NCBI GenBank assembly: GCA_949289145.1
Contig: CASEML010000051.1
Coordinates: 2,306-66,305 of the forward strand
DNA length: 64,000 nucleotides
Direction of reading: 5' to 3'
Origin: an uncultured Eubacteriales bacterium
GTDB taxonomy: Bacteria; Bacillota; Clostridia; Lachnospirales; Lachnospiraceae
Under the pieces are notes generated by a model. The model did no database searches. It was not told the origin of the DNA and worked only from the letters and a program-made list of their open reading frames with translations. Below are positions 1 to 64,000 of this stretch, piece by piece (within the stretch, counting starts at the first letter, position 1; each line of letters starts with the position of its first letter). The translations under genes and the position numbers were made by a program.

Positions 1-349
1 CCAGAGCAATGGCTTCTGCATCATCACTGTCACTTTTGCGGTACATGGCACCTTGGTGCTTAGCCTGACGATGAGATATTGCAGTATTTACATCTTTTAC
101 AAGATACCTCTTATCAATCAGCCATACCGCTAAAGGTCTGCCGTAACCATAAGCATTCTCCAGTCCAAAAACTACAGTTTTTCCATCAGTATTACACTTT
201 TTTATTTTATTTACCAGCTTAGGAAAATCAGCTGGTCTGTTTGCCAAAGTAATTTCGCCCAGTTTGTTGTTGTAGCAGTCAATCACTGCTGCTGTGTGGG
301 TTTCCTTATGTAAATCAATACCCACATAAATAAAATCTTCTTTCGTCAT
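1..349 (-). CDS. IS110-family transposase, N-terminal (DEDD) part; gene runs off the left edge of the window
   Basis: Absent from the ORF track because the window edge cuts it. The reverse complement from ATG (347-349) is open to position 1: MTKEDFIYVGIDLHKETHTAAVIDCYNNKLGEITLANRPADFPKLVNKIKKCNTDGKTVVFGLENAYGYGRPLAVWLIDKRYLVKDVNTAISHRQAKHQGAMYRKSDSDDAEAIAL. GIDxHK near the start, GxE..G.Y, and K(S/T)DxxDAxxIA match the IS110 N-domain pattern as I remember it. Confidence 0.75.
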   Translation of the reverse strand, partial: MTKEDFIYVGIDLHKETHTAAVIDCYNNKLGEITLANRPADFPKLVNKIKKCNTDGKTVVFGLENAYGYGRPLAVWLIDKRYLVKDVNTAISHRQAKHQGAMYRKSDSDDAEAIAL

Positions 350-452
350 AAAAATCAACTCCAATCTCTCAAGTATTCTTTTCGTAAGACATGGCATTCA
401 TATTTTGTCAGCCAGATATTTATAGAAGCGAAGAGTATCAAGACAAAATATT

Positions 453-516
453 CATGCAGGGCGTTCGCCCTATAGGAACAGATATAAAAAAGCTTTCTTA
501 TATCTGCTCCTGCATG
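453..516 (-). ncRNA. Nested stem-loop element in the 5' non-coding region of the IS110 element (candidate part of an IS110 bridge RNA)
   Basis: Outer stem CATGCA(453-458)/TGCATG(511-516) encloses hairpin GGGCG-tt-CGCCC (459-470) and hairpin GGAACAGATATAA...TTATATCTGCTCC (475-510, one G:T position). It lies about 100-170 nt upstream of the transposase ATG. Confidence 0.3.
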
Positions 517-1010
517 TCTCACTCGAATAGCAAAATAGTGGCAATCTCAACTGTTAAGCATCTTTCTCGGAATTACGCATCTTTTCAGCAACCAAGTGTG
601 CAAGAGTGGTATAGCCTATCCACTTCTGGTCAGACGCAAAGTATTTTCAAAAAATACCGCTGACTTTCATGGAGATGGATACTTCCTGCAGAACGCAGGT
701 ACTTCCAAAGACTTACGAATTGCTCTGAAAGTTATGTGTGATGTTAACTCTGAATACGGATGTATTCAAGTTAATTCTGCTGATTTTAAGGTGTTTATAC
801 CTTACACTCTTATTATACAAATTCACTTTTTCACACTTATGTTCGCAGACGCACCAACTTGCATAGTTACAGTCATTTACAAGTCCACATTTTCGTCAAT
901 TGATACCACTACCACCATCAACTTGCAGGGTTGCCCCTAATCACAGATGCTCTAACCCTCTGTCAAGCATTTTTTTAAGAAATGAACAGTTTTTATTTTA
1001 GACTACCTCC

Positions 1011-1060
1011 AGAATAAAAGAAAACTGCATCCTACTGACAAAGTGCCATATAGGATGCAG
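1011..1060 (-). terminator. Rho-independent terminator downstream of the tyrosine recombinase gene
   Basis: Perfect 10-bp stem CTGCATCCTA(1025-1034)/TAGGATGCAG(1051-1060), followed on the minus strand by TTTTCTTTTATT. Confidence 0.6.
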
Positions 1061-1094
1061 TAATAAGAAGTTGTCTTTCATTTTTGAATCTATC

Positions 1095-1670
1095 TTACCC
1101 AAGACAGACATTCTTCTGGATGGCTTCTTCCAGTTCCTGTGAGCCAATACCGATATATCTCTGGGTCACATTCACGCTGGAGTGCTGGAGCAGGGTTCTC
1201 ACCAGTTCGATATTATAGTGATTGTTCACATACACGTTTGTAGCAAAGCCTTTGCGGAAGCTGTGAGAGCCTACCCCCTCCAGACCAAGATAAGAGCATA
1301 CTGCTTGCAAATGCTTCAATACTGCACGTTCTGTTATGGGGAACAGCTTCGCCTTGGAAGATATATTTTTCTTGTAAGCATAATCCAACATAAACTGATA
1401 TACTTCGTTTGGCACTGTAAAATTTCTATACTTGCCTGTCTTCTGCTCATACATATCCAGACGATACCGACTGCCATCTTTCACAAAACTGTCTACCTTA
1501 AGTTGCGGGATATCTCCCACACGTAAGCCCAGATTGTATTCCAGTACCAGTACTGCGGCAATCCTCTCATTGGGCTTATACTGCACACCTTCATGCACAA
1601 AACCATTCTTCATGGTCGCAATAATCAGCTTGTAGGTATCTTCGTCTATTGCTCTTGTTCTCTTATTCAT
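1095..1670 (-). CDS. Minimal tyrosine recombinase/integrase (catalytic domain only, about 190 aa)
   Basis: ORF 1095..1688; the likely start is the ATG giving MNKRTRAI (1668-1670), preceded by GGAG. Catalytic pattern: LGLRVGD (Arg), HSFRKGFAT (HxxR), LLQHSS (His), VTQRYI (Tyr). Confidence 0.85.
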   Translation of the reverse strand: MNKRTRAIDEDTYKLIIATMKNGFVHEGVQYKPNERIAAVLVLEYNLGLRVGDIPQLKVDSFVKDGSRYRLDMYEQKTGKYRNFTVPNEVYQFMLDYAYKKNISSKAKLFPITERAVLKHLQAVCSYLGLEGVGSHSFRKGFATNVYVNNHYNIELVRTLLQHSSVNVTQRYIGIGSQELEEAIQKNVCLG

Positions 1671-1737
1671 CACACCAACTCCAATCAAATATCTTCACAG
1701 CCCAACCAGTATAGGTCAGCCCAAATATGCCAAGTTT

Positions 1738-1835
1738 CAATAACTACACCAGATAGTTCCTAAAATCCACTACCACCACCACAGACCCCACCTGTACAGC
1801 CATAGTTCCTAAACCAGTACGAATAGGAACTACAA
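1738..1835. repeat. ATAGTTCCTAAA motif, two direct copies plus one inverted copy, directly upstream of the recombinase gene
   Basis: ATAGTTCCTAAA occurs at 1753-1764 and 1802-1813. TAGTTCCTA (1803-1811) and TAGGAACTA (1824-1832) form a perfect 9-bp inverted repeat with a 12-nt spacer. AACTACA also occurs twice (about 1741 and about 1829). Confidence 0.6.
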
Positions 1836-2053
1836 TCCCAAGCCCCAGAAAGCCCAAATTTCGATTTTTGCACCACGGTGGCAGTAGTACCACCAAAGCC
1901 AATAAAACGCAACGTAGGGCATTTTGTGCAGGCGTGAGGGGCAAACCAAGTGGTAACCACAAGACCATCCCAAAAACGCAGGAGCAGGGCGAAAGAACCG
2001 CCCTGCACATTTACCCCAGAACCGATATGCACTGCCTAACTTATCAGTACTTA

Positions 2054-2494
2054 TCAGCTACCACGTTTTAACACACCATCAGCAGAAAACAGATGAGTCA
2101 GAATATCAAGGTTCATCATCTCGAAGCACCGATAGGTGTACTCCCACTGGGAATCACTCATCTTAAAACCTTGTGCCATCATTCCCTTTGCTTTCTGCTC
2201 ACTCTCCACCATGCTGGAAATGACTTTGGCTACAGCTGGTCTCCACTGCTTACCATTGCCAATATCCAGATAGGGTTCAGCCACAAAATGAAGAATGATA
2301 CCCCTTTCGTGACAGAACCTTGCAAAGGTATATATATGATGCACAGATGCAAAACGATTACAGCTAACGGTATAAACTACATCTCCACTCTACAGAACCG
2401 ATGTAAGTCCCGTTTCTTCCTCATGTCCCAATCTGTCTAGCTGTTCTGAAAAACACCTTTGTTGTCTCATCATCCAGTGATGATATAAATCCAT
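2054..2494 (-). pseudogene. Decayed resolvase/serine-recombinase-like ORF (weak assignment)
   Basis: The 96-aa ORF 2054..2344 continues upstream in frame as SGDVVYTVSCNRFASV after a TAG. Before that it reads MDLYHHWMMRQQRCFSEQLDRLGHEEETGLTSVL. The segment GDVVYTVSCNRF...IYTFARFCHERGIILHF resembles the GDxLVVxxLDRLxR...G core of resolvases, but the catalytic N-terminus is not recognisable. Confidence 0.3.
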
Positions 2495-3046
2495 AAATCA
2501 TAAACACAAGCCTCCTTTTCGTTTTTGATTAACTTATGCCTATATGCGTCATTCTGAAAACAGTCTGTAGTTTCCAAAGTTCCTTAAAGTCGGCAGGAAA
2601 TGTTTAAAAGATTTGTTTAAATTTATACACTTTTTTCATCTTGTATTTTGATACCACACTTCTTACTTCAGAAAATACGCAGAAAATCGAACATATACAA
2701 AAATTCAAATACCATGACAAGAGAAAGAATCTGCGGATTTATGGAACTATACAGTACCGGTGGATGAGCAGGTTGTTGAAGATATTGGTTTGATTGATAT
2801 TAGGAAAATCAGAATGAATCGAAACAGAGATGTGATGTTAGGAAGTGTGGATTAAGCTTGGAGAATTTAGGTGGTATCAAAGAATGATAGTTTGAGATTG
2901 CTAGGGATTATCCCTAATTACCTTAATTGTCTGTATCTAAGAGACCCCAGCGAATTGTCAGCAACCTGTCTGTGAATGTCATAATTCATCTTGAAGTGAA
3001 ACTTAATTGCAATCAAATCTTGAAAAACACTTGTCTTCCTAAGGTT

Positions 3047-3600
3047 TCAGTGTACATTCTGGTAGTTATGTGCTATAAAGATGAGCAAATGGTTATCCTT
3101 CTTATACCACCACAACATGAAGAAATTTAATATAAATCCTCGTATCGAAAAAATAATGCAGGGTTCAATGCTTCTTACGTAAAATCCGATAATATAAGGT
3201 TTCCAAGCACTTATTAAAACATCAGTTCTGTGGAACAACTATATTTCTCCATTAGCGGAAATGCCGATACTGTATAGCTTTTCAGTATAGTCTGAAAATT
3301 TTGTCCGACACTTTGGTCTAAATGCATTATTCAGAATATACGAAGATACATCTCATTCCACTACCGCCAAAATGAAGAACATCTTCCTTTGGATTACCGC
3401 TTTTTTGACCAATTTTTATGTCTGAAATACCGCTTGTAAAACTGAATTTTATAAAAAACCTTATCGTTTATAGTAAACTTTCACAGAAAAACGCACCCTT
3501 TCGCAACAATCTGTTACTAAGAGTGTACAGAAAACGCATCATCTTCACAGCACCAAGTGTCATGAAAACAATGCGTTTTAAGTTCTAAATAAATATTCAT
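3047..3600 (-). pseudogene. Decayed orphan SUKH/SMI1-like immunity gene remnant
   Basis: Minus-strand translation is broken by several stops and frame changes. It still reads ...FIKFSFTSGISDIKIGQKSGNPKEDVLHFGGSGMRCIFVYSE / NNAFRPKCRTKFSDYTEKLYSIGISANGEI / LFHRTDVLISAWKPYIIGFYV... The F/GxxGxG...F.dY.ekL pattern resembles the intact immunity gene at 3772-4146. Confidence 0.3.
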
Positions 3601-3611
3601 CTTTGATTTTA

Positions 3612-3754
3612 GATGTCCTTATGTTCACCCAGATGGCAAATTTCGCCCTAGGGTCTTCAAATTAATCTACATGGATTACATCACCTTCGGTGAGAGCCAT
3701 TCCGATTAATTTAAAGACCGTGGTTAAATTTTTAGGTGGTGGATGTCCTTATGT
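3612..3754. repeat. 13-bp direct repeat flanking a long imperfect palindrome, just downstream of the immunity gene
   Basis: GATGTCCTTATGT occurs at 3612-3624 and 3742-3754. Between the copies, GGTCTTCAAATTAATC (3652-3667) pairs with GATTAATTTAAAGACC (3704-3719): 16-bp arms, 1 mismatch, 36-nt loop. No U-run follows on the minus strand. Confidence 0.5.
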
Positions 3755-3771
3755 GGAGACATAATTAAATA

Positions 3772-4146
3772 TTATTCTCTGTTCCATACATAGTCTATAA
3801 AACCATCAAAATCTTCTGCAACGATTTTTACTTCCTCATCGTCCATTCCAATAAAAGGAACTTCGATATATTTACCGCTTATATCTATTCCATATGCCAT
3901 ATCTCCACCATCAGAACCAATGAGTATTATGTTATTCAAAAATTCTTGCGTTTCATAATCATCATTCAATTCTTCAATCTCATTTTTTTCCCAGAGCAAC
4001 AGATAGTTATTTTCTCCAACCATCCCTTCTCCACATACTGTATGCTTCAAATACTCTTCAAAATTCGCATACTTTTCACTTAACAAACATTCTCGACAAT
4101 CTGAAATATTAAATTCTTTTAGCTTTTCCAGTGTTTCTTTTTTCAT
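3772..4146 (-). CDS. SMI1/KNR4 (SUKH-1) family immunity protein, cognate to the RHS toxin
   Basis: A 124-aa acidic protein starting 2 nt after the RHS stop codon. LLLWEKNEIEELN...IILIGSDGGDMAYGIDISGKYIEVP...VAEDFDGFIDYVW fits the SUKH pattern (lW...n, iGsdGgg..ygiD, sF.eFi). Confidence 0.72.
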   Translation of the reverse strand: MKKETLEKLKEFNISDCRECLLSEKYANFEEYLKHTVCGEGMVGENNYLLLWEKNEIEELNDDYETQEFLNNIILIGSDGGDMAYGIDISGKYIEVPFIGMDDEEVKIVAEDFDGFIDYVWNRE

Positions 4147-4148
4147 TT

Positions 4149-7100
4149 TTACTTTCCTTTCTGCTCTCTAAGAACTTTATTCCAAAAGGCTGTATATTTT
4201 GCATGTTCTTTTGGGGATAACGCTATCTTATTATCTATGTCTGTTGGACTTCCGCCAAATTTAACAGGATGCATCTCATGTATTTGTGTTCCTTTCAAAT
4301 CTGGTCTATTACGATGTATATTAGCATTTGTCTTATTTGCAAGATTACGAGAATCTGTATACTCCGTACCTTCCAGTATTCTAAACGGTCCATCTGGTTT
4401 AGGTGCATCTGGATAACCATTCCAATCATCTATAAAGAATTCACCTGTCTTGACAGTATTACTACCACTCTTACCAAAAAACTGCAGATTGACCGGAACA
4501 TAAAGTTCCCTCTTTCCTGTACCATCCGCTTTCCCACTCACTCTTTTTGTGGCACTGCTGACTGCCGCTGACTCTGCCACAGCCTTACCCTGGTGCATGT
4601 TCTTTAAGGCTGCTCCACTCTTTGACAGTGATACTCCTGACAGTCCCATTCCTGCTACACTTAATCCCAGCGACAGGAAGTTTCCTGCATTTCTAAAGCT
4701 GAACACCTCTCCGGTTTCCCTGTAGTTGGCTGAGATGTTTTTCACTGCCTCCATTGCCTGATTTCCGGATAACAGCAGTGCTCCCCCGTCTCCAGCTATT
4801 CTTGCTCCCAATTTGATAGTATCTGATACTTTTTCGGCATTCGCAGCTCCTCTGGCTCCCCATTTAATCCCGTTTCCTGCCATGCTTCCCAGCATTGGCA
4901 AAATAGCTGCCGTGCTTATGGCGGCATTGGCATAATCCCCCTCCGCTAAATACCAGGCTGCATTGATGGCGTCACAGATATCCAACCCCGGCAGGATTCC
5001 TAACAGGTTTAAGGCTGCATGACCGATTCCTGAAATACTGATGTTAGGACTTAGACCAAAGGGGTCAGTCAGTTTTATAGGGTTGCCCTGTACATAGGCA
5101 AATTTATTCAGGCTCTGGCTTGCGGTAATGGCACCATCCACCACATCCTGATTGATAAACCGCTTGATACTTACGTTGTAGTACCTGGCTCTCATATAAT
5201 ATAAGCCGTTAAGGTCCGTACATACACCATACATTCCGTTGTACAGATAACTTGTCTTGCTCCGGTCTCCACTTAGCAGTTCTCCATAGGCCCCGTAACT
5301 GTAGGTTTCCTCTTTTTCACCGCCTGCTCCCGTTAAGAGAATTGTACTGCCAATGTTGTTGTAATGGAAGCAGAAATATTCATTTTCACTGTTCTGGGTC
5401 AGCAAACCATTGCCGTATACATAGGTGATGCTTCCATCTGTTCCCACTTCCTGCAGCACCTGCGGCAGTTCACTGTTGGTATCATAAATGTACCGGACTC
5501 TTTCTCCTGTGTCCATATTGGTCCGGGCAATGCGGTTTCCTTCCCCATCATATTCATAGCTTATGTTTCCTGCCTGTATCAGCTGGTTGCGGCAGTTGTA
5601 GATGTATTCCGTCATGCTGCCTTCCGCATCGGGTCCGTAGGTCATGTTGCCCTCTGCATCATACACCACTGCTTCTCCGTTGTAGGTAACAAGGCGATTG
5701 GCACTGTCATAGGTCATGGTTACGGAGTTTATGTTTCCTATCGCTCCCTCTCCACTGCTGCTTTGCCGTTTTACTATATTTCCTGCTTCATCGTAAGTGT
5801 AACAGGTTTCTGACAGCAGCTCTGTCCCTTTTTTTACCTGCTGTGTGATTAACTGCCCTGCATCATCATACGTGTAGATATCAGTAGTTCCGTTGCCGTT
5901 TTTTCGCACGGTAAGCAGACCGTTTCCGTCATACTCATATGTGGTTGTATGATTATCTGCATCCGTAACAGATTTTAACTTGCCATTGTCATAGTAATGA
6001 TAAGTCACTACAGTTCCATCCGGATAAGTAAGTTCAGACAGGGAACCCATGGCGTTATAGCTATATCGGATCGTGTTTCCGTCGGTATCCGTGCAGCCGG
6101 TTACCCGGTTTAAGGCGTCATAGGTTCTGGTGATGCTGCCTTTTTCATCTTTTACCTCTATGATATTTCCATTTTTATCGTAGGTGTAGCTGATCGTTCC
6201 TGCTTTATCTGTTACTTTTGTCAGTCTCCCCGCTTTATCGTAAGTATAATTTGTTTCTTCCTCATTGGCATTAATATATTTCTCCAACAGGCTCACATTG
6301 TTATAGCTGTAGCTGTGCTCACTGCCTACAGCATTAATCTCCTTGGTGACCCTGTTTAATTTATCATAGCTGTAGGCAGTAGTTCCCCCCATTGGGTCGG
6401 TGACTGTCGTAAGGTTGCCGTTTTCATCATACTGGCAGACGCTAATACCCGATTCGGCATCTTCTGCCTTTGCCAGACTTCCGTCTGCATTATAAAAGTA
6501 TTTTGTTATTTCCTCTGTACTCTCTCCTGCCTGTGCAGTATATTTTGTCAGGCTGCCCATGATGTCATAGTGATAGATATCGGTGATGCCCAAAGCGTCT
6601 GTGGCAGAGGTCAGCCGATTGGCGTTGTCGTAACTATAAGTTTCTATAGTGATTCCTTTAGCATCCGTTACCGTTACCACATTTCCGTTCTCGTCATATG
6701 TCATAGCCGCAGTATTTCCGCATTCGTCGATAACCTTAGTGTTTCTGCCGTATTTGTCATAGATATACTGTATTTTTACTTCTTTTCCTTCTTCATTTAG
6801 GTGCGTCACAGTTGTCAGTCTGTTTTCCGTATCGTATTTATAGCTGTTAGTTTCGCCTAATCCATTGGTCTTACTTAAACAATTTCCTTCACTGTCGTAG
6901 GTGTAACTGGTAACAGCCCCCATTGGATCGGTTTCTGTCAGCAATCTGCCGTAAATGTCATATTCATAGTGATTTTCATTTCCCAGAGCATCTCTTATAC
7001 ATATCAGATTCCCCACCGTGTCGTATTCATAGGTAGTGGATGCGCCATCGCTTTGAGTGATACGAGTCAAATTCCAACACTTGTCATAACTGTAAAGAAT

Positions 7101-10100
7101 TGTGCTGCCATCGGCATAAGTTGTTTGCTGCAGCTTTCCATTTGGATAATAAGTATAGTCCGTACTTTCTCCTTTTGCATCAGTTGTTTTTATTATGTCT
7201 CCCCGCTTATTGTATTGGTAGGAAACAGTGTGACTGTCTTCATCGGTTTCGGTGAGTACCCTGCCGGCTTTGTCATAAGTGTAGGTTTTTGCGCTTCCAT
7301 CCGGGGCTGTCTGTTTTATTACATGTCCTTCCCCATCTTTTTCGTATGTAAGCTTTTTGCCGCCGGCATCTTCCATGTAGGCAAGTTCTCCGTTTTTATC
7401 GTAGCCATATTTCGTTGTATTCCCCTTAGCATCGGTGACAGTGGTCTGGTTGCCGTCTTCATCATAAGAATAAATAAGGAAAGAATATACCTTGTCATCA
7501 TCCTGCATTATCTCTTGTTTTATTTGACGATTCAGGGCATCATAGGTATATTTCGTCACCAGTCCCGTACTGTCGGTCACTTTTGTCAGATTTCCGATAA
7601 CATCATACTGATAAGCACATGCATTGCCATTCATATCAGTAAGTTTTGTTAAATATCCCTCGGTATATTCGTAATACTTTGTTCCCAAACCTTCGATGGT
7701 TTCTTCGGTAAGCTGTCCCTGTGGATTGTATGTATACGTTACTGTTTTTCCTGAGCTATACTCTGCTCTGGTCATCAGGTTTTTCCGGTTATAAGTATAG
7801 TGTGTCTGATTACCGTTTCCATCTGTGACCTGTGTCAGATTATTTGCCTGATCATAAATCATCGTGGTAATAATGCCATAACCATCGGTAATTCTTGTCT
7901 GATTTCCATTTTCATCGTAACTGTAGTAATAGACATTTCCCTCTGCATCCCGAAGGGATAGAAGATTCCCTCTGCTGTCATACATAGATACTTTTGTCTG
8001 TCCTTCTCCGTCAGTGGATTGCAGGATATTGCCGCTTCTATCACTTACGATGGTTTCTGTGGCTCCGTTTCTGTCAGTAATGACGGTGGTTAAACCGCCA
8101 TTTTTTTCCTCGGTATATGCAAATCCTGTGTAAGCTTCTTTTGCATCTTTTTGCAGAATAACTCTTCCCTTGCTGTCATACTGGTTGGTTACTTTAGTAA
8201 TACCGGCGGGACTTATTTTACTCAGAATATGTCCTGCACTATCATAGGTATAAGTTGTTGTTTCACCTAATGGGTTGGTAATGGCAGTTAAGCATTGATT
8301 TTCATATGTGAATGTTGTGGTACGACCTGTGATATCACTGACACTTATTAAATTTCCTACTTCATTGCAGTGCAAATACAGGCATGCTTTTGTGGCTGTT
8401 TCCATGACCGTGATAAGCGTGTTTTGAGTTCCTTCCTCTATGCCATAGTCTAATGTCAACTCTCTCTTATTCTGATCTGTCATTTTAACAAGCTTACCCT
8501 TTGTGTTAAAATCATAGACTATGCCGCTTGACAGGGTCAAGGTATAAGTTAAATCTTCTTTTCTCTCTAACCGGGCATTTTCCATTCCTGAGGAAATACA
8601 TAAATAGCTCTGCTTATTTGGCAGTTCATCCGCCAGTGCAATTTTCCCTGCCTCAATGTAATTACCATACACCGCACTGTGAGTGACTGCTTCCTCCCTT
8701 ACAAAAACAGAACAAGCATCCGGCGTCCAATATAGATTTACAAAACCGCCCTCATCCTTTAAAAATGCCTGGAAGTTGTGACTCCATCCTCTTCCCATTT
8801 CTCCCGGAGTATCGGTAAGTAATGAACTGTAATTCATATCCAGTGACAAAGTGGACACCCCGTTTACAGCCAATGCTTCATACTCCTCTACAAAGGCTCC
8901 GCTGGTTGTATCTACCGGATCCCCCCATGTGGTATCAGCTGCTGATTTATGCTTTACAATACTTACAGATGCATGGCTGCTTATAGGGCTTACCATGACT
9001 TTCACCCCTGTATTGGCCCCTTGAAGGGTATCCACATAACTATCTACTAACTTAAAATAATATTCTCCCTCGTCGTATTCCCCACTTCCCTGTGGCGCTG
9101 CCATGACAGTGGTTCCATACAAGATGTCTCCCGGTGCAAACACACCAATTTCTAAGATATCGCCTTCATAGAGTACCGGTATGGTTTTGCATTTGCCTGC
9201 ATCGGCAATATAATAATTATTCTCCCGGTTTTCTATGATGGTAACTTCTCTTGTTTCTTCGTCTATGAGCTTTTGGGAACTATATTTTCCTGGCAGGGTA
9301 TAGGTGCCAAAGGTGGTAGTTACGTTATAAAAAGTTCTATTTGAAGTATTGGTCAGTTCGTACTGAATGTAATAGGATTCTCCCACATATGCAGCATCTT
9401 CAGGTTTGATCGTTAACTGCAGTCCTTCTCCAGTCTGCACATTAACATCGCCGGAAAAAACTGCCTTTACCTGTTTTTCAAATGGCATTAAAGTACCTTC
9501 AAAATCTGCAGATATTTCATAATTTCCCGATGCATCTCCTTTTATATACCAAAGAGCAGAAGCAGACTGCTGTCCGCTGATATTTCCTAAATCTATGGTT
9601 TCATTCTGGGTTTTTGAATTTAATTGCGCAAAGGACAAGCCTTCCGGTAAATTTAATGTAGCACTGGAATCCTCCAGGACAAACTTTGGTGCCGCTGCAT
9701 TAATAACGCCTAATTCTACGGTAAACATTTCTTTCAGCCATGAAATATTTCCTGCATCGGTAAGATATGCCAACAACGGTACTGTTTCATCTTTCTGCTC
9801 CACCGGAATCGGATAAAAGGTCACCGATGTCTGTTTCGCGGAATCAATGCCGGAACCACCCCCGCTTCCCGTGCTTATCACCTGACTGGTAGTGGTTCCA
9901 TCTCCTGCCACGGTTACTTTATATTCCACCGGAATCGGAGATTCTGCAAAAGCCAAAGTCAGAGCGTAGGTAAAAGAATTGTAATTGCTTGGATTGGTTA
10001 AGTCAATTCCTGCCTCAACCATATCTGCCAATTCCATTTTTTTCACTTCCAGATTTCCCACAACCACTTCGCCTGCTTCTAGGACCAAAACTGCTGCCTT

Positions 10101-13016
10101 ATCCTTTCCCTGCTCCATATTCACGTACTTTTCTGTGGGAAGATAGTTCTGCTTATAGGCGGCAAACCGATAGGTTCCGCCCTCACCGCTGACACAGACT
10201 CTGCCTGCTACGTCTGTCACCAGAGTCTGTCCTGTATTGGCGCTGTTATCATTTACGTACACATAAGCATTGGACAACGGAAGATTATTCTGGTCTACCA
10301 CCTGTATGGTAATGGTTCCTGCCTTGGATTTTTCATAGATAACAACTGTTATCTCCGCCGAATCTGTATTTCCGCCCACATCTTTTACGGTTAATACTAC
10401 CTTATAAGTACCGGGCTTTTGATATGTATGCTTTGGTTGGGCTCCTGTTAAGATGCTTCCGTCTCCCATATCCCAGATATAATCTGTGATTCTTACATTA
10501 TCTGTGGAACCGGTACCGTCAAAAGCAAGCTCCAGACCTACTACACCAGACATATCTGTAGCTGCATAAGCGGTAGGAAGAATGGTGTCCTCACTGTCTG
10601 CAGCAGCCATCGTTATTTCACTCTTGCTGCTGTTTCCATAGAAATCATAGGTCATAAGATAATACTCATAATCTGTTTCCGGCGTAATGTTTTTATCTGT
10701 ATAGAAAATATCTGTTCCTCTCATAATGCGAGTATACTGTGTTTCATCATACGCTTTTCTAAACAGTTCGTAATAGCTAAAATCCTCTGCATCACAATTA
10801 GTCCATGAAAGATCTATCTGCCAGCTTCCTCCCTTAGCAGCCAACCGGGAGGCTGACGGTGAATCTGTATCCAGTATAAAACTGGTAAAAAATACTTCAC
10901 TTTCGTTGTCATTTATATCTTTTGCTTCTACCTTTACATGATAGGTACCACTCTCCAAACCACTGCTGTCCCAGTTTATAGCAACCAGCTTTTCTTTTGC
11001 ATTCACAGTTACCGTATCCAACTGTATCCATGTGTCACTGCCTTCCTTCTGATACTGGGCTTTCACCTGAGCTACTTTTACATTATCATAAACTAATGCT
11101 TTGATAACTGTATCTCTGCCCACGATTTCACCATTTCTTGGAGATACACTGTAAATAGTCGGCGCTTTATTGTCTTTTGCTGCCTCCGCTTTTGCCTCAT
11201 TGGAAACCTCGCTTTCATTTCCAGCTAAATCTACAGAAGTAATCATGTAGCAATAGGTATGGTCGTATTCAACGCTACTGTCGTAGTAGTTAGAATTTGT
11301 GCATTTATCAACCAATACCTGATATTCTCCGTCTTGACTTGACCGATATATTCTATAATAAGCAGTATCCTCCTCCTTGGGCGCTGTCCAGGTCAACGCT
11401 GTATATCCTTCCAAGCCTTCTACCTTTAAATCGGTAATGGCGGAAGGTGCTGTGCGGTCTATTAAATAAGAATTTGTGAGAATTCCATTTTCAAAGGCAT
11501 TTTCGTTACCTGCTTTATCATATGCCCTTACTCTTACATAAACATTTCCCTCCGACAATGCTGAAATGTCCCACTGATAGGAAAAAATATTAGTTGTGGA
11601 AACATTTCTTTCTACTTCTGTAAGCTTTTTCCACTCTTTTTCGTCTAAAGAATATTCAAATACTACCTTCACTGCTCCAATATTGTCAGTGACAGTGACA
11701 GACAGCGGAATAATGTCTTTAAAGTTTTTTGCTGCCGGCAAGAAACCGGAAATTACCGGCGGAGTTATATCTGATTTTGTACTAATGATTATGTCCTGAG
11801 ACTCTTCTCCACGGTTCCCTAAATTATCATAGCCTACCACACGAAAGGTATATTCTGTATCCGGAGTAAGACCAGTAATATGCATTCCGAGCACATCAGT
11901 GACAGTCCCTACACTTACAAAACCCTCTCCCTTAAACTGTTCTACCTGAAAATAAGCAAAATCTGCCTCTGTTACATCTTCCCATTTTAAGCTTACAAAG
12001 GAAGCATCAGAGGTTGCCTCCGTGATATTAATTTTATCTATTCCAGTGTTATCTAAGGTATATGTTCTGGTATATTCCTCCACCGAACGGTTGTCACTGC
12101 TGTCTATGGCAATGGCGCGCACCAAATAATCACCGTCAGGCAGATCTGAATTGTCCCACACAAAGACTGCTTTTCCATCTGTAGAAGCCTTCTTTTCATC
12201 AATGAGAATCCATTGTTCTCCTGCCTGATACTCCAGCCGAATAGAAGATACTGCCGTATCGTCATAAGCACTGATTGTTATCTGGCTATCTTTATTGATT
12301 TTGCTTCCTTTTGACTGAATACTCTCGATAATTGGCGGAGTAATATCATTATTTTTCCTTTGTTCCAGATATTCATATAAGTCGCCATCATAGCATTTAA
12401 AATCTTTAAAGTAGATTCTGGCACCCATATGGGCACCTCCGCCAATACCAAAATAGTATCTGTCATCCACTGTACTATTGGTAATTTCTTTACTTTTTGC
12501 CCGCAAAAAGAAACTTCCATCTGCACCTTGCACATAATGATAGAAATACCCATCATTCTTTTTTACTAATAAATATGTCTGATATTCATTTGTCAAAAAA
12601 ACTGTTGCCTGTCTACCGCCATAAGTTGATGATTTGTATTGGTAAGAAAAGTAACAATGACCTGGCACGTCTCCTTTTGCAGTAAACAAAAAAGAAATTT
12701 CCTGATTTGCCTCTTCTAATTTTCTCTGTTTCATAAAATAAGAGGAACTTCCTGCTAATGCTGTCTTTTCCATCACCTTTACATCGTCTTCGATAGAAAC
12801 CAGCCCTGCATTTTCCCACGAAAAATATGCATCGTCCCAACCGGACCAGTCTTCGTTGTCATCCTCATAGGCCCATTCGATATCCTCGTATTCCATATTT
12901 GCTGCAGCATATGTCACAATTAGTTCTAAATCAACACTTTCACTAACCAAAACTAGCATTAAAAGTATGGCTGTTATTCTTTGTATTATTTTTTTCCATT
13001 TTCTTTTTATCTTCAT
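4149..13016 (-). CDS. Secreted RHS/YD-repeat polymorphic toxin (WapA-like) with a C-terminal HNH (colicin-DNase-like) nuclease module
   Basis: 2955 aa. The N-terminus is signal/TM-like (KKIIQRITAILLMLVLV). Next come alternating Ig-like and FN3-like modules of about 90 aa, then a PKD-like module (FDGTGSTDNVRITDYIWDMGDGS...HTYQKPGTYKVVLTVKD) and a CarboxypepD_reg-like module. Dozens of YD repeats follow (YxYDxxGN/R). The RHS core ends YYMRARYYNVSIKRFINQDVV...NKFAYVQGNPIKLTDPFGL, followed by a 300-aa tail ending IHEMHPVKFGGSPTDIDNKIALSPKEH. Confidence 0.93.
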   Translation of the reverse strand: MKIKRKWKKIIQRITAILLMLVLVSESVDLELIVTYAAANMEYEDIEWAYEDDNEDWSGWDDAYFSWENAGLVSIEDDVKVMEKTALAGSSSYFMKQRKLEEANQEISFLFTAKGDVPGHCYFSYQYKSSTYGGRQATVFLTNEYQTYLLVKKNDGYFYHYVQGADGSFFLRAKSKEITNSTVDDRYYFGIGGGAHMGARIYFKDFKCYDGDLYEYLEQRKNNDITPPIIESIQSKGSKINKDSQITISAYDDTAVSSIRLEYQAGEQWILIDEKKASTDGKAVFVWDNSDLPDGDYLVRAIAIDSSDNRSVEEYTRTYTLDNTGIDKINITEATSDASFVSLKWEDVTEADFAYFQVEQFKGEGFVSVGTVTDVLGMHITGLTPDTEYTFRVVGYDNLGNRGEESQDIIISTKSDITPPVISGFLPAAKNFKDIIPLSVTVTDNIGAVKVVFEYSLDEKEWKKLTEVERNVSTTNIFSYQWDISALSEGNVYVRVRAYDKAGNENAFENGILTNSYLIDRTAPSAITDLKVEGLEGYTALTWTAPKEEDTAYYRIYRSSQDGEYQVLVDKCTNSNYYDSSVEYDHTYCYMITSVDLAGNESEVSNEAKAEAAKDNKAPTIYSVSPRNGEIVGRDTVIKALVYDNVKVAQVKAQYQKEGSDTWIQLDTVTVNAKEKLVAINWDSSGLESGTYHVKVEAKDINDNESEVFFTSFILDTDSPSASRLAAKGGSWQIDLSWTNCDAEDFSYYELFRKAYDETQYTRIMRGTDIFYTDKNITPETDYEYYLMTYDFYGNSSKSEITMAAADSEDTILPTAYAATDMSGVVGLELAFDGTGSTDNVRITDYIWDMGDGSILTGAQPKHTYQKPGTYKVVLTVKDVGGNTDSAEITVVIYEKSKAGTITIQVVDQNNLPLSNAYVYVNDNSANTGQTLVTDVAGRVCVSGEGGTYRFAAYKQNYLPTEKYVNMEQGKDKAAVLVLEAGEVVVGNLEVKKMELADMVEAGIDLTNPSNYNSFTYALTLAFAESPIPVEYKVTVAGDGTTTSQVISTGSGGGSGIDSAKQTSVTFYPIPVEQKDETVPLLAYLTDAGNISWLKEMFTVELGVINAAAPKFVLEDSSATLNLPEGLSFAQLNSKTQNETIDLGNISGQQSASALWYIKGDASGNYEISADFEGTLMPFEKQVKAVFSGDVNVQTGEGLQLTIKPEDAAYVGESYYIQYELTNTSNRTFYNVTTTFGTYTLPGKYSSQKLIDEETREVTIIENRENNYYIADAGKCKTIPVLYEGDILEIGVFAPGDILYGTTVMAAPQGSGEYDEGEYYFKLVDSYVDTLQGANTGVKVMVSPISSHASVSIVKHKSAADTTWGDPVDTTSGAFVEEYEALAVNGVSTLSLDMNYSSLLTDTPGEMGRGWSHNFQAFLKDEGGFVNLYWTPDACSVFVREEAVTHSAVYGNYIEAGKIALADELPNKQSYLCISSGMENARLERKEDLTYTLTLSSGIVYDFNTKGKLVKMTDQNKRELTLDYGIEEGTQNTLITVMETATKACLYLHCNEVGNLISVSDITGRTTTFTYENQCLTAITNPLGETTTYTYDSAGHILSKISPAGITKVTNQYDSKGRVILQKDAKEAYTGFAYTEEKNGGLTTVITDRNGATETIVSDRSGNILQSTDGEGQTKVSMYDSRGNLLSLRDAEGNVYYYSYDENGNQTRITDGYGIITTMIYDQANNLTQVTDGNGNQTHYTYNRKNLMTRAEYSSGKTVTYTYNPQGQLTEETIEGLGTKYYEYTEGYLTKLTDMNGNACAYQYDVIGNLTKVTDSTGLVTKYTYDALNRQIKQEIMQDDDKVYSFLIYSYDEDGNQTTVTDAKGNTTKYGYDKNGELAYMEDAGGKKLTYEKDGEGHVIKQTAPDGSAKTYTYDKAGRVLTETDEDSHTVSYQYNKRGDIIKTTDAKGESTDYTYYPNGKLQQTTYADGSTILYSYDKCWNLTRITQSDGASTTYEYDTVGNLICIRDALGNENHYEYDIYGRLLTETDPMGAVTSYTYDSEGNCLSKTNGLGETNSYKYDTENRLTTVTHLNEEGKEVKIQYIYDKYGRNTKVIDECGNTAAMTYDENGNVVTVTDAKGITIETYSYDNANRLTSATDALGITDIYHYDIMGSLTKYTAQAGESTEEITKYFYNADGSLAKAEDAESGISVCQYDENGNLTTVTDPMGGTTAYSYDKLNRVTKEINAVGSEHSYSYNNVSLLEKYINANEEETNYTYDKAGRLTKVTDKAGTISYTYDKNGNIIEVKDEKGSITRTYDALNRVTGCTDTDGNTIRYSYNAMGSLSELTYPDGTVVTYHYYDNGKLKSVTDADNHTTTYEYDGNGLLTVRKNGNGTTDIYTYDDAGQLITQQVKKGTELLSETCYTYDEAGNIVKRQSSSGEGAIGNINSVTMTYDSANRLVTYNGEAVVYDAEGNMTYGPDAEGSMTEYIYNCRNQLIQAGNISYEYDGEGNRIARTNMDTGERVRYIYDTNSELPQVLQEVGTDGSITYVYGNGLLTQNSENEYFCFHYNNIGSTILLTGAGGEKEETYSYGAYGELLSGDRSKTSYLYNGMYGVCTDLNGLYYMRARYYNVSIKRFINQDVVDGAITASQSLNKFAYVQGNPIKLTDPFGLSPNISISGIGHAALNLLGILPGLDICDAINAAWYLAEGDYANAAISTAAILPMLGSMAGNGIKWGARGAANAEKVSDTIKLGARIAGDGGALLLSGNQAMEAVKNISANYRETGEVFSFRNAGNFLSLGLSVAGMGLSGVSLSKSGAALKNMHQGKAVAESAAVSSATKRVSGKADGTGKRELYVPVNLQFFGKSGSNTVKTGEFFIDDWNGYPDAPKPDGPFRILEGTEYTDSRNLANKTNANIHRNRPDLKGTQIHEMHPVKFGGSPTDIDNKIALSPKEHAKYTAFWNKVLREQKGK

Positions 13017-13031
13017 AGTTTTCCCCTTAAT

Positions 13032-14336
13032 TTATTTTAACTGGTAAATAATTTCTTTTTTAATTCCATAAATTCCGGGTTGGGAAAGCTGGTAATTTTC
13101 TGCGTTCCTGCTGTCCCAGTTATTATTTCCATCATTAAAGCAAACCGTTGCCTCTGTCTCACTTCCCAGATAAATGATATATTTCCATTGATAACCTTCT
13201 GTGTCTGTAGCTTTGTCCATCTCCACTCCCGGTACACTTGTCCATTCATCATTTCCTGCCTTGTAATGAATATAGACTCTCTCCCAACTTGTGTTGCTAT
13301 AATAAACTTCTATTGCATTACCTTCCGGAGCAGTTATTAACTTCACTTCTCCATTTTTTATCCCATAACAGCCCGCATACACTTTATAATTCTCGGCATT
13401 TCTGCTGTCCCAGTTATTATTTCCATCATTAAAGCAGACAGCGACTGACTTGCTGTTTCCTAAGTCTATTGTATATTTCCACTGGTAACCTTCCCTGTCA
13501 TCGGCTTTACTCATCTTTATTCCTGGTACACTTGTCCATTCTCCATATTCTGTCTGGTAATGGATATAGGCATTTTGCCAACTGTCATTCCCATAATAAA
13601 TTTCTACTGTATGGTCTGAATATGGTGTTTCCGTAACTGTTGGGGTTATGGAAGACTGCCCTAATTGATTTACTTCCCCATTTTTTACTGCGTAAATTCC
13701 TGTATACACCTTGTAATTTTCACCATATTTACTATCCCAGTTTCCGTTTCCATCATTAAAGCAGACAGCAGCTTCTGTTTCATTACCTAAATCTATAGTA
13801 TATTTCCACTGATATCCTTCTCTTTGGTTCGTGCTGCTCATTTTTACTCCCGGAACAGCGGTCCACTGACCATTTCCTACTTTATAATGAATATATGCCT
13901 GGTTCCAGCTTTCATTTCCGTAATATACCTCTACCGTATTATCCGAAAATGGCTTTTCTGTAATACTGGGTGTTATGGTTACTGTAGGTTTTTCTGTAGC
14001 TGTCGGCTCCTGTGTCGCGGTTGGTGTAGGTGCAGACATCACTGCTACTCTGCTTTCCAGCAGATTCCCGTTTTTATCATAGCTATAAGTTATCACACTG
14101 CCATCTGCATAGCTTACCTTTGTGAGGCGATTTAACTTATCATATATGTATTGCACCCCTGCACCATTCTCTTCCTCTGTAGTTCCCTGCAGGAGCTCTT
14201 CCTCTGCAGCTGCATAGCTGCCTGGTGTTTTTTCCTTAGCATTTGTTTCTTGATACAGCGACACGCAGTGAAATAAGCATAATATTAAAATCACCAGCAT
14301 GACAATACTTATCCTTTGTTTTTCTTTTTTGCACAT
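13032..14336 (-). CDS. Secreted accessory protein: short YD-repeat segment plus three tandem CBM25/26-like (starch-binding-type) modules
   Basis: 434 aa with a signal-like N-terminus (ISIVMLVILILCLFHCVSL). It contains two YD repeats (VQYIYDKLNRLTKVSYADGSVITYSYDKNGNLLES) and a Pro/Thr linker. Three modules of about 92 aa follow, of the form V(E)VYYGN.SW...YIHY..G.G.WT.VPG.KM......EGYQWKYTIDLGN....VCFNDGN.NWDS....NYKV. It ends 15 nt upstream of the RHS gene. Confidence 0.7.
   Translation of the reverse strand: MCKKEKQRISIVMLVILILCLFHCVSLYQETNAKEKTPGSYAAAEEELLQGTTEEENGAGVQYIYDKLNRLTKVSYADGSVITYSYDKNGNLLESRVAVMSAPTPTATQEPTATEKPTVTITPSITEKPFSDNTVEVYYGNESWNQAYIHYKVGNGQWTAVPGVKMSSTNQREGYQWKYTIDLGNETEAAVCFNDGNGNWDSKYGENYKVYTGIYAVKNGEVNQLGQSSITPTVTETPYSDHTVEIYYGNDSWQNAYIHYQTEYGEWTSVPGIKMSKADDREGYQWKYTIDLGNSKSVAVCFNDGNNNWDSRNAENYKVYAGCYGIKNGEVKLITAPEGNAIEVYYSNTSWERVYIHYKAGNDEWTSVPGVEMDKATDTEGYQWKYIIYLGSETEATVCFNDGNNNWDSRNAENYQLSQPGIYGIKKEIIYQLK
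13044..13940 (-). repeat. Three tandem coding repeats of about 300 bp (the CBM-like modules)
   Basis: Protein repeats span aa 133-225, 242-333 and 340-431 of the 434-aa ORF. The DNA shares long near-identical runs, for example the ATTATTTCCATCATTAAAGCA motif recurring around 13120 and 13420. Confidence 0.8.
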
Positions 14337-14417
14337 AGTTTCTTTCTCCTTTTACTTTTTGTTTCAGATTCCCTGATTCATTTACAAAATATATATTTTT
14401 TCACTATATTAGCTTTT

Positions 14418-14446
14418 AGTCTAACTACCAAATATTTATTTGTCAA
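14418..14446 (-). promoter_or_regulatory. Candidate sigma-A promoter for the YD-CBM/RHS/immunity operon
   Basis: Minus strand reads TTGACA (plus 14441-14446), a 17-nt spacer, then TAGACT (plus 14418-14423), about 80 nt upstream of the ATG at 14336. Confidence 0.35.
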
Positions 14447-14534
14447 TGTTTATGTAGTATTTTTTCAACATCAAAGTAACAGTTCAGCTATGGTTCATCA
14501 TACACTCAACTATATATATTTCACAGCTTCTAAA

Positions 14535-14574
14535 TTTATAAAAACAAGTCTGTGGCTTTACATAAGTCACAGAC
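14535..14574 (-). terminator. Terminator downstream of glgB
   Basis: Hairpin GTCTGTGGC(14548-14556)/GTCACAGAC(14566-14574), one non-Watson-Crick position, followed on the minus strand by TTGTTTTTATAAATTT. Confidence 0.5.
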
Positions 14575-14598
14575 CCATTAATGTTTCTTATATACAAT

Positions 14599-16518
14599 TT
14601 AAAAGGAAAATATCACTGCCTCATAAGGTTTCAATGGACATGAAATACTATAGTTCCTATTGTCCCACTCTTTTGCAGCAGCATTCACAGAATCGGTTCT
14701 AAGCACTTTGTTACCGCCAAATTTCTTTTCTTTGCTACTGAAAAGAATCTTATATTTCTTCTTCTTTGGCACACCCACTCTGTAATCTTTCCACTCCATA
14801 GGAGTAAAGTTGCATACAAACAGCAGATTATGTTTTTCATCTTTGGATTTTCTAATAAAGCTATAAACACCATGGTAAGAATCATTTGCATTGACCCATT
14901 CAAATCCCTGATATTCATCATCCATTTCGTACATGGCAGGATTACTCTTATAAAGATGCAACAGTTCTTTCACATAGCTTTGCATACCTGCATTTAATTT
15001 GTTTTCACCGATCAAATTCCAATCCAGCTCTCTTTCTTCGCTCCACTCACGTTCCTGACCAAATTCCTGCCCCATAAACAACAGCTTTTTACCCGGATGA
15101 CCATACATGAAAGCATATGCGGCACGCAGATTTGCATATTTTTCTTCCATTTCCGTTCCCGGCATCTTATTTACCATGGAACATTTCAAATGAACCACTT
15201 CATCATGTGACAATACATTAATATAATTCTCCGCATACTGATAAGTCATAGCAAACGTCAGCTTATTGTGGTTATCTTTTCTAAAATATGGATCCAGTTT
15301 CATATAATCCAAAAAGTCATGCATCCACCCCATATTCCACTTATGTGTAAATCCAAGCCCGTCATCTTCCGGTTTTCCTGTTACTTTCGGCCATGCTGTA
15401 GATTCTTCTGCAATCATAGCCACGCCTTCGTTGCGCCCTAAAACTACTGAATTTAAATGTTTAAAGAACTCGATTGCTTCTAAATTTTTATTACCGCCAA
15501 ATTTATTTGGCACCCACTGTCCTGACTGTTTTCCATAATCCAAATAAAGCATGGATGCAACCGCATCTACCCGAAGTCCGTCCACATGAAACTGTTCAAT
15601 CCAGAACAAAGCATTTACAATCAGGAAATTCTTTACTTCATTTTTACTAAAATCGAAAATCTTAGTTCCCCAGTCCGGATGTTCCCCCTTTCTTGGATCT
15701 GCATATTCAAATACGGGTGTGCCGTCAAAATTAGCTAGTCCATGAGCATCTCTTGGAAAATGTGCCGGCACCCAGTCTAAAATAACACCAATATTATGTT
15801 TGTGCATGTAATCCACAAAATACATAAAATCCTGCGGTGTTCCATATCTGGAAGTTGGTGCAAAATATCCAGTCACCTGATATCCCCAAGAACCATCAAA
15901 TGGATGTTCTGCGATTCCCATCAATTCTACGTGAGTATACCCCATCTCTGTTACATATTCTGCCAGTTCATGTGCCAGCTCTTTATAATTGTAAAACCCT
16001 TCTTCATTCCCCTCTTTGGAAGGGTGTTTCTTCCAAGACCCCGGATGTACCTCATACACTGACATTGGAGATTTCTTAGCATCAAACTTCTTTCTTTTAT
16101 TAAGCCATGTTTTATCTCCCCATTTGTATTTCGTAATATCTGTTACTCTGGAGGCAGTACCCGGACGCATCTCTGCATAGTTTGCAAAGGGATCCGCCTT
16201 ATACAATACTTCCCCGGTTTTTGTAGTTATCTGGAACTTGTACAAATCTCCTAATTTCACATTTGGAAGAAATGTTTCAAAAATCCCCAACGGTTCTAAA
16301 CGTGTCATAATTCCCTCATAACCATTCCACTGATTAAAGTCACCTACCACACTGACATAAGCTGCATTTGGTGCCCAAACTGCAAAATAAACGCCCTTCA
16401 CACCGTCTACTTCCATGATATGTGCCCCCAGCTTCTTAAAAATGTCATAATGTGTTCCTTGACCAAAAAGATACTGATCCAATTCTGTTATAAATCTTAC
16501 ATCCCTATTATTTATCAT
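14599..16518 (-). CDS. glgB: 1,4-alpha-glucan branching enzyme (GH13)
   Basis: ORF 14599..16530; the ATG giving MINNRD (16516-18) follows AAGGTGG. GH13 regions are present: ILDWVPAHF, GLRVDAVASMLY, IAEEST, LSHDEV. Length and N-terminal domain are typical of GlgB. Confidence 0.93.
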   Translation of the reverse strand: MINNRDVRFITELDQYLFGQGTHYDIFKKLGAHIMEVDGVKGVYFAVWAPNAAYVSVVGDFNQWNGYEGIMTRLEPLGIFETFLPNVKLGDLYKFQITTKTGEVLYKADPFANYAEMRPGTASRVTDITKYKWGDKTWLNKRKKFDAKKSPMSVYEVHPGSWKKHPSKEGNEEGFYNYKELAHELAEYVTEMGYTHVELMGIAEHPFDGSWGYQVTGYFAPTSRYGTPQDFMYFVDYMHKHNIGVILDWVPAHFPRDAHGLANFDGTPVFEYADPRKGEHPDWGTKIFDFSKNEVKNFLIVNALFWIEQFHVDGLRVDAVASMLYLDYGKQSGQWVPNKFGGNKNLEAIEFFKHLNSVVLGRNEGVAMIAEESTAWPKVTGKPEDDGLGFTHKWNMGWMHDFLDYMKLDPYFRKDNHNKLTFAMTYQYAENYINVLSHDEVVHLKCSMVNKMPGTEMEEKYANLRAAYAFMYGHPGKKLLFMGQEFGQEREWSEERELDWNLIGENKLNAGMQSYVKELLHLYKSNPAMYEMDDEYQGFEWVNANDSYHGVYSFIRKSKDEKHNLLFVCNFTPMEWKDYRVGVPKKKKYKILFSSKEKKFGGNKVLRTDSVNAAAKEWDNRNYSISCPLKPYEAVIFSF

Positions 16519-16531
16519 ATATTCCACCACC

Positions 16532-16675
16532 TTAATTTATTATTATATTTTTTACATAGGCAATCCGGCTGTTTTTTGCCTGTCCAATGCCATTCAGAAA
16601 AGTATATAACTTTCCGTCCCCGTATATTCCTTCCTCTGCATAAATTTTTGCAGAAAAAATTGTTTCTTTTACCAT
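16532..16675 (-). CDS. Small ORF (47 aa) with a strong SD, abutting the glgB start; function unknown
   Basis: AGGAGGAG-aaac-ATG at 16673-16675. It reads MVKETIFSAKIYAEEGIYGDGKLYTFLNGIGQAKNSRIAYVKNIIIN, and its stop sits inside the glgB ribosome-binding region. Confidence 0.35.
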   Translation of the reverse strand: MVKETIFSAKIYAEEGIYGDGKLYTFLNGIGQAKNSRIAYVKNIIIN

Positions 16676-16697
16676 GTTTCTCCTCCTGATTTTAACT

Positions 16698-17270
16698 TTA
16701 TGAAAAAATACCATACATAAACTGATTTACAAGATTTTTCCCAACCTCATCAATATCTATTTCCGGTTCTCCAATTTCGAAATAGTAAATCAGATAAAAA
16801 TTTATGATACCTTCGAAGCCGCTGGCAAACTGATGCTGTCTCCCATTCATATTACCCAGTTTTTCTGAAGCTTCGTCGAATATCTTTACGATAATTTCAT
16901 GTGTTTTAACCATGTATGGTCTTATTGCCTTATAGGAATCATTTTCTCTGGCAGAATATATAAGTGATAATGTAAAAAGGTACAAAGTTTTATTACCAAT
17001 TGCCAGCTTCAAATATGCTTTACACGTTTCATATAAAGTTTCCGGTACATCTCCCTGATATACAGATGCTTTCTCCAACTTCTTTAAAAAATCAGTATAG
17101 AACCTGTCGATAATACTTTCCAACAAACCATATTTACTTTTGAAATAATAGTACAACGTGGGCTTTGTGGTTCCTGCACGGTCTACAATTTCCTGTACCC
17201 CCACCGCATCATAACCTTTTTCATAAAAAAGCTCCGTAGCACATTCCAATATATTGGTTCGGTTATCCAT
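16698..17270 (-). CDS. TetR/AcrR family transcriptional regulator
   Basis: N-terminal HTH ILECATELFYEKGYDAVGVQEIVDRAGTTKPTLYYYFKSK, followed by a helical C-terminal domain; 190 aa. Confidence 0.9.
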   Translation of the reverse strand: MDNRTNILECATELFYEKGYDAVGVQEIVDRAGTTKPTLYYYFKSKYGLLESIIDRFYTDFLKKLEKASVYQGDVPETLYETCKAYLKLAIGNKTLYLFTLSLIYSARENDSYKAIRPYMVKTHEIIVKIFDEASEKLGNMNGRQHQFASGFEGIINFYLIYYFEIGEPEIDIDEVGKNLVNQFMYGIFS

Positions 17271-17321
17271 TTTACCCCTCCCGTCAACACATAACCTATG
17301 TACTTAATATTCTGAATTTTA

Positions 17322-17376
17322 TATACCGATTGGTACTTGCACACCTATTATACCAATCGGTATATACAGATGTCAA
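17322..17376 (-). promoter_or_regulatory. Promoter of the TetR gene with overlapping palindromic operator sites
   Basis: Minus strand reads TTGACA (plus 17371-76), an 18-nt spacer, then TATAAT (plus 17347-52). Inverted copies TATACCGATTGGTA (17322-35) and TACCAATCGGTATA (17351-64) are each themselves TATACC-N4-GGTATA. Confidence 0.6.
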
Positions 17377-17425
17377 CAATAAAATAGCCAAAGTATTTTT
17401 ATACTCTGACTATTTTTATTATCAC

Positions 17426-20233
17426 CTATACAAAATCTTTTTCTTTTAATATCATATAATGTTCACTGTCATACTTTTTCCGAATTAAAGTACCAAGCAT
17501 ATTTTTTAAAGTTTTCTTTTGAGCATGTTCTATAGCCGCATCCATCATTTCTTTTACATCAACAAGAGATGGGATGATATCCGTTTGAAACTGCAATTCT
17601 GCTAATCGGCTGTACAATGCCAAAACTCCCATATCATCTATCTTACAATCATGTTCCAGCGCATATGATTTTGCAAATGCAACTAAGTCTGCGTTCGTAT
17701 ATGGGGGAAGGTCAATCTTTGCTGTAAATTTATTTCGGAAACCGTTATCTGCCTCCAGCAACTTCAACATTCTCTCTCTGGTATCTTCAATAATCACCAA
17801 GATAGTCTCCGTAGTTTCATCCAATACTTTAGAAAAGTTATGAATTGTTTCCATATTCATATCTGCTGCCTTTTCTATAATAAGTACTCCACCGGCCGCA
17901 CTTGCCGCCACAGATTCCGCATCCTTGTGATTCATGGCTTCACCTGTAATTCTTGCCACCTTGTTTCCCTTCATATTTTTGGACTTTTTAGCAGCCTTTA
18001 TAATATCTACCGCAAGCGTTGTCTTTCCTGTGGCAGAATCACCCATGATCACAATATTTCCCTTATCTGATATTTCATCAATGCTTTCTAAGGCACTTAA
18101 AATCTGCTCACTTACTCCGTCAATTTCTGTAAAATATTTAAAAATACGCTTGAAGCTTTCAGCATCTGCTTCCATTACAATTGGAATTTCTTCTTCCTCA
18201 TCTCCGACAATGCTTTCAATTCCTTCCGGCAGTCCTGCGGACAATTTCGACTCCAATTCTTCCACAGCATCTTCATCTTCCGGTTCTTCTTCCTTGCCAA
18301 ATTCGTCTAGTTCATCCAATTCTTCCTGTAAATCCTCTGCTGCTTCTTTCCTGTCCCATGCTGTATAATCTGTCTGATTTTTTTCCGTATCAATCTCTGC
18401 AGCCTTATCCTCCGTTCCTTCTAATTCCGGGCTTGATTCAGGCTCAGCCACACTGGACTTGTCAGATTCCTGTATTGCTTTCAGTGCCTCCTGAGCTTCT
18501 TTCATTATGACATCTTCTAAATCTCCAAATTCATACTGCATTTCTTGTAAATTATTTTCCGGCTCAGACTGAACTTCTTCCCGAATCTCTCCCTCAAATT
18601 CTGGCTGAATTTCCTCTTTCACCTCAGTCCGTAATTCTTCCTGTAAATCACCTTCTGCTTCCTGCTCCACATGGTCTTCCATTTGTTCAAAAATATCGGT
18701 TTCCTCAATGATTGCCTTTAAACCCTTATCGTGATTCTTATCCGTTTCTTCAGAAAGTTCCCGATCTTCCATCATTTTTTTCATTTCCTCAGAAATAGTT
18801 GGAACCACATCTGCCAGACGGTCCATAATATCCTCTGTTTCTGCAATTGCCTTAGCTTTTGCTTCTTTCAAAGACTTCTGTTTTTCTTCCTCTGCCTCCG
18901 CTTTGATTCGTTCCCATTCTTGAAGAACTTCTTCAATGCTCATCTGTCCGGTAATTTGTTTTTCCATAATATCTTCATCTGGAACACAAATAGATATCTG
19001 CCCATCACTGTCTTCTGAAAATATCTTTTCATATTCGTTTTCTGTCTGTGTATCTATTTGTTCTTCTTTTTCTTTCTCTATGATTTCAGTTTCCTGTTCC
19101 GGCTTCTGGGCATCCTGTAATTTCCCTTCAACTTCTTTGACTGGAATAATTTTAGTAGGAGCATCTGCAATATGAATAATAAATTCTTTGGTCTTTTCTA
19201 AATCCTCTTCCGGTTCTTCTTGTTTTTCCGTATCGCCCACCATTTCTGTATTTCTATTAACAGAAGTAATCTGACCCATAAGTTTTGCCGCTTCTGCCAT
19301 AACATTAGCATCTTCCTGGGCTATCTCCGGTTCGCTGTCATCCACATTTGGCAATTCTTTCGTTTCTCCTGTTTTCTTTTCTTCCATCAATCCGTCGATC
19401 TTACTCTCCTGAACCAGCTTCTTGATATTGTCCATTGTAGTATCCACTGTTTCTTTCTCCGTAGCCTCCAGAATCTGCTGCATGCTCTTTGCCAGCTCTT
19501 TCTGTAAATTTACGGTATCGTAGATTCCATAATTCATGGGCTTTACATTGATTTCCGGTTTCTCTTCCATAGCTTTCTCTGCAACAGCTTCTACTGCGGC
19601 AATAGACTTTTCTATCTGAACATCATTTCGGCTGTCGTACTTTTTCTGCTGTTCTTCGTTCAATGGCTGATAAAGCATTTTTAGTTCCATTGCTTTCTCA
19701 ACGTACTTTCCTTCCGCAAACCATAAAATCAGTTCATCGCATTCTGCCACACACTGTTCACTCATCCCTGCTCTGTGATACAGATACGCCAACTCAAACG
19801 CCCATTTTTCCACATACTCATGACGCTTGAATTCTTCCAATACCGCAATTCTCTCCTTCAACCCTACTTCCTGAGCCTCATAAAGCTTGTACTGCAAAAT
19901 ATATCTTCCGGTATCCCTTGGAGCTACTTTGACAAATTCCTTATAATATTCCACTGCATCTATGTATTCCTCTAAACGTATAGATAATTCTGCCAGTGAA
20001 TAAATAATCATTCGTCCATACGGATGCCTGTCATAGGCAATCAACATAACATCCCGGCTTTCCTCCAGCATGTCATTTTTCTCATATATTTCACCAATAA
20101 GACAGAGCATAGGGATACTTCTCACACGATTCCAGTCAATTGTATTAGCAATTTTCATTGCAGATACATAATCCTCCTGCTCTGCCAGCTTTCTAATCTG
20201 TTCTGCTTTTATGCGATATTCATATTTATCCAC
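17426..20233 (-). CDS. TPR-like N-domain / long acidic low-complexity linker / SpoVK-CbbX-like P-loop domain protein
   Basis: 935 aa. The N-terminal roughly 200 aa are helical repeats. Roughly aa 280-680 are Glu/Asp/Lys-rich. The C-terminus has GNIVIMGDSATGKTTLAVDII (Walker A) and GGVLIIEKAADM (a Walker B-like site without the DE pair). Confidence 0.6.
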   Translation of the reverse strand: MDKYEYRIKAEQIRKLAEQEDYVSAMKIANTIDWNRVRSIPMLCLIGEIYEKNDMLEESRDVMLIAYDRHPYGRMIIYSLAELSIRLEEYIDAVEYYKEFVKVAPRDTGRYILQYKLYEAQEVGLKERIAVLEEFKRHEYVEKWAFELAYLYHRAGMSEQCVAECDELILWFAEGKYVEKAMELKMLYQPLNEEQQKKYDSRNDVQIEKSIAAVEAVAEKAMEEKPEINVKPMNYGIYDTVNLQKELAKSMQQILEATEKETVDTTMDNIKKLVQESKIDGLMEEKKTGETKELPNVDDSEPEIAQEDANVMAEAAKLMGQITSVNRNTEMVGDTEKQEEPEEDLEKTKEFIIHIADAPTKIIPVKEVEGKLQDAQKPEQETEIIEKEKEEQIDTQTENEYEKIFSEDSDGQISICVPDEDIMEKQITGQMSIEEVLQEWERIKAEAEEEKQKSLKEAKAKAIAETEDIMDRLADVVPTISEEMKKMMEDRELSEETDKNHDKGLKAIIEETDIFEQMEDHVEQEAEGDLQEELRTEVKEEIQPEFEGEIREEVQSEPENNLQEMQYEFGDLEDVIMKEAQEALKAIQESDKSSVAEPESSPELEGTEDKAAEIDTEKNQTDYTAWDRKEAAEDLQEELDELDEFGKEEEPEDEDAVEELESKLSAGLPEGIESIVGDEEEEIPIVMEADAESFKRIFKYFTEIDGVSEQILSALESIDEISDKGNIVIMGDSATGKTTLAVDIIKAAKKSKNMKGNKVARITGEAMNHKDAESVAASAAGGVLIIEKAADMNMETIHNFSKVLDETTETILVIIEDTRERMLKLLEADNGFRNKFTAKIDLPPYTNADLVAFAKSYALEHDCKIDDMGVLALYSRLAELQFQTDIIPSLVDVKEMMDAAIEHAQKKTLKNMLGTLIRKKYDSEHYMILKEKDFV

Positions 20234-20315
20234 AACTACCTCACCTGCCCCAAATTATTACATAATTTCTTAATATCATCTAATTAAAAGTTTATCATAT
20301 ACCATTATAGATGTC

Positions 20316-20362
20316 AAAAACAAAAAAGCAGCCGTCTTTACTTTTCATTTCAAAACGGCTGC
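20316..20362 (-). terminator. Rho-independent terminator in the long spacer between the CPBP gene and the TPR/AAA gene
   Basis: Stem GCAGCCGT(20328-35)/ACGGCTGC(20355-62), followed on the minus strand by TTTTTTGTTTTT. Confidence 0.55.
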
Positions 20363-21135
20363 TACTCCATATGTACTTTTCTTCTTTTCATTTTATATTT
20401 AATATCAAAGATTTTTTCTTGTGTTTACCTGCTTTTGATTCTTTTGTTCTTTGTAAGAATACAAGTATCTTCAGCATTTTGAAATGATGACTTTCTCTTT
20501 GGTTTCTACTTTCTTTCGTATTATATATATAAATTTATTATATATATCGAATCTTAATACGTATGCCTATAACCAGCTTAAAATAATATATTTTGCTTTG
20601 GCTATGAATACTTTAAATATGTCTGTTTCTTTACACATCCATATTCATTCTTACTGTGATGAATGTTTCAATATGCGATAAGCAACACTTTTTTCGGATT
20701 CTCTTATCTTTGATTCCCTATTTCTTATTTTTCTTTATCCGAAACTCTATATAATCTCTTATAAAGATATTATTTACTGCTATTGTAATATAATTCTTTG
20801 CTAATTGATTATTCACAGGATTTATAACTTATCCATCACACATATTGAAGTAAAGTTTCTGCATTGTCCATTGGAATCAATCCTCCCAACTTGTATTTAT
20901 TTTTAGCTTTTGTATGTTACAACGCCATCTATTATTTTACTGTTTCCAACTCTGCAAAAATCTTTTTCGTGTATTTCTGCAAAGCTTTTAAGGAAACTAG
21001 ATGAATAATGATTCGTTGTTTTTTGATATGTTTATACTACCATCTTCGTCAATATTTGTCAATACTTTTCGAAGATTTTTTCAAAATATTTTTACTATTA
21101 ATTTAAACTTCTTAAAATATATCGCATTATTTATG

Positions 21136-21860
21136 CTAATTGTTTGTACTTTTCTGACAATTTATTTTTAAAAGATTGAGGACTAAAACGGAAGCAATGG
21201 CTAAGATAACTGCTAGCACCATTCTGACAATAAATTGTAATTCTGGCAAAAAGGGTATAATAAAATTTGGAAGATTTGCAAAAGTATGTGCAATAATAGC
21301 AGGATATAACGACTTTGTTTTTGCAAAAATTATTCCAAAGCAAATACCCATTAATGTTGCCACAATAGTTAGCCACAACCCCCCAGCCATTAAGTGTGCA
21401 AGACCAAACATAAGCGAACTTACTAATACAGCCACCCAAGTAGGAAAACTTTTCTTTAATTTATTTAACATAATTCCACGGCACAACACTTCTTCCATCA
21501 CTGGCTGTACCACTAAAAGCGTTAAGCCCATCATTACCACACCAAATCCCGGAATTATATTAGAATAAAACATAACGCTTCTTTTCATTTGTTCATCATT
21601 TGCAAATGATAAATCATATGTAATAAATGCCCATGCAAATGAGAATAAAAATGCTGCCAAAGCCGGATATATGCATAATTTAATTTTTATAGGTACGATG
21701 CTCCACTCTTCTTTTACGTTTTTTTTTTACGAATTTTTATAAATAATGTAAAAAGACCAGTAGCAGCTACAGATATAATTGTCATAAGAAATAGATGGTT
21801 CATACTAAAATCTATTAAATCGCTTTCCGTCTGGATCCCTGATATGACACCGATTATCAT
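21136..21860 (-). pseudogene. CPBP (CAAX/Abi) family intramembrane glutamic endopeptidase, reading frame broken at a homopolymer
   Basis: The intact C-terminal ORF 21136..21660 carries EEVLCRGIM, FGLAHL and HTFAN motifs. The TM-rich N-terminal part (MIIGVISGIQTES...LFTLFIKIRKKK, ATG 21858-60) is in another frame. The frames join at a T10 run (21719-21728). Confidence 0.6.
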
Positions 21861-21952
21861 AAATGCTATTTGAACTGCCAATTACAAAATAAAATATAAC
21901 CCAAAGTAAATAAAAGATTCCAGAACATTTCTCATTCCCACTTTACCTCCTT

Positions 21953-24900
21953 TTATGCAAATTCCAAACTATTCTGCTCAAAGCTCAACGATGTATATTC
22001 AAGTTCATCCTGCTCTGTCTGGCTGCGGTAGTCCACTACTACGGTCTGCTGTCTTCCGTCGATGAGTTTTTGTCCCAGTATATAATTCACTTCAAATCTT
22101 GCGGTTATGGCTGGAGTGGCACCTCTTGCCGGAACGATCAGCTGTACATTATTGGCTTTCAGGAGCTTAAAGATTGGTTCCCAAATGTATACATCTTTTG
22201 CCGCTCCAAAAGGATTGTCAATGAAAATTACATTTTTCAGCTTCAAAGGATCTGCGTTGGCAGAGTTCATGCTAGTAATATAATGAATGATGGCTACTAA
22301 GAACTGAATGTAAATACCCTGAGACTGTCCTGTACTTCCCACAGCTTCCTCATACTTTAAGTAGCGGCTCTGTTCTTTTATACGTTCTCTCTTATAAAGA
22401 TTTAATTTGATTAAATTCATGTCTTTTACAATAACAGAGAACAGCTTTTTCCATGCCAGCTGGCTTCTGATATATTTCACTCGCTCTGCCTCTGTGGCAA
22501 AACTATCGGCAGTCTGAATAATATGGTCAATATAATCTGACATAGCAGACGCATACATTTCTTCTTTAATATAAGGGATATTTAGGGTAATCATAGGTAC
22601 CAGTTTATCATCCAGCCAAATTCCCGATAGTTTGGGTAGTCTGTCTAAGGCTGCCTTCATATTAACGCAGGTTTGCAGACATTGACTTTCAAAATTCTGT
22701 TTTATTTTCTCCATGTCAACAATACCCTTTTCCACACCGGATTTTTCCAGTTCAATGCAGGAGATGGTATCTTCAATATTTGCTATTAACATATCTGCCT
22801 CTGCTTCATTGGAAGGGCTTTCAATACGTTTTTCTACTTCATTTGCCAACTCATAGGCTTGTGTCTTTAACAATGTTTCTTTCAGGCGATTTTTATCTTT
22901 TTCAAAGGCTTCCCTGCGCTGGTATTCCTCTTTCATAATCTTATCATAAAGGGTTCGAAGTTCTTTATAAGTCTTCTTTAAGGAAGTTTCATCCTCTAAA
23001 ACTCCCTCTTCACCTTCCATTATGATGCCGGCGGATTCTATCATGCGAATCATATCTTCACTGATGGCCTCTAACCCTGCCAGTTCCTTCTCTATCTGTT
23101 TTTCTTTTTCCATGGATTTTTTTATATTATTGTCAATCACCTGTGCCAGATTTTTGTACTCGCTGATAAATCTTGTAAGCTGCTCGCCGGACAGTTCAAG
23201 GGGCTGGTACCTTCCATATTTTTCTTCTACCAGAGTTTTTCCATGAGCGATACTTCCAAATTTCCGATTGGCAGATTCTGCATAAGCCTCCAACTTCCTT
23301 TTTGTAATTTTAATTTTTTCTTCTACTTCCCGGATTTGTTCTTTTTGGTATTTTAATTCTTCCAAACTCGTTCTCATCATTTCATGGCGTTCATATATTG
23401 CCTTTAATTCCTCCAAGTTTCCATTTCTATATTCAATGGCAGAAATACACTTTTCCATTTGCGCCTTATAGTTTTCCGCCAGCTTCCTCTTGTCTGCAAT
23501 ATCAACATTTTCTGCCACAAAATTATCCCGCAGCCCCATAAATTTTATTTCCAATTCTTCCATAGATAAAGTGCTCAAAGAACTGTCTGTGAGCACTGTC
23601 TGCTCTTTGTAATATGGCTGAAATTCTTTTTCCCATATGTCCTTTCTGTTCTTTAAGATGGTTTCCATGCCCTGATACCTTTCTCTCAGGGTGCCTATAC
23701 GTTCCCGTAAGGATTTCAACTGGTTGCTATAATCTTTTAGGACTGTCTCTCTTTGGGAAACTGTTTCTTTTAAAACTGTTAATTCTCTTGCTTTTGAACT
23801 GTAATGACTGTATAATTCCTGGATTTCTTCTATTATCTTTAATTCCTGCTCCACACTTAGCAGTTCTGCTTCCTGTTTGTCTTTATATTCCTGAAACTGA
23901 TTCTTCTTGTTATACAAGTTATTTTGCTGTGCCTGAAGGTTGTCTGTTTCTGCTGCAATATCTTTCAGTTTTAATTTGTTTTCTTCATATTCTTTTACGT
24001 TATCTGGCTTTTCTGTCAAATATTTGCTCTCAAACTCTTCCATAAATGAAATATCAGATTTTATAAATTCTGTGCGCTCTCTCAATACCATAAGTTTTTT
24101 CTGCTTTTCTTCCAAATCCTCCATGACGGATTTCAACGCCATAGACAAACTGTCTTCAGAAGTAAACTCAGACTTTTCTGTTGTCAAAAAATCTATCAAC
24201 TCTGTGGAATACAGTTCAGTCAGTGATGTCTCCAGTGCTTTCCCATTGATCACAGGAACCACTTTCCCTGTATTTCCAACCTTTTTTAAATTTTTATCAA
24301 ATCTGACGGATTCATAATCCTGCAGAACCACAATAGCATAAGGAAGTAATGGAACAATCTCCAACAACTCTTCCTGCTGTTCCTTCTCATATCTTTTTAG
24401 ATAAGAATATCCTGTGACCGCGCGCTCTTTTCCCACATTTATAATTTCTAATGTTTCCTTCAATTCCTGGGAATCTGCGAATAATTGTCCTTTTTCATAA
24501 GCTCTACATTTTGTCTTTAACCGGGCAATTTCCTGCTTTAACATTTCTGCTTCTATCAGACTATTCTGAAAAGTATAGTAAATCTTCCCCTTTAGCTGAC
24601 GCTCTTCGGATTCTTGGTAAAAATCTTTCAGCTTATCGATTTTTTCCCGATATCCACTGTATTCTTTCTGAAACTCTGCCAACTTTTCCTGTCGAAGCAG
24701 CAGTTGTTTTTCCTGCTCCTTTAAAATATTCAGGCGCAAACGGTTGGCGGAAATGGTTTCATCGGTCTGCTTTTCCTCCTGATGCACATTCTGTCTGCTT
24801 TCTGTCAGTTCCTTTACTTTCTGCTGTAATTTCCTTACTGCGGCACCGGCTTCTTCGTAAAGCAGCAGTGAAGTTTTCTGTTTTAATGCTTCCAATCGTT

Positions 24901-26371
24901 TTAGCTGATAGGTGCTGTCTTCCTGCAGCAAATGTATTTTGCTCTTCTGAAAGGTACTCTCTGATTCTTCCTTTTGTAATTTTTCTTTCATCACATTTTC
25001 TTCTGCTTCTTTCTCCCGGCACTGGGTCTTCAATACAGCCATGTGTTGCTGTAATTGCTGTCGTTGTAATTCTTCCAGTTCTTTCCACTGTTTTGCCAGG
25101 CACTGTAAAGCAGATTCCATATCACTTCCCGACTGACTGGTATGCTCGGAAGCAATTTTTGCCGCCTGATATTCCTTTTTATAGTCCAGATAATCCAAAT
25201 AATCGTTGGCGTTTTCCTTTAACAAAAGCTTTTTCTGATAACTGGATAATTCCTGCTCAAAGGAGATTAAAATCTCTTTGGTGTTCTTGACACTTTCATC
25301 TAATTTCTGCAGTTCCTCCTGCTCTATCTGCACCATAGCCGTATCAATCTTAGCCTCTTTTTCCTTTTTTTCCAGCAACAACTGCTCCCTGTGGGCCAGC
25401 AGATTTTCTCTCTGACTTTTCTGCTGCTCCATAGACTTGCTGCAGGTATTATATGTATAGATAAATTCCTTTTCAATACCTCGTTTTTTGTGGTACATAC
25501 CCTTTAAAGACTGAAGTCTTGCAATAAAGCTGTTTAATATTTCTATCTGTCTGTCATAATTGGCAATGTCATTTTTCTTTTTTGTCAGCTCCACTAATTT
25601 ATTCTTAATATCCAAAAGAAGCTTTGCAAAATCTGCTCCTTGTCCGGTGGTATTGTAATAGGACTTTTGAAGGATTTCTTCGATCAATAAATCCTCCACC
25701 ACTTTTCTGGTAGTCTTATAATTTGTTTCAAAATATGTACGCACATGACCTTCTGTCTTGTTGATACCACGAATGATTTCCCACTCGCTTTCATAAATGC
25801 CATAGTTGCTGATAAACTGCTGATACTCACCTTTACGTTCAAATATTTTTATAATAAGACTGTAATCTTTATGTTCTAAATCCTTTAAGTAATTTTTCAA
25901 CCCATGGTAAGTAATCCTCTCTTTACCGTTGCTCAAAGGAAGATTCTTAATATCATTGTCATTAAATTCCCGGTAAAATATCACATAATTAAAATATTCA
26001 ATAGACGCATTCTCCCGCTGCTGTGTTTCATCCAGGCTGTTTTCCTTTGCTTTTCTGGCACAGAAGCCTGTGGTCATATACTTATAGCCGTTCTTCACAT
26101 CATCACTGTTTAACTTCCATTCAATAAGAGAGTGAATGGTGCTGCTGCCGCTTCCGGTGCGGAACAGCTTTTCTATGGGCTGCTTTTCATCTAAAGTACA
26201 ATTTGGGATCATGTTTTGTAACAGAAGCAGCATCAGCACACTTTTTCCGCCGCCGTTTGCCAAATCGTAAATGGTATTTTTTCCGGAAAAACGCATGATA
26301 AAGTCATCATAAAATTGTGTTCCAAAGTTGTATTTTACATTATTTACGCGAATTCGATTAATATGCGGCAT
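21953..26371 (-). CDS. SMC/MukB/JetC-like ABC-type ATPase with a very long coiled coil
   Basis: ORF 21953..26437; the likely start MPHINRIRVNNVKYNFG (ATG 26369-71) overlaps the upstream stop by 14 nt. Walker A is DLANGGGKSVLM (26237-60). More than 1000 aa are K/E/L/Q-rich heptad-like sequence. A central non-coil segment reads LLPYAIVVLQDYESVRFDKNLKKVGNTGKVVPVING. The C-terminal head has GSTGQSQGIY (signature-like) and VIFIDNPFG (Walker B-like). Confidence 0.75.
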   Translation of the reverse strand: MPHINRIRVNNVKYNFGTQFYDDFIMRFSGKNTIYDLANGGGKSVLMLLLLQNMIPNCTLDEKQPIEKLFRTGSGSSTIHSLIEWKLNSDDVKNGYKYMTTGFCARKAKENSLDETQQRENASIEYFNYVIFYREFNDNDIKNLPLSNGKERITYHGLKNYLKDLEHKDYSLIIKIFERKGEYQQFISNYGIYESEWEIIRGINKTEGHVRTYFETNYKTTRKVVEDLLIEEILQKSYYNTTGQGADFAKLLLDIKNKLVELTKKKNDIANYDRQIEILNSFIARLQSLKGMYHKKRGIEKEFIYTYNTCSKSMEQQKSQRENLLAHREQLLLEKKEKEAKIDTAMVQIEQEELQKLDESVKNTKEILISFEQELSSYQKKLLLKENANDYLDYLDYKKEYQAAKIASEHTSQSGSDMESALQCLAKQWKELEELQRQQLQQHMAVLKTQCREKEAEENVMKEKLQKEESESTFQKSKIHLLQEDSTYQLKRLEALKQKTSLLLYEEAGAAVRKLQQKVKELTESRQNVHQEEKQTDETISANRLRLNILKEQEKQLLLRQEKLAEFQKEYSGYREKIDKLKDFYQESEERQLKGKIYYTFQNSLIEAEMLKQEIARLKTKCRAYEKGQLFADSQELKETLEIINVGKERAVTGYSYLKRYEKEQQEELLEIVPLLPYAIVVLQDYESVRFDKNLKKVGNTGKVVPVINGKALETSLTELYSTELIDFLTTEKSEFTSEDSLSMALKSVMEDLEEKQKKLMVLRERTEFIKSDISFMEEFESKYLTEKPDNVKEYEENKLKLKDIAAETDNLQAQQNNLYNKKNQFQEYKDKQEAELLSVEQELKIIEEIQELYSHYSSKARELTVLKETVSQRETVLKDYSNQLKSLRERIGTLRERYQGMETILKNRKDIWEKEFQPYYKEQTVLTDSSLSTLSMEELEIKFMGLRDNFVAENVDIADKRKLAENYKAQMEKCISAIEYRNGNLEELKAIYERHEMMRTSLEELKYQKEQIREVEEKIKITKRKLEAYAESANRKFGSIAHGKTLVEEKYGRYQPLELSGEQLTRFISEYKNLAQVIDNNIKKSMEKEKQIEKELAGLEAISEDMIRMIESAGIIMEGEEGVLEDETSLKKTYKELRTLYDKIMKEEYQRREAFEKDKNRLKETLLKTQAYELANEVEKRIESPSNEAEADMLIANIEDTISCIELEKSGVEKGIVDMEKIKQNFESQCLQTCVNMKAALDRLPKLSGIWLDDKLVPMITLNIPYIKEEMYASAMSDYIDHIIQTADSFATEAERVKYIRSQLAWKKLFSVIVKDMNLIKLNLYKRERIKEQSRYLKYEEAVGSTGQSQGIYIQFLVAIIHYITSMNSANADPLKLKNVIFIDNPFGAAKDVYIWEPIFKLLKANNVQLIVPARGATPAITARFEVNYILGQKLIDGRQQTVVVDYRSQTEQDELEYTSLSFEQNSLEFA

Positions 26372-27074
26372 CTTCCTGCTCCTTTCCCTGAATGATCTCG
26401 TAAAGTCTTCCCTTAGATTCTTCAAAATAATTTTCAATCAATGCCCTTGCCCTGTCTTTTAAGTAATATCTCTCCTCTGACTGTGCCATTAATTTTTGTG
26501 AAATCAGGAAATTTAGCACTAACTTAATGTAGCCTGCTTTGGAATTTTTTACGGCACGAATGGACTCCTCTGTGGCTGCCGGCAAATCACTCCACATCAT
26601 TGCCAGTGTCTTAAAGCTGTTTTCCTCTGTTTCCTTGTTGGTGAGAATTTCCAAATTATCAATTATATGCTTTAAAGAATAATCTACTGTTTCCATAATG
26701 TCTTCAATTTTCACGTACTCATTAAAATTGTATCCTGATGAATCTGTATAAAAGCAGGTAATGATCTGATAAATAATGAAATAACAAAGATACAATTCTC
26801 GATTCACCTTTAATCCCAGCTCTTTTCTCAAATCCCCATTGCTGAACCCAAAAGCCTGATTGTTATCTCCGGCAGTAATATAAAGGCAGTAATTGTATTC
26901 ATAAAGCTTAATATTCATACGGTTAAGCATACGGTTTACCAAATCATAGACTTGAGCATTGGTGCTGTATGCTTCGTACAATGAAACATTTGCTCCGCTG
27001 TTCCTCCCCACTTCTTCTCCGTCTAATAATCTGGTCAGTATATCAATTGCTTTATCTAAATTTCTTTCTTCCAT
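26358..27074 (-). CDS. MukE/MksE/JetB-like small subunit (putative)
   Basis: 238 aa with an acidic C-terminus. Its start overlaps the upstream gene by 19 nt and its stop overlaps the SMC-like gene by 14 nt. Size and position match the middle gene of MukFEB/JetABC operons. No motif-level proof. Confidence 0.45.
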   Translation of the reverse strand: MEERNLDKAIDILTRLLDGEEVGRNSGANVSLYEAYSTNAQVYDLVNRMLNRMNIKLYEYNYCLYITAGDNNQAFGFSNGDLRKELGLKVNRELYLCYFIIYQIITCFYTDSSGYNFNEYVKIEDIMETVDYSLKHIIDNLEILTNKETEENSFKTLAMMWSDLPAATEESIRAVKNSKAGYIKLVLNFLISQKLMAQSEERYYLKDRARALIENYFEESKGRLYEIIQGKEQEDAAY

Positions 27075-28606
27075 GATTCATCCACCTTTTCAAACTGAAT
27101 ATCTGATATCTCCAACATTTCCGTAATTTTCACCGTCTCTTCTCCTTTGGGGATCAAGCGAAAACAAAGCTCATCATAATCACTTTTTCTTTCCAGTATT
27201 TCATGAACTATTTCTTCAAAAAAAGTATCCGGCTTTTGGCGGATTTCTCTGACAGAATAAGTATTCTTCTGGCACATATGCACTAAAAATGTATAATAGT
27301 CTGCATTTTTCAGCACTCTTTCTCCCAATCTTTGTATCAATTCCTCATTGAACTGATGAAGCGTAAAAGCCTGTTCTCTTTGGAGTTTTTCAAAAAGAAT
27401 TCTCACAATCTTATGAAAATTGCCGCTGATTCTCTCTTCCTCTAATTCATCTTCATATACATACGCCGCTTCCTCACCTTCTGTAACAGTTTCTGTTTCC
27501 TCTTGATTTTCCGCCTTCATACTAAGCAAATTTTCTGTCAGAACAAAAGAAAACTGCTTTTTCACATTAAGCTGAAGCAAAGGCAGGATTAATGCTTCCA
27601 TTGCCTCGACGTTATCTTTTTCCATCATCTGGTTCATGGCATGATTGAAATCAAAGGAATTACGCAGGGTACTTAACTTAGACTTTTTCACTATTTCGTC
27701 TGCCTGAAGCTGTAAGTCGGTACATAGAGAAAGCAGTTCACTGTGCTTATACATAGCCTTTTTGATTTCCAATTCCAAGGTATATATTTCATCCATCATA
27801 GCAAAAAAGCGCGCATTTTCTTTTCCCTTTTTATCCAGCTCAGCTTTCTCTAATGCCTTCTCTATTAATTCGCTGTTTTTCTTAAACAGTCTCTGTTCCT
27901 CATCAAACCATTTTGTAATATCATTTATATAAGCTTCATATACCTTTTTCCCTTCAAAAACATCTGCACTAAGTATCGCCAACACTTCATTTCGCCTTAA
28001 CTTTAATTTATTCACTTCCCGATTGATCCTCTTTACCACTTCAATGCCGCCCTTAAAGTTTTGAGTATCAATTAACTTGCTTAACAAAAGTTGTTCCACA
28101 CTAATGCTGCTTTCTTCCTTAATTTCTTTGGTATCTAAATAAAACTCTATAGCTTCAGAAGTTATTCTATAGAATAAATTACTGTCTATAATTCTGCTTT
28201 CAATTAATTTCATGCGAATGGTTTTCTTCTGATGATCTTTGGGGTCAAAATAATCAAAGGAAAACGGTTTCCCCTCATTGAGCAATTTATCAAATAAGTA
28301 GGCACACAATTCTTTTTCTTCCTCCTCAGCAACCTTTAACTGAAAATCCCTGACTAAAATGGTGTGCAAAAAGCTTTCATATTCCTGATATGCAACATCT
28401 TTGTCTTTTAGATTGTTCTCGTCAATGAAAAACCGCAGTACTGCCATGGTTATGTAGCCCATATCCAGACAAGAATATTTTCCTTCTTTCCATTGCAGCA
28501 GGGAATTGTCCGCCAGCTTAAAAAACGGATAGTATTTCTTTATATTTTCAATTCTCTCTTTGTGTTCCTGTATGATGTCCTGCATCATAATATATTCTTC
28601 AGTCAT
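27056..28606 (-). CDS. Kleisin-like MukF/MksF/JetA-like subunit (putative)
   Basis: 516 aa and helical, with an acidic flexible linker ENQEETETVTEGEEAAYVYEDELEEER between N- and C-terminal domains. GAGGAG SD precedes the start. It is the first gene of the coupled trio. Confidence 0.45.
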   Translation of the reverse strand: MTEEYIMMQDIIQEHKERIENIKKYYPFFKLADNSLLQWKEGKYSCLDMGYITMAVLRFFIDENNLKDKDVAYQEYESFLHTILVRDFQLKVAEEEEKELCAYLFDKLLNEGKPFSFDYFDPKDHQKKTIRMKLIESRIIDSNLFYRITSEAIEFYLDTKEIKEESSISVEQLLLSKLIDTQNFKGGIEVVKRINREVNKLKLRRNEVLAILSADVFEGKKVYEAYINDITKWFDEEQRLFKKNSELIEKALEKAELDKKGKENARFFAMMDEIYTLELEIKKAMYKHSELLSLCTDLQLQADEIVKKSKLSTLRNSFDFNHAMNQMMEKDNVEAMEALILPLLQLNVKKQFSFVLTENLLSMKAENQEETETVTEGEEAAYVYEDELEEERISGNFHKIVRILFEKLQREQAFTLHQFNEELIQRLGERVLKNADYYTFLVHMCQKNTYSVREIRQKPDTFFEEIVHEILERKSDYDELCFRLIPKGEETVKITEMLEISDIQFEKVDESWKKEI

Positions 28607-28678
28607 ACGTTAACTCCTCTGCCAGACAGCAAAAGAAAAAGATGAGAAATGTTCCCCACCCTTTTCTTCTGAGCCTCA

Positions 28679-29029
28679 TTATTTGTACATTGGACACGTT
28701 CTCGTTCTCTTGGTATTGCAATCCTGAATACGTCCCAGAGAACAGCTTACCAGTTCGCCTTTTAAGAAACAAAATCCATTTTTTTCTTCTAAGTTTTGTT
28801 TCTCTTCTTCTAACGGACATTTACTTAATTTCTTTGTCATACAATCCAAAACACGTCCCGGAATACAGTCTACCAAATCACCTTTCACACAGCAAAAAGG
28901 CCGCGTCTCCTCTTTTTTAGCTTCTGCCTGCAACGGACATTCCCTAACTCTTTTAATGTTACAGTCTTGAATACGTCCCGGAGAGCAATCCACCAATTCT
29001 CCTTTTAAAAAACAAAATCCCTGTTCCAT
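28679..29029 (-). CDS. Small protein made of three tandem Cys4 repeats (C-x8-C-x7-C-x7-C-P)
   Basis: ORF 28679..29038; the ATG giving MEQGFCF (29027-29) follows AAGGTGA. The repeats are GFCFLKGELVDCSPGRIQDCNIKRVRECP, PFCCVKGDLVDCIPGRVLDCMTKKLSKCP and GFCFLKGELVSCSLGRIQDCNTKRTRTCP. Confidence 0.6.
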   Translation of the reverse strand: MEQGFCFLKGELVDCSPGRIQDCNIKRVRECPLQAEAKKEETRPFCCVKGDLVDCIPGRVLDCMTKKLSKCPLEEEKQNLEEKNGFCFLKGELVSCSLGRIQDCNTKRTRTCPMYK

Positions 29030-29039
29030 TAGAATCACC

Positions 29040-30992
29040 TTAATTTCTTTTTAATACCATTGCGGATACCGGAGCTACCACAACATGATTTTCTGCCCTT
29101 TCCAATATTTTTGTGCCAGCCTGTATCTTATTCACATAAACACCAAAGCTGCCTTTCGGGAGTTCTAAAGTCACTTCTTTCTTACCTGCATTGTAGGCTA
29201 TCAACACTTCCTCGTCTTCTGTTTTTATCACATAAGAAACCAGACCCGGTACAATCGGAAGAAACTTAATATACTGTTCTATCTCCTCTTTTGTGCGTAA
29301 GCGCAATGCTTTTGTTTCCTTTCTAAAAGCAATCAATCCCTGATAATATGAAAAAATATCTAAATGCTCTTTCTTAGTATCCCACTTAATACTGTTAATT
29401 TCATCACTGCTGTTAAAGCTGTCTTCCACATACCCATATTCCTTGGTTTCATCGGGCTTACTTCTTAAGATTTCTTCTCCTGCATGGATAAAAGGGATTC
29501 CCTGTGAAGTAAGAATAATGGCAATGGCAAGCTTATTCATTGCTTCTAATTCCTCTTGAGATTTTCCTTGGTTAGAAATAGCTAACTTATCCCACAAAGT
29601 ATAATTATCATGGCAGGAGGTATAATTGACACACTGTGACGGTGCAGCTGCCCAAGGTGCCGGTATTTTCTGCTTATAAGAAACATTCTTCCTATATAAC
29701 TGGCTATGGCCCACGGCACCAGTAACACCAAACTGGATCAATCTTTCTAAGTGCTTTTCACCGCTGACAAATCCTTTTTCGAGCTCTTCAAACACGCTTC
29801 CCTTTACCGCATCTCTGATGTCATCGCTGAAAGCTGCGATTCCTGGCATACGATAAGTATATTGTTTTAATGCACGTTCTTTTTTCGGCAGCATTGATTC
29901 CTTTGCCGTCCATCCTTCTCCATAAATAAGAATATTTTCATCTACTTCATCTAATGCTTTTCTAATTTCATTCATGGTTGTAATATCATGGATTGCCATC
30001 AGATCAAAACGAAAACCGTCAATATGATATTCTTCTGCCCAGTACTTTAAAGAATCCACCATAAATTTGCGGACCATTAAATGATTGGATGCCGTTTCGT
30101 TTCCACAGGCAGATGCATCGCTGAATGTATCGCCGTTCATACGGAAAAAGTAACCGGGCACAATTTTCTGATAACAGAACTCCTCTGCATCAAACACATG
30201 ATTATAAACCACATCCATGACCACACAGAGACCACTTTTGTGAAGTGCCTGCACCATTTCCTTAAATTCTTTAATTCGTACTTCTCCATGAAATGGATCG
30301 GTGGAATAAGAACCTTCCGGTACATTGTAATTCACAGGATCATAACCCCAGTTATACTGCGGCACATCTAATTTTGTTTCATCCACTGAACCATAATCAA
30401 AAGACGGAAGCAGGTGCACATGAGTTACACCTAGCTCTTTGATGTGTTCCACACCCGTTTTTAGATTGTCTCCATTTACAGTACCTTCTTCCGTAAATGC
30501 CTTATATTTTCCTTTATATTTCATGCCGGAAGATGTATCCATAGAAAAATCCCTGATATGAAGTTCATAAATTACTGCATCCGTAGTATTTATTTTTTCC
30601 GGTCTTTTTTCTTCTGCAAATCCTTCCGGATCCGTAGCCCTCAAGTCTACCACCATGCCACGAAGACCATTGGCACCTGCTGCCTTGGCATATGGGTCTA
30701 CTGCCTCTCTTTCCTTTCCGTTTACCTTGGCAGTATAAGTATAATATTTCTTATGCAGATCTCCGGAAACTACAGTTTTATAAGTTCCATTTTCCGCTGG
30801 TTCCATTTTCACAATTTTATACGGTTCTCCCTGCAATCCATCCTCATATAAATTAAGGATCACAGACTCAGCTGTAGGTGCATATACACGAAAAGATGTG
30901 CTGTCTTTTGAATATACGCTTCCTAAATCATTACCCGTATAAGTATATTTATTTTCAAAGTTTTTTGTTAAATAAACTGTATTTTCCTTCAT
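29040..30992 (-). CDS. pulA: Type I pullulanase (GH13 with N-terminal CBM48-like domain)
   Basis: YNWGYDP, VMDVVYNHV, GFRFDLM, YGEGW and YTSCHDN are conserved pullulanase/GH13 regions; 650 aa. Confidence 0.9.
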   Translation of the reverse strand: MKENTVYLTKNFENKYTYTGNDLGSVYSKDSTSFRVYAPTAESVILNLYEDGLQGEPYKIVKMEPAENGTYKTVVSGDLHKKYYTYTAKVNGKEREAVDPYAKAAGANGLRGMVVDLRATDPEGFAEEKRPEKINTTDAVIYELHIRDFSMDTSSGMKYKGKYKAFTEEGTVNGDNLKTGVEHIKELGVTHVHLLPSFDYGSVDETKLDVPQYNWGYDPVNYNVPEGSYSTDPFHGEVRIKEFKEMVQALHKSGLCVVMDVVYNHVFDAEEFCYQKIVPGYFFRMNGDTFSDASACGNETASNHLMVRKFMVDSLKYWAEEYHIDGFRFDLMAIHDITTMNEIRKALDEVDENILIYGEGWTAKESMLPKKERALKQYTYRMPGIAAFSDDIRDAVKGSVFEELEKGFVSGEKHLERLIQFGVTGAVGHSQLYRKNVSYKQKIPAPWAAAPSQCVNYTSCHDNYTLWDKLAISNQGKSQEELEAMNKLAIAIILTSQGIPFIHAGEEILRSKPDETKEYGYVEDSFNSSDEINSIKWDTKKEHLDIFSYYQGLIAFRKETKALRLRTKEEIEQYIKFLPIVPGLVSYVIKTEDEEVLIAYNAGKKEVTLELPKGSFGVYVNKIQAGTKILERAENHVVVAPVSAMVLKRN

Positions 30993-31005
30993 ATTTGCTC
31001 CTTTA

Positions 31006-31698
31006 TTATTTTATATATTCCAACAACTCTTTCTGAGCTGTTTTATAAATATTTTTTGCAATAGGAACGACTTGTCCATTCAGCAATTTAAAATCATATG
31101 TTTCAATTTCCCCAACATACATTAAATTTACAATATAATCTTTATGGCATCGGAAAAACTGCCTGCCCTCAATAATAGGAAACAGGTCTTCAAGCGAATC
31201 CACCGTACATATATGGAAATTTTCCCCATAAACTTTAATGCCATTATAAATATGCTCAATATAATAAATATCATCAGGGTGTACTTCTATCTCCATATCA
31301 CCCTCCATCACAGTAATAGATTCCCTTGAGAAATATTCAATGATACATCTTCGAAAAATCTCTTTTACTTCAATTTCCTTTACTGGCTTCACAAGAACAT
31401 ATGCATCAGCAATTTCACAATTCTTTTTCATTTCTTCATCTTTCACCACAAATACGATATCTGCATTATATCCAGTACTTTTCAGCTTTCTGGCAAAATT
31501 AGTTCCATTCATATCTTCCAGAAAATAATCTAACACAAACAGATGATAATGATTGTTCATATTTTTCTCTAATTCTTTCGTACTTTCATAGAAATCAATC
31601 TGGTAATCTAATTCTTCGATTTTTAGAATTTCCTGAAGGTAATCTTCAAAAATTCTTGCATAAATCTTTTCACTTTCCAAAATTGCTACTCTGTACAT
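31006..31698 (-). CDS. LytTR-family response regulator (no kinase gene adjacent)
   Basis: Receiver domain with LFVLDYFLEDMNG (phospho-Asp) and LVKPV. The C-terminal LytTR domain reads IYYIEHIYNGIKVY...FFRCHKDYIVNL. Confidence 0.85.
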   Translation of the reverse strand: MYRVAILESEKIYARIFEDYLQEILKIEELDYQIDFYESTKELEKNMNNHYHLFVLDYFLEDMNGTNFARKLKSTGYNADIVFVVKDEEMKKNCEIADAYVLVKPVKEIEVKEIFRRCIIEYFSRESITVMEGDMEIEVHPDDIYYIEHIYNGIKVYGENFHICTVDSLEDLFPIIEGRQFFRCHKDYIVNLMYVGEIETYDFKLLNGQVVPIAKNIYKTAQKELLEYIK

Positions 31699-31727
31699 TT
31701 TTACTCCTTTGCTTTAAATTATACCCT

Positions 31728-31856
31728 TTACTTCTCTTTTTGATTTAATGTGTCCTTTACTTCTTTGTATGCCTTATTTGCGGCAAGAAATTTCTTATTT
31801 AAATTTCCCATTTGATAAGTTGCCTTAATGATCATCTGTTTCAAATTCCTTTTCAT
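31728..31856 (-). CDS. Possible 42-aa Lys-rich small ORF between trmB and the LytTR regulator
   Basis: AGGAGTG-atgggg-ATG; it reads MKRNLKQMIIKATYQMGNLNKKFLAANKAYKEVKDTLNQKEK. No family recognised. Confidence 0.25.
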   Translation of the reverse strand: MKRNLKQMIIKATYQMGNLNKKFLAANKAYKEVKDTLNQKEK

Positions 31857-31871
31857 CCCCATCACTCCTGA

Positions 31872-32510
31872 TTATCTATATATAATCATCTTATGAATTG
31901 GGTTCCCCATTGATGAAAATTTTTGCTCATATTCTGTCATAATATTTCCTGCATTCATAATTTTATCTTGGTGAAGATCAAAGGTATGCTGCTGTATTTT
32001 CCACCCTGCTTCCTTTGTTTCTTCTAAAGAAAATTCAAATAAATCACGGTTATCTGTCTTAAATTCCAGTCTGCCGTCCTCTTTTAATATTTTATCATAC
32101 CTTGTCAAGAATTCTCTGGAAGTCAGCCGTCTTTTTGCATGCCGGTCTTTTGGCCAGGGATCCGAGAAATTTAAGTAAATTTTATCAATTTCACCATGTG
32201 CGAAAATATCTTCCACTGTTTTGGCATCTATACAAAGAAAATACAAGTTTTTCACTTCAGTTTCCTGATGCTTTTGTAATGCCCGCAGCAGTACACTGGA
32301 ATAACGCTCTACACCAATATAATTAATATCTGGATTCTGCCTTGCCAGTTCCATAATAAACTGCCCCTTACCCATCCCGATTTCTATTTGTATGGGATGA
32401 TTGTTTTGGAATATCTGATTCCATCTACCCTTGTATTCTTCCGGATTTTTGATGACAAATTCATTTGCTGCAATCACCTCTCCGGCACCTTTTATATTTC
32501 GAAGACGCAT
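31872..32510 (-). CDS. trmB: tRNA (guanine46-N7)-methyltransferase
   Basis: From MRLRNIKGAG (ATG 32508-10): IEIGMGKGQFI, YLNFSDPWPKDRHAKRRLT, FKTDNRDLFE and IMTEYEQKF match TrmB. Confidence 0.92.
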   Translation of the reverse strand: MRLRNIKGAGEVIAANEFVIKNPEEYKGRWNQIFQNNHPIQIEIGMGKGQFIMELARQNPDINYIGVERYSSVLLRALQKHQETEVKNLYFLCIDAKTVEDIFAHGEIDKIYLNFSDPWPKDRHAKRRLTSREFLTRYDKILKEDGRLEFKTDNRDLFEFSLEETKEAGWKIQQHTFDLHQDKIMNAGNIMTEYEQKFSSMGNPIHKMIIYR

Positions 32511-32541
32511 AAATCTACTCCTTGTTAGTTCTGGTTTTGTC

Positions 32542-33669
32542 CTAATAATTACCAAATATGGTCATATTCTTTGTTTCTTCCTGCAGACTTCCCAATGCAT
32601 TCTGTACTGCACTGTCCTGCAAATTTCCTTCAAAATCCACAAAGAAACGGTATTCCCAGTTTTTCTCACGAATCGGCCTTGATTCAATATTACAAAGGTT
32701 GATTCCATTATAAATAAAATGAGATAATGTCTTATAAAGCGAGCCGCTTTCATGAGGAATCTCAAAACAAATACTTATCTTTCCTGCATTCTTTAAAAAT
32801 TTTTTCTGACTGCAAACAATGATAAATCTAGTGGAGTTTAACTCACTGTCATTGATGCCCTCCTCTAATATATTAAGTCCATATAACTCTCCTGCATATC
32901 TGCTTGCAATAGCTGCCTGGGTTTTATCTCCTTCCTCTGCCACCTTCTTGGCTGCAAAAGCATTGTTTTCCATACTGATCTGTTTCCAGTCCTGCTTTCT
33001 TAAATATCCTGCGCTCTGCATCAGAGACTGAGGATGGGAATATACTGTCTTAATATCCTCTTTGTCTGCCCCCGGCACCGCCAGCAGACAGTGTTTAATT
33101 TCAATAATCTGTTCTCCAACAATATAATTATCAAATTCTACTAACAGGTCATAAATTTCGCTGACTCCTCCTGCTGTAGAATTTTCAATTGGTAATACCG
33201 CATAATCTGCCTTTCCCTCTGCTATTGTCTCCATAGCATTTCGGAAACTCTTTACATGAAAATTCTTCACCTGTGCACCAAAATATTCTTTCATGGCTGC
33301 ATAACTGTAAGAACCCTCAATTCCCTGAAATACCACTGTTGCATTTTCTTTATCTAATGTATCCACCGGCTGAAAAGAAGGTTTTTCCATAATTCCGTGC
33401 TGTTCTAAAAGCTTATACTGAAGTTTTCTGCTGATAGACATAATCTGCCCAAACAATTCCCCCACACCTAAACGATTGATCTCATTTCCAGTCAGTGACT
33501 GAACTGCTTCAATTTTTTCATTTTCTCTCTCCCGGTCAAAAACTTTTTTTCCGGTTTTTATTTTATATTCTGCTACATTTTTGCAAATTTCCATCCGCTC
33601 CTCAAAAAGCTGCACCATTTTTCTGTCGATACAGTCGATCTCTTTCCTTAATTCCTGTAAATCTGCCAT
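32542..33669 (-). CDS. pheA: Bifunctional chorismate mutase / prephenate dehydratase
   Basis: N-terminal CM_2 helix LRKEIDCIDRKMVQLFEERMEI. The PDT domain has VVFQGIEGSYSY and TRFIIV, and the ACT region has IESRPI. Confidence 0.9.
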   Translation of the reverse strand: MADLQELRKEIDCIDRKMVQLFEERMEICKNVAEYKIKTGKKVFDRERENEKIEAVQSLTGNEINRLGVGELFGQIMSISRKLQYKLLEQHGIMEKPSFQPVDTLDKENATVVFQGIEGSYSYAAMKEYFGAQVKNFHVKSFRNAMETIAEGKADYAVLPIENSTAGGVSEIYDLLVEFDNYIVGEQIIEIKHCLLAVPGADKEDIKTVYSHPQSLMQSAGYLRKQDWKQISMENNAFAAKKVAEEGDKTQAAIASRYAGELYGLNILEEGINDSELNSTRFIIVCSQKKFLKNAGKISICFEIPHESGSLYKTLSHFIYNGINLCNIESRPIREKNWEYRFFVDFEGNLQDSAVQNALGSLQEETKNMTIFGNY

Positions 33670-33842
33670 AAATATCTCCTTTATGTATCCATATTATAAC
33701 ATATGCTTATTGCCTACTTAATAAGATACAGCACTTCCTTATCATAATCAAGTAAAAAACATTTTTTTGTAGTGGCTTGCATTATATTGGTAGAAATATT
33801 ATAATAATTTTTGTATGGTAATTTTAAGGGGAGGAAAATATC

Positions 33843-34880
33843 GTGAAAACTAACGGACAAAAAAAAGGATTTCTAGCAGTCATCACAATTATAATTATTT
33901 TAATCATATGCATCGTTGTGATGCTTTTAGATTTTTCCAAAAAAGTACAATTTAACGAATCCCCTGTTTCGGGAAATACCACAGGAAACCTAAATAATTC
34001 CGGACTGTTTTGTGAAAGCAACGGAATATTATATTTTGCCAACGCTTATGATAATCATTCACTGTATTCTTACAATCCCGATAACGGAAGATGCAAAAAA
34101 CTCAGTGATGGTCCCATCAAAAGCATTAATGCCGATTCCCATTACATTTACTATGTAAGAGAAGTCTCCAAAACAGAGGGAACATTTGGATTCGCAACTG
34201 CAACATTTAAAGGCTTGTACCGCATGGAATTAAACGGAAAAAATAAAACCTGTCTTTACAGCGGCAGTGTGGAAAATGCCCAGTTAATCAATAATAAGAT
34301 ATTTTTTCAAAATTATTCCAATGACTATGGTTTCCATTTATATTCAATTGATATTGATGGCACCAATGAAACAGAAGTACTAAAAGAGGCCGTGAATCCT
34401 ACAGGATATTTTAACAATGCATTGTACTTCTGCAATGCCAATGAAAATCATAATGTTATGAAAATGAATCCTGACACCTATGAAAAAGAACTTGTTTATG
34501 AGGGCAACTGTTATTTCCCCACTGTTCAGGATAACTACCTGTACTTTATAGATGTGGAAAATAATTATTCCCTTGCAAAAGTAGATTTAACTACCAACGA
34601 GAAAACAACGTTAACCACAGAGCGTCTTGATACATATAACTTATATGGAAATACTATTTTCTATCAGGTAAGCGATGCTGAAAATCCGGCTCTGAAACGA
34701 ATGAAAACGGATGGAAGCAATATAGAATTAATTCAAAATGGTGTTTTCCATGATATTAATATCACAAATAACTACACTTATTTTACAGCATATAATTCTA
34801 CCGTGCCCATTTACCGTACTCCCACCACAGGAGTTGTAGATGTTACTACATTTACGGAGGCGTTTGATGCTGTAAAGTAA
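33843..34880 (+). CDS. Membrane-anchored beta-propeller-like repeat protein (DUF5050-like)
   Basis: GTG start after GGGGAGG. It has an N-terminal TM segment (FLAVITIIIILIICIVVML) and repeated ...YF.N....LY... blades (ILYFANAY, IYYVRE, IFFQNY, LYFCNA, LYFIDV, IFYQVS, TYFTAY). Confidence 0.5.
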   Translation: MKTNGQKKGFLAVITIIIILIICIVVMLLDFSKKVQFNESPVSGNTTGNLNNSGLFCESNGILYFANAYDNHSLYSYNPDNGRCKKLSDGPIKSINADSHYIYYVREVSKTEGTFGFATATFKGLYRMELNGKNKTCLYSGSVENAQLINNKIFFQNYSNDYGFHLYSIDIDGTNETEVLKEAVNPTGYFNNALYFCNANENHNVMKMNPDTYEKELVYEGNCYFPTVQDNYLYFIDVENNYSLAKVDLTTNEKTTLTTERLDTYNLYGNTIFYQVSDAENPALKRMKTDGSNIELIQNGVFHDINITNNYTYFTAYNSTVPIYRTPTTGVVDVTTFTEAFDAVK

Positions 34881-34897
34881 ATCTTTAGGAGAATATA

Positions 34898-36400
34898 ATG
34901 AGATTAAAAAAATTAACTGCAATCTTTACTGCTGTTGCTATGTGTTTTTCTACTTTTGTAACAGCAAATGCTACCGAAACTACTTATTCTGAGGAAGCTT
35001 TGGCTCGTGCTGCTATTCCTATTGAAAGCAACGATATTGAAAACTGGCCGGATGGTCCGGTATGTTATGCCGAATCGGCTATTTTAATGGAAGCTTCCAC
35101 TGGAACCATTCTCTACGAAAAAAATTCTCACGAGCAGCTATATCCGGCAAGTATTACGAAAATTATGACCGGGCTTTTGGCAGTGGAAAATGCCTCCTTA
35201 GACGAAACCATAACCTTCTCCCACAACTCTGTTTTTGGTATTCCAAGCGGCAGCAGTATTGTTGGAGGCATCGATGAAGGCGACCAGTATTCTATGGAAT
35301 TTTGTCTTTATGGCCTTATGCTTTTGTCAGGAAATGAAACTGCCATAGCAATTGCAGAACATGTAGCAGGTACAACCCAAGCCTTTGCTGATATGATGAA
35401 CCAAAAAGCGGCGGACTTAGGATGCTTAAATACACACTTTGTAAATCCTCACGGGCTTCACGATCCTAATCACTATACATCCGCTTATGATATGGCTTTA
35501 ATTGCTCAGGCAGCATTACAGAATCCAGATATGAAAAAAGTCATGTGTACTGCTACATATGACTTTCCGCCCACCTCTAAAGGTGAAATTCGCTATGACA
35601 ACAGAAACCATCATAAAATGATGGAAGGCGGAACCTATGAATATGACGGTTGTATTGGCGGTAAAACCGGTTACACCTCAGATGCCGGTCAAACGCTGGT
35701 TACCGTTGCAGAACGTGACGGCATGACATTGATCTGTGTAGTTTTAAAAGAAGACAAGCCTTGCCACTGGACAGATACTGCCACTTTGTTAGATTATGGT
35801 TTTCAGAATTTTCAGAAACTGAATATTTCTGAACATGAAAAAGACTTTTCCATTGATAATGCCAATTTCTTTCAAACAGAAAGCAATATTTTTGGAAACA
35901 CTAATCCTTTAATCGAAGTAAATAAATCAGGCAGTATTATTATTCCAAAAAACGCTGCTTTTGAAGAAGCAACACCCACATTAAATTTTGACAAAGCCAA
36001 TGAATCCGCCAATATTGTGGCAACTCTTGATTATTCTTTTCATAACCATTTTGTGGGGTATACAACTATTGATTTGGTAAAAAGTGATGAGAAAGCGTTC
36101 CAGTTTTCCGCTAATTCTTCCTCCATGGAAGACGGAGATTCTGTTGCTATTGATACAGAAAACAACACAGTAACTGTAGAAAAAAAACAGGATACAAATA
36201 ATAAAGTGTTTCTTTTCCTGCTGATCGGAATTATAGTTCTTGTACTGTTAGCCATGATCACTATATTGATTTTAAAGAAATTTAACTTTTTCTCCGGCTT
36301 TAATAAAAATTATATGGGCGAAAAATTAAAACCAGAAAAGAAAAGTTCTCGTTCGAAACGGAAAAAATATCCATCTAAATACAGGAATTTAAAATTTTAA
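34898..36400 (+). CDS. D-alanyl-D-alanine carboxypeptidase (S11 PBP5-type) with a C-terminal TM anchor
   Basis: Signal peptide; SITKIMT (SxxK), SGNE (SxN) and KTGYT (KTG); C-terminal TM segment FLFLLIGIIVLVLLAMITILIL. Confidence 0.88.
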   Translation: MRLKKLTAIFTAVAMCFSTFVTANATETTYSEEALARAAIPIESNDIENWPDGPVCYAESAILMEASTGTILYEKNSHEQLYPASITKIMTGLLAVENASLDETITFSHNSVFGIPSGSSIVGGIDEGDQYSMEFCLYGLMLLSGNETAIAIAEHVAGTTQAFADMMNQKAADLGCLNTHFVNPHGLHDPNHYTSAYDMALIAQAALQNPDMKKVMCTATYDFPPTSKGEIRYDNRNHHKMMEGGTYEYDGCIGGKTGYTSDAGQTLVTVAERDGMTLICVVLKEDKPCHWTDTATLLDYGFQNFQKLNISEHEKDFSIDNANFFQTESNIFGNTNPLIEVNKSGSIIIPKNAAFEEATPTLNFDKANESANIVATLDYSFHNHFVGYTTIDLVKSDEKAFQFSANSSSMEDGDSVAIDTENNTVTVEKKQDTNNKVFLFLLIGIIVLVLLAMITILILKKFNFFSGFNKNYMGEKLKPEKKSSRSKRKKYPSKYRNLKF

Positions 36401-36414
36401 TTTATAAATGTTAT

Positions 36415-36450
36415 ATAAAACGCCGCGGCAAAAAGCTGCGGCGTTTTATA
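36415..36450. terminator. Bidirectional terminator between convergent genes
   Basis: Stem ACGCCGC(36420-26)/GCGGCGT(36438-44), flanked by A-rich sequence on the left and T-rich sequence on the right. Confidence 0.65.
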
Positions 36451-36493
36451 TAAAAAAATTTCACTTTACTAAAATCACATTATCGGACCTGCT

Positions 36494-38272
36494 TTAGCTA
36501 TAATAAAGTTTCGAATAGAAGGAATCCCAAGATAAAAGTTCCTGATGGGTTCCCATTTCGATAATATCTCCATCTTTCATTACAAGAATCAAATCTGCAT
36601 TTTGGATGGTAGACAGACGGTGGGCAATAATAAAGCTGGTACGGTTCTTCATCAATTCCGCCAGTGCCTTTTGAATTCGCTGTTCAGTAATGGTATCAAT
36701 GCTGGATGTGGCTTCATCTAAAATCATTACATTAGGATTGGCAAGGGCAGCTCTGGCAATGGTTAAAAGCTGCTGCTGCCCTTGTGACAAGACGCTTTGC
36801 TCACTGGAGATTACCGTATCATATCCTTCTGGAAGTGTACGGATAAAACTATCGCATTGAGCCAGCTTGGCAGCAGCTACGATTTCCTCGCGACTGGCAT
36901 CCTTTTTTCCATAAGCAATATTTTCGGCAACTGTTCCGCAAAACAGCCAAGTATCTTGGAGTACCATACCAAACAGGCTTCGTAAATGCTGCCTTGTCAT
37001 TTGCGCTGTACTTTTTCCATCAAACAATATCATTCCGCCATTGACCTCATAAAACCTCATGAGCAGATTTACCAATGTGGTTTTTCCTGCCCCTGTAGAG
37101 CCCACAACAGCAATTGTCTGATTTGTTTTTGCCACAAAATTTACGTCCTTCATCAACGTTTTGCCAGGAACATAACCAAAGCTGACATGATGAAATTCAA
37201 TCTCACCTTTCGGGTTTTCTATCACAACCGGCTCCGCAGGATCTTCTAATTCTTCCTGTGCTTCCATGATTTCATACACACGGTCTAATGACGCCAGTGC
37301 CGCCTGCAGGGAATTCAACACAAAGGAAAATTGAGTGACAGGCTCGGACACCTGGCTTACATACTGCAAATATGCCTGAACTACACCCAAGGTAATATTT
37401 CCACGAATAACCATAACCGCCCCCAAAACGGCACTCAAAATAAAAGCAAACTGGCTGATAATTCGAATGACCGGGTAGATTACATAGTTCATAAACTGCG
37501 CCTTCAAGTGTGCCTTGTACTGCTTTTGATTGACCTCCCTGATTCTTTCCGTACAAACTGCCTGTGTATTAAATGCCTTTATCAGCATAGCGCCGCTGTA
37601 AAGTTCTTCCGTTACTGCATTGTAATCTGCAAGAGTGGATAGATTTTGGGAGAAAGCTTTCTGACTCTTTTGGGAAATAAAATAGGTAGATGCCATGCTG
37701 ATTGCCAGCACCACCAGCACAATTCCTGTCAACTTGGGGCTAATTACCAGCATGATGCTTATACCAAAAATTAAATCAAAGAAAGCCAACATAAACTGGT
37801 TAAAACCAATTAGCAGAATTTCCGAAATTTTATCTATATCCGTGCTAGTAATGCTCAATACCGTACCTACCTTGGTTTTATCATAAAACTGCAGAGGCAG
37901 CTTGGTCAGCTTGTGACTTAATTGTTCACGCAGATATAAAGATGTTTTTTCGCTCACATCCGCCATAATCCGTTCCGCCATATAGGAGAAAAAATAAGAC
38001 AATATGGCCGCAATGACAATCAGGATAATTGGCTGCCCAATAGCCTCAATTATCTCTTTAAATGTAATTTCTAAATGAGAGCCTGTGCTGATGAGAGCTA
38101 CAATATTATCAATGGCATTTCCCATAAACCAAGGCATAGCCGTATAGAGAAAGCTGCCTACAATACAGGCAAACATAACAAGTATCAATTTCCACTTCTG
38201 ATCTTTCAGCAAATGGATAAACAGGTATATCGAATGAGCGTATTGGCATGCCGATTTTCTTTTATCTGACAT
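36494..38272 (-). CDS. ABC exporter, fused permease/ATPase (heterodimer partner B)
   Basis: Six-TM N-domain; GSTGAGKTT, LSQGQQQLL and MILDEATS. Confidence 0.9.
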   Translation of the reverse strand: MSDKRKSACQYAHSIYLFIHLLKDQKWKLILVMFACIVGSFLYTAMPWFMGNAIDNIVALISTGSHLEITFKEIIEAIGQPIILIVIAAILSYFFSYMAERIMADVSEKTSLYLREQLSHKLTKLPLQFYDKTKVGTVLSITSTDIDKISEILLIGFNQFMLAFFDLIFGISIMLVISPKLTGIVLVVLAISMASTYFISQKSQKAFSQNLSTLADYNAVTEELYSGAMLIKAFNTQAVCTERIREVNQKQYKAHLKAQFMNYVIYPVIRIISQFAFILSAVLGAVMVIRGNITLGVVQAYLQYVSQVSEPVTQFSFVLNSLQAALASLDRVYEIMEAQEELEDPAEPVVIENPKGEIEFHHVSFGYVPGKTLMKDVNFVAKTNQTIAVVGSTGAGKTTLVNLLMRFYEVNGGMILFDGKSTAQMTRQHLRSLFGMVLQDTWLFCGTVAENIAYGKKDASREEIVAAAKLAQCDSFIRTLPEGYDTVISSEQSVLSQGQQQLLTIARAALANPNVMILDEATSSIDTITEQRIQKALAELMKNRTSFIIAHRLSTIQNADLILVMKDGDIIEMGTHQELLSWDSFYSKLYYS

Positions 38273-38274
38273 TT

Positions 38275-40008
38275 TTATGACCTCCCTCCATATTGCTGGG
38301 AACGGGCAAATTCCCGATAGACTGCATTGCCCTCCATCAATTCCTGATGGGTTCCCTTACCAACCATTTTACCCTGATCCAAAACGATGATTTCATCAGC
38401 CTCCATAATACTGGATAATTTTTGAGCAATAATGAGCACTGCTGCATCATGCAGATTTTCTTTCATAGCTTTTCGCACCATCGCATCCGTCCGGTTATCC
38501 AAAGCGGAAAAGCTGTCATCAAATACATAGACATCTGCTGTTTTTGCCAAGGCTCTGGCAATACAAAGCCGCTGTTTTTGTCCACCAGAAAAGTTGGTGC
38601 CGCCCCGTGCGACTCTTGAATCATAACCGTCTTTCAGTGCGGAAACAAAACCGTCCGCCTGAGCAATAACAGCTGCTTTTTGCATTTGCTGATCGGAAAT
38701 ATCTTCACTCCCACACTTTAAGTTATCCCGCACAGTACCACTAAACAAAAAGGCTGTCTGCGACACATAGCTAATATGGTCCCGAAGAAACTGCTGGGAC
38801 ATTTCCTTAATATTGATGCCTCCCAAACGAATAGCTCCGCCCTGAATATCCTCAAAGCGTAAAAGAATCTTTGCAACGGTACTCTTTCCGGAAGCCGTTG
38901 CACCGATTACTGCTACTGTCTGACCTCGTTTACAGCTAAAGCTGATACCTTCCAACACCGCTTTTTCCGCTCCCGGATATTGGAACGTGACATTTTCAAA
39001 CTGCACCAACTCCTCCACTGTTTTGTCATATTCTCCATCTTTTACATTATCCACATCTACAAGACAAGTCTGCTGCTCTAAAACCTTTTGAATTCTTGTC
39101 AATGAAGCCACCGCACGAGGAATTTTTACCGTAACTAACGCTCCGGACAACAGCTGCAAAAGGGAAAGCGTCACATATTCAATTACAGCAGTAACAGCAC
39201 CTATTTTAATGGTACCGGAAGTCACCTTAAAAGACCCAAACCACAAAATAGCCGCCATCACAAGTCCTAAAATTAAAAAAGCGGTAGGACTGACAAAGGC
39301 AAAGCGCCGATTAATTGCAATCATATTGTCCGCGTATGCGGCAAAGGTATCGTTGGTACGTCCTTCTTCATAGCTGCTGTTATCAAAGGCACGTATAATT
39401 TTTACGCCTCTAAATACCTCCCGCAGTTTTGTGACCATCCTGTCAATCCTGTCCTGAATGGCTTTCATGTTGTGGATAGATTTGTAAAATACAAACGCCA
39501 CAGTGCAAAAAAACAGAAAGATAACAAGTGCCACGATAAATGCCAGCTCCCTCGAAACATTCCATGTCATAATCACTGCGACCACACCAATGAAGGGACC
39601 GGGAAGAATCATTTGAATCAGCATCACCATTACCTGCTGTACATTAGCAACATCGCCGCTTCCCCTAGCGGCAAGGGTGGCGGGACCATATTGTTTTTGC
39701 TCCTCCAATGTAAAATTCTGAATGTGCAGATACAACTTTTCTCTGATATCAGCACCAAACAATGAGGACAGCTTTGCTGTCAAATAAGTGCAGATAATAG
39801 AAACCACTGCACCGATTGCCGAGGACAACATCATTTTTAAAGCAATCCATAAAACTACTTCGATCTGATTGCTGGCAATTCCCTTGTCTACAATTTCTTT
39901 AGTGAAAAAGGGAATCAGAAGAATACAAATGGTCTGCAGCAGCAAAAAAAATAACGTAAAGAAGAAGAGCCCTATGTTCTTTTTCAAAAACATACATAAT
40001 ATTTTCAT
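38275..40008 (-). CDS. ABC exporter, fused permease/ATPase (heterodimer partner A)
   Basis: TM N-domain; GATASGKST, FSGGQKQRL and YVFDDSFSALD. Its stop is 2 nt from the next gene. Confidence 0.9.
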   Translation of the reverse strand: MKILCMFLKKNIGLFFFTLFFLLLQTICILLIPFFTKEIVDKGIASNQIEVVLWIALKMMLSSAIGAVVSIICTYLTAKLSSLFGADIREKLYLHIQNFTLEEQKQYGPATLAARGSGDVANVQQVMVMLIQMILPGPFIGVVAVIMTWNVSRELAFIVALVIFLFFCTVAFVFYKSIHNMKAIQDRIDRMVTKLREVFRGVKIIRAFDNSSYEEGRTNDTFAAYADNMIAINRRFAFVSPTAFLILGLVMAAILWFGSFKVTSGTIKIGAVTAVIEYVTLSLLQLLSGALVTVKIPRAVASLTRIQKVLEQQTCLVDVDNVKDGEYDKTVEELVQFENVTFQYPGAEKAVLEGISFSCKRGQTVAVIGATASGKSTVAKILLRFEDIQGGAIRLGGINIKEMSQQFLRDHISYVSQTAFLFSGTVRDNLKCGSEDISDQQMQKAAVIAQADGFVSALKDGYDSRVARGGTNFSGGQKQRLCIARALAKTADVYVFDDSFSALDNRTDAMVRKAMKENLHDAAVLIIAQKLSSIMEADEIIVLDQGKMVGKGTHQELMEGNAVYREFARSQQYGGRS

Positions 40009-40071
40009 AACTGTTAAAACTCCTTTTGACCTTAAAATTAATTTGCCAACCTAAGAAATATATTTCCATTT

Positions 40072-40132
40072 TTATAAAAAAATAAGCGTCGATTTCGTAT
40101 CTTCTTTGGCCTAACGATACGAAATCAACGCT
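40072..40132 (-). terminator. Terminator ending the pilus/exonuclease operon
   Basis: 17-bp stem AGCGTCGATTTCGTATC(40085-40101)/GATACGAAATCAACGCT(40116-40132) with one mismatch, followed on the minus strand by TTATTTTTTTAT. Confidence 0.7.
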
Positions 40133-40224
40133 AAAAACTTCCCCGGCGGCAAGTAAAGTATATGCATATAACTTTATTAATATAATATAAGCACACTTAC
40201 CTTATTAAGTCAAGCCGCTTTTCT

Positions 40225-41184
40225 CTACGGCGTTTGATGCTTTCTTTTTTCCCTCCTCTTTTTCCTTACTTCTTCCTGTTTTTTCTTTATTATGGATGCA
40301 TCTTCCTCTGATACCAGCTTCAATGTTTTTATTACATAAAAACTTCCTTCTTCCGCCTTTTTCATCCGAATTTTTCCTTTCAGAAATCCATGATTTTCAC
40401 AATATGCCTGACAATAGTACATTTTTCCGTTTCCCGAAAACCATCGGATTTTTTTTCTGGCATTTTTGCCGCAAAGATAACATCTGGTGCTGGCAACCTC
40501 CCGGTCTGCCATGGCAGTCTCCTTGCTTGAAAATTCTCTGGAAATGTATTTAGAATAACTTTCAAACACAGCGTATACTTCACTCTTTTTATCTTTTGGA
40601 CGCCTAAAAGTATCAATAGAATAATACCGTTCCATATCTGAATAACTCATTTGCTGCATAATCCGCATGGTATACATGGCATCTTCCCCCGCTCTGTGAA
40701 AAGCTGCTGTCTTTAATATGTGCAGATAATCTACTGCATACTCTAAAGAACGCCTTGCTTTGGCATCTTCCTCAAAAATAATGGAAAAGACTTTCTGAAT
40801 ATCATAAAATTTAAATGGTCCCTGTGCCAGCGGTTCTAATCCATAAAATTTCATATTTCGCTGTAATTCTATCAAATCTGTAGCTCCCCAGGTACAAAAA
40901 ATATAATCTTCACCACACCATTCTAAAAACTCTTTCATCACCTGAATAAAACTCTGACCCTTACTTAGTTCCTTCATTGTAATGCAAAGCATACTTCGAG
41001 TATAACGATGAAACTCTTTATATACAGCAGGACGAATCAAACGTGTAAATTCTCCCACACACTCCTTTTTGCTATTCAGTTTCATCGCACCAATTTCTAT
41101 GATTTCGAACGGGAGTGCTTTATTTTCTAATTCCTTTCCGTAAGGACATTGATTCCATTCTAAATCCAATACGATATAGTTCAT
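40225..41184 (-). CDS. DEDDh 3'-5' exonuclease (DnaQ/ERI-1/KapD-like) with a Cys-rich, basic C-terminal extension
   Basis: IVLDLEWNQ (Exo I) and HRAGEDAMYT (Exo III, H-x4-D). The C-terminus has CYLCGKN...YYCQAYCENH followed by KKKQEEVRKKRREKRKH. Confidence 0.8.
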   Translation of the reverse strand: MNYIVLDLEWNQCPYGKELENKALPFEIIEIGAMKLNSKKECVGEFTRLIRPAVYKEFHRYTRSMLCITMKELSKGQSFIQVMKEFLEWCGEDYIFCTWGATDLIELQRNMKFYGLEPLAQGPFKFYDIQKVFSIIFEEDAKARRSLEYAVDYLHILKTAAFHRAGEDAMYTMRIMQQMSYSDMERYYSIDTFRRPKDKKSEVYAVFESYSKYISREFSSKETAMADREVASTRCYLCGKNARKKIRWFSGNGKMYYCQAYCENHGFLKGKIRMKKAEEGSFYVIKTLKLVSEEDASIIKKKQEEVRKKRREKRKHQTP

Positions 41185-41193
41185 ATAACCACC

Positions 41194-42102
41194 TTATTTT
41201 CTCTTTTTTGTTAATAGCAATCCGCATACAATAAGCAGAAGAATCGCACCTGCCCCAATATAAGGCACATAAGTTTCCAGCCAGATCTGTCTGGCAGAAG
41301 TGCTGCTTTCTTCTGTCTCCTGTATTTCTTCGGCTTGTACTTCCATAACTTCTTCCGTTTTATTTGGTTGTTCAGTGTTTTCACAACGCTCTCCATATAC
41401 TAAATATCTGTGGGTATTTTGGGTATATGGATGACAAGTTAAAAGTGTTATCTTATCTTTCCCTTCTTCGATAAGAATTTGGTCAATTTCATCAGGAAGC
41501 ACAATCTTTGTTTCCGTAACCTGATAAGTCAAAACCTGAAAAGGTGTAGTGATTTCAATTCTATCACCAGGTTCTATCACCTCTATCTGGCGGAACATGG
41601 GTGTTCCCTGATATCCCCTGTGAGCCGCCACCACCACATTGGTATTTTCCCCACCTAAAGGCATAGAAGTTTCCCCTAAGATAGCTGCACCTTTTTTCAT
41701 ATTCTCACTGTCTGCTCCCAAATAAAGAGGCAGCTCCACTTCCATAGCCGGAATTCGTATGATACCGATCACATTACTGTCAAACCCATATTCTGTCAAA
41801 TCAAAAGAAGGCATTTCATAATCAAAAGGATCCTTTAAATTTTCCTGTCCTTCTTTATAAATTCTTTGATTGTACTCCTGCATATCACAATAAAGCTGTT
41901 CCAGATTTTCCTGAGAAACCTCTGTCTCCTCCTGCTGCTCTATATCTTCCTCCTGTACTACTGCCAGCTCTTTTTTAAATTCCTCTATAGCTTTCTGTTG
42001 GCGGTTTAATGCATACCACTCTGTTATCTTTGGATAAAGAAATACGCCTAATCCACAAAGAAACAATATAACCATGGCAAACTGAAGTACTTTTCGTTTC
42101 AT
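41194..42102 (-). CDS. Class C (pilin-polymerising) sortase
   Basis: N-terminal TM; VVAAHRG (His), TLLTCHPY (TLxTC) and VYGER (Arg); C-terminal TM plus KKRK. Confidence 0.88.
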   Translation of the reverse strand: MKRKVLQFAMVILFLCGLGVFLYPKITEWYALNRQQKAIEEFKKELAVVQEEDIEQQEETEVSQENLEQLYCDMQEYNQRIYKEGQENLKDPFDYEMPSFDLTEYGFDSNVIGIIRIPAMEVELPLYLGADSENMKKGAAILGETSMPLGGENTNVVVAAHRGYQGTPMFRQIEVIEPGDRIEITTPFQVLTYQVTETKIVLPDEIDQILIEEGKDKITLLTCHPYTQNTHRYLVYGERCENTEQPNKTEEVMEVQAEEIQETEESSTSARQIWLETYVPYIGAGAILLLIVCGLLLTKKRK

Positions 42103-42111
42103 AGTATCCTC

Positions 42112-44610
42112 CTAAAATGCTTTCCAGTAATAAAACAGCAGTTTTTTTCCTTTTTTCAATCCGGCTGCTGCCTGTTTTACAAGTGCTTCATACATGGCAA
42201 GAGAAAATTCTATATCCTCTTTTGTAATAACTTTCTGACCATAATGTACCTGCAGCACCAAATCCATATAGCGGGATAAGGTTTCTATATCTAATTTAGG
42301 ATACAGTCTGCTTACTTCTTGTACAAACTCCTTGGTAGTAGTATCTATTTCCTTGGAAAATCCTAAAAACTGCAGCACCTGATAAAAACTGCAGAACACT
42401 TCCTTAATCTGCTGTTCCTTAGAAAATCCCGGTACCATTCCCCTTCTTTTTCTTCTCAGAAAACCATATCTTAAAGTCAGTGTTAATAAAACTATAACAA
42501 ATACCAGTACAATCATCAATACTTTTCCAAAAATGGCTGCATTTCCTGTCTGGTTTTGCTGGGCTTTTTTCTGTTCTTCTTCCTTATCCTGTTTTTCTTT
42601 TACCTGTTCCTGCTCCTTTAAATCCGCCTCAGATACTTCCATATCTACTACAGTTCCCGCAAATCCAGGAGTGGTTTCCACAGGTGTCCACCCATACTCA
42701 GGCATATAAATTTCCACCCACGCATGGGCATTTTCATTTTGCAGCAAGCAAGTATAAGTTCCATCACCATTTCCAATAAACAAACTAGAAGGAGCTGCAT
42801 ATCCCACCACATATCTGGCAGGAATACCGCACATCCTATACATCAGTACTGCAGCAGAAGCAAATGCAGTAGAATCTCCCCGCTTTTTTTCAGAAAAGAA
42901 GTAAGATACAAAATCTTCTCCCTTTGGCAGTTTCCACACTTCTGTGGTAAAGGTGCAATTACTCCATAAGGTACTTACAATAAATTGTTTTATATCGGAA
43001 TATTTCTCCTGTTCTATCACATTCAGCTGTTCCTCTGTCATTTCCTCGGTAATTTTACTGTTCCATTCCTCCCGCTTTTCCTTACAAAGCTCTGACAACT
43101 CTCCAAAGGCATTTTCATCTACCTGGGTATCTGCAGCATATACATAGCTGCCATAAGCCTCTAAAAGGTCATCCAACACGCTCTGAGAGGAATCTTGTGC
43201 TTTCCACCGTGAAATGGCACTCTGATATTCTTTCACTGGAAACCATGAATAAACATCTTCCTGCAATGTCTGTCCTGCCACAGCACCATCCCCCTCCATT
43301 ACGTAATAATCGTTTAGAAAGGTTTGATATGGCACATAGGTATAATTCACATTGGCATCCAAACGTTTTACAGACATTTCAATAGGACTGTTTAATCTGC
43401 TTCCGTCGTCCTCACCTAATATCTTCTGTGCATACAACATACGCAGAAAAGGCAAATTTTGAATATAGATGAATGAATTGTCTTGTATTTCCCAGTTTTT
43501 TACCGCATTTTCAAATTCTTTTGTATCCCGCGCTAACCATTGACTTCCTGTATACTCCGTTCCTATAAATCCTTTTAAATAAACAGTTTCCTGAGGCTTT
43601 CTGGAACAGGTCAGCTGTAATGCCTCTGTATTATCATAAGAAAACCCTGACACATCTCCTAAGTTTCCCTGAGATACACCGCCTCCTACACCTTCCATTG
43701 AAAAGCTTAATTTTCCTCCGGAAATTTTTGGAAGAATTTCATACAGCAGCTGCAAACCACTGACTTTCATGGGCGAAGCTACCTGAGAGACTTTTTCTAT
43801 AGTTATGGTTATCACCGGACGCAGTCCATAAAATGAAACCAGCATTAATATGGTTCCTATGAAAGCAAAACACAGGGTAAGACGAAGCTGAATTCTTCTG
43901 CTTACTTTTTTATTCTTACTAAATTCCTCTTCTTTTTCCACATACCAATATTTTTTCCGCACAGACATTCCTGCAAAAGAGGTAATGCTTAAAAATACCA
44001 GCAGCAGTAGTGCCAGAGAACTTTTAGAGGACCTTCCGCCCCCAAGTAAGGAAAACATAGCCAGCGGAAATGTCACAAAAATAAACTGTAAATTTTCCTG
44101 TTTTTCTATCATTCCCTTTGCCAGAAAAACACCCAGCCAGAAAAATAATACGCTGAGAAAATAAGTTCCTGTAGTTTCTCCTTGTGGAAATAGTTCAAGA
44201 CTGCCATTATAAGTATTATTTATCTGAAGGATTATGTCATTCATTACACTATAAAAACTGTCACGAATGATGGGTCCGGTAATAACAAACAATAACACAT
44301 TTACAAATAGCGCACCCGGAAATAAATACCGAAATGCAGATTTCTTATTTTCTCTTTCATAATACCATGTTAAAACTACGCTATAGAGACACAGCAACGG
44401 ATATAATACAAACACATTACAAGAAAAAGAATAACTAGAAATCACCATACCTGCCAACGATGCCATTGCCAAAAAAAGCACTGCTGCCCTTACCACAAAC
44501 ACTGCTTTTTCATTGAACTTTGACTGTTCTCGCTGCACTAACCTGCAGCGCACCACCTTTATGGCCTGATCTTCTTTTTCCTGCCTTTTTTTTATATTTC
44601 CAGTTTCCAT
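42112..44610 (-). CDS. Polytopic membrane protein with an extracytoplasmic transglutaminase-like core (TgpA-like), variant active site
   Basis: 832 aa with multiple N-terminal TM segments. The core reads KRGDSTAFASAAVLMYRMCGIPARYVVGY...NAHAWVEIYMPEYGWTPVETTP. One late TM segment is followed by a helical tail. Confidence 0.75.
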   Translation of the reverse strand: METGNIKKRQEKEDQAIKVVRCRLVQREQSKFNEKAVFVVRAAVLFLAMASLAGMVISSYSFSCNVFVLYPLLCLYSVVLTWYYERENKKSAFRYLFPGALFVNVLLFVITGPIIRDSFYSVMNDIILQINNTYNGSLELFPQGETTGTYFLSVLFFWLGVFLAKGMIEKQENLQFIFVTFPLAMFSLLGGGRSSKSSLALLLLVFLSITSFAGMSVRKKYWYVEKEEEFSKNKKVSRRIQLRLTLCFAFIGTILMLVSFYGLRPVITITIEKVSQVASPMKVSGLQLLYEILPKISGGKLSFSMEGVGGGVSQGNLGDVSGFSYDNTEALQLTCSRKPQETVYLKGFIGTEYTGSQWLARDTKEFENAVKNWEIQDNSFIYIQNLPFLRMLYAQKILGEDDGSRLNSPIEMSVKRLDANVNYTYVPYQTFLNDYYVMEGDGAVAGQTLQEDVYSWFPVKEYQSAISRWKAQDSSQSVLDDLLEAYGSYVYAADTQVDENAFGELSELCKEKREEWNSKITEEMTEEQLNVIEQEKYSDIKQFIVSTLWSNCTFTTEVWKLPKGEDFVSYFFSEKKRGDSTAFASAAVLMYRMCGIPARYVVGYAAPSSLFIGNGDGTYTCLLQNENAHAWVEIYMPEYGWTPVETTPGFAGTVVDMEVSEADLKEQEQVKEKQDKEEEQKKAQQNQTGNAAIFGKVLMIVLVFVIVLLTLTLRYGFLRRKRRGMVPGFSKEQQIKEVFCSFYQVLQFLGFSKEIDTTTKEFVQEVSRLYPKLDIETLSRYMDLVLQVHYGQKVITKEDIEFSLAMYEALVKQAAAGLKKGKKLLFYYWKAF

Positions 44611-45701
44611 TCCATCAATTCCTCTTCTAAATTCTCCTGACTGAACTGTTTTATGCAGTGGCCGTCTTTATATAAAAGTCCATGTATGTTTAAAAGAAAA
44701 TAAGTATCTGCCTTCTTCATTCCTGACTGGTGTTCATACATACTAAGTATATCTGCATATTCCTGGTCTTTTCTGTTGTTGCACACTTGCTCTAACATAT
44801 AATAAACATCTTTTTCTTCTTGTACCTTAATCTGGTTTAACTGTCCCTTTTCTTGCTGATACCACATAATTATGTGGTTTAAACCCTGCTCTGTCATCGA
44901 CCAGGAAAGAGATGCCAATATTTCTAAAAAGCAGTCAAACTGAGCCTGTGTTACCTGCTCTTTATCTGCATAAAAATCTATAAATACCAGAATGGTCTGC
45001 TCAATGGGCAGGCTGTATTCTTTTACCAGATATTCATCTTCTTTGGCTGTTAGTTTCCAGTGAACTCTCTGAAACATATCACCTTCTCTATATTCATGTA
45101 CATCAAATACTTCTGAAGTATCCTCTCCGCTTCTTGCATGAGAAAATTCTTCACCCTCCTGCTTATCTTGTACCCATGTTATAGCGTTTAATGATATCTT
45201 ATGAATCTTAGGAAACACAATAATTTCTTTCGAAATTTCCAGTACTGGTGCTTTTTTTGAAAAAAGGCGCAGATAATCCTGCACCCTTATTTCTTCCATG
45301 GTAATACGCATTTTCCCACAATATTTTGACTGAAGGAAAAGAAGCAGGGAAGCAGTTCCCTTAGCATCTGTCATTACTTTTTCTTCCGTATAAAATTTTT
45401 CTCCAGTAAACTCATTTTCACAGCTTACCTTCACCGGTATTACGGGCATTGGAAATACTGATAAATTCTTTACAAGAACTTCCACAGCAAATTCCTGATT
45501 TTTCTCAATATGTGCTGTTGGAATGTTCAATTCAACTCTAATGTGTTTCTTCAGTCCCTCAGTCAGCAGCCACAGCACCGGAAGCAGAATGATTTCATAT
45601 GCCAGCAGAAATATTGTTATCTCCGAAGAAAACAATATACAGCTAAACAAGGTTACCAGTAAAATCGTGGCATATATTATTTTATTTTTCATGAAATCCA
45701 T
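44592..45701 (-). CDS. DUF58 family protein (vWA-like partner of MoxR)
   Basis: Two N-terminal TM segments. VHEYREGDMFQRVHWKLTAK fits the DUF58 signature (R.Y..GD....IhWK.tA+). Confidence 0.8.
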   Translation of the reverse strand: MDFMKNKIIYATILLVTLFSCILFSSEITIFLLAYEIILLPVLWLLTEGLKKHIRVELNIPTAHIEKNQEFAVEVLVKNLSVFPMPVIPVKVSCENEFTGEKFYTEEKVMTDAKGTASLLLFLQSKYCGKMRITMEEIRVQDYLRLFSKKAPVLEISKEIIVFPKIHKISLNAITWVQDKQEGEEFSHARSGEDTSEVFDVHEYREGDMFQRVHWKLTAKEDEYLVKEYSLPIEQTILVFIDFYADKEQVTQAQFDCFLEILASLSWSMTEQGLNHIIMWYQQEKGQLNQIKVQEEKDVYYMLEQVCNNRKDQEYADILSMYEHQSGMKKADTYFLLNIHGLLYKDGHCIKQFSQENLEEELMEWKLEI

Positions 45702-45708
45702 CCTTTGC

Positions 45709-46653
45709 TTACGGTTGCTGCGGCACCGGTTTTTTTACATTTTTTAATATATCTGAAATGATATCCTTATTTGTCAGATGATTTAATTTTCCTTTGGAAT
45801 TTAAACGGATTCTGTGAACTGCCACATCCGGGAAAATTTCTTCCACATCATTTGGAAGTACAAGTTTCTGTCCCTTTATATAAGCTGATGCCTTCGCCAT
45901 TTTTGACAATGCCAATGTACCTCTAGGACTAATGCCAAGCTCGATCATTTCATGCTTTCTGGTGGCATCTGCTAAGTTAATCATATATTCATATACTGTT
46001 TTATGAATAAAGACTTCTTCCACTTCTCTCTGCATTGATAGCAGTTCTTCCTTTCGGATTACGGGCTGCAAGCTGTCAATAGGATTTTTCTTATCTCTGT
46101 CCATCAATATTCTTAATTCATCCTGCTTATCTGGATACCCAATAAAAATACATATCATAAAGCGGTCTAACTGGGATTCCGGAAGCATCTGGGTTCCTAC
46201 AGAACCGATGGGATTCTCTGTAGCAATTACGTGAAAAGGCTTCGGCACTTCTCTTGTGACACCATCTACAGTAACTGTACCTTCTTCCATAACCTCTAAC
46301 AGTGCAGACTGTGTTTTAGGAGAAGTACGATTGATTTCATCTCCTAAAAACAAGTTACACATCACTGCTCCCGGCTGATATTCAAATTTTCCCAGCTCTT
46401 TTCGGTACATGGAAAAACCTACAATATCTGTAGGAAGTACGTCCGGTGTAAACTGTACACGATTTTGTTTTAGATCCATTGCCTTTGCAAAGGCGAGTGC
46501 CATGCTGGTCTTTCCTACTCCCGGAATATCTTCAATGAGAATATGCCCCTCTGCAAGTATGGCTTCCATAATTTTTTCAATACAATGATTCTTTCCTATA
46601 ATAACTTTTTGTACTTCTTCCATTACCCTGCGGGCTTTTTCTACATATTCCAT
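45709..46653 (-). CDS. MoxR-family AAA+ ATPase
   Basis: GHILIEDIPGVGKTSMA (Walker A), NLFLGDEINR (Walker B) and ATENP; 314 aa. Confidence 0.9.
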   Translation of the reverse strand: MEYVEKARRVMEEVQKVIIGKNHCIEKIMEAILAEGHILIEDIPGVGKTSMALAFAKAMDLKQNRVQFTPDVLPTDIVGFSMYRKELGKFEYQPGAVMCNLFLGDEINRTSPKTQSALLEVMEEGTVTVDGVTREVPKPFHVIATENPIGSVGTQMLPESQLDRFMICIFIGYPDKQDELRILMDRDKKNPIDSLQPVIRKEELLSMQREVEEVFIHKTVYEYMINLADATRKHEMIELGISPRGTLALSKMAKASAYIKGQKLVLPNDVEEIFPDVAVHRIRLNSKGKLNHLTNKDIISDILKNVKKPVPQQP

Positions 46654-46656
46654 GAG

Positions 46657-47532
46657 TTACTCCTCTCTTGCCTGCTTTCTTCGTTTCATGATCACAAGGA
46701 ATATGACTGTTTCTACAGCAAAAACTACCACAAAAGCAAATAAAAGCCATGGCCATACATCTACAATCCTCTTTGTAAGAGAGCCTGACTGCATCTGACT
46801 TTGTGTATTATTTTCCTGTTCTTCCTTATATTCCGTTCTTACTCCTCGAACCAGAAGACGATGGGTATTAATTGCATACGGCGTACAAGTTACTAAAGTA
46901 CAGTAATCCATGCCTTCCTCAATTTCCAAATCTCCCGATTCATTTGGTTCCACTACTTTAATCTGATCAACTTTATAAGCCAGAACTTCATCTAACACAT
47001 GAAGATAAAATTCATCGCCCAGCTCCAGTTTATCTAAATCTGTAAATAATAAAGCGCTGGGCAGCCCCCTGTGTCCTGTCAGGACACAGTGTGTACTTTC
47101 TCCTCCCAGCGGATAAGATGACTGCTCTAAATGGCCAACGCCTCTTTTCAACACTTCTTCATCAATTTCACTGTAAATTGGCAGATTTACATCTATCTTA
47201 GGTATCACAATATACCCAAGGGCTACCCCTGCATCTACCATATCCAGATACTTTACTGATTTATTTTCACTTTCTTCTTCCACGGATATGATATCACTTA
47301 GCTGTTCATTATATTGTCTGGCTGCTTCCTTGGCAGCATCTATTTTCTCTCCTTCCATCTGCGCCACCTCTTCCTCATAACTGCGAACCACCGAAGATGC
47401 ATGGCGGTTCGCTATGATGTTGCTAACAAATGGATACAAAAGAATAATAATTCCTGATATAAATAATATAACACTAAACCAAATTCTTGGTCTTTTTAAT
47501 TTTTTAAGCATGATTTCTCTTTCTTGCTCCAA
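46657..47532 (-). CDS. Class C (pilin-polymerising) sortase
   Basis: N-terminal TM; VLTGHRG, TLVTCTPY and LVRGVR; C-terminal TM plus basic tail. Its start overlaps the pilin gene stop. Confidence 0.88.
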   Translation of the reverse strand: MEQEREIMLKKLKRPRIWFSVILFISGIIILLYPFVSNIIANRHASSVVRSYEEEVAQMEGEKIDAAKEAARQYNEQLSDIISVEEESENKSVKYLDMVDAGVALGYIVIPKIDVNLPIYSEIDEEVLKRGVGHLEQSSYPLGGESTHCVLTGHRGLPSALLFTDLDKLELGDEFYLHVLDEVLAYKVDQIKVVEPNESGDLEIEEGMDYCTLVTCTPYAINTHRLLVRGVRTEYKEEQENNTQSQMQSGSLTKRIVDVWPWLLFAFVVVFAVETVIFLVIMKRRKQAREE

Positions 47533-49621
47533 AGAATACGATTACTGCTGCTGCCATTAAAACAATACCCATTAAAGTAAACACAAGAGTACCTGCTCCA
47601 CCAGTAGTAGGAAGTATAAAACCTTTTTTATTCACAACGTTTACGGTAGTTGTTGTGACTGTAGTTGCAGATGTTTTTCCTGCATCCGTATAATAAGTTG
47701 TGCTGTCAGAACCACTTTCTGTTACCGTAGGTGTTCCGATCACATTTCCGTTTTTATCATACTTTGTTTCTGTAGTTGTAGTCTTAAAGGTTTGATCATA
47801 GTAAATCTGAATTTTCACTGCAACTGGTTCTTTTAATAAATTGTATCCAGAAGCTGTGGAGGTTTCTACAAAATAGTATGTTTCATTGGAAAATGCCTTA
47901 TCATTGTCACCTGACTGTGTTGTGTTGATAACAATTTTACCACTGGCATCTGTTGTGTAGGTGCCGGCCTTTTTCACATCCACATTGGTTCCATTTACCT
48001 TTAATGTAGCATCTTTTGTTTCTCCGGACACTAACGGTCTGTACAAATCAAAAGTTGCTTTTACACTGTCACTTGCTGCTGAACCGGCAAATGTCTTTAC
48101 GAGTTCTAAGCCAAACGTATAAACTGTAACTTTGTCTGTAATAGTCTTAGTTTCTTCATATGGCTGGCTATCATCTTCCGGTGTGTTTGGATTCTGATCA
48201 TCGTCACCCGGCTTTGGATAAATCTTATTAGTGTACTCTAATCCCACTGTATTCGGGTTACCTGCTCCTGCAGTCAGGGCATTTGCATTTAATGTGGCTG
48301 TAAATGTTACTTCCACGCTGGAAATGCTCTTATTATATAATTTTTCTACATCACCGCTTAAATCTAAAGTCCATTGATTTTTCGCAGCATCATATACCGG
48401 TTTTGTGGTAATTCCGGTATCTGTCACCTTGGAAGTTCCTACATAATAAGATACTACAAAGCTTGCCTGATCTGTGCTGTCCATTGTTATACCAGAAGAC
48501 ATGGTGTCCACCAAAACATAATGTTTTAATTCGTTGATATTTTCTGGTACGGTAGAAGTTACCTTAAATGGAACTCTGTCACCAACACTGTAATCGGCTG
48601 CATCCTGCCAGTCACTTGCATTGTCTGCACTTCCATTTTTTATAAGTACTTTTTTCTCTAATTCCGGTTTAAAGTTTACTACAGAAACAGTAGAAGTTTT
48701 CTTTCCGTTCACAGTGATCGCACCGTCTACTCCTACGGTAAATTCATAAGCTGCTGTACCATCCATAATATAATCTGTGCTGGGTGCGCTGGTTTCAATA
48801 AAGCGGTATTCACCCTCTGACAATCCGCTGATTTTCACGGTTGTACTGCTCATCGTGATCACACCGTTTGTTCCGATGTCATCTCCTTCATCATTTTTTG
48901 TCTGTGTTGTCCAAACACCGTTTACCTTTTTCTGTAATACAAACTGTGCTCCGGTAACACCTACTGCGCTGCCCTCTCCTGTTTTTCCATACTTTTTTAA
49001 CCTTACTGTACTTGCTGCAGTTGTATTTTTAGGAAATGCATACACATCATAAATCCAGTCAGTTCCTTCCACATTTGTCATAGGAAGAGATACTAAGAAC
49101 GGATCTACCATACTTGCTACACTATCCGGTGCATTTGTTTCAACTACAAGGTATAAACCCTGCCCGCTTAAATCATCATTTGTAAATTTTGCAATTCCAT
49201 CCTTGCCATCTACAGTAGCTGTTGTCTTTTCAACCGGTGTCAGTTTGCTTAAAACAGCTTCTGTAAACTGTGCTTCAATATCAGCGGCTGACATGCCACC
49301 ATTAATGGTGGCACCCACATCACTTCTAATTGCCTCTACTGTGCTGTATTGTAAGCCGTTTTCATCTTGTGTAATATTTGCTACTTTATATACTGCAAAG
49401 GTAACACCATTTAATAGCACAGCGTCCTCTGGAACTTTGCTTTCGTCTCCAATGACACCTGTTCCTGCTGCCCCTTCATCACCATCATAACGATATTTAT
49501 AAATAGTGAGTGAAACATCTTGGTCTTCGTTAATGGTTGGTTCTGCTGCAAAAGCAGTCAATGTGGACAAAAGCATGGTAGCTGCCAATATCCATGATAA
49601 AACTTTTTTTAGTTTCTTCAT
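47504..49621 (-). CDS. Major pilin (SpaA-type backbone subunit) with an LPxTG sorting signal
   Basis: Signal peptide; pilin-motif-like WIYDVYAFPKNT; E-box-like YRFIETSAPSTDY and YYFVETSTASGYNL; C-terminal LPTTGGAG plus TM plus RKRNHA. Confidence 0.85.
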   Translation of the reverse strand: MKKLKKVLSWILAATMLLSTLTAFAAEPTINEDQDVSLTIYKYRYDGDEGAAGTGVIGDESKVPEDAVLLNGVTFAVYKVANITQDENGLQYSTVEAIRSDVGATINGGMSAADIEAQFTEAVLSKLTPVEKTTATVDGKDGIAKFTNDDLSGQGLYLVVETNAPDSVASMVDPFLVSLPMTNVEGTDWIYDVYAFPKNTTAASTVRLKKYGKTGEGSAVGVTGAQFVLQKKVNGVWTTQTKNDEGDDIGTNGVITMSSTTVKISGLSEGEYRFIETSAPSTDYIMDGTAAYEFTVGVDGAITVNGKKTSTVSVVNFKPELEKKVLIKNGSADNASDWQDAADYSVGDRVPFKVTSTVPENINELKHYVLVDTMSSGITMDSTDQASFVVSYYVGTSKVTDTGITTKPVYDAAKNQWTLDLSGDVEKLYNKSISSVEVTFTATLNANALTAGAGNPNTVGLEYTNKIYPKPGDDDQNPNTPEDDSQPYEETKTITDKVTVYTFGLELVKTFAGSAASDSVKATFDLYRPLVSGETKDATLKVNGTNVDVKKAGTYTTDASGKIVINTTQSGDNDKAFSNETYYFVETSTASGYNLLKEPVAVKIQIYYDQTFKTTTTETKYDKNGNVIGTPTVTESGSDSTTYYTDAGKTSATTVTTTTVNVVNKKGFILPTTGGAGTLVFTLMGIVLMAAAVIVFFGARKRNHA

Positions 49622-49657
49622 AAACTTTTTCCTCGCTTTCTTGATTCTATAGATTTC

Positions 49658-52600
49658 TTAAAAAACAATTTTTATTCCTTTCTTTTTGTATATATAGAAG
49701 CACACTCCTGCTCCGATGCATGCAGCTCCCACAAAGAAGAAGATGGTTCTTCCATAGCCTCCCGTAAACGGTAAAGTAAACTGCTTACGGTTGGAAATGG
49801 TTACAGAAATCGTATCTGCCTCTATGGTACAATTTTCTCCGTCAATGGTACTCTGTCCGCTTCTGTCAATCACAACAGTAATAGAGTTTTTCAACAAACT
49901 GTATCCATCCTTTGCCTTTGTTTCTGTCAGACGATATGTTCCATCTTTTAAATCTGAAAATACAACAACACCATCTGTTTCTGTCTTTGCTGTCACTTTA
50001 GTAAATGTATCATCTACCGTTCCATTGTCTTTTAATTTCTCCAAAGTAAATTCTACATCAGAAAGCTTAATGCTGTTATCTGTTGCATCCACTTTAATAA
50101 TCTTTATATTAGTGCTTTGATAAGTATTTGTAATTGTTCCAGTTATGGTCTTTGTCTGTTCGTCAATTTCGTAAGATACCTGATAAGAACCTACAAATCC
50201 TCCCTCTTCTATTACATTTCCATCTGCATCCAGTTCCACTACTCTATATTCCCATTCCACTGGTGTTGCTGCTGTGTAGTCTACATACTGTTCTAATCCC
50301 TCTAAAGTATACTCCCATGTGCCATATCCCGGCTGCATAGTAATTTTATTCTGACCATTTATAGGAACTACACTATAGCTTCCTGTGCTTCCTTTTGCTC
50401 TTCTCTGAATCTGCACATCAATAGAAGATGGAATATTTTCTGTCAGATCACTTCCATTGGAATCTTTCCAGAGTTTGACCAGTTTCATACTGATAACAGG
50501 TTTTTGTGTATTATTAAATGTAAAATCATAAGAACTTGCTGATGCTGAAACAATACCTCTTACTATCTTTGTCTGTACGTCGAAATTAAAATAGTTTCCG
50601 TTTTTCTCTGTTACACTGTCTAAAACAGAGCCATCTTCCGGTGTCAGTTCTTCGATTTCATAATTTGTGTTAATTGGAATACCGCTAATGGTTTCACTTT
50701 CGCCCGCCTTCAAAGTAATTTCTTTAGTAATCTTGGATGTTCCTTCCAAACCAAGACCTGCCACATTACTGAAGGTTATCTTAAACTTATATTCACCTGT
50801 AAGATTATCTGTAGTGTAAGCATTTCCCTTGCGAATTGTCAATTCACCTGTTTTTACCTTATTGGTGTAGGCAACTTTAATCTTTGTTACTCCCGTAGTG
50901 CTATCCGGATTAGAGTAGGAACGGAAAACAATTGTATTTTCCTCTGGTTTCTGCGTTCTTGTATAACCTGAGTTAGCATATTCTTTGCCATCCGAATCCT
51001 GACCTGATAAATATACCTCAGCTCTTCCGTCATCCACTGACACAGATGCCACATTAGTTAAATTACTAATTGTGCCAAGCTCTACCGTTCTACCATTTGC
51101 CATGCTGGTAACTGGAGAGCCATTTTCATATACCGTATAACTGGACTCAAACACATCTGTATCAACATTTTCTTTTAATGAAATGTAGCTTCCTATACGG
51201 AACTGGTCAGTAAAAGATGCTGTCTGTCCATTCTGTAAGATAAAAGTTCCGTCATTTCCAAGACGGTTATATTCGACATCACCGCTATCGGCAGTGATAC
51301 TATATGTTGCTCCCTTGGGATACTCTAAATTTCCCGAAGTTGCAGAACCATAATCCGGAATATCATACTGTTTTGTATTAAATCCAACTAGGCTTGTTAC
51401 CGTTGACTTTCCGTAAAATTCAAATCCATCTAAATAGAAGTCACCGTCATAATTATAATCAAATTTAATATATTTTAGCCTTGTATAGTCAAAGTTCACA
51501 GAACCAGTTAATTTTGATATATCTACGGTAATTTTTGACCATTGCTTCGATCTGACGGAAGTGGTTATAAATGTTTTCCCATTTAAGTAACCTCCAATGG
51601 TATTACCGCTGGCATCTTCCAATTCAATATACATATGGTTAAGTGCAGGATTATCTGTTTCGTCATAATAATATTGGAATCTTAAGTAATCCTTTACTTC
51701 TGATATATCAACAGTCTCTCCACTGGCAGGTGCCATAATACCAAACCGCTGTTCTTTGTATGCTCCTTGTGGATCTGTATATTTTGCTGCATAATGCACT
51801 ACATTACTATGCCCGTTAAATTCAGAAACCTGTTCAAATGTATTTTCCGCAGAACCTTTGCTTAATGTGGTGCTGGCAAACGTATCATTAAATGTAACAG
51901 GTGCCTTTTCTGTACCAAAGTCAGCTTCTTTCGTTCCATAATGTGTTGCCTGATTCTTGATCTCAAACGGGAATATGGAAGCATTATCAAATAAACCTGC
52001 AAATAAACTCTGGTTAACATCGGAATCATCTACCTGCTTTTCTACTTCAAAGGTATTTTCATCAGGGAAGTTAAAACTTACATACATGTTAGATTCCCAA
52101 ATACCACGTTCCATATAGAACATAGTTAACGTATGTTCGTCTGTTTTACTGCCGCTAATCGTAAAGCTTCCTGTATAATCATTTATATAACCGCCGGAAG
52201 CCTCTGGGTTTTTAATTTTACTAACATAATAGGTTAAATCCTTAAAATTCAGGTAGCCGGTTACAACATCATGTCCACCGCCAATATCCAATGCCAGTTT
52301 TCCATCTATGAAAATCCAAACATCATCATCACCGGAAAAGTTAAATTCAATCGGAGCTTCATCTCCTTCGGTAGTTACAACAGTTCCGTCTTCTGTTAAC
52401 CGGAATTTCGTTTCCAGTTTAGTGGCAAAACCATAATTTAGTTTTCCCGCATTTCCGCTCTGTTCTGCTCCGTTAAATGGAAAGAAATTACCAGCTGCCG
52501 TAACTCCATCTGTTGTTTTACCTTTTACCACATTGTCTGTAGAATTTAAATAATAATTCTTTGTGTCAGGGTCCTGTGTCAGACGAAGGTTTGTAGAGGC

Positions 52601-54889
52601 ATCTTTACTGTCAAACACCCAATATTCTACCTGACCTGAAACATCTGGATCACTTTTGCTGTTTAATGATTCCTTGGAAAACGGAAACGCTACATTTTCA
52701 TACACTTTTCCTAATACTGTATTCTTGGAATTGTTTCCGCTTAAAAAATCTTTATTTAAGAATGGTGCCTGTACTGTTCCTTGGAAAGTCTTAATCATCA
52801 AGTTTCCATCGGATAAAGTATCACTAACCAATCCTATGGTTGCATTTTGACCGCCTTGAGCAATTTCATATCCGTCACGTCCCCACATAGAATTATTTTC
52901 ATAGAAAAATTTCTTGGTGTCATTAGAACCATATAAATTCAAATCTGCTGAAATCTGACTAAACGGAGAACCACTGTAATGTTGGAAATTTCCCCAATAC
53001 AATGGAGAAACTGCATTGTTAGCTTTATAAAATTCACTTAATGCCTGGTCAAACTGACGGAACGGCTGATATATTCTATGATCATTGGCATCATATGCAT
53101 AATTGTCACGATTCCATCCATTTAATTCATAATCTGTATAAAAATCATAAAATGTAGTTGATAAATATAATTTATTGGAATCTCTTACTTCCTTTTCCAC
53201 AGGAATATCCACTACGGTATTGGAGGTGCCCCCTTCCTGCTCCGGATTTCGAACAGTGTACACTTCATCCCAGTATCCATCTCTCTGCCCTCCATCGTAA
53301 ATAATATCATCGCTGGTATCTGCATAAAAGCATGGATTGCTAAGATCGGTAGGAATTGTAAGCTCTACTGTACTTTCTCCATGACCTCCATAATTTGTTA
53401 TACTGGTCATATCAAAAGAAGAAAATGCAATATTTGTATATCCTTCCGGTAAATCTACTTTATATACGTCAGAATATGTGTTAGTTCCACTAGAATACGT
53501 TGGAACTAATTCCATATCACCTTCTATATCAGGTTTTCCATCACCAGTTGCATAGTAGCGAATCGTACCATTGCTGTTTGGTATTCCATAATCCCCTGCC
53601 CCATTGGTACCATCTGCTGCGCTGTATGTCAGTTTAGATAACGTAGCATCAAAATAAACTGTCAATGCATTACTATATGTACCGGTTACTTCCGCAAACA
53701 TATCTGTTACTGTCACTTCATTTTTAGTAAGATCACTCCAGAAGAAACGATATTTGGTGCCATCCTGTTTTGTGAATGTAAGCACTGTCTGCTGGGTAAC
53801 TGTATTATCTTCACCAAAAGTATATTCAAAATTACTTCCGGTTGCCGGTAACTCAACAATATTATCAGCCTGACCTATCTGTATTTTGCAGCCTTCTGTT
53901 ACTGGAAAATACAATCTGCTGAAATAAAGTGTTCGCCCTGACAGTGCCTGATTACCATTTACTTTTGCTCCCCATCTGCTGTATTTCTTGTTATTAATTT
54001 CACTTGCTCCATAATACAAGGTATTTCTTTCAGTGGCATCATACCCATTAGAACCTGAATTTAAAAAATCATAGGTATCGCCCAATAAGGTATCTGCATC
54101 ATAAAATTCCACTGTACTGTATGCACTATTGACTCCGTCTGCTGGAATCGTTACTTGATACAGACCCTTTACCTCAGTATTGGCTATCATATTTGTTTCA
54201 TATACATCATTATTTTCATTACTAAATTTAGCTATTACACTATCCAGACTGCCTGTCATATCAAAGAAGTACATGGTATTTCCTGCCTGTGATTCCGGTA
54301 CAAGGCTGCCTAAATACTGTACTGTTTTATTGCTTCCGGAAGCTCCTCCGTCTAATCTAAAGCACGGATAAGGATCATTGCCCACCGCACCGCTGGTTAG
54401 CGCTATATCCACTGTCTGGTATCCATCATTTGCGCCTCCCCATGTTGCCTGGTTTATAAAAATTACCCCAGTATATCCTGTATCCTCCGAAGTGAGCGTA
54501 TATTCCCACAATGTTCCTGTAGAATTAATCAGCGTATTTTCTTTGGTGGATTTTGTCATAGGCTTAATATTTCCTGATTGACCGCCGATCAAATAAATAT
54601 ACATATTACAGTCTTTTGTCCAGTTATTCCAACCGCCATTGCCATCCGTATCAAAATATATGGTTTTGGCGGCACCGGTAGAGGAAATTTCAGTTTCATC
54701 AATTTCTGTTGTTTCTTCTTCCGGAACATCTTTGGTAATCATGTCACCTGAAGAATCAGTTTTTTCTGCAAATACACTGCCGTATTCCCCGACAATACTA
54801 CAGAGTATGCTGGCAATCACTACTATTACCAGAGTTCTTCTGACGATATCCCATACTTTTTTTAATTTGATTTTCTCCATAAACTCCAT
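49658..54889 (-). CDS. Giant tip adhesin: N-terminal CBM-like repeats, fibro-slime/PA14-like domain, CnaB/SpaA-type stalk, LPxTG-like signal
   Basis: 1743 aa. The fibro-slime signature includes FYDFYTDYE...FFPFNG...FSGDDDVWIFIDGKLALDIGGGH. The stalk reads DGTYRLTETKAKDGYSLL. The C-terminus is LPFTGGYG plus TM plus KKKG. Confidence 0.85.
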   Translation of the reverse strand: MEFMEKIKLKKVWDIVRRTLVIVVIASILCSIVGEYGSVFAEKTDSSGDMITKDVPEEETTEIDETEISSTGAAKTIYFDTDGNGGWNNWTKDCNMYIYLIGGQSGNIKPMTKSTKENTLINSTGTLWEYTLTSEDTGYTGVIFINQATWGGANDGYQTVDIALTSGAVGNDPYPCFRLDGGASGSNKTVQYLGSLVPESQAGNTMYFFDMTGSLDSVIAKFSNENNDVYETNMIANTEVKGLYQVTIPADGVNSAYSTVEFYDADTLLGDTYDFLNSGSNGYDATERNTLYYGASEINNKKYSRWGAKVNGNQALSGRTLYFSRLYFPVTEGCKIQIGQADNIVELPATGSNFEYTFGEDNTVTQQTVLTFTKQDGTKYRFFWSDLTKNEVTVTDMFAEVTGTYSNALTVYFDATLSKLTYSAADGTNGAGDYGIPNSNGTIRYYATGDGKPDIEGDMELVPTYSSGTNTYSDVYKVDLPEGYTNIAFSSFDMTSITNYGGHGESTVELTIPTDLSNPCFYADTSDDIIYDGGQRDGYWDEVYTVRNPEQEGGTSNTVVDIPVEKEVRDSNKLYLSTTFYDFYTDYELNGWNRDNYAYDANDHRIYQPFRQFDQALSEFYKANNAVSPLYWGNFQHYSGSPFSQISADLNLYGSNDTKKFFYENNSMWGRDGYEIAQGGQNATIGLVSDTLSDGNLMIKTFQGTVQAPFLNKDFLSGNNSKNTVLGKVYENVAFPFSKESLNSKSDPDVSGQVEYWVFDSKDASTNLRLTQDPDTKNYYLNSTDNVVKGKTTDGVTAAGNFFPFNGAEQSGNAGKLNYGFATKLETKFRLTEDGTVVTTEGDEAPIEFNFSGDDDVWIFIDGKLALDIGGGHDVVTGYLNFKDLTYYVSKIKNPEASGGYINDYTGSFTISGSKTDEHTLTMFYMERGIWESNMYVSFNFPDENTFEVEKQVDDSDVNQSLFAGLFDNASIFPFEIKNQATHYGTKEADFGTEKAPVTFNDTFASTTLSKGSAENTFEQVSEFNGHSNVVHYAAKYTDPQGAYKEQRFGIMAPASGETVDISEVKDYLRFQYYYDETDNPALNHMYIELEDASGNTIGGYLNGKTFITTSVRSKQWSKITVDISKLTGSVNFDYTRLKYIKFDYNYDGDFYLDGFEFYGKSTVTSLVGFNTKQYDIPDYGSATSGNLEYPKGATYSITADSGDVEYNRLGNDGTFILQNGQTASFTDQFRIGSYISLKENVDTDVFESSYTVYENGSPVTSMANGRTVELGTISNLTNVASVSVDDGRAEVYLSGQDSDGKEYANSGYTRTQKPEENTIVFRSYSNPDSTTGVTKIKVAYTNKVKTGELTIRKGNAYTTDNLTGEYKFKITFSNVAGLGLEGTSKITKEITLKAGESETISGIPINTNYEIEELTPEDGSVLDSVTEKNGNYFNFDVQTKIVRGIVSASASSYDFTFNNTQKPVISMKLVKLWKDSNGSDLTENIPSSIDVQIQRRAKGSTGSYSVVPINGQNKITMQPGYGTWEYTLEGLEQYVDYTAATPVEWEYRVVELDADGNVIEEGGFVGSYQVSYEIDEQTKTITGTITNTYQSTNIKIIKVDATDNSIKLSDVEFTLEKLKDNGTVDDTFTKVTAKTETDGVVVFSDLKDGTYRLTETKAKDGYSLLKNSITVVIDRSGQSTIDGENCTIEADTISVTISNRKQFTLPFTGGYGRTIFFFVGAACIGAGVCFYIYKKKGIKIVF

Positions 54890-54925
54890 CTACTCTCCTT
54901 CTATATTTTTATCTATGTAAACTAA

Positions 54926-54947
54926 CTATAATTTTGAAAAATTATAG
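54926..54947. promoter_or_regulatory. AT-rich perfect palindrome upstream of the pilus operon (candidate operator)
   Basis: CTATAATTTT-ga-AAAATTATAG lies about 40 nt upstream of the adhesin start. It could equally be overlapping -10-like TATAAT boxes. Confidence 0.25.
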
Positions 54948-55093
54948 TAATTATTACTGATATTATAATATTTCTTTTCTATATTTTCAATGGTATTCTT
55001 TTAGCATTTCTTATATATATCGGTAAAATTTCAAATATCATTAATACCTAACAATAGAAAGCACGCTCTGCAAACTTTCTATTGTCATGAATT

Positions 55094-55131
55094 AAAAAAG
55101 CGAAAATGTAATTGTTACACTTTCGCTTTTT
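55094..55131. terminator. Bidirectional-looking terminator downstream of tRNA-Arg
   Basis: Stem AGCGAAAATGTA(55099-110)/TACACTTTCGCT(55116-127) with 1 mismatch, flanked by an A-run and a T-run. Confidence 0.6.
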
Positions 55132-55141
55132 AGTATAATAC

Positions 55142-55213
55142 TGTTCCCTGCAGGAATCGAACCTGCAACTGACCCTTAGGAGGGGTCTGTTATATCCATT
55201 TAACTAAGAGAAC
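55142..55213 (-). tRNA. tRNA-Arg (anticodon CCT)
   Basis: The minus strand reads GTTCTCT-TA-GTTA-AATGGATA-TAAC-A-GACCC-CTCCTAA-GGGTC-AGTT-GCAGG-TTCGATT-CCTGC-AGGGAAC-A. All four cloverleaf stems pair (one G:U), the T-loop is TTCGATT, and the anticodon loop is C-T-CCT-A-A. No CCA is encoded. Confidence 0.92.
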
Positions 55214-55275
55214 TTAATTTTATATGAACCTTTTCGAATAAGCGAATATTATTCCGAAATTATTCGAAAAGGCTA

Positions 55276-56157
55276 TTATCGATGGTAATTAATCCTTCCC
55301 TGGAGCCAGATAGTTCCTTTAAACCTTCTCCCTACCTTAGGCTCTCCCAGCAAATCAAGTTTATTAATGCACACATCAAATACTAATTCATTGATGTTTA
55401 CTGTAAGCTTATATATTTCTTCTTCTGTACTTTTGTTTTTTACAAGAGATACATCTTCAATCTCTCCCATAATAGAATACTTGTCACATTCCACTCCATA
55501 TGGCATAAAATAAGTATCTACCAAACTTAAGATATCTTCCTTTAAGATTCTTCTGGAAATCATGGAATAAGTGTCCATGTCTTCTAAGGTAAGGCTTTCT
55601 ATGGCATCCTCATCGCCTTTTCTTGCCGCCTCTATCAAATGATTTCTGTTTTTAGAAGCTTCTTTGGTTATCTTTATCTGATTTTCTGTTTTATCAATCG
55701 GAAGCAAAATTTTTCCTGATAATGACAGTGCAGACAATGTGGTATCTATTCCTATGCTTTTAATTGGATTCAGCCTCTTTTCATTTTTATATTCACAAAT
55801 ATTTTGTAAATAAAAAATCAAAGATACTCCCACTTTCACATCTTCGCATACACCCGCATAAGATTCTTTATCGGCATGCTGCTCCACAATGATATCTTCC
55901 CTAGATGTAACACCGGTTCCATAAAACAAAGGATAGCAGTAATCTAATTCAAATTCATCATTGTCATTCATCAGACCACATAACATAAGTCCCATTCCTT
56001 CCGCATATTCCTTATATATCTGTATTAAAACATCTTCTCCGTTATCTTCTGATATCTCTGTAATATCAGGTGAACTTACAGTTTCCTTTATATAAGGTTT
56101 CAGATCCTTCTTTAATTTTACATTACTAAATCCTACTGCTCTTAAATACTTATGCAT
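55276..56157 (-). CDS. Conserved clostridial protein of unknown function (DUF3881-like)
   Basis: 293 aa. The N-terminus MHKYLRAVGFSN resembles the DUF3881 family start as I recall it. No catalytic motifs seen. Confidence 0.4.
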   Translation of the reverse strand: MHKYLRAVGFSNVKLKKDLKPYIKETVSSPDITEISEDNGEDVLIQIYKEYAEGMGLMLCGLMNDNDEFELDYCYPLFYGTGVTSREDIIVEQHADKESYAGVCEDVKVGVSLIFYLQNICEYKNEKRLNPIKSIGIDTTLSALSLSGKILLPIDKTENQIKITKEASKNRNHLIEAARKGDEDAIESLTLEDMDTYSMISRRILKEDILSLVDTYFMPYGVECDKYSIMGEIEDVSLVKNKSTEEEIYKLTVNINELVFDVCINKLDLLGEPKVGRRFKGTIWLQGRINYHR

Positions 56158-56264
56158 ATGCTCACATCACTTTTATTCTCTGATTCAATGTATCACCGAC
56201 AATTCAATATTATATAATACAACCGGATAAATGACAAGTAAATAATTTCAATTTATTCTTATTT

Positions 56265-57305
56265 TTACAGAATTTTTTCTATAAAAATTGTGTTCTCCTT
56301 CATCATATCTATTGTTTCCTTAGTCTCAGTCATTCGTATTACCGGCCGTTCCTTCATATATTTATTCTGCCTGATCACTACAGCTTCTTTTCCATTATTT
56401 AACATAATTTTTGTACCGTTTGGATAAAGATAAATAAATTCAAGAAAGATGCTGCATACTTTCTTATTAAATTTGATGCCACTATTATACCGGACATATT
56501 CAATTGCCTCGTGAACTTTTCTCCGCCTGCTTCCAATACCGCAGATCATACTGTCAAAGGCATCACATACTGCCACAATCTGCCTTATAATATCATTATT
56601 TCTTGTATGCAGTGGAAATCCACTTCCGTCAAGACACTCGTGATGTGAAAGTATAATCGATTTTGCGGTCTGTGAAATCCATTGTGCTTTTTCTACCGCA
56701 GAATAACCATAGACAGGATGCTTTTTATATTCAGCCGCTTCATATGCACTCATATCTGACAAATTTTTATTTACTACATCTACTTCAATATATCTCATTC
56801 CAATGTCATGCAGCAAACTTCCCACTGCAATTTCTTTCGTTTGCTCCGGCATGATTCCCAATTTTAACGCTGTCAGCACAGATAATACACAAGTAGAAAC
56901 TGAATGTTCATAAATATCGGCACTTCTCTCATGAATTTCAATGACACAATCTAAAACCTCTTTCTTTTGAATCACCTCTTCAAATATATTCTGTGCTACT
57001 TCTTTCAGCTGACCAATATTGCTGTTTATATTATGTACATGGTGTTCTAAAAGTTGTTTTACTTTGTTACTGTACTCTTGGCGAACCTGTTCTTCTATGG
57101 TTGCCTGTTCTGCCTCGTCACATTCCTTATCTTCTCTTATATATACTTCTTCAATGCCAAGTTCAATTAATTTATCTATATACTCTCTTTTGAGTATTGT
57201 ATCCTCATATATCAGGACAGTTCCAAATTCAAGCAAAATAGGTTTTGCCAGACTTTCTCCGCCCTCTAGTTCTTCTACCCTTTTTCGTTTCATACGTTCC
57301 CCCAT
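56265..57305 (-). CDS. HD-GYP domain protein (putative c-di-GMP phosphodiesterase)
   Basis: LLHDIGM (HD) and HHECLDGSGFP (HHExxDGxGYP variant); 346 aa. Confidence 0.82.
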   Translation of the reverse strand: MGERMKRKRVEELEGGESLAKPILLEFGTVLIYEDTILKREYIDKLIELGIEEVYIREDKECDEAEQATIEEQVRQEYSNKVKQLLEHHVHNINSNIGQLKEVAQNIFEEVIQKKEVLDCVIEIHERSADIYEHSVSTCVLSVLTALKLGIMPEQTKEIAVGSLLHDIGMRYIEVDVVNKNLSDMSAYEAAEYKKHPVYGYSAVEKAQWISQTAKSIILSHHECLDGSGFPLHTRNNDIIRQIVAVCDAFDSMICGIGSRRRKVHEAIEYVRYNSGIKFNKKVCSIFLEFIYLYPNGTKIMLNNGKEAVVIRQNKYMKERPVIRMTETKETIDMMKENTIFIEKIL

Positions 57306-57316
57306 AAGATTTTTGT

Positions 57317-57823
57317 CTACTTTACATTAATTGCATTATTTAAAGCTTTTTCTTCCTCTTCTGACAGATTAATTTCTGATTTTCCGTCAAAAATTTCTTT
57401 TACATAAGTATAACTTCCTTCTCTGTTATGTACTGTATTTAACAGGAATCCGTTATTTTTTTTATCTAACAGAGCCAGTGAAAAACTTAGCTGCCCTCCC
57501 ATTTCATTAAATGCGTCATATTTTACCAATCCAAATTTCTGATATGTTTTTAAGATATTTGCTTTCAATACTTGAATATCTTTGTTCTGCAATTCCTGAT
57601 TTACCTTTAAATCATCCATTTGACGAAATCTGCTGATAATAGTTTCTTCCAGTGATTTTGCATCTTTTCCTTCCATAAAGGACTTATACTTTTTCTTCAA
57701 CTTACCAATCTTTACCAATGAAATAATATTCATAATAAATAAAATCAAAACGATAGCCACACCTGCTGCTGCAACTATTGTTATATTTTCTTTTAGTATT
57801 TCTTGAATATACTCTAAATTCAT
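57317..57823 (-). CDS. DUF4446-like membrane-anchored coiled-coil protein (commonly follows parB in Firmicutes)
   Basis: 168 aa with an N-terminal TM segment AAAGVAIVLILFIMNIISL. It sits immediately downstream of parB. Confidence 0.5.
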   Translation of the reverse strand: MNLEYIQEILKENITIVAAAGVAIVLILFIMNIISLVKIGKLKKKYKSFMEGKDAKSLEETIISRFRQMDDLKVNQELQNKDIQVLKANILKTYQKFGLVKYDAFNEMGGQLSFSLALLDKKNNGFLLNTVHNREGSYTYVKEIFDGKSEINLSEEEEKALNNAINVK

Positions 57824-57838
57824 TTTGTATCTCCCTTA

Positions 57839-58768
57839 TTACTGCTTTATTTGTCTAAATAAATCCATTATTCTGTCAAGTTCATCTACAGAATAGTATT
57901 CGATTTCTATTTTCCCCTTTGTATTGCTTTTGCGGTTAATAACTACTTTTGTTCCCATAATGGATTTAAGCTTTTCCTGCAAATCCTCATAAATTGCTCC
58001 ATCTTCCAAAACCACAAGTTCTTTCTTTGGCTTATCAAGATTTTTAACAAGTTTTTCAGTTTCCCTAACGCTTAATTTTTCATCAAATATTTTTGTAGCA
58101 ATAGCATATTGCTGTTCTTCATCTTCTATGGCAAGCAGTGCTCTTGCATGTCCACTGCTGATCATATCATCAATCAGCATCTGCTGCACTTTTTCTGATA
58201 ATTTCAAAAGTCTTAAAGAGTTTGTTACTGCAGTACGGCTTTTTGATACTTTTTCTGCCACTTCATCCTGTTTTAAATTAAATTCTGTCAACAAACGTTT
58301 GTATGCCATTGCTTCTTCAATAGGATTTAAGTCTTCTCTTTGAAGATTTTCAATCAATGCAATTTCTGCAATTTCCTGTTCGCTGTAGTCTTTTATAATA
58401 ACAGGTATTTCTTTTAAACCTGCCATCTTTGCCGCACGCCATCTTCGTTCACCTGCAACAATTTCATAGTAATCATTTCGCTGTTTTACTATTAAGGGCT
58501 GTATCACTCCATACTGTTTAATGGAATCCGACAGTTCAATCAATGCATCTTCATTAAAATCCTTACGAGGCTGGTCTCTATTAGGCTCTACTTTGCTAAT
58601 TTTCACAAACAGTTCGGCCTTTACAACCTCTTTCACCACTTCCTTAACAACTTCTTTTACTTTTATATCTTCTTTTTTTGTAGAAGAAGCGTTTTCTTTT
58701 CCACTTGGGATCAAAGAGTCCAGACCTTTACCCAGACCTTTGCCCAAACCGGCTTTTTTTACTGCCAT
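57839..58768 (-). CDS. parB: Chromosome partitioning protein ParB/Spo0J
   Basis: QPRKDF, the IVAGERRWRAA box, and the HTH SKSRTAVTNSLRLL. Confidence 0.93.
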   Translation of the reverse strand: MAVKKAGLGKGLGKGLDSLIPSGKENASSTKKEDIKVKEVVKEVVKEVVKAELFVKISKVEPNRDQPRKDFNEDALIELSDSIKQYGVIQPLIVKQRNDYYEIVAGERRWRAAKMAGLKEIPVIIKDYSEQEIAEIALIENLQREDLNPIEEAMAYKRLLTEFNLKQDEVAEKVSKSRTAVTNSLRLLKLSEKVQQMLIDDMISSGHARALLAIEDEEQQYAIATKIFDEKLSVRETEKLVKNLDKPKKELVVLEDGAIYEDLQEKLKSIMGTKVVINRKSNTKGKIEIEYYSVDELDRIMDLFRQIKQ

Positions 58769-58780
58769 TATTTTTCTCCT

Positions 58781-59557
58781 TTAATCTTCAATTTCTTCTC
58801 CTCTGTGAATCACTTCTTCCGCCAACAGCTGATAACTTTCCGCTCCCGCTGATTTGGGATCGTATATGTTAATAGGAAGGCCATGGCTGGGAGCTTCTGC
58901 AAGTCTTACATTCCGAGGAATAATTGTCTTATATATTGTCTGATTCAGATTATTTTTCACATTTTCCACTACCTGCAAGGATAAATTAGTTCTGGCGTCA
59001 TACATAGTAAATACAACACCCTCCATTTCTAATGCAGGATTCAATCGTTCTTTCACCAAATCTACTGTATGTAGTAATTGGCTTAAACCTTCCAGCGCAT
59101 AATACTCACACTGGATTGGAACCAGCACTGTATCTGCTGTAGTCATTGCATTTACTGTAAGCATATTTAAGGAAGGAGGACAATCGATAATTACAAAATC
59201 ATATTCATCTCTCACCTTAGATACTTCTTTCTTCAATATGTACTCTTTTTCATCAATCCCAATCAGTTCTATTTCTGCTGCCGCCAATTCCACATTAGAA
59301 GGCAAAATGGACAAATTGTCCAAAACATCATTTATGATACAGTCTTCTATTTCATATTCGCCCAGCATTAGTTCATAGATTGTTTTATCCAGTTCATTTT
59401 TGTCTAAGCCAAAACCACTTGTAGTATTTCCCTGAGGATCCACATCAATTACAAGTACTTTTTTCTCTAATTCAGCAAGTGCAGCTGATAAATTAATTGC
59501 TGTGGTAGTCTTACCAACTCCGCCTTTCTGGTTTGCTATTGCAATAATTCGTCCCAT
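58781..59557 (-). CDS. parA: Chromosome partitioning ATPase ParA/Soj
   Basis: Deviant Walker A NQKGGVGKTTT and IIDCPPS; 258 aa. Confidence 0.93.
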   Translation of the reverse strand: MGRIIAIANQKGGVGKTTTAINLSAALAELEKKVLVIDVDPQGNTTSGFGLDKNELDKTIYELMLGEYEIEDCIINDVLDNLSILPSNVELAAAEIELIGIDEKEYILKKEVSKVRDEYDFVIIDCPPSLNMLTVNAMTTADTVLVPIQCEYYALEGLSQLLHTVDLVKERLNPALEMEGVVFTMYDARTNLSLQVVENVKNNLNQTIYKTIIPRNVRLAEAPSHGLPINIYDPKSAGAESYQLLAEEVIHRGEEIED

Positions 59558-59873
59558 TTTTATCGCCTTTCTCTAAGTAACAACGCATATCTATTTTATT
59601 ATACAATATATGATTTTGATTCGCAATGGGGTTTTGAGGAATTAGAGAAAAGATGCAACGGTTAAGATTTATTCTATCATATTCTGAACTGTTCTTAAAG
59701 AATTATTATAATAGCTTTCTAGATTCCTGTATGCTATTACTTTTGTATTTTAATTATAGTTGATTTATAAGGCTATTTTAAAAACCGCTAAAATAATAGA
59801 TGACTATAGAGTGTATAAGTTACAAATGGAAGTTTTTTCTTTGCATAAAATATAAATTTTCAGTTGAATTTGA

Positions 59874-59889
59874 TGTTTCACGTGAAACA
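59874..59889. promoter_or_regulatory. parS site (perfect 16-bp palindrome)
   Basis: TGTTTCACGTGAAACA matches the Firmicutes parS consensus tGTTNCACGTGAAACa. Confidence 0.88.
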
Positions 59890-60001
59890 TTCTCTATTGT
59901 TTTAATTTCAACTACACTTTCGTAGTAGATTATAATAGTCTTAATAGAATCAAATTAGAACACTTAAATTTTCTTTATTAGTTCATACTATTACTTGTTT
60001 C

Positions 60002-60017
60002 ATGTTTCACGTGAAAC
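60002..60017. promoter_or_regulatory. Second parS site, embedded in a longer palindrome
   Basis: TGTTTCACGTGAAACA sits inside GTTTCATGTTTCACGTGAAACATGAAAC (59995-60022). Confidence 0.88.
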
Positions 60018-60425
60018 ATGAAACACTTATTTTTTCTGTAAGTGTTCTCCCTTATACATATTCCCTAAGCTCGTCCTAGATTATCCCAACAATCAGCCTC
60101 AATAAATGGTTTTTGTCCAAGAAGGTTCATAGACTCTGTACTTTTCTTGATAATACTTAAGTCCTTTCCAATTTCACCTATTTGTATGCAGAATAAAATT
60201 GAGTAGAAGGGGATGGCTAAGTTCAGTCCTCTCACACCACCGCTTATGCACTTCCGCAAGCGGCGGTCAGATTGTTTAAATATATATAAATTTCTTTGGT
60301 ATAGCTTTGGATAGACTTCCTTCAGATTCCATCTCACAATGGACACCCTTGTGACTGGCTGTAAGTTTCTCACTATCAGGGCACTTCACAAACTTACACG
60401 ATTAGATTATGCCCGTGCTGGGCAA

Positions 60426-60465
60426 AGAAAAAAGCAGAGAACTTAACTTTATCAAATTCTCTGCT
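60426..60465 (-). terminator. Terminator of the histidine kinase/response regulator operon
   Basis: Stem AGCAGAGAA(60433-41)/TTCTCTGCT(60457-65), followed on the minus strand by TTTTTTCTTTG. Confidence 0.7.
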
Positions 60466-60481
60466 TTCCACATATAAAATA

Positions 60482-61126
60482 TTACTTTATATCCACAACA
60501 CTATTCCGTATTGCAAACACTGCTGCCTGAGTTCGATCTGCTGCACCAATCTTTTTAAATAAATTAAACACATGATTTTTTACAGTACGCTCACTGATAT
60601 TTAATCTATCTCCAATCTCTTTATTAAATAAACCTTCTGCTATTAATTTCAATATTTGCAGTTCTCTTTTCGTAAGAGAGTGTAGTTTATCTAAATCACT
60701 TTCTTTCTCTACCAGTTTTTGATTAAGCAATGGTGTTAATTCCGGCTGAATATATTTTTCACCATTATATATACTGAAAATTGCTTTCTTTAGTTCTGCA
60801 GATCCGGAATCTTTTAATAAATACCCATCAATCCCAATATCAATAGCCTTAATCAGATAATCTATTTCATTATGGACTGTAAGCATCAGCACTTTTATCG
60901 ATGTCTGTCCCTTATTTATCTTTTCTAATACTTGTAAACCGTTCATTTTTGGCATATTGATATCAAGCAATAGTACATCTGCTTTCACTTTTTTTAACAA
61001 ATTAAGACATTCGATTCCGTCTGCCGCTTCACCTACCACTTGAATTTCACCGGTAATTTCTAATAACTGTTTTATTCCTTCTCGAATCATTGAATGGTCA
61101 TCGGCAAGTATAACTTTTACAGACAT
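60482..61126 (-). CDS. NarL/LuxR-family response regulator (DegU-like)
   Basis: Receiver VILADDH...LLLDINMP...; C-terminal HTH LTKRELQILKLIAEGLFNKEIGDRLNISERTVKNHV. Confidence 0.9.
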   Translation of the reverse strand: MSVKVILADDHSMIREGIKQLLEITGEIQVVGEAADGIECLNLLKKVKADVLLLDINMPKMNGLQVLEKINKGQTSIKVLMLTVHNEIDYLIKAIDIGIDGYLLKDSGSAELKKAIFSIYNGEKYIQPELTPLLNQKLVEKESDLDKLHSLTKRELQILKLIAEGLFNKEIGDRLNISERTVKNHVFNLFKKIGAADRTQAAVFAIRNSVVDIK

Positions 61127-61131
61127 ATTTT

Positions 61132-62199
61132 TTATTCCTCCTCTAAAAATGGTACTTTCACAATTATGCTCGTTCCCTTACCCATTTCGGAATTTATATT
61201 GATCTCGCCAGAGAATAAATATACTCGTTCTTTCATCATAGATAACCCAAAACCGGAATTATCCTCTCTTTTTATATTCTTTAGTCGGTCTGTATCAAAT
61301 CCCACTCCATCATCATTAATTGTAATACACAAGAAAGACTGTACTTTTTCTACAATAACCTGAATGTTTTCAGCTTTTGCATGCTTTACTGCATTATTGC
61401 AGGATTCTTGTATAATACGGAATATAGTCAGTTTTAAAATAGATTTTAAATTACTTTGTTTTAAAACATTTTCTTGGTCAATAAATACTATTTTTTTATT
61501 ATATTCATTTTTTATTTGTTCCAAAAATTGTTTTATTGTAACATCAATCCCAATATCATCAAATGACATAGGACGCAAGTCATAGATAGTAGAACGGATA
61601 TCAGCTATAATAGTTTTTAAATAATTCATGGTAGATTTTAATTCCAATTTACATCTGATTGCATCCACATCTATCAGATTACTGCAAAGTTCCAGTTTAT
61701 GAAACAATGCAACCAGATTCTGGATAGAGGAATCGTGTAATTCCCTTGCTATTCTCTGGCGTTCCAATTCTTGAGTTTCCAGCATCATTAGCTTTTCATC
61801 ATCAACTTCAAATTTATCCTTCTTTTCTTCTACCAGTTGAATTGACTTTAACCAGCATGCCAGATTTCGTAAATCGGCCTCGTTTTTTCTTATAGTTTCT
61901 AGCCGTTGCTTTTCTGTAACGATTTCATCCTCCAGCTGCTGTTTTTCTTTCATATAATTTTGCTTTTTTTCCAAATCCAAAGAATAATTTACTTTTGGAG
62001 TAAATATTTCAAGTTCATTTACTTCCTCGTTAAAATATGCAATATGTTTTTTTACTTCCTCCAAATGTTTCTCTTTGGATTCCAGTATAAATTCTCTTTT
62101 AATTCTATCATCCGTAATTTTTTTATAGCAGGCAAATATATTATCCTCTATCTGCTTTTTCTTATCACAGGATGTTATACATTTATCTTCCAATTGCAT
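61132..62199 (-). CDS. Cytoplasmic HisKA_3-type histidine kinase with a coiled-coil N-terminus (DegS-like)
   Basis: No TM segment. H-box ARELHDSSIQNL, N-box QESCNNAVKHA, G1 DDGVGF, G2 GFGLSMMKERV. Confidence 0.85.
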   Translation of the reverse strand: MQLEDKCITSCDKKKQIEDNIFACYKKITDDRIKREFILESKEKHLEEVKKHIAYFNEEVNELEIFTPKVNYSLDLEKKQNYMKEKQQLEDEIVTEKQRLETIRKNEADLRNLACWLKSIQLVEEKKDKFEVDDEKLMMLETQELERQRIARELHDSSIQNLVALFHKLELCSNLIDVDAIRCKLELKSTMNYLKTIIADIRSTIYDLRPMSFDDIGIDVTIKQFLEQIKNEYNKKIVFIDQENVLKQSNLKSILKLTIFRIIQESCNNAVKHAKAENIQVIVEKVQSFLCITINDDGVGFDTDRLKNIKREDNSGFGLSMMKERVYLFSGEININSEMGKGTSIIVKVPFLEEE

Positions 62200-62376
62200 G
62201 ATGCTCCTATCGTTTCCGATTTTACCCCAATAAATTAATTATAAATTAAAGCTTAAGCAAATACAACTATTTTCGTTTTATTTTCCTGGGAAATTATTTT
62301 TATGTTCTTGTATATCTTATCATATTGGACTATAATATAAATACATGTAAATACAAATTCAGAAAGGAATTTTTTT

Positions 62377-63318
62377 ATGAAAAAGAAATTAAAAAACTTA
62401 GTTTTATTTACCTCACTCAGTGTTTTAAGTATACATCTTTTAAATAAATTTTTGACTTTCACAGCAACGATACGGGATTTATTAAAATCCGAATTAGGAT
62501 TTTTCTATGAATGGAGATTTGGCAAAATATATTATACCAAACAGGGAACCGGTTCTCCGCTTTTGTTAATCCATGATCTAACCACCGCAAGTTCATCCTA
62601 TGAGTGGAATGAAATGGTAAGTTCCTTATCAGAAAATCACACTGTTTATACTATTGATCTGCTGGGCTGCGGGCGTTCCGATAAACCTAATCTGACTTAC
62701 ACAAACTTTTTATATGTGCAGCTGATTTCAGATTTTGTTAAAAATATCATTGGTCATAAAACAGACGTTATAGTTACTGGAGATGCTTCTCCTCTTGTAA
62801 TTACAGCCTGCGGAAACGATGCCACCCTGTTTAATAAGATTATTATGATCAATCCTATGAGCTTGTATCGTTTAAATGAGATTCCTTCCAAACGCACCAA
62901 GACTTTGAAAATACTGATTGAAACACCGATTCTTGGCACCTTACTTTATAATTTATATGCTATGAAATGTAATATTGAAGATAAGTTTATTGAAAACTAC
63001 TACTTTAACCCTTTTAAAGTTAAACAAACTTACATTGATACTTATTATGAATCTTCAAATCTTGGAAATGCTAAATATTTGTTTGCAAGTCTGAAGGGAA
63101 GATACACTAACATTAATATACTTCATTCTTTGAAAAATATTAACCATAGTATATATATTATCGGTGGTTCAGAAGAAAATGAAATTAAAACTACCATTGA
63201 CAATTACTCTTACTATAACCCTTCTATTGAATCTTACATTATTAAGAAAACAAAACATCTTCCACAATTAGAAGCACCGGAAGAATTGTTAGAGCAGGTT
63301 GAAATTTTTCTTGGTTAA
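62377..63318 (+). CDS. Membrane-anchored alpha/beta-hydrolase-fold protein (canonical GxSxG not evident)
   Basis: N-terminal TM. The layout is typical: GTGSPLLLIHDL...YTIDLLGCGRSDKP...IVTGDASPLV...PQLEAPEEL. The nucleophile elbow reads TGDASP instead of GxSxG. Confidence 0.5.
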   Translation: MKKKLKNLVLFTSLSVLSIHLLNKFLTFTATIRDLLKSELGFFYEWRFGKIYYTKQGTGSPLLLIHDLTTASSSYEWNEMVSSLSENHTVYTIDLLGCGRSDKPNLTYTNFLYVQLISDFVKNIIGHKTDVIVTGDASPLVITACGNDATLFNKIIMINPMSLYRLNEIPSKRTKTLKILIETPILGTLLYNLYAMKCNIEDKFIENYYFNPFKVKQTYIDTYYESSNLGNAKYLFASLKGRYTNINILHSLKNINHSIYIIGGSEENEIKTTIDNYSYYNPSIESYIIKKTKHLPQLEAPEELLEQVEIFLG

Positions 63319-63322
63319 CTTC

Positions 63323-63369
63323 AAAAAAATGCAGGAGACTGTCCCGAAAACAGTTTCCTGCATTTTTTT
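63323..63369. terminator. Bidirectional terminator between the convergent hydrolase gene and rsmG
   Basis: Stem TGCAGGAGACTGT(63330-42)/ACAGTTTCCTGCA(63350-62) with one G:T position, an A-run before and a T-run after. Confidence 0.7.
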
Positions 63370-63405
63370 ATAATTTTTCCCATAAGAAATTTTTCTTGTA
63401 CATCT

Positions 63406-64000
63406 TTACAATCCCAAAGGCTCCTTTGTAGGCATTCCTGCCTTTCTTGGATATTTTTTTGAAGTATGTTTCACCTTTTCAATTAATATGAATGTACGAG
63501 TAATATCTGTATCTGGAAGAATCAATTCTTTACATTCCATTTTATTTCCCCCAAGAATCCGCATCGCTTTTTCTGATGATTTCAATTCTTCACGAATGTT
63601 TCCTGATTTATATGGAACAAACGCTCCCCCTAACTTTACAAAAGGGATGCAATATTCTGAGAGAGAAGCCAGATTTGCTACTGCTCTGGACACAGCCAGA
63701 TCAAACTGTTCTCTGTATTCTTCTTTTTTTGCATAATCTTCTGCTCTGCCATGTATCAATTCCATCTGCTGCAATTCTAAGTTATCCACAACCGTATCCA
63801 AAAATTTAATTCTTTTCCCCAAAGAGTCCAATAATACAAACTTTTTCTGTGGAAAAGCAATTTTTAGTGGTATTCCAGGAAAACCTGCTCCGGTTCCAAC
63901 ATCAATAATACGGTCCGCCTGATCCATATCATATGCTTTCACCATCAGCAGACTGTCTAAAAAATGTTTGCTGACAACTTCTTCATACTCGGTAATTCCC
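63406..64000 (-). CDS. rsmG: 16S rRNA (guanine527-N7)-methyltransferase RsmG/GidB, 5' end beyond the window
   Basis: The frame stays open upstream of the tracked Met to the window edge (...GITEYEEVVSKHFLDSLLMVKAY). Motifs HFLDSL and DVGTGAGFPGIPLKI are present. Confidence 0.9.
   Translation of the reverse strand, partial: GITEYEEVVSKHFLDSLLMVKAYDMDQADRIIDVGTGAGFPGIPLKIAFPQKKFVLLDSLGKRIKFLDTVVDNLELQQMELIHGRAEDYAKKEEYREQFDLAVSRAVANLASLSEYCIPFVKLGGAFVPYKSGNIREELKSSEKAMRILGGNKMECKELILPDTDITRTFILIEKVKHTSKKYPRKAGMPTKEPLGL

Follow-up and report, generated by a model that had tools for sequence, protein, structure and literature searches.

Three genes in a coupled operon

Three translationally coupled genes on the minus strand of the window (the whole 64-kb stretch of DNA analysed) code for a MukF-like kleisin, a KITE protein and an SMC-like ATPase. 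The preliminary description had presented them as a kleisin-like, MukE-like and SMC-like trio, and all three were found with the coordinates, strand and sizes given there. The features of the locus are as follows.

27056..28606, minus strand: jetA-like kleisin, 516 aa (PADLOC JetA3 and MukF-like fold)
27431..27523, minus strand: acid-rich disordered linker of JetA, residues about 362-392, sequence KAENQEETETVTEGEEAAYVYEDELEEE
26358..27074, minus strand: jetB-like KITE subunit, 238 aa, Pfam DUF6063 (Pfam, PADLOC JetB3 and KITE fold matches)
21953..26371, minus strand: jetC-like SMC-family ATPase, 1472 aa (PADLOC JetC3 and head motifs)
26237..26260, minus strand: JetC Walker A, ANGGGKSV (translation)
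about 24167..24439, minus strand: short hinge-like non-coil segment of JetC between the two arms, roughly 90 aa, LLPYAIVVLQDY...VVPVING (translation)
22316..22339, minus strand: JetC signature-like motif, GSTGQSQG (translation)
22205..22231, minus strand: JetC Walker B, VIFIDNPFG, with D-N-P-F instead of D-E (translation)
28679..29029, minus strand: 116-aa protein with three Cys-rich repeats, 72 nt upstream of jetA
17426..20233, minus strand: 935-aa protein with TPR, a long acidic low-complexity region and a CbbX/SpoVK-like AAA domain
59874 and 60003: two perfect parS sites

The coupling proposed earlier rests on overlaps of 19 nt between jetA and jetB (27056-27074) and 14 nt between jetB and jetC (26358-26371, ...GAAGATGCCGCATATTAA), both of which were read directly. 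The open reading frame of jetC (21953-26437) opens at a TTG, and translation really begins at the ATG at 26371: the N-terminus that it gives, MPHINRIRV, is conserved family-wide and into canonical type III JetC.

The kleisin matches the PADLOC model JetA3 PDLC00560 over residues 1-509 (E 5e-204) and, less strongly, five further JetA3 models; its relatives form at least 1022 clusters. Its AF2 model (mean pLDDT 76.6) is laid out as an N-terminal winged-helix region, a helical bundle, a disordered acidic linker and a C-terminal winged helix, and the top five Foldseek matches in the PDB are MukF (9gm9_D, E 6e-4, then 9gm7_D, 3euh and 3rpu). The acidic unstructured linker anticipated for this protein is indeed present, with pLDDT below 50 at residues 346-354 and 362-379 and the acid-rich stretch adjoining. 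JetB belongs to Pfam DUF6063 (E 1.3e-44) and to PADLOC JetB3 (PDLC00571, E 8.7e-95). The top six PDB matches of its AF2 model (pLDDT 80.4, pTM 0.77) are all KITE proteins or MAGE-type relatives, and its matches include E. coli JetB (8as8_C), Nse1-Nse3-Nse4 (7dg2_A), MukE (3rpu and 7v8p) and MAGE-G1/NSE1 (5hvq_C).

JetC is matched by PADLOC JetC3 (PDLC00581, 1664 bits) over residues 1-1471, and its relatives, almost all of them 1454-1489 aa long, make up at least 1696 clusters. Walker A, signature and Walker B are placed at the two ends of the protein, with coiled-coil-like arms and a central non-coil segment between them; the family profile matches coiled-coil proteins only (myosin, tropomyosin and the SMC3 arm), at about residues 260-650 and 740-1200. 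Translation recovered every element previously described, that is, both Walker motifs, GSTGQSQG, the hinge-like segment and the lack of CxxC. The head motifs are conserved in 143-144 of 144 family members (the signature-like motif in all 144), and the Walker A lysine is invariant, canonical type III JetC included. The DNPF of Walker B is also invariant and lacks the usual glutamate; since JetD-linked type III JetC proteins share it, this is a family trait and not a defect. Within the hinge-like segment, JetD-less and canonical type III proteins all have G654 and P706, and almost all have P674, L676, P677 and Y678. By sequence, the head matched no structure of SMC, MukB or JetC and no Pfam family, and JetC is classed as a probable SMC-family ATPase on its architecture, motifs and family membership. 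A Rad50/SbcC identity was rejected, as the CxxC of a zinc hook occurs nowhere in the 1472 aa.

As for the neighbours, the Cys-repeat gene, noted before and now seen to contain three repeats, fills the slot that jetD takes in canonical operons. It has a dN/dS of 0.075, its product has no Pfam, PADLOC or NCBIfam match, and as a gene upstream of jetA it is confined to the sub-clade of the window; it is a lineage-specific neighbour, and a candidate part of the system at most. Downstream of jetC, the CPBP/Rce1-like gene is interrupted, as previously reported (a 17-codon ORF, stop codons, an A10 run and a 174-aa ORF). The 935-aa TPR-AAA protein matches NCBIfam spore_V_K (E 4e-9) and CbbX (E 6e-8), and CbbX in the PDB (E 1e-3).

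Type III Wadjet subunits without JetD

Along their full length, the three proteins belong to PADLOC's families for type III Wadjet, and they show the features of that type, namely a JetA3 kleisin, a JetB3/DUF6063 KITE protein and a JetC3 ATPase of about 1450-1700 aa. The published representative of type III Wadjet is the B. thuringiensis system, and further examples are found on the Bacillus mycoides plasmid p481, a Pontibacillus plasmid and Clostridium perfringens pJFP838A. The operon resembles these systems in its three protein families, A-B-C order, translational coupling, similar sizes, DNPF Walker B and hinge motifs, although in sequence it is only distantly similar to the plasmid examples (identity of 17-19% for JetC and 12-24% for JetB). 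The suggestion that the trio might be a distinct, undescribed SMC-family system is contradicted by this full-length membership, and by the position of JetB inside the DUF6063/JetB3 tree beside JetD-carrying operons.

Other SMC complexes were compared in the same way. In whole-library scans, the KITE protein matched DUF6063 in Pfam, the kleisin and the SMC protein reached only unrelated Pfam families, all below threshold, and NCBIfam returned no SMC-complex family; neither library placed the proteins in MksF/MksE/MksB or MukF/MukE/MukB families, and sequence matches in the PDB included neither MukBEF nor type I or type II JetABC. The general SMC/kleisin/KITE architecture is shared with Smc-ScpAB, but the kleisin resembles MukF and has an N-terminal module of dimerisation type. 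A Smc-ScpAB identity was in turn rejected, TIGR02168 (SMC_prok_B) scoring E=0.96, far below the cut-off, with no SMC_N, SMC_hinge, ScpA or ScpB match in Pfam.

What sets the operon apart from type III Wadjet is JetD. Canonical operons begin with a Toprim/JetD_C (DUF2220) gene of 340-375 aa and run jetD-jetA-jetB-jetC, with jetD adjacent to and upstream of jetA in all seven informative outgroup lineages; their JetD proteins match PADLOC JetD3 at 1e-92 to 1e-99. By PADLOC, Pfam, tblastn and a six-frame JetD3 HMM, jetD is absent, even as fragments, from the 64 kb of the source genome (where none of the 32 other ORFs is of JetD/Toprim type) and from about 105 orthologous loci with up to 10 kb on each side. 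Over the window and 116 loci, the only genes that the HMM recognised were the nine jetD genes of the outgroup, which served as positive controls (E<=1e-114), and nothing else scored better than E=0.68. The missing JetD of the preliminary description is borne out in every orthologous locus examined, where an adjacent copy would have spoken for an ordinary Wadjet with a local deletion; as one correction, the place of jetD in type III Wadjet is ahead of jetA and not after jetC.

Clade, synteny and selection

In a single neighbour-joining tree of JetB, built without support values, all JetD-less loci form one clade, and the JetD-carrying P0402 branches directly outside it. JetD is missing from relatives with JetB identity of 43% or more and present in those of 36% or less whose upstream sequence reaches far enough. 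The JetD-less clade is very large and has been seen only in Lachnospiraceae-type bacteria, among them the cultured Anaerosporobacter mobilis, A. faecicola and Diplocloster agilis. The context met most frequently is dnaX-ybaB-recR-jetABC, and the TPR/acidic/AAA+ gene usually comes next. The gene directly upstream of jetA is recR in 47 of 81 loci and in 13 of about 24 lineages, with a gap of mostly 5-36 nt, and in the earliest-branching JetD-less lineage the two genes overlap by 4 nt. The operon of the window lies 31-38 kb from the two parS sites, parAB and rsmG, in agreement with the proximity to parS reported earlier.

Pairwise identities of JetA, JetB and JetC track those of RecR and DnaX (Spearman 0.81-0.91, the pairs being non-independent), and RecR against DnaX gives 0.91 with the same non-independence. 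This tracking indicates vertical inheritance. The divergence of jetABC from close relatives is in line with that of the flanking pheA and trmB, and dN/dS values of 0.050 (JetA), 0.031 (JetB) and 0.066 (JetC) show strong purifying selection. With the peptide patterns that yielded 435 loci in metagenomes, IMG/VR viral contigs gave no relatives, and no defence-island neighbours surround the JetD-less operons examined. As far as these sequences sample it, the JetD-less operon is not mobile; its conserved housekeeping synteny and vertical pattern differ from the plasmids and variable accessory neighbourhoods of type III Wadjet.

Possible roles of the JetD-less operon

With moderate confidence, the locus can be read as a JetA3-JetB3-JetC3 type III Wadjet motor that lost jetD once, has been inherited vertically and was domesticated to a condensin-like role. 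After the single loss, the clade would have settled in an origin-proximal housekeeping region directly downstream of dnaX-ybaB-recR, to be transmitted vertically through Lachnospiraceae-type bacteria under strong purifying selection. By analogy with type I JetABC and MukBEF, we infer that JetC would dimerise via its small hinge, and that the JetA kleisin would bridge both ATPase heads and carry the JetB KITE dimer, the complex probably pairing through the JetA N-termini; ATP would then drive DNA entrapment and loop extrusion. Type I JetABC, when JetD is left out, hydrolyses ATP and extrudes loops, with no cleavage (10.1101/2024.02.17.580791). Since JetABC contains no nuclease, the captured DNA could not be cut, and the likely job would be to organise, compact or help segregate DNA, of the chromosome and possibly of other replicons, as with MksBEF and MukBEF. 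The earlier option of a second, Muk-like condensin is thus the best supported of the three then offered, through synteny, co-divergence with RecR and DnaX and low dN/dS, its function being argued by analogy.

The origin of MukBEF and MksBEF by loss of the Wadjet nuclease is an explicit hypothesis (10.1101/2025.03.10.642339), with MukBEF as the proposed end-point of domestication. MksBEF without MksG (e.g., in Pseudomonas aeruginosa), viewed in the literature as loop-extruding on the chromosome, is likewise a three-gene kleisin/KITE/SMC operon with no nuclease. However, sequence-level membership is lacking, the JetD-less clade stems from the type III branch, and its fixation across a bacterial family contrasts with the distribution described for MksBEF, which horizontal transfer has scattered. 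With MukBEF of the gamma-proteobacteria the operon shares long arms, a small non-donut-sized hinge-like segment and the fold matches, MukF being the best for the kleisin model and MukE among the top ones for the KITE protein, but there is no detectable sequence similarity and the phylum is different. The MukBEF partners MatP, topoisomerase IV and AcpP are not applicable to the JetD-less operon or not known for it.

Continued defence against plasmids or episomes is possible but unlikely. The complex might not cut at all and instead compact, silence or mis-segregate small circles, which has been proposed for Smc5/6, or it might rely on a nuclease gene at another place in the genome, in line with the earlier option of a different or unlinked effector, which stands as the less likely one beside the condensin option. 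The closest relatives of known gene content are JetD-linked Wadjet operons, in type I, circular DNA is sensed and completely extruded by JetABC on its own, the available sequence covers only a part of each genome, and a core-genome location under purifying selection is compatible with a conserved defence role. On the other hand, unlinking would be unusual, given that jetD adjoins jetA in all seven informative outgroup lineages, and the usual marks of defence genes are replaced by stable dnaX-recR synteny, housekeeping co-divergence, dN/dS of 0.03-0.07 and an absence of defence-island neighbours.

Less probable again is the replacement of JetD by new partners in a replication- or repair-coupled SMC machine, with the TPR/acidic/AAA+ protein as loader, unloader or DNA-mimic regulator and the Toprim-containing RecR in the canonical slot of jetD. 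In 21 of 24 JetD-less lineages the TPR-AAA gene is the first or second one following jetC, irrespective of the upstream context and often within 12-160 nt; a search of six JetD-carrying outgroup loci did not find it. Most lineages have the short gap or overlap between recR and jetA. Nevertheless, both neighbours may reflect an old chromosomal order, recR ... yaaL-bofA being a classic Firmicute region, and JetD3 has no sequence similarity to RecR, whose Toprim domain is not, to our knowledge, known to act as a nuclease. Moreover, the operon is intact away from recR in the window and in loci L086 and L105, and without a nearby TPR-AAA gene in L086 and L109. The 935-aa protein is a conserved downstream neighbour and an unproven candidate partner, and it is slightly more doubtful still that the motor, instead of turning into a generic condensin, gained it and/or RecR, whose gene is often coupled translationally to jetA, to yield a new such machine from the dnaX-ybaB-recR operon in a dominant gut family. 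Finally, an ordinary type III Wadjet with a local jetD deletion, or a decaying remnant, would fit the family membership of the subunits, but is refuted, to the point of being scarcely conceivable, by the lack of jetD at all of the about 105 orthologous loci examined (at least 27 lineages below 90% JetB identity) and by three intact, constrained genes with their motifs kept.

Because the proteins match PADLOC JetA3, JetB3 and JetC3 yet the effector is absent, thousands of gut-metagenome hits should not be counted as Wadjet immunity. The proposal that MukBEF and MksBEF arose from nuclease-less Wadjet rests on comparing very old, highly diverged systems. The JetD-less clade seems to be an independent instance that arose within Firmicutes out of the type III branch, and it offers living JetD-carrying relatives, a single inferred loss event and fixation beside dnaX-recR. 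The operon may exemplify the natural conversion of a defence machine to chromosome maintenance, and the cultured carriers of the clade bring within reach both the question of whether the complex coexists with or replaces Smc-ScpAB and that of what changes when a plasmid-killing SMC complex becomes harmless, and useful, to its own chromosome.

The jetABC operon and the folds of its products

The three coupled minus-strand genes of the preliminary description have been confirmed by ORF calling at the places claimed for them:

27056-28606, minus strand: jetA-like ORF (kleisin), 516 aa
26358-27074, minus strand: jetB-like ORF (KITE protein, DUF6063), 238 aa
21953-26371, minus strand: jetC-like ORF (SMC-like ATPase), 1472 aa

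The overlaps of 19 nt and 14 nt between the genes are seen in a direct reading of the sequence. The start of jetC is the ATG at 26371, and the N-terminus of its product, MPHINRIRV, is kept family-wide and can still be recognised in the JetC of canonical type III systems. By translation, the Walker A (ANGGGKSV), the signature-like GSTGQSQG, the Walker B (VIFIDNPFG) and the central non-coil segment of JetC fall where they had been placed, and no CxxC occurs in the whole 1472-aa protein. These ATPase motifs are present in 143-144 of 144 JetC homologues, nearly all of them 1454-1489 aa long. The Walker B (window 22205-22231) reads D-N-P-F where SMC/ABC ATPases usually have D-E. Since D-N-P-F is invariant in all type III JetC examined, with or without JetD (the Toprim nuclease of Wadjet), loci L019, L020 and L021 included, a dead ATPase has been rejected; type III JetC must have its catalytic base elsewhere or use a different hydrolysis chemistry.

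With regard to family, PADLOC gave end-to-end matches for all three proteins (JetA3, E 5e-204; JetB3, E 8.7e-95; JetC3, 1664 bits), with weaker matches to several further type III models behind the best ones. In Pfam only JetB is recognised (DUF6063), and in NCBIfam none of the three is. The JetC family profile matched coiled-coil proteins only, at approximately residues 260-650 and 740-1200, and separate head and hinge pieces of JetC had no Pfam match. Sequence searches of the PDB with each subunit, and with JetB and JetC profiles, retrieved no SMC-complex protein, type I/II JetABC and MukBEF included, and the folds were therefore tested by models. The JetB model (68 sequences, pLDDT 80.4, pTM 0.77) had only KITE proteins or MAGE-type relatives as its six best PDB matches, among them E. 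coli Wadjet JetB (8as8_C), Nse1-Nse3-Nse4, MukE and MAGE-G1/NSE1. In the JetA model (58 sequences, pLDDT 76.6), a winged-helix region at the N-terminus and a winged helix at the C-terminus enclose first a helical bundle and then a linker that is acidic and disordered; the five best PDB matches of this model are MukF. The kleisin and KITE assignments therefore stand, and JetC is predicted to be an SMC protein from its architecture, motifs and family membership.

Absence of JetD and the JetD-less clade

A canonical type III operon (jetD-jetA-jetB-jetC) provides the reference for the missing gene. A tblastn search of plasmids with JetC returned five records with distant relatives, and the order jetD-jetA-jetB(DUF6063)-jetC was found in all three of those inspected (Bacillus mycoides p481, a Pontibacillus plasmid and Clostridium perfringens pJFP838A). 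The JetD proteins of these plasmids, 339-351 aa long, match PADLOC JetD3 models at 1e-92 to 1e-99 and the Pfam JetD_C family. None of the window's 32 other ORFs matches the JetD models. Orthologous loci were collected from species-representative genomes (18), from metagenomes (80 of 435 matches) and, in several cases, by exact-protein look-up; the metagenome scan was seeded with an alignment of JetB from the JetD-less clade only, an alignment including canonical JetB being too diverse. Over about 100 of these loci, tblastn with canonical JetD gave nothing at E<=1. Finally, the window and 116 loci were translated in six frames, and every piece of 40 aa or more was searched, all filters being off, with a JetD3 HMM made from the JetD proteins of seven outgroup members. 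The only matches were the nine outgroup jetD genes (E<=1e-114), the best remaining score being E=0.68. As the ORF, tblastn and six-frame searches are all negative, JetD is absent even as debris from the window and the related loci, in agreement with the earlier remark that no such gene lies near the operon.

A local jetD deletion or a pseudogene remnant is refuted by these HMM negatives across loci and by purifying selection on jetABC (dN/dS against close relatives of 0.050 for JetA, 0.031 for JetB and 0.066 for JetC). Two neighbours have also been rejected. Considered as an effector, the 116-aa Cys-repeat protein encoded upstream of jetA is confined to the window's sub-clade and has no family match. 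Considered as a JetD substitute, the protein of 780 aa whose gene precedes jetA in Anaerosporobacter-type loci has only a weak cNMP-binding match, no PADLOC match and chance-level tblastn scores.

An exhaustive JetB search yielded DUF6063 proteins in 225 representative clusters, of which 15 scored E<=1e-30. In a neighbour-joining JetB tree, one clade holds all JetD-less loci; the first branch outside it is P0402, a lineage that carries JetD, and the next is P0411, whose contig is too short to judge. Relatives at 43% JetB identity lack JetD (L105, tatD-ksgA-jetABC; L109, dnaX-ybaB-recR-jetABC). Those at 36%, 33%, 33% and 31% each carry jetD immediately before jetA, and their surroundings are unrelated and variable (agr and LytTR genes, a HepT/MNT toxin-antitoxin pair, a PLD-family gene); locus L104 is the closest relative with JetD. 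A single loss of jetD is the most economical reading, and not a proven one, because the tree carries no support values.

Genomic context, inheritance and neighbours

After redundancy removal at 90% JetB identity, 27 JetD-less lineages were retained. Their commonest arrangement is (pfkA)-dnaX-ybaB-recR-jetA-jetB-jetC followed by a gene for a TPR/acidic/AAA+ protein, and in 47 of 81 loci the gene immediately preceding jetA is recR. The recR-jetA gap is mostly 5-36 nt, with a 4-nt overlap in the earliest-branching lineage; one or the other is found in L109 (L109:2119-4226) and 13 other lineages (e.g., L015, L031 and L050), so that in most lineages jetABC looks like the tail of a dnaX-ybaB-recR operon. 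Other upstream neighbours are ordinary: pullulanase and the Cys-repeat protein in the window's sub-clade, and elsewhere rhomboid, aconitase or TatD/KsgA. Fe-ADH, rhomboid, aconitase, the alanine symporter and TatD/KsgA, all of them neighbours in other lineages, have been dismissed as ordinary genes. In pairwise identities over 13 lineages, JetA, JetB and JetC correlate with RecR and DnaX (Spearman 0.81-0.91) about as RecR does with DnaX (0.91), and Jet divergence from close relatives is in step with that of the flanking pheA and trmB. At 90% identity the family comprises no fewer than 1696 JetC and 1022 JetA clusters, nearly all unnamed or "hypothetical", and the named organisms are almost all Lachnospiraceae. 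No clade member was found in IMG/VR viral contigs. Together, recR synteny, co-divergence, low dN/dS, conserved motifs and absence from viral contigs mark a chromosomal operon that is inherited vertically and held under functional constraint, not a mobile defence island.

The genes next to the operon and the origin-proximal sites of the window are as follows:

28679-29029, minus strand: 116-aa Cys-repeat protein, three repeats of about 37 aa
21136-21934, minus strand: interrupted CPBP (Rce1-like) membrane protease gene
17426-20233, minus strand: TPR-AAA protein, 935 aa; homologous genes are present at most of the related loci (L031:15115-17478, for instance)
59874-59889 and 60003-60018: parS, a pair of perfect sites (TGTTTCACGTGAAACA) a short way upstream of parA-parB (57839-59557)

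The parS sites, parA, parB and rsmG, the last at the end of the window, span 57.8-64 kb and place the window near the replication origin. Two very large ORFs occur on the minus strand (4149-13016, 2955 aa; 49658-54889, 1743 aa). The stretch from 41 to 50 kb has sortase, transglutaminase-like and AAA_3 (MoxR-type) genes, which suggests cell-surface protein or pilus loci.

The Cys repeats reported for the upstream gene were found again, three in number and each with the pattern F-C-x-x-K-G-x-L-V-x-C-x-P-G-R-x-x-D-C-x-x-K-x-x-x-x-C-P (Cys at 11 of 12 pattern positions, 13 Cys in total) and without matches in Pfam, NCBIfam or PADLOC. This gene is conserved (dN/dS 0.075) directly upstream of jetA only in the window's sub-clade (L001-L007 and L024). 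In Anaerosporobacter-type lineages (L009:5808-8144, L010, L011, L014, L016, L030 and L054) that position is taken by a 780-860-aa protein, whose sole recognisable domain is a weak N-terminal cyclic-nucleotide-binding match. Downstream, the CPBP gene is indeed broken: a 17-codon ORF is followed by stop codons, an A10 run near 21715-21725 and a 174-aa ORF. A frameshift, phase variation or an error of assembly could account for the interruption. Only in the window's lineage does the CPBP gene lie between jetC and the TPR-AAA gene.

The TPR-AAA protein has a TPR region at its N-terminus and, at its C-terminus, a CbbX/SpoVK/EccA-like AAA domain whose Walker B is atypical; its acidic low-complexity sequence runs to 300-700 aa, depending on the lineage. 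Independently of the upstream side, 21 of 24 JetD-less lineages have its gene in first or second place behind jetC, and a search of six JetD-carrying outgroup loci found it beside none of them. In the commonest arrangement, as in the lineage that branches earliest, RecR (a HhH/zinc-finger/Toprim protein) stands in the very slot taken by JetD in canonical operons. That RecR, the TPR-AAA protein or both are real new partners of jetABC is improbable; their adjacency could be old synteny, as the recR-jetABC region continues to yaaL-bofA, as in other Firmicutes. In some lineages, too, the operon persists apart from recR, and in some it lacks the TPR-AAA gene.

Mode of action and relation to Wadjet and Muk systems

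Nuclease-free MksBEF and MukBEF organise chromosomes. By sequence, the jetABC operon belongs to neither the Mks nor the Muk families; it descends from type III Wadjet and is not Wadjet as defined, because the defining nuclease was looked for and is absent. Its likeness to MksBEF and MukBEF would be one of mode of action. When JetD is missing, type I JetABC still hydrolyses ATP and extrudes loops of DNA, but it does not cleave (10.1101/2024.02.17.580791). The Wadjet dimer is V-shaped and that of MukBEF I-shaped. By analogy with it and with the nuclease-free relatives, the window complex would be a kleisin-bridged SMC motor with a KITE dimer, probably paired via the JetA N-terminal module. Once on DNA, it would extrude or entrap loops and leave them uncut, and in this way contribute to chromosome (or replicon) organisation; on balance, this role is somewhat favoured. 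The main rival, a retained defence role that is nuclease-independent or uses an unlinked nuclease, appears rather unlikely given the vertical inheritance described here, but keeps some weight because the JetD searches covered the window and related loci, i.e., parts of genomes. The interpretation first offered is partly supported: of its three options, a second, Muk-like condensin is preferred and an undescribed SMC family is discarded.

The kind itself is not new, since nuclease-free Mks operons are already known; as the family is identifiable and such relatives are precedented, interest is moderated. What is new is a clade that derives from type III, extends across the family, is inherited vertically, is linked to recR, and has both living relatives with JetD and carriers in culture; the full-text literature searches that were run found no description of this clade. 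Complete genomes with the operon include those of Anaerosporobacter mobilis DSM 15930, A. faecicola KCTC 15857, Diplocloster agilis and Lachnospiraceae bacterium 48-33. From the end-to-end fit and very high scores, the seed sequences of PDLC00560, PDLC00571 and PDLC00581 (PADLOC-DB v2.0.0) probably come from this clade, and matches to these models in gut metagenomes are not to be counted as complete Wadjet systems. Finally, nuclease loss has been proposed as the step locking a former Wadjet into chromosome segregation (10.1101/2025.03.10.642339, section 11), and the JetD-less clade is a concrete test case for this hypothesis of Wadjet-to-condensin domestication.

Follow-up and report, generated by a model that had tools for sequence, protein, structure and literature searches.

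The window analysed here, a 64,000-nt stretch of DNA from an uncultured Eubacteriales bacterium of the Lachnospiraceae, carries eight genes on its minus strand that run in the order adhesin, pilin, SrtC-1, MoxR, DUF58, TgpA-like protein, SrtC-2 and exonuclease. All of these open reading frames lie where an earlier note on this DNA had placed them, and re-measurement of the tight junctions it described (gaps of 36 nt or less, or overlaps) gave the same values. The adhesin and pilin genes are separated by 36 nt; the pilin and SrtC-1 genes overlap by 29 nt with a TTG start for SrtC-1, or by 8 nt with the gene caller's ATG at 47511; the SrtC-1 and MoxR genes are 3 nt apart, and the MoxR and DUF58 genes 7 nt (16 nt with the gene caller's start); the DUF58 gene overlaps that of the TgpA-like, transglutaminase (TGase)-like protein by 19 nt; and SrtC-2 lies 9 nt from both the TGase gene before it and the exonuclease gene after it. 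A promoter-like site (TTGAAA-17-TATAAT; 54990-54962, minus strand), identified by consensus match only and agreeing at 11 of 12 positions, lies 73 nt 5' of the adhesin start, and a strong intrinsic terminator, a 17-bp hairpin followed by a U-run (40132-40076, minus strand; -25.3 kcal/mol, z = -6.1), lies at the other end. Since our search of the internal gene junctions found no terminator comparable to this one, we predict that the genes from adhesin to exonuclease form a single eight-gene transcription unit.

The first two genes encode a putative tip adhesin and a putative backbone pilin. The adhesin (49658-54889, minus strand; 1743 aa; Pfam and NCBIfam domain matches) has a signal peptide, a central fibro-slime/PA14-like domain, Cna-B/SpaA domains and an LPFTG sorting signal. 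The pilin (47504-49621, minus strand; 705 aa) is of the SpaH/EbpB type (NCBIfam, 188 bits against a cut-off of 95; Pfam), with an AFPKN pilin motif, an LPTTG sorting signal and ETxAP motifs that resemble an E-box. The two sortases belong to class C, and each has a C-terminal transmembrane anchor. SrtC-1 (46657-47532, minus strand; NCBIfam, 270 bits against a cut-off of 160) has a TLVTC catalytic motif; SrtC-2 (41194-42102, minus strand; 207 bits against the same NCBIfam cut-off) carries TLLTC as its catalytic motif and DPF as its lid motif. The last gene encodes a DEDDh (KapD-like) 3'-5' exonuclease (40225-41184, minus strand; Pfam and NCBIfam). The earlier note had counted it as the eighth gene of the cluster, and here it is probably co-transcribed; however, it adjoins the cluster only in close relatives (L001 and L005-L008), which, judged from gene neighbourhoods, places it outside the conserved module. 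The locus resembles those for the class C pili of Corynebacterium (SpaA), Enterococcus (Ebp) and Streptococcus (RrgA/B), sharing with them a tip adhesin and a SpaH/EbpB-type backbone pilin that both carry LPXTG signals, the pilin motif Lys and E-box-like motifs, and one or two membrane-anchored class C sortases in the same operon. It differs in encoding neither a base pilin nor a housekeeping sortase, in the absence from SrtC-1 of the canonical (D/E)P(F/W/Y) lid motif, which is missing from 73 of the 74 first sortases of triad-linked loci, and in the addition of three conserved genes, those for the MoxR AAA+ ATPase, the DUF58 protein and the TgpA-like protein (together, the triad). To our knowledge, the sortase pilus systems described so far operate outside the cell independently of ATP.

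The first protein of the triad is a MoxR-proper AAA+ ATPase (45709-46653, minus strand; Pfam AAA_3, 1e-53, with AAA_lid_2) with intact Walker A (GVGKT), Walker B (DEINR) and LDRF motifs; its score of 27.9 bits for the bpMoxR Pfam family barely exceeds the cut-off of 27. The DUF58 protein (44592-45701, minus strand; Pfam, 29.1 bits against a cut-off of 23.4; predicted structure pLDDT 83.5) combines an N-terminal transmembrane hairpin, a CARDB-like beta-sandwich and the DUF58 signature motif with an alpha/beta (vWA-like) domain that has no MIDAS motif. We infer that MoxR and the bulk of DUF58 are cytoplasmic. The TgpA/YebA-like protein (42112-44610, minus strand; Pfam Transglut_core, 7e-20; Foldseek) has eight transmembrane helices, and its predicted structure has a pLDDT of 79.7, with values of 82-95 in the catalytic region. 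Read by the positive-inside rule, residues ~263-693 form an extracytoplasmic TGase-like domain and residues 720-832 a helical cytoplasmic domain at the C-terminus; the ectodomain has a TgpA-type fold, with 6G49 as its top Foldseek match (E 1.8e-8). The basis for this outward topology is the positive-inside rule together with TgpA; the prediction that the TGL domain of YebA-like proteins is cytoplasmic (Zhang and Aravind, PMC3495828) counts against it. In the Gemmiger lineage (Oscillospiraceae), the N-terminal part of DUF58 is fused to TgpA (L034, L035, L037, L039 and L040), which we count as support for a physical complex.

The association of the triad with pilus genes is widespread. In a genome scan seeded with the TGase, 40 of 78 loci have one or more class C sortase genes directly upstream of MoxR; these loci come from Lachnospiraceae, Oscillospiraceae and Bulleidia and usually carry the same adhesin and pilin, the adhesin family occupying the corresponding position. 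The order SrtC-MoxR-DUF58-TGase thus recurs in dozens of divergent genomes, more than chance would explain, beside the same fibro-slime adhesin and SpaH/EbpB-type pilin family, in at least three bacterial families. The comparative genomics proposed in the earlier note therefore shows an arrangement that is not strain-specific, and identifies the adhesin and pilin types that accompany it. TGase homologues at 48%, 35% and 31% identity all lie within adhesin-pilin-SrtC-MoxR-DUF58-TGase clusters, and the linkage survives at TGase identities as low as 29-35%, in different families and despite rearrangement of the second sortase. A metagenome sample seeded independently with the adhesin contained about 32 triad-bearing loci. 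Single metagenome-assembled genomes can carry two loci, each with its own triad (L005 and L044; L011 and L018), and in L041 the SrtC-SrtC-triad block is kept together without adjacent pilin genes. The earlier note had emphasised the position of the triad between two pilus sortases; this is true of the window, but in many loci SrtC is present once, or twice with both copies upstream of MoxR, such that the placement of SrtC-2 relative to the triad differs among lineages. By gene order, it is the SrtC-MoxR junction that is conserved, the triad occupying the operon's 3' end, and the conserved core is adhesin-pilin-SrtC-MoxR-DUF58-TgpA. We also found 14 related adhesin-pilin-2xSrtC loci without a triad; such pili can therefore be built without it, and the triad is an accessory of one pilus sub-lineage rather than a general need of pili with fibro-slime adhesins. 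Neighbour-joining trees place the pilus-linked proteins of each triad family, MoxR, DUF58 and TGase, in a single clade; the pilus-linked loci all go back to one ancestral association and are therefore not independent events.

Free-standing triads, such as YeaC-YeaD-YebA of B. subtilis and that of P. aeruginosa TgpA (PDB 6G49), share with the pilus-linked triad the same protein families, gene order and transmembrane architecture, the TgpA ectodomain fold and intact MoxR motifs, but for the pilus-linked triad the association with class C sortase and pilin genes is obligatory, and its TgpA has lost the nucleophile Cys. In the window's protein, Ser580-His629-Glu645 replaces Cys-His-Asp: in a profile alignment Ser580 matches the catalytic Cys of TgpA 6G49 (GFCAHYAGA), His629 and Glu645 fall on its AHAWVE and v(D/E)pT motifs, and in the predicted structure Ser580 caps the helix 580-593. 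The nucleophile position is Ser in 39 of the 40 genome loci with an adjacent sortase and Ala in the other (L026), and Ser in all 25 complete TGases of the metagenome sample. By contrast, Cys is kept in 32 of the 34 free-standing triads of the same genome scan; none of these 32 Cys-type triads has a sortase nearby, and the only Ser-type loci without one, four in number, all lie at contig ends. The Ser codons fall into two families (AGY, n = 31; TCN, n = 15), each one step from TGY and each associated with a distinct operon layout, a pattern that speaks for selection of Ser. The remaining core residues of the active site are identical between the pilus-linked and Cys-type clades. Other clade-specific changes are concentrated in the TgpA extracytoplasmic domain, with conserved motifs NLPFLR, GDGAV.GQ and LP...GG, and not in MoxR; the alignment of pilus-linked ectodomains contains no invariant Lys that might act as a sortase acceptor. 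Functional coupling of the triad to the pilus, as the earlier note proposed, is thus well supported at the level of sequence, by recurrence across families, by the triad forming its own clade and by the clade-specific active-site change.

What form this coupling takes is a matter of weighing alternatives. The earlier note had considered a second covalent cross-linking step, and a Transglut_core domain facing outward, where pilins are, would suit the formation of Gln-Lys isopeptide bonds in the pilus or cell wall; however, such classical chemistry is disfavoured, to the point of being highly improbable, because the catalytic Cys is replaced throughout the pilus-linked clade. The TgpA-like protein might instead be an active Ser-His-Glu hydrolase or transferase that trims, releases or re-links the pilin or adhesin, or clears sortase products, with MoxR-DUF58 as its activator. 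The otherwise wholly conserved catalytic pocket and the maintenance of Ser by two codon families favour such an enzyme, but we consider it rather unlikely: we know of no transglutaminase-fold enzyme shown to work with Ser as its nucleophile, papain-like folds that carry Ser instead (SERA5, for example) are, as far as we know, considered mostly non-enzymatic, and L026 has Ala at this position. MoxR-vWA-YebA has been proposed to be a membrane-proximal ATP-dependent peptidase system (Zhang and Aravind, PMC3495828), yet unfolding and then cleaving a substrate in one compartment fits poorly with the prediction that the membrane separates the ATPase from the TGase-like domain. A Ser-type ectodomain would also suit binding rather than catalysis, as in sensing, whereby contact or tension at the pilus tip would reach DUF58 and MoxR by way of the TgpA-like protein and so signal into the cell. 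The closest analogue is the actinobacterial Esr/PFNA cluster, in which a surface-filament gene lies beside genes for MoxR, a vWA/DUF58 protein and a transglutaminase-like protein (Esr in Schaalia odontolytica; PFNA, pkb2-fn3-aaa-duf58-tgm, in Bifidobacterium, with the order fn3-aaa(MoxR)-duf58-tgm), and for Esr this logic, with an Ig-like surface filament, is experimentally supported. Unlike the predicted sortase-polymerised pilus of the window, the filament of Esr consists of one polypeptide that lacks LPXTG, and descriptions of the two clusters include no sortase gene. Moreover, Esr and PFNA encode a Ser/Thr kinase as output, joined in some cases by a phosphatase and an FHA protein, whereas neither a kinase or phosphatase nor an FHA or other output domain turned up in or beside the window cluster or those related loci that we inspected, and the genes 3' of the TGase are unrelated among lineages (GlnA, LacI, ABC transporters). 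We therefore regard sensing of this kind as doubtful. MoxR-vWA-beta-propeller ternary conflict systems likewise couple a MoxR and vWA-like pair to an extracytoplasmic sensing or binding part (Kaur, Burroughs, Iyer and Aravind, 2020, eLife e52696), but the window cluster lacks a beta-propeller as well as any effector or toxin domain, and a PADLOC search of it gave no match.

The earlier note had also suggested a chaperone that assists maturation or insertion of the very large adhesin; in this reading, the triad would be a cytoplasmic chaperone that aids secretion or membrane insertion of the adhesin or of the four-domain pilin. MoxR ATPases are reportedly chaperone-like remodellers in general, working with vWA partners, and triad-linked pilins are longer than those of triad-less relatives (650-740 against 495-580 aa) and, like the window's pilin, have an extra SpaA-like domain in the alignment. 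Nonetheless, this role seems quite improbable, given that homologous adhesins in triad-less loci are just as large (1670-1760 aa) and that the clade-specific changes lie mainly in the outer domain of TgpA, not in MoxR. Lastly, the triad could simply travel with a mobile pilus island and act elsewhere, for example in envelope homeostasis, like free-standing YeaC-YeaD-YebA. Pilus islands often move horizontally, the association arose once, and a tRNA-Arg gene immediately precedes the operon; but we found no repeat of the tRNA 3' end within the window and no integrase among the identified genes in or adjoining the cluster. Genomic hitch-hiking is also hard to reconcile with a linkage that survives such divergence and rearrangement, with the active-site change and new ectodomain motifs throughout the clade, or with paired loci that each retain a triad, and we consider it very unlikely.

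We tentatively favour the possibility that MoxR, DUF58 and the TgpA-like protein form a dedicated, co-evolving membrane complex that is an accessory factor of a sortase-assembled pilus, within a six-gene module of gut Clostridia. The TGase-like domain would face outward, where sortases and pilin precursors act, and would no longer perform thiol transglutaminase chemistry; it could serve instead as a platform on which the pilus base or pilin-sortase intermediates dock and are retained, either as a pseudo-enzyme or as a Ser-His-Glu hydrolase or acyl-transferase. From inside the cell, MoxR might spend ATP, via DUF58 as an adaptor, to remodel or gate this platform. We count as a precedent the finding that, in Schaalia, deletion of esrD1, the TGase gene of a MoxR-vWA-TGase cluster, makes the EsrA1 surface filament the protein most released into the supernatant (bioRxiv 10.64898/2026.09.08.750141). 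Consistent with the view of the earlier note, we found no description of a sortase pilus combined with MoxR-DUF58-TgpA in the literature searched. The trio would then be an energy-linked accessory of a kind not yet described for sortase-built pili, through which the cell may control the assembly, anchoring or release of this pilus type.

The eight minus-strand ORFs of the pilus operon lie exactly where the earlier note had placed them, and adjacent ones either overlap or are separated by 3-36 nt. The leading gene (49658-54889) encodes a tip adhesin of 1743 aa, with SpaA/Cna-B and fibro-slime domains and an LPFTG signal identified from Pfam, NCBIfam and the sequence; the second (47504-49621) encodes a backbone pilin of 705 aa that scores 188 bits against the SpaH/EbpB major pilin model (cut-off 95) and has an LPTTG sorting signal, an AFPKN pilin motif with its Lys, and E-box-like ETxAP motifs. 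Both sortases, SrtC-1 (46657-47532) and SrtC-2 (41194-42102), match the NCBIfam class_C_sortase model (270.4 and 207.2 bits; cut-off 160), and TLVTC and TLLTC catalytic motifs and C-terminal hydrophobic tails, a membrane anchor, can be read in the two proteins. In these sortase and pilin features the operon matches a sortase-dependent Gram-positive pilus locus. MoxR (45709-46653), DUF58 (44592-45701) and a TgpA-like transglutaminase-fold protein (42112-44610) make up the triad between the two sortases, and the last gene (40225-41184) encodes a DEDDh-type exonuclease (Pfam/NCBIfam). A TTGAAA-17-TATAAT site lies upstream of the adhesin gene, and a 17-bp hairpin with a U-run lies 3' of the exonuclease gene (40132-40076; -25.3 kcal/mol, z = -6.1). 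Since none of the internal junctions has a comparable terminator, we predict that the eight genes form one transcription unit. A tRNA-Arg (CCT) gene (55142-55213, minus strand) is found directly upstream of the operon, between a DUF3881 gene and the adhesin promoter. We considered recent insertion of the cluster and rejected it: the 3' end of the tRNA, allowing up to 3 mismatches, is repeated nowhere in the window outside the tRNA itself, there is no integrase among the genes identified in or adjoining the cluster, and GC content is not sharply distinct.

The gene arrangement recurs beyond this strain: TGase homologues that are 48%, 35% and 31% identical all lie in adhesin-pilin-SrtC-MoxR-DUF58-TGase clusters. 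A TGase alignment, searched against one genome per species, yielded 78 loci, the closest genomes being uncultured Lachnospiraceae MAGs; we annotated these loci by phmmer with the window's proteins, distinguishing Ser-, Cys- and Ala-type loci by the residue at the nucleophile position of the TgpA-like protein. One or more class C sortases are encoded immediately upstream of MoxR at 39 Ser-type loci and one Ala-type locus, and the same adhesin and pilin families occur within the 10-kb flank at 29 Ser-type loci; the four Ser-type loci that lack a sortase begin no more than 1.3 kb from a contig end. No sortase accompanies any of the 32 Cys-type triads (for 21 of them, 3 kb or more of upstream sequence is available), and the neighbours of these free-standing triads are heterogeneous, with no surface-filament pattern. 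The carriers include Blautia, Mediterraneibacter, Roseburia, Agathobacter, Bariatricus, Gemmiger, Faecousia, Cibiobacter and Bulleidia, and among them are the culturable strains Blautia intestinalis 27-44 (L027), Blautia sp. MSJ-19 (L038), Gemmiger formicilis ATCC 27749 (L034) and Lachnospiraceae bacterium 64-25 (L010). Two "Bacteroidales" MAG contigs (L036 and L079) are probably mis-binned; some TGase clusters hold thousands of metagenomic members. Trees built by neighbour joining give a single clade of pilus-linked proteins for MoxR, for DUF58 and for the TGase alike, the sole additions being loci on truncated contigs. This single origin of the association means that the locus counts are not independent events. 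Single MAGs can hold two such loci, each having its own triad (L005 and L044; L011 and L018). One further locus (L041, 5967-12349) has the order SrtC-SrtC-MoxR-DUF58-TgpA(Ser) but lacks upstream genes for an adhesin or pilin, suggesting that the sortase-triad link can outlast linkage to the pilin, or possibly reflecting a MAG assembly artefact. The upstream gene at that locus instead encodes a product whose C-terminus appears to resemble a methyl-accepting chemotaxis protein.

The conserved core consists of the adhesin, pilin, SrtC, MoxR, DUF58 and TgpA-like genes. The earlier note had described the operon as interrupted by the triad between two sortases; this holds in the window's lineage, but is a lineage detail rather than a defining trait, since the second sortase gene lies downstream of the TGase gene in the window's sub-clade, upstream of MoxR in another, and is absent from Blautia-type loci. 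Likewise, the exonuclease gene adjoins only in close relatives (L001, L005-L008), and whatever else follows the TGase gene is unrelated between lineages (GlnA, LacI, ABC transporters). In the reverse test, with metagenome contigs seeded by the adhesin family, the triad was present at about 32 loci, complete or cut by a contig end, and absent from 14 loci with ample sequence. These 14 fall into two groups, one with a small third pilin gene after the sortases, and their pilins are shorter, three-domain proteins (495-580 aa vs 650-740 aa). The triad is therefore not generally required, but accessory to a single pilus sub-lineage. With regard to the sortases themselves, the canonical (D/E)P(F/W/Y) lid motif is missing from the first sortase behind the pilin (SrtC-1 type) at 73 of 74 triad-linked loci, and SrtC-2-type sortases have DPF or DPW; among the triad-less relatives, both sortases of the L124 group contain the motif and neither sortase of the L131 group does. 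A lid-less SrtC-1 does not explain the presence of the triad, because group B triad-less loci are lid-less too and the correlation is imperfect. Four related loci (L002, at 13330-14970, and L010, L025 and L046) have, behind both the triad and the gene for a short (~237 aa) class C sortase, a gene for a 546-aa protein with an N-terminal SpaA/GramPos_pilinD1 pilin-like region and a C-terminal sortase domain, apparently a pilin-sortase fusion.

The TgpA-like protein contains Transglut_core (PF01841; 7e-20), with PF11992 (TgpA_N) found in close homologues, and the top PDB match of its ectodomain by Foldseek is 6G49, the periplasmic domain of TgpA (E 1.8e-8, TMt 0.63). An AF2 model (pLDDT 79.7) has about eight TM helices and the ectodomain, then one more TM helix and a C-terminal domain that is helical, so the protein combines a polytopic membrane region with a TgpA-fold core, as in TgpA/YebA-like proteins. 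The Cys-His-Asp catalytic triad, however, is not intact. In a profile alignment, Ser580 (motif GDSTAFAS) aligns with the catalytic Cys of Pseudomonas aeruginosa TgpA (GFCAHYAGA in 6G49); the His is kept and a Glu occupies the acidic position. The nucleophile position is Ser in every pilus-linked TgpA-like protein other than that of L026, the Ala-type locus, and in 25 of 25 complete TGases from the adhesin-seeded metagenome sample; His629 and Glu645 are invariant, and the remaining core residues are the same as in Cys-type free-standing triads. The Ser codons are of two kinds, AGY (31) and TCN (15), both one step from TGY and each tracking a different operon layout, which implies either that Cys changed to Ser twice in parallel or that selection has maintained Ser. 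The clade also has invariant ectodomain motifs that are absent from free-standing homologues (LP294...G299, W373, NLPFLR at 385-390, Y436, GDG at 440-442, Q447 and D452). We considered whether the ectodomain might serve as a sortase acceptor, through a Lys or an LPXTG-like motif, and rejected this: no Lys is invariant, and the residues after the conserved LP at 293-294 are variable. Cys509, in the helix before the TGase core, is conserved in 91% of pilus-linked proteins and is Phe in free-standing ones. Loss of the catalytic Cys is also seen in free-standing triads outside the pilus clade, with Ala in two Pseudogracilibacillus loci (L074 and L075) and Ser in a Christensenellaceae locus (L082). 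A downstream LPKTA-signal protein is found in L074 and not in L075, so that the Pseudogracilibacillus triads show no consistent association with such a protein.

MoxR is a MoxR-proper (MRP) AAA+ protein by its Pfam matches (AAA_3, 1e-53; AAA_lid_2, 6e-21), with intact and conserved GVGKT (Walker A), DEINR (Walker B) and LDRF motifs. The adjoining gene product matches DUF58 (PF01882; 29.1 bits vs 23.4) and has the invariant signature motif GD..HWK; the canonical vWA MIDAS (DxSxS) is absent, its first Asp alone being conserved in pilus-linked and free-standing clades alike. In the DUF58 model (pLDDT 83.5), a TM hairpin and a CARDB-like sandwich accompany an alpha/beta domain that is predicted to be cytoplasmic; searches of the PDB gave nothing meaningful by sequence and only generic beta-sandwiches by Foldseek. 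Loci of the Gemmiger/Oscillospiraceae group encode 1043-1053-aa fusion proteins that join an N-terminal portion of DUF58, comprising its TM hairpin, beta-sandwich and signature motif, to a full-length TgpA; these fusions argue for a physical complex of DUF58 and the TgpA-like protein. By the positive-inside rule, we infer that residues ~263-693 of the TgpA-like protein face outward and 720-832 inward. With this topology, pilins and sortases would be reachable only by the TgpA ectodomain and TM helices, and MoxR and DUF58 would therefore act from the cytoplasmic side. We rejected the possibility that the triad is an anti-phage/conflict MoxR-vWA ternary system, since the bpMoxR match is borderline (27.9 vs 27), the cluster has no beta-propeller or effector domain, and PADLOC matched none of MoxR, DUF58 and TGase. 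Elsewhere in the window, a run of minus-strand genes at 17426-28606 encodes large proteins without clear Pfam matches (935 aa with a weak IstB-like P-loop; 1494 aa and 516 aa with no match) and a DUF6063 protein of 238 aa; this may be a defence or condensin-like system that is not yet characterised. Also on the minus strand, at 4149-14336, an RHS/YD-repeat protein of 2955 aa, with domains of the PKD, fn3 and DUF6531 types, is encoded downstream of a 434-aa CBM25/CBM26 starch-binding protein with one RHS repeat, near GlgB-like (14599-16530) and pullulanase-like (29040-30992) genes.

The earlier note took the near-zero spacing of triad and pilus genes as a sign of functional coupling, and the data now strongly support that view; we consider coupling very probable. 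The best precedent for how it might work is the Esr pathway of Schaalia, in which deletion of the transglutaminase gene of a MoxR-vWA-TGase cluster makes the EsrA1 filament the most-released supernatant protein (bioRxiv 10.64898/2026.09.08.750141); its gene logic is shared by the PFNA cluster of bifidobacteria (PMC8430577). The window resembles these systems in that its adhesin and pilin genes directly precede SrtC-MoxR-DUF58-TGase, and differs in that its filament would be a polymer rather than one polypeptide. Our tentative preference is for a docking/retention or assembly platform, in which intermediates of pilin and sortase, or the base of the pilus, would be bound or possibly processed by the Ser-type ectodomain, a platform that MoxR-DUF58 would use ATP to remodel. 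The same precedent could point to Esr-like signalling, but this is unlikely: Esr/PFNA clusters include a Ser/Thr kinase, and some a phosphatase and an FHA protein, whereas no Pkinase, PP2C or FHA match was obtained from the cluster, from its neighbours or from the related loci inspected. Zhang and Aravind proposed a model of a membrane-proximal MoxR-vWA-YebA degradation system in which the TGL domain was assumed to be cytoplasmic (PMC3495828), at odds with the topology that we infer and with TgpA.

With His629 and Glu645 retained beside Ser580, the protein could be a genuine serine hydrolase or transferase, which we regard as just as unlikely as signalling. The earlier note raised the idea of covalent cross-linking; in the form of classical transglutaminase chemistry, this is scarcely credible given that the pilus-linked clade has lost the catalytic Cys. 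A role for the triad as an export chaperone is improbable, and its hitch-hiking with the pilus genes is more improbable still. The platform reading can be extended, with more doubt, to propose that the pilus base or intermediates are held by the outward Ser-type TgpA domain while MoxR ATP hydrolysis, acting through DUF58, gates assembly, anchoring, release or mechanosensing. If this is true, the sortase-built pili of this family would be the first in Gram-positive bacteria to include a component coupled to energy, and the ubiquitous but obscure MoxR-DUF58-TgpA/YebA triad would gain its first identifiable client.

No paper in the literature that we searched links sortase pili with MoxR, DUF58 or TgpA, and none that pairs sortases, pili or pilins with transglutaminases or fibro-slime domains describes the combination, in line with the earlier note, which knew of no such system; the parts belong to known families, but that literature describes neither the composite nor the Ser-type TgpA clade. 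Assembly of pili by sortases is considered to need no ATP and to take place at the outer face of the membrane, a view that a conserved, dedicated AAA+ module within a pilus operon would challenge. The MoxR-DUF58-TgpA/YebA triad occurs widely, and P. aeruginosa depends on TgpA as an essential protein; to our knowledge, the triad has no known substrate. By naming the pilus as a candidate client, the operon makes this question directly testable, and the clade-wide Cys-to-Ser switch provides a clean natural experiment on transglutaminase-fold chemistry. Moreover, gut Clostridia of humans and animals commonly have the module (for example Blautia, Mediterraneibacter, Roseburia, Agathobacter and Gemmiger), which is therefore likely to bear on how these abundant commensals attach to substrates or hosts.
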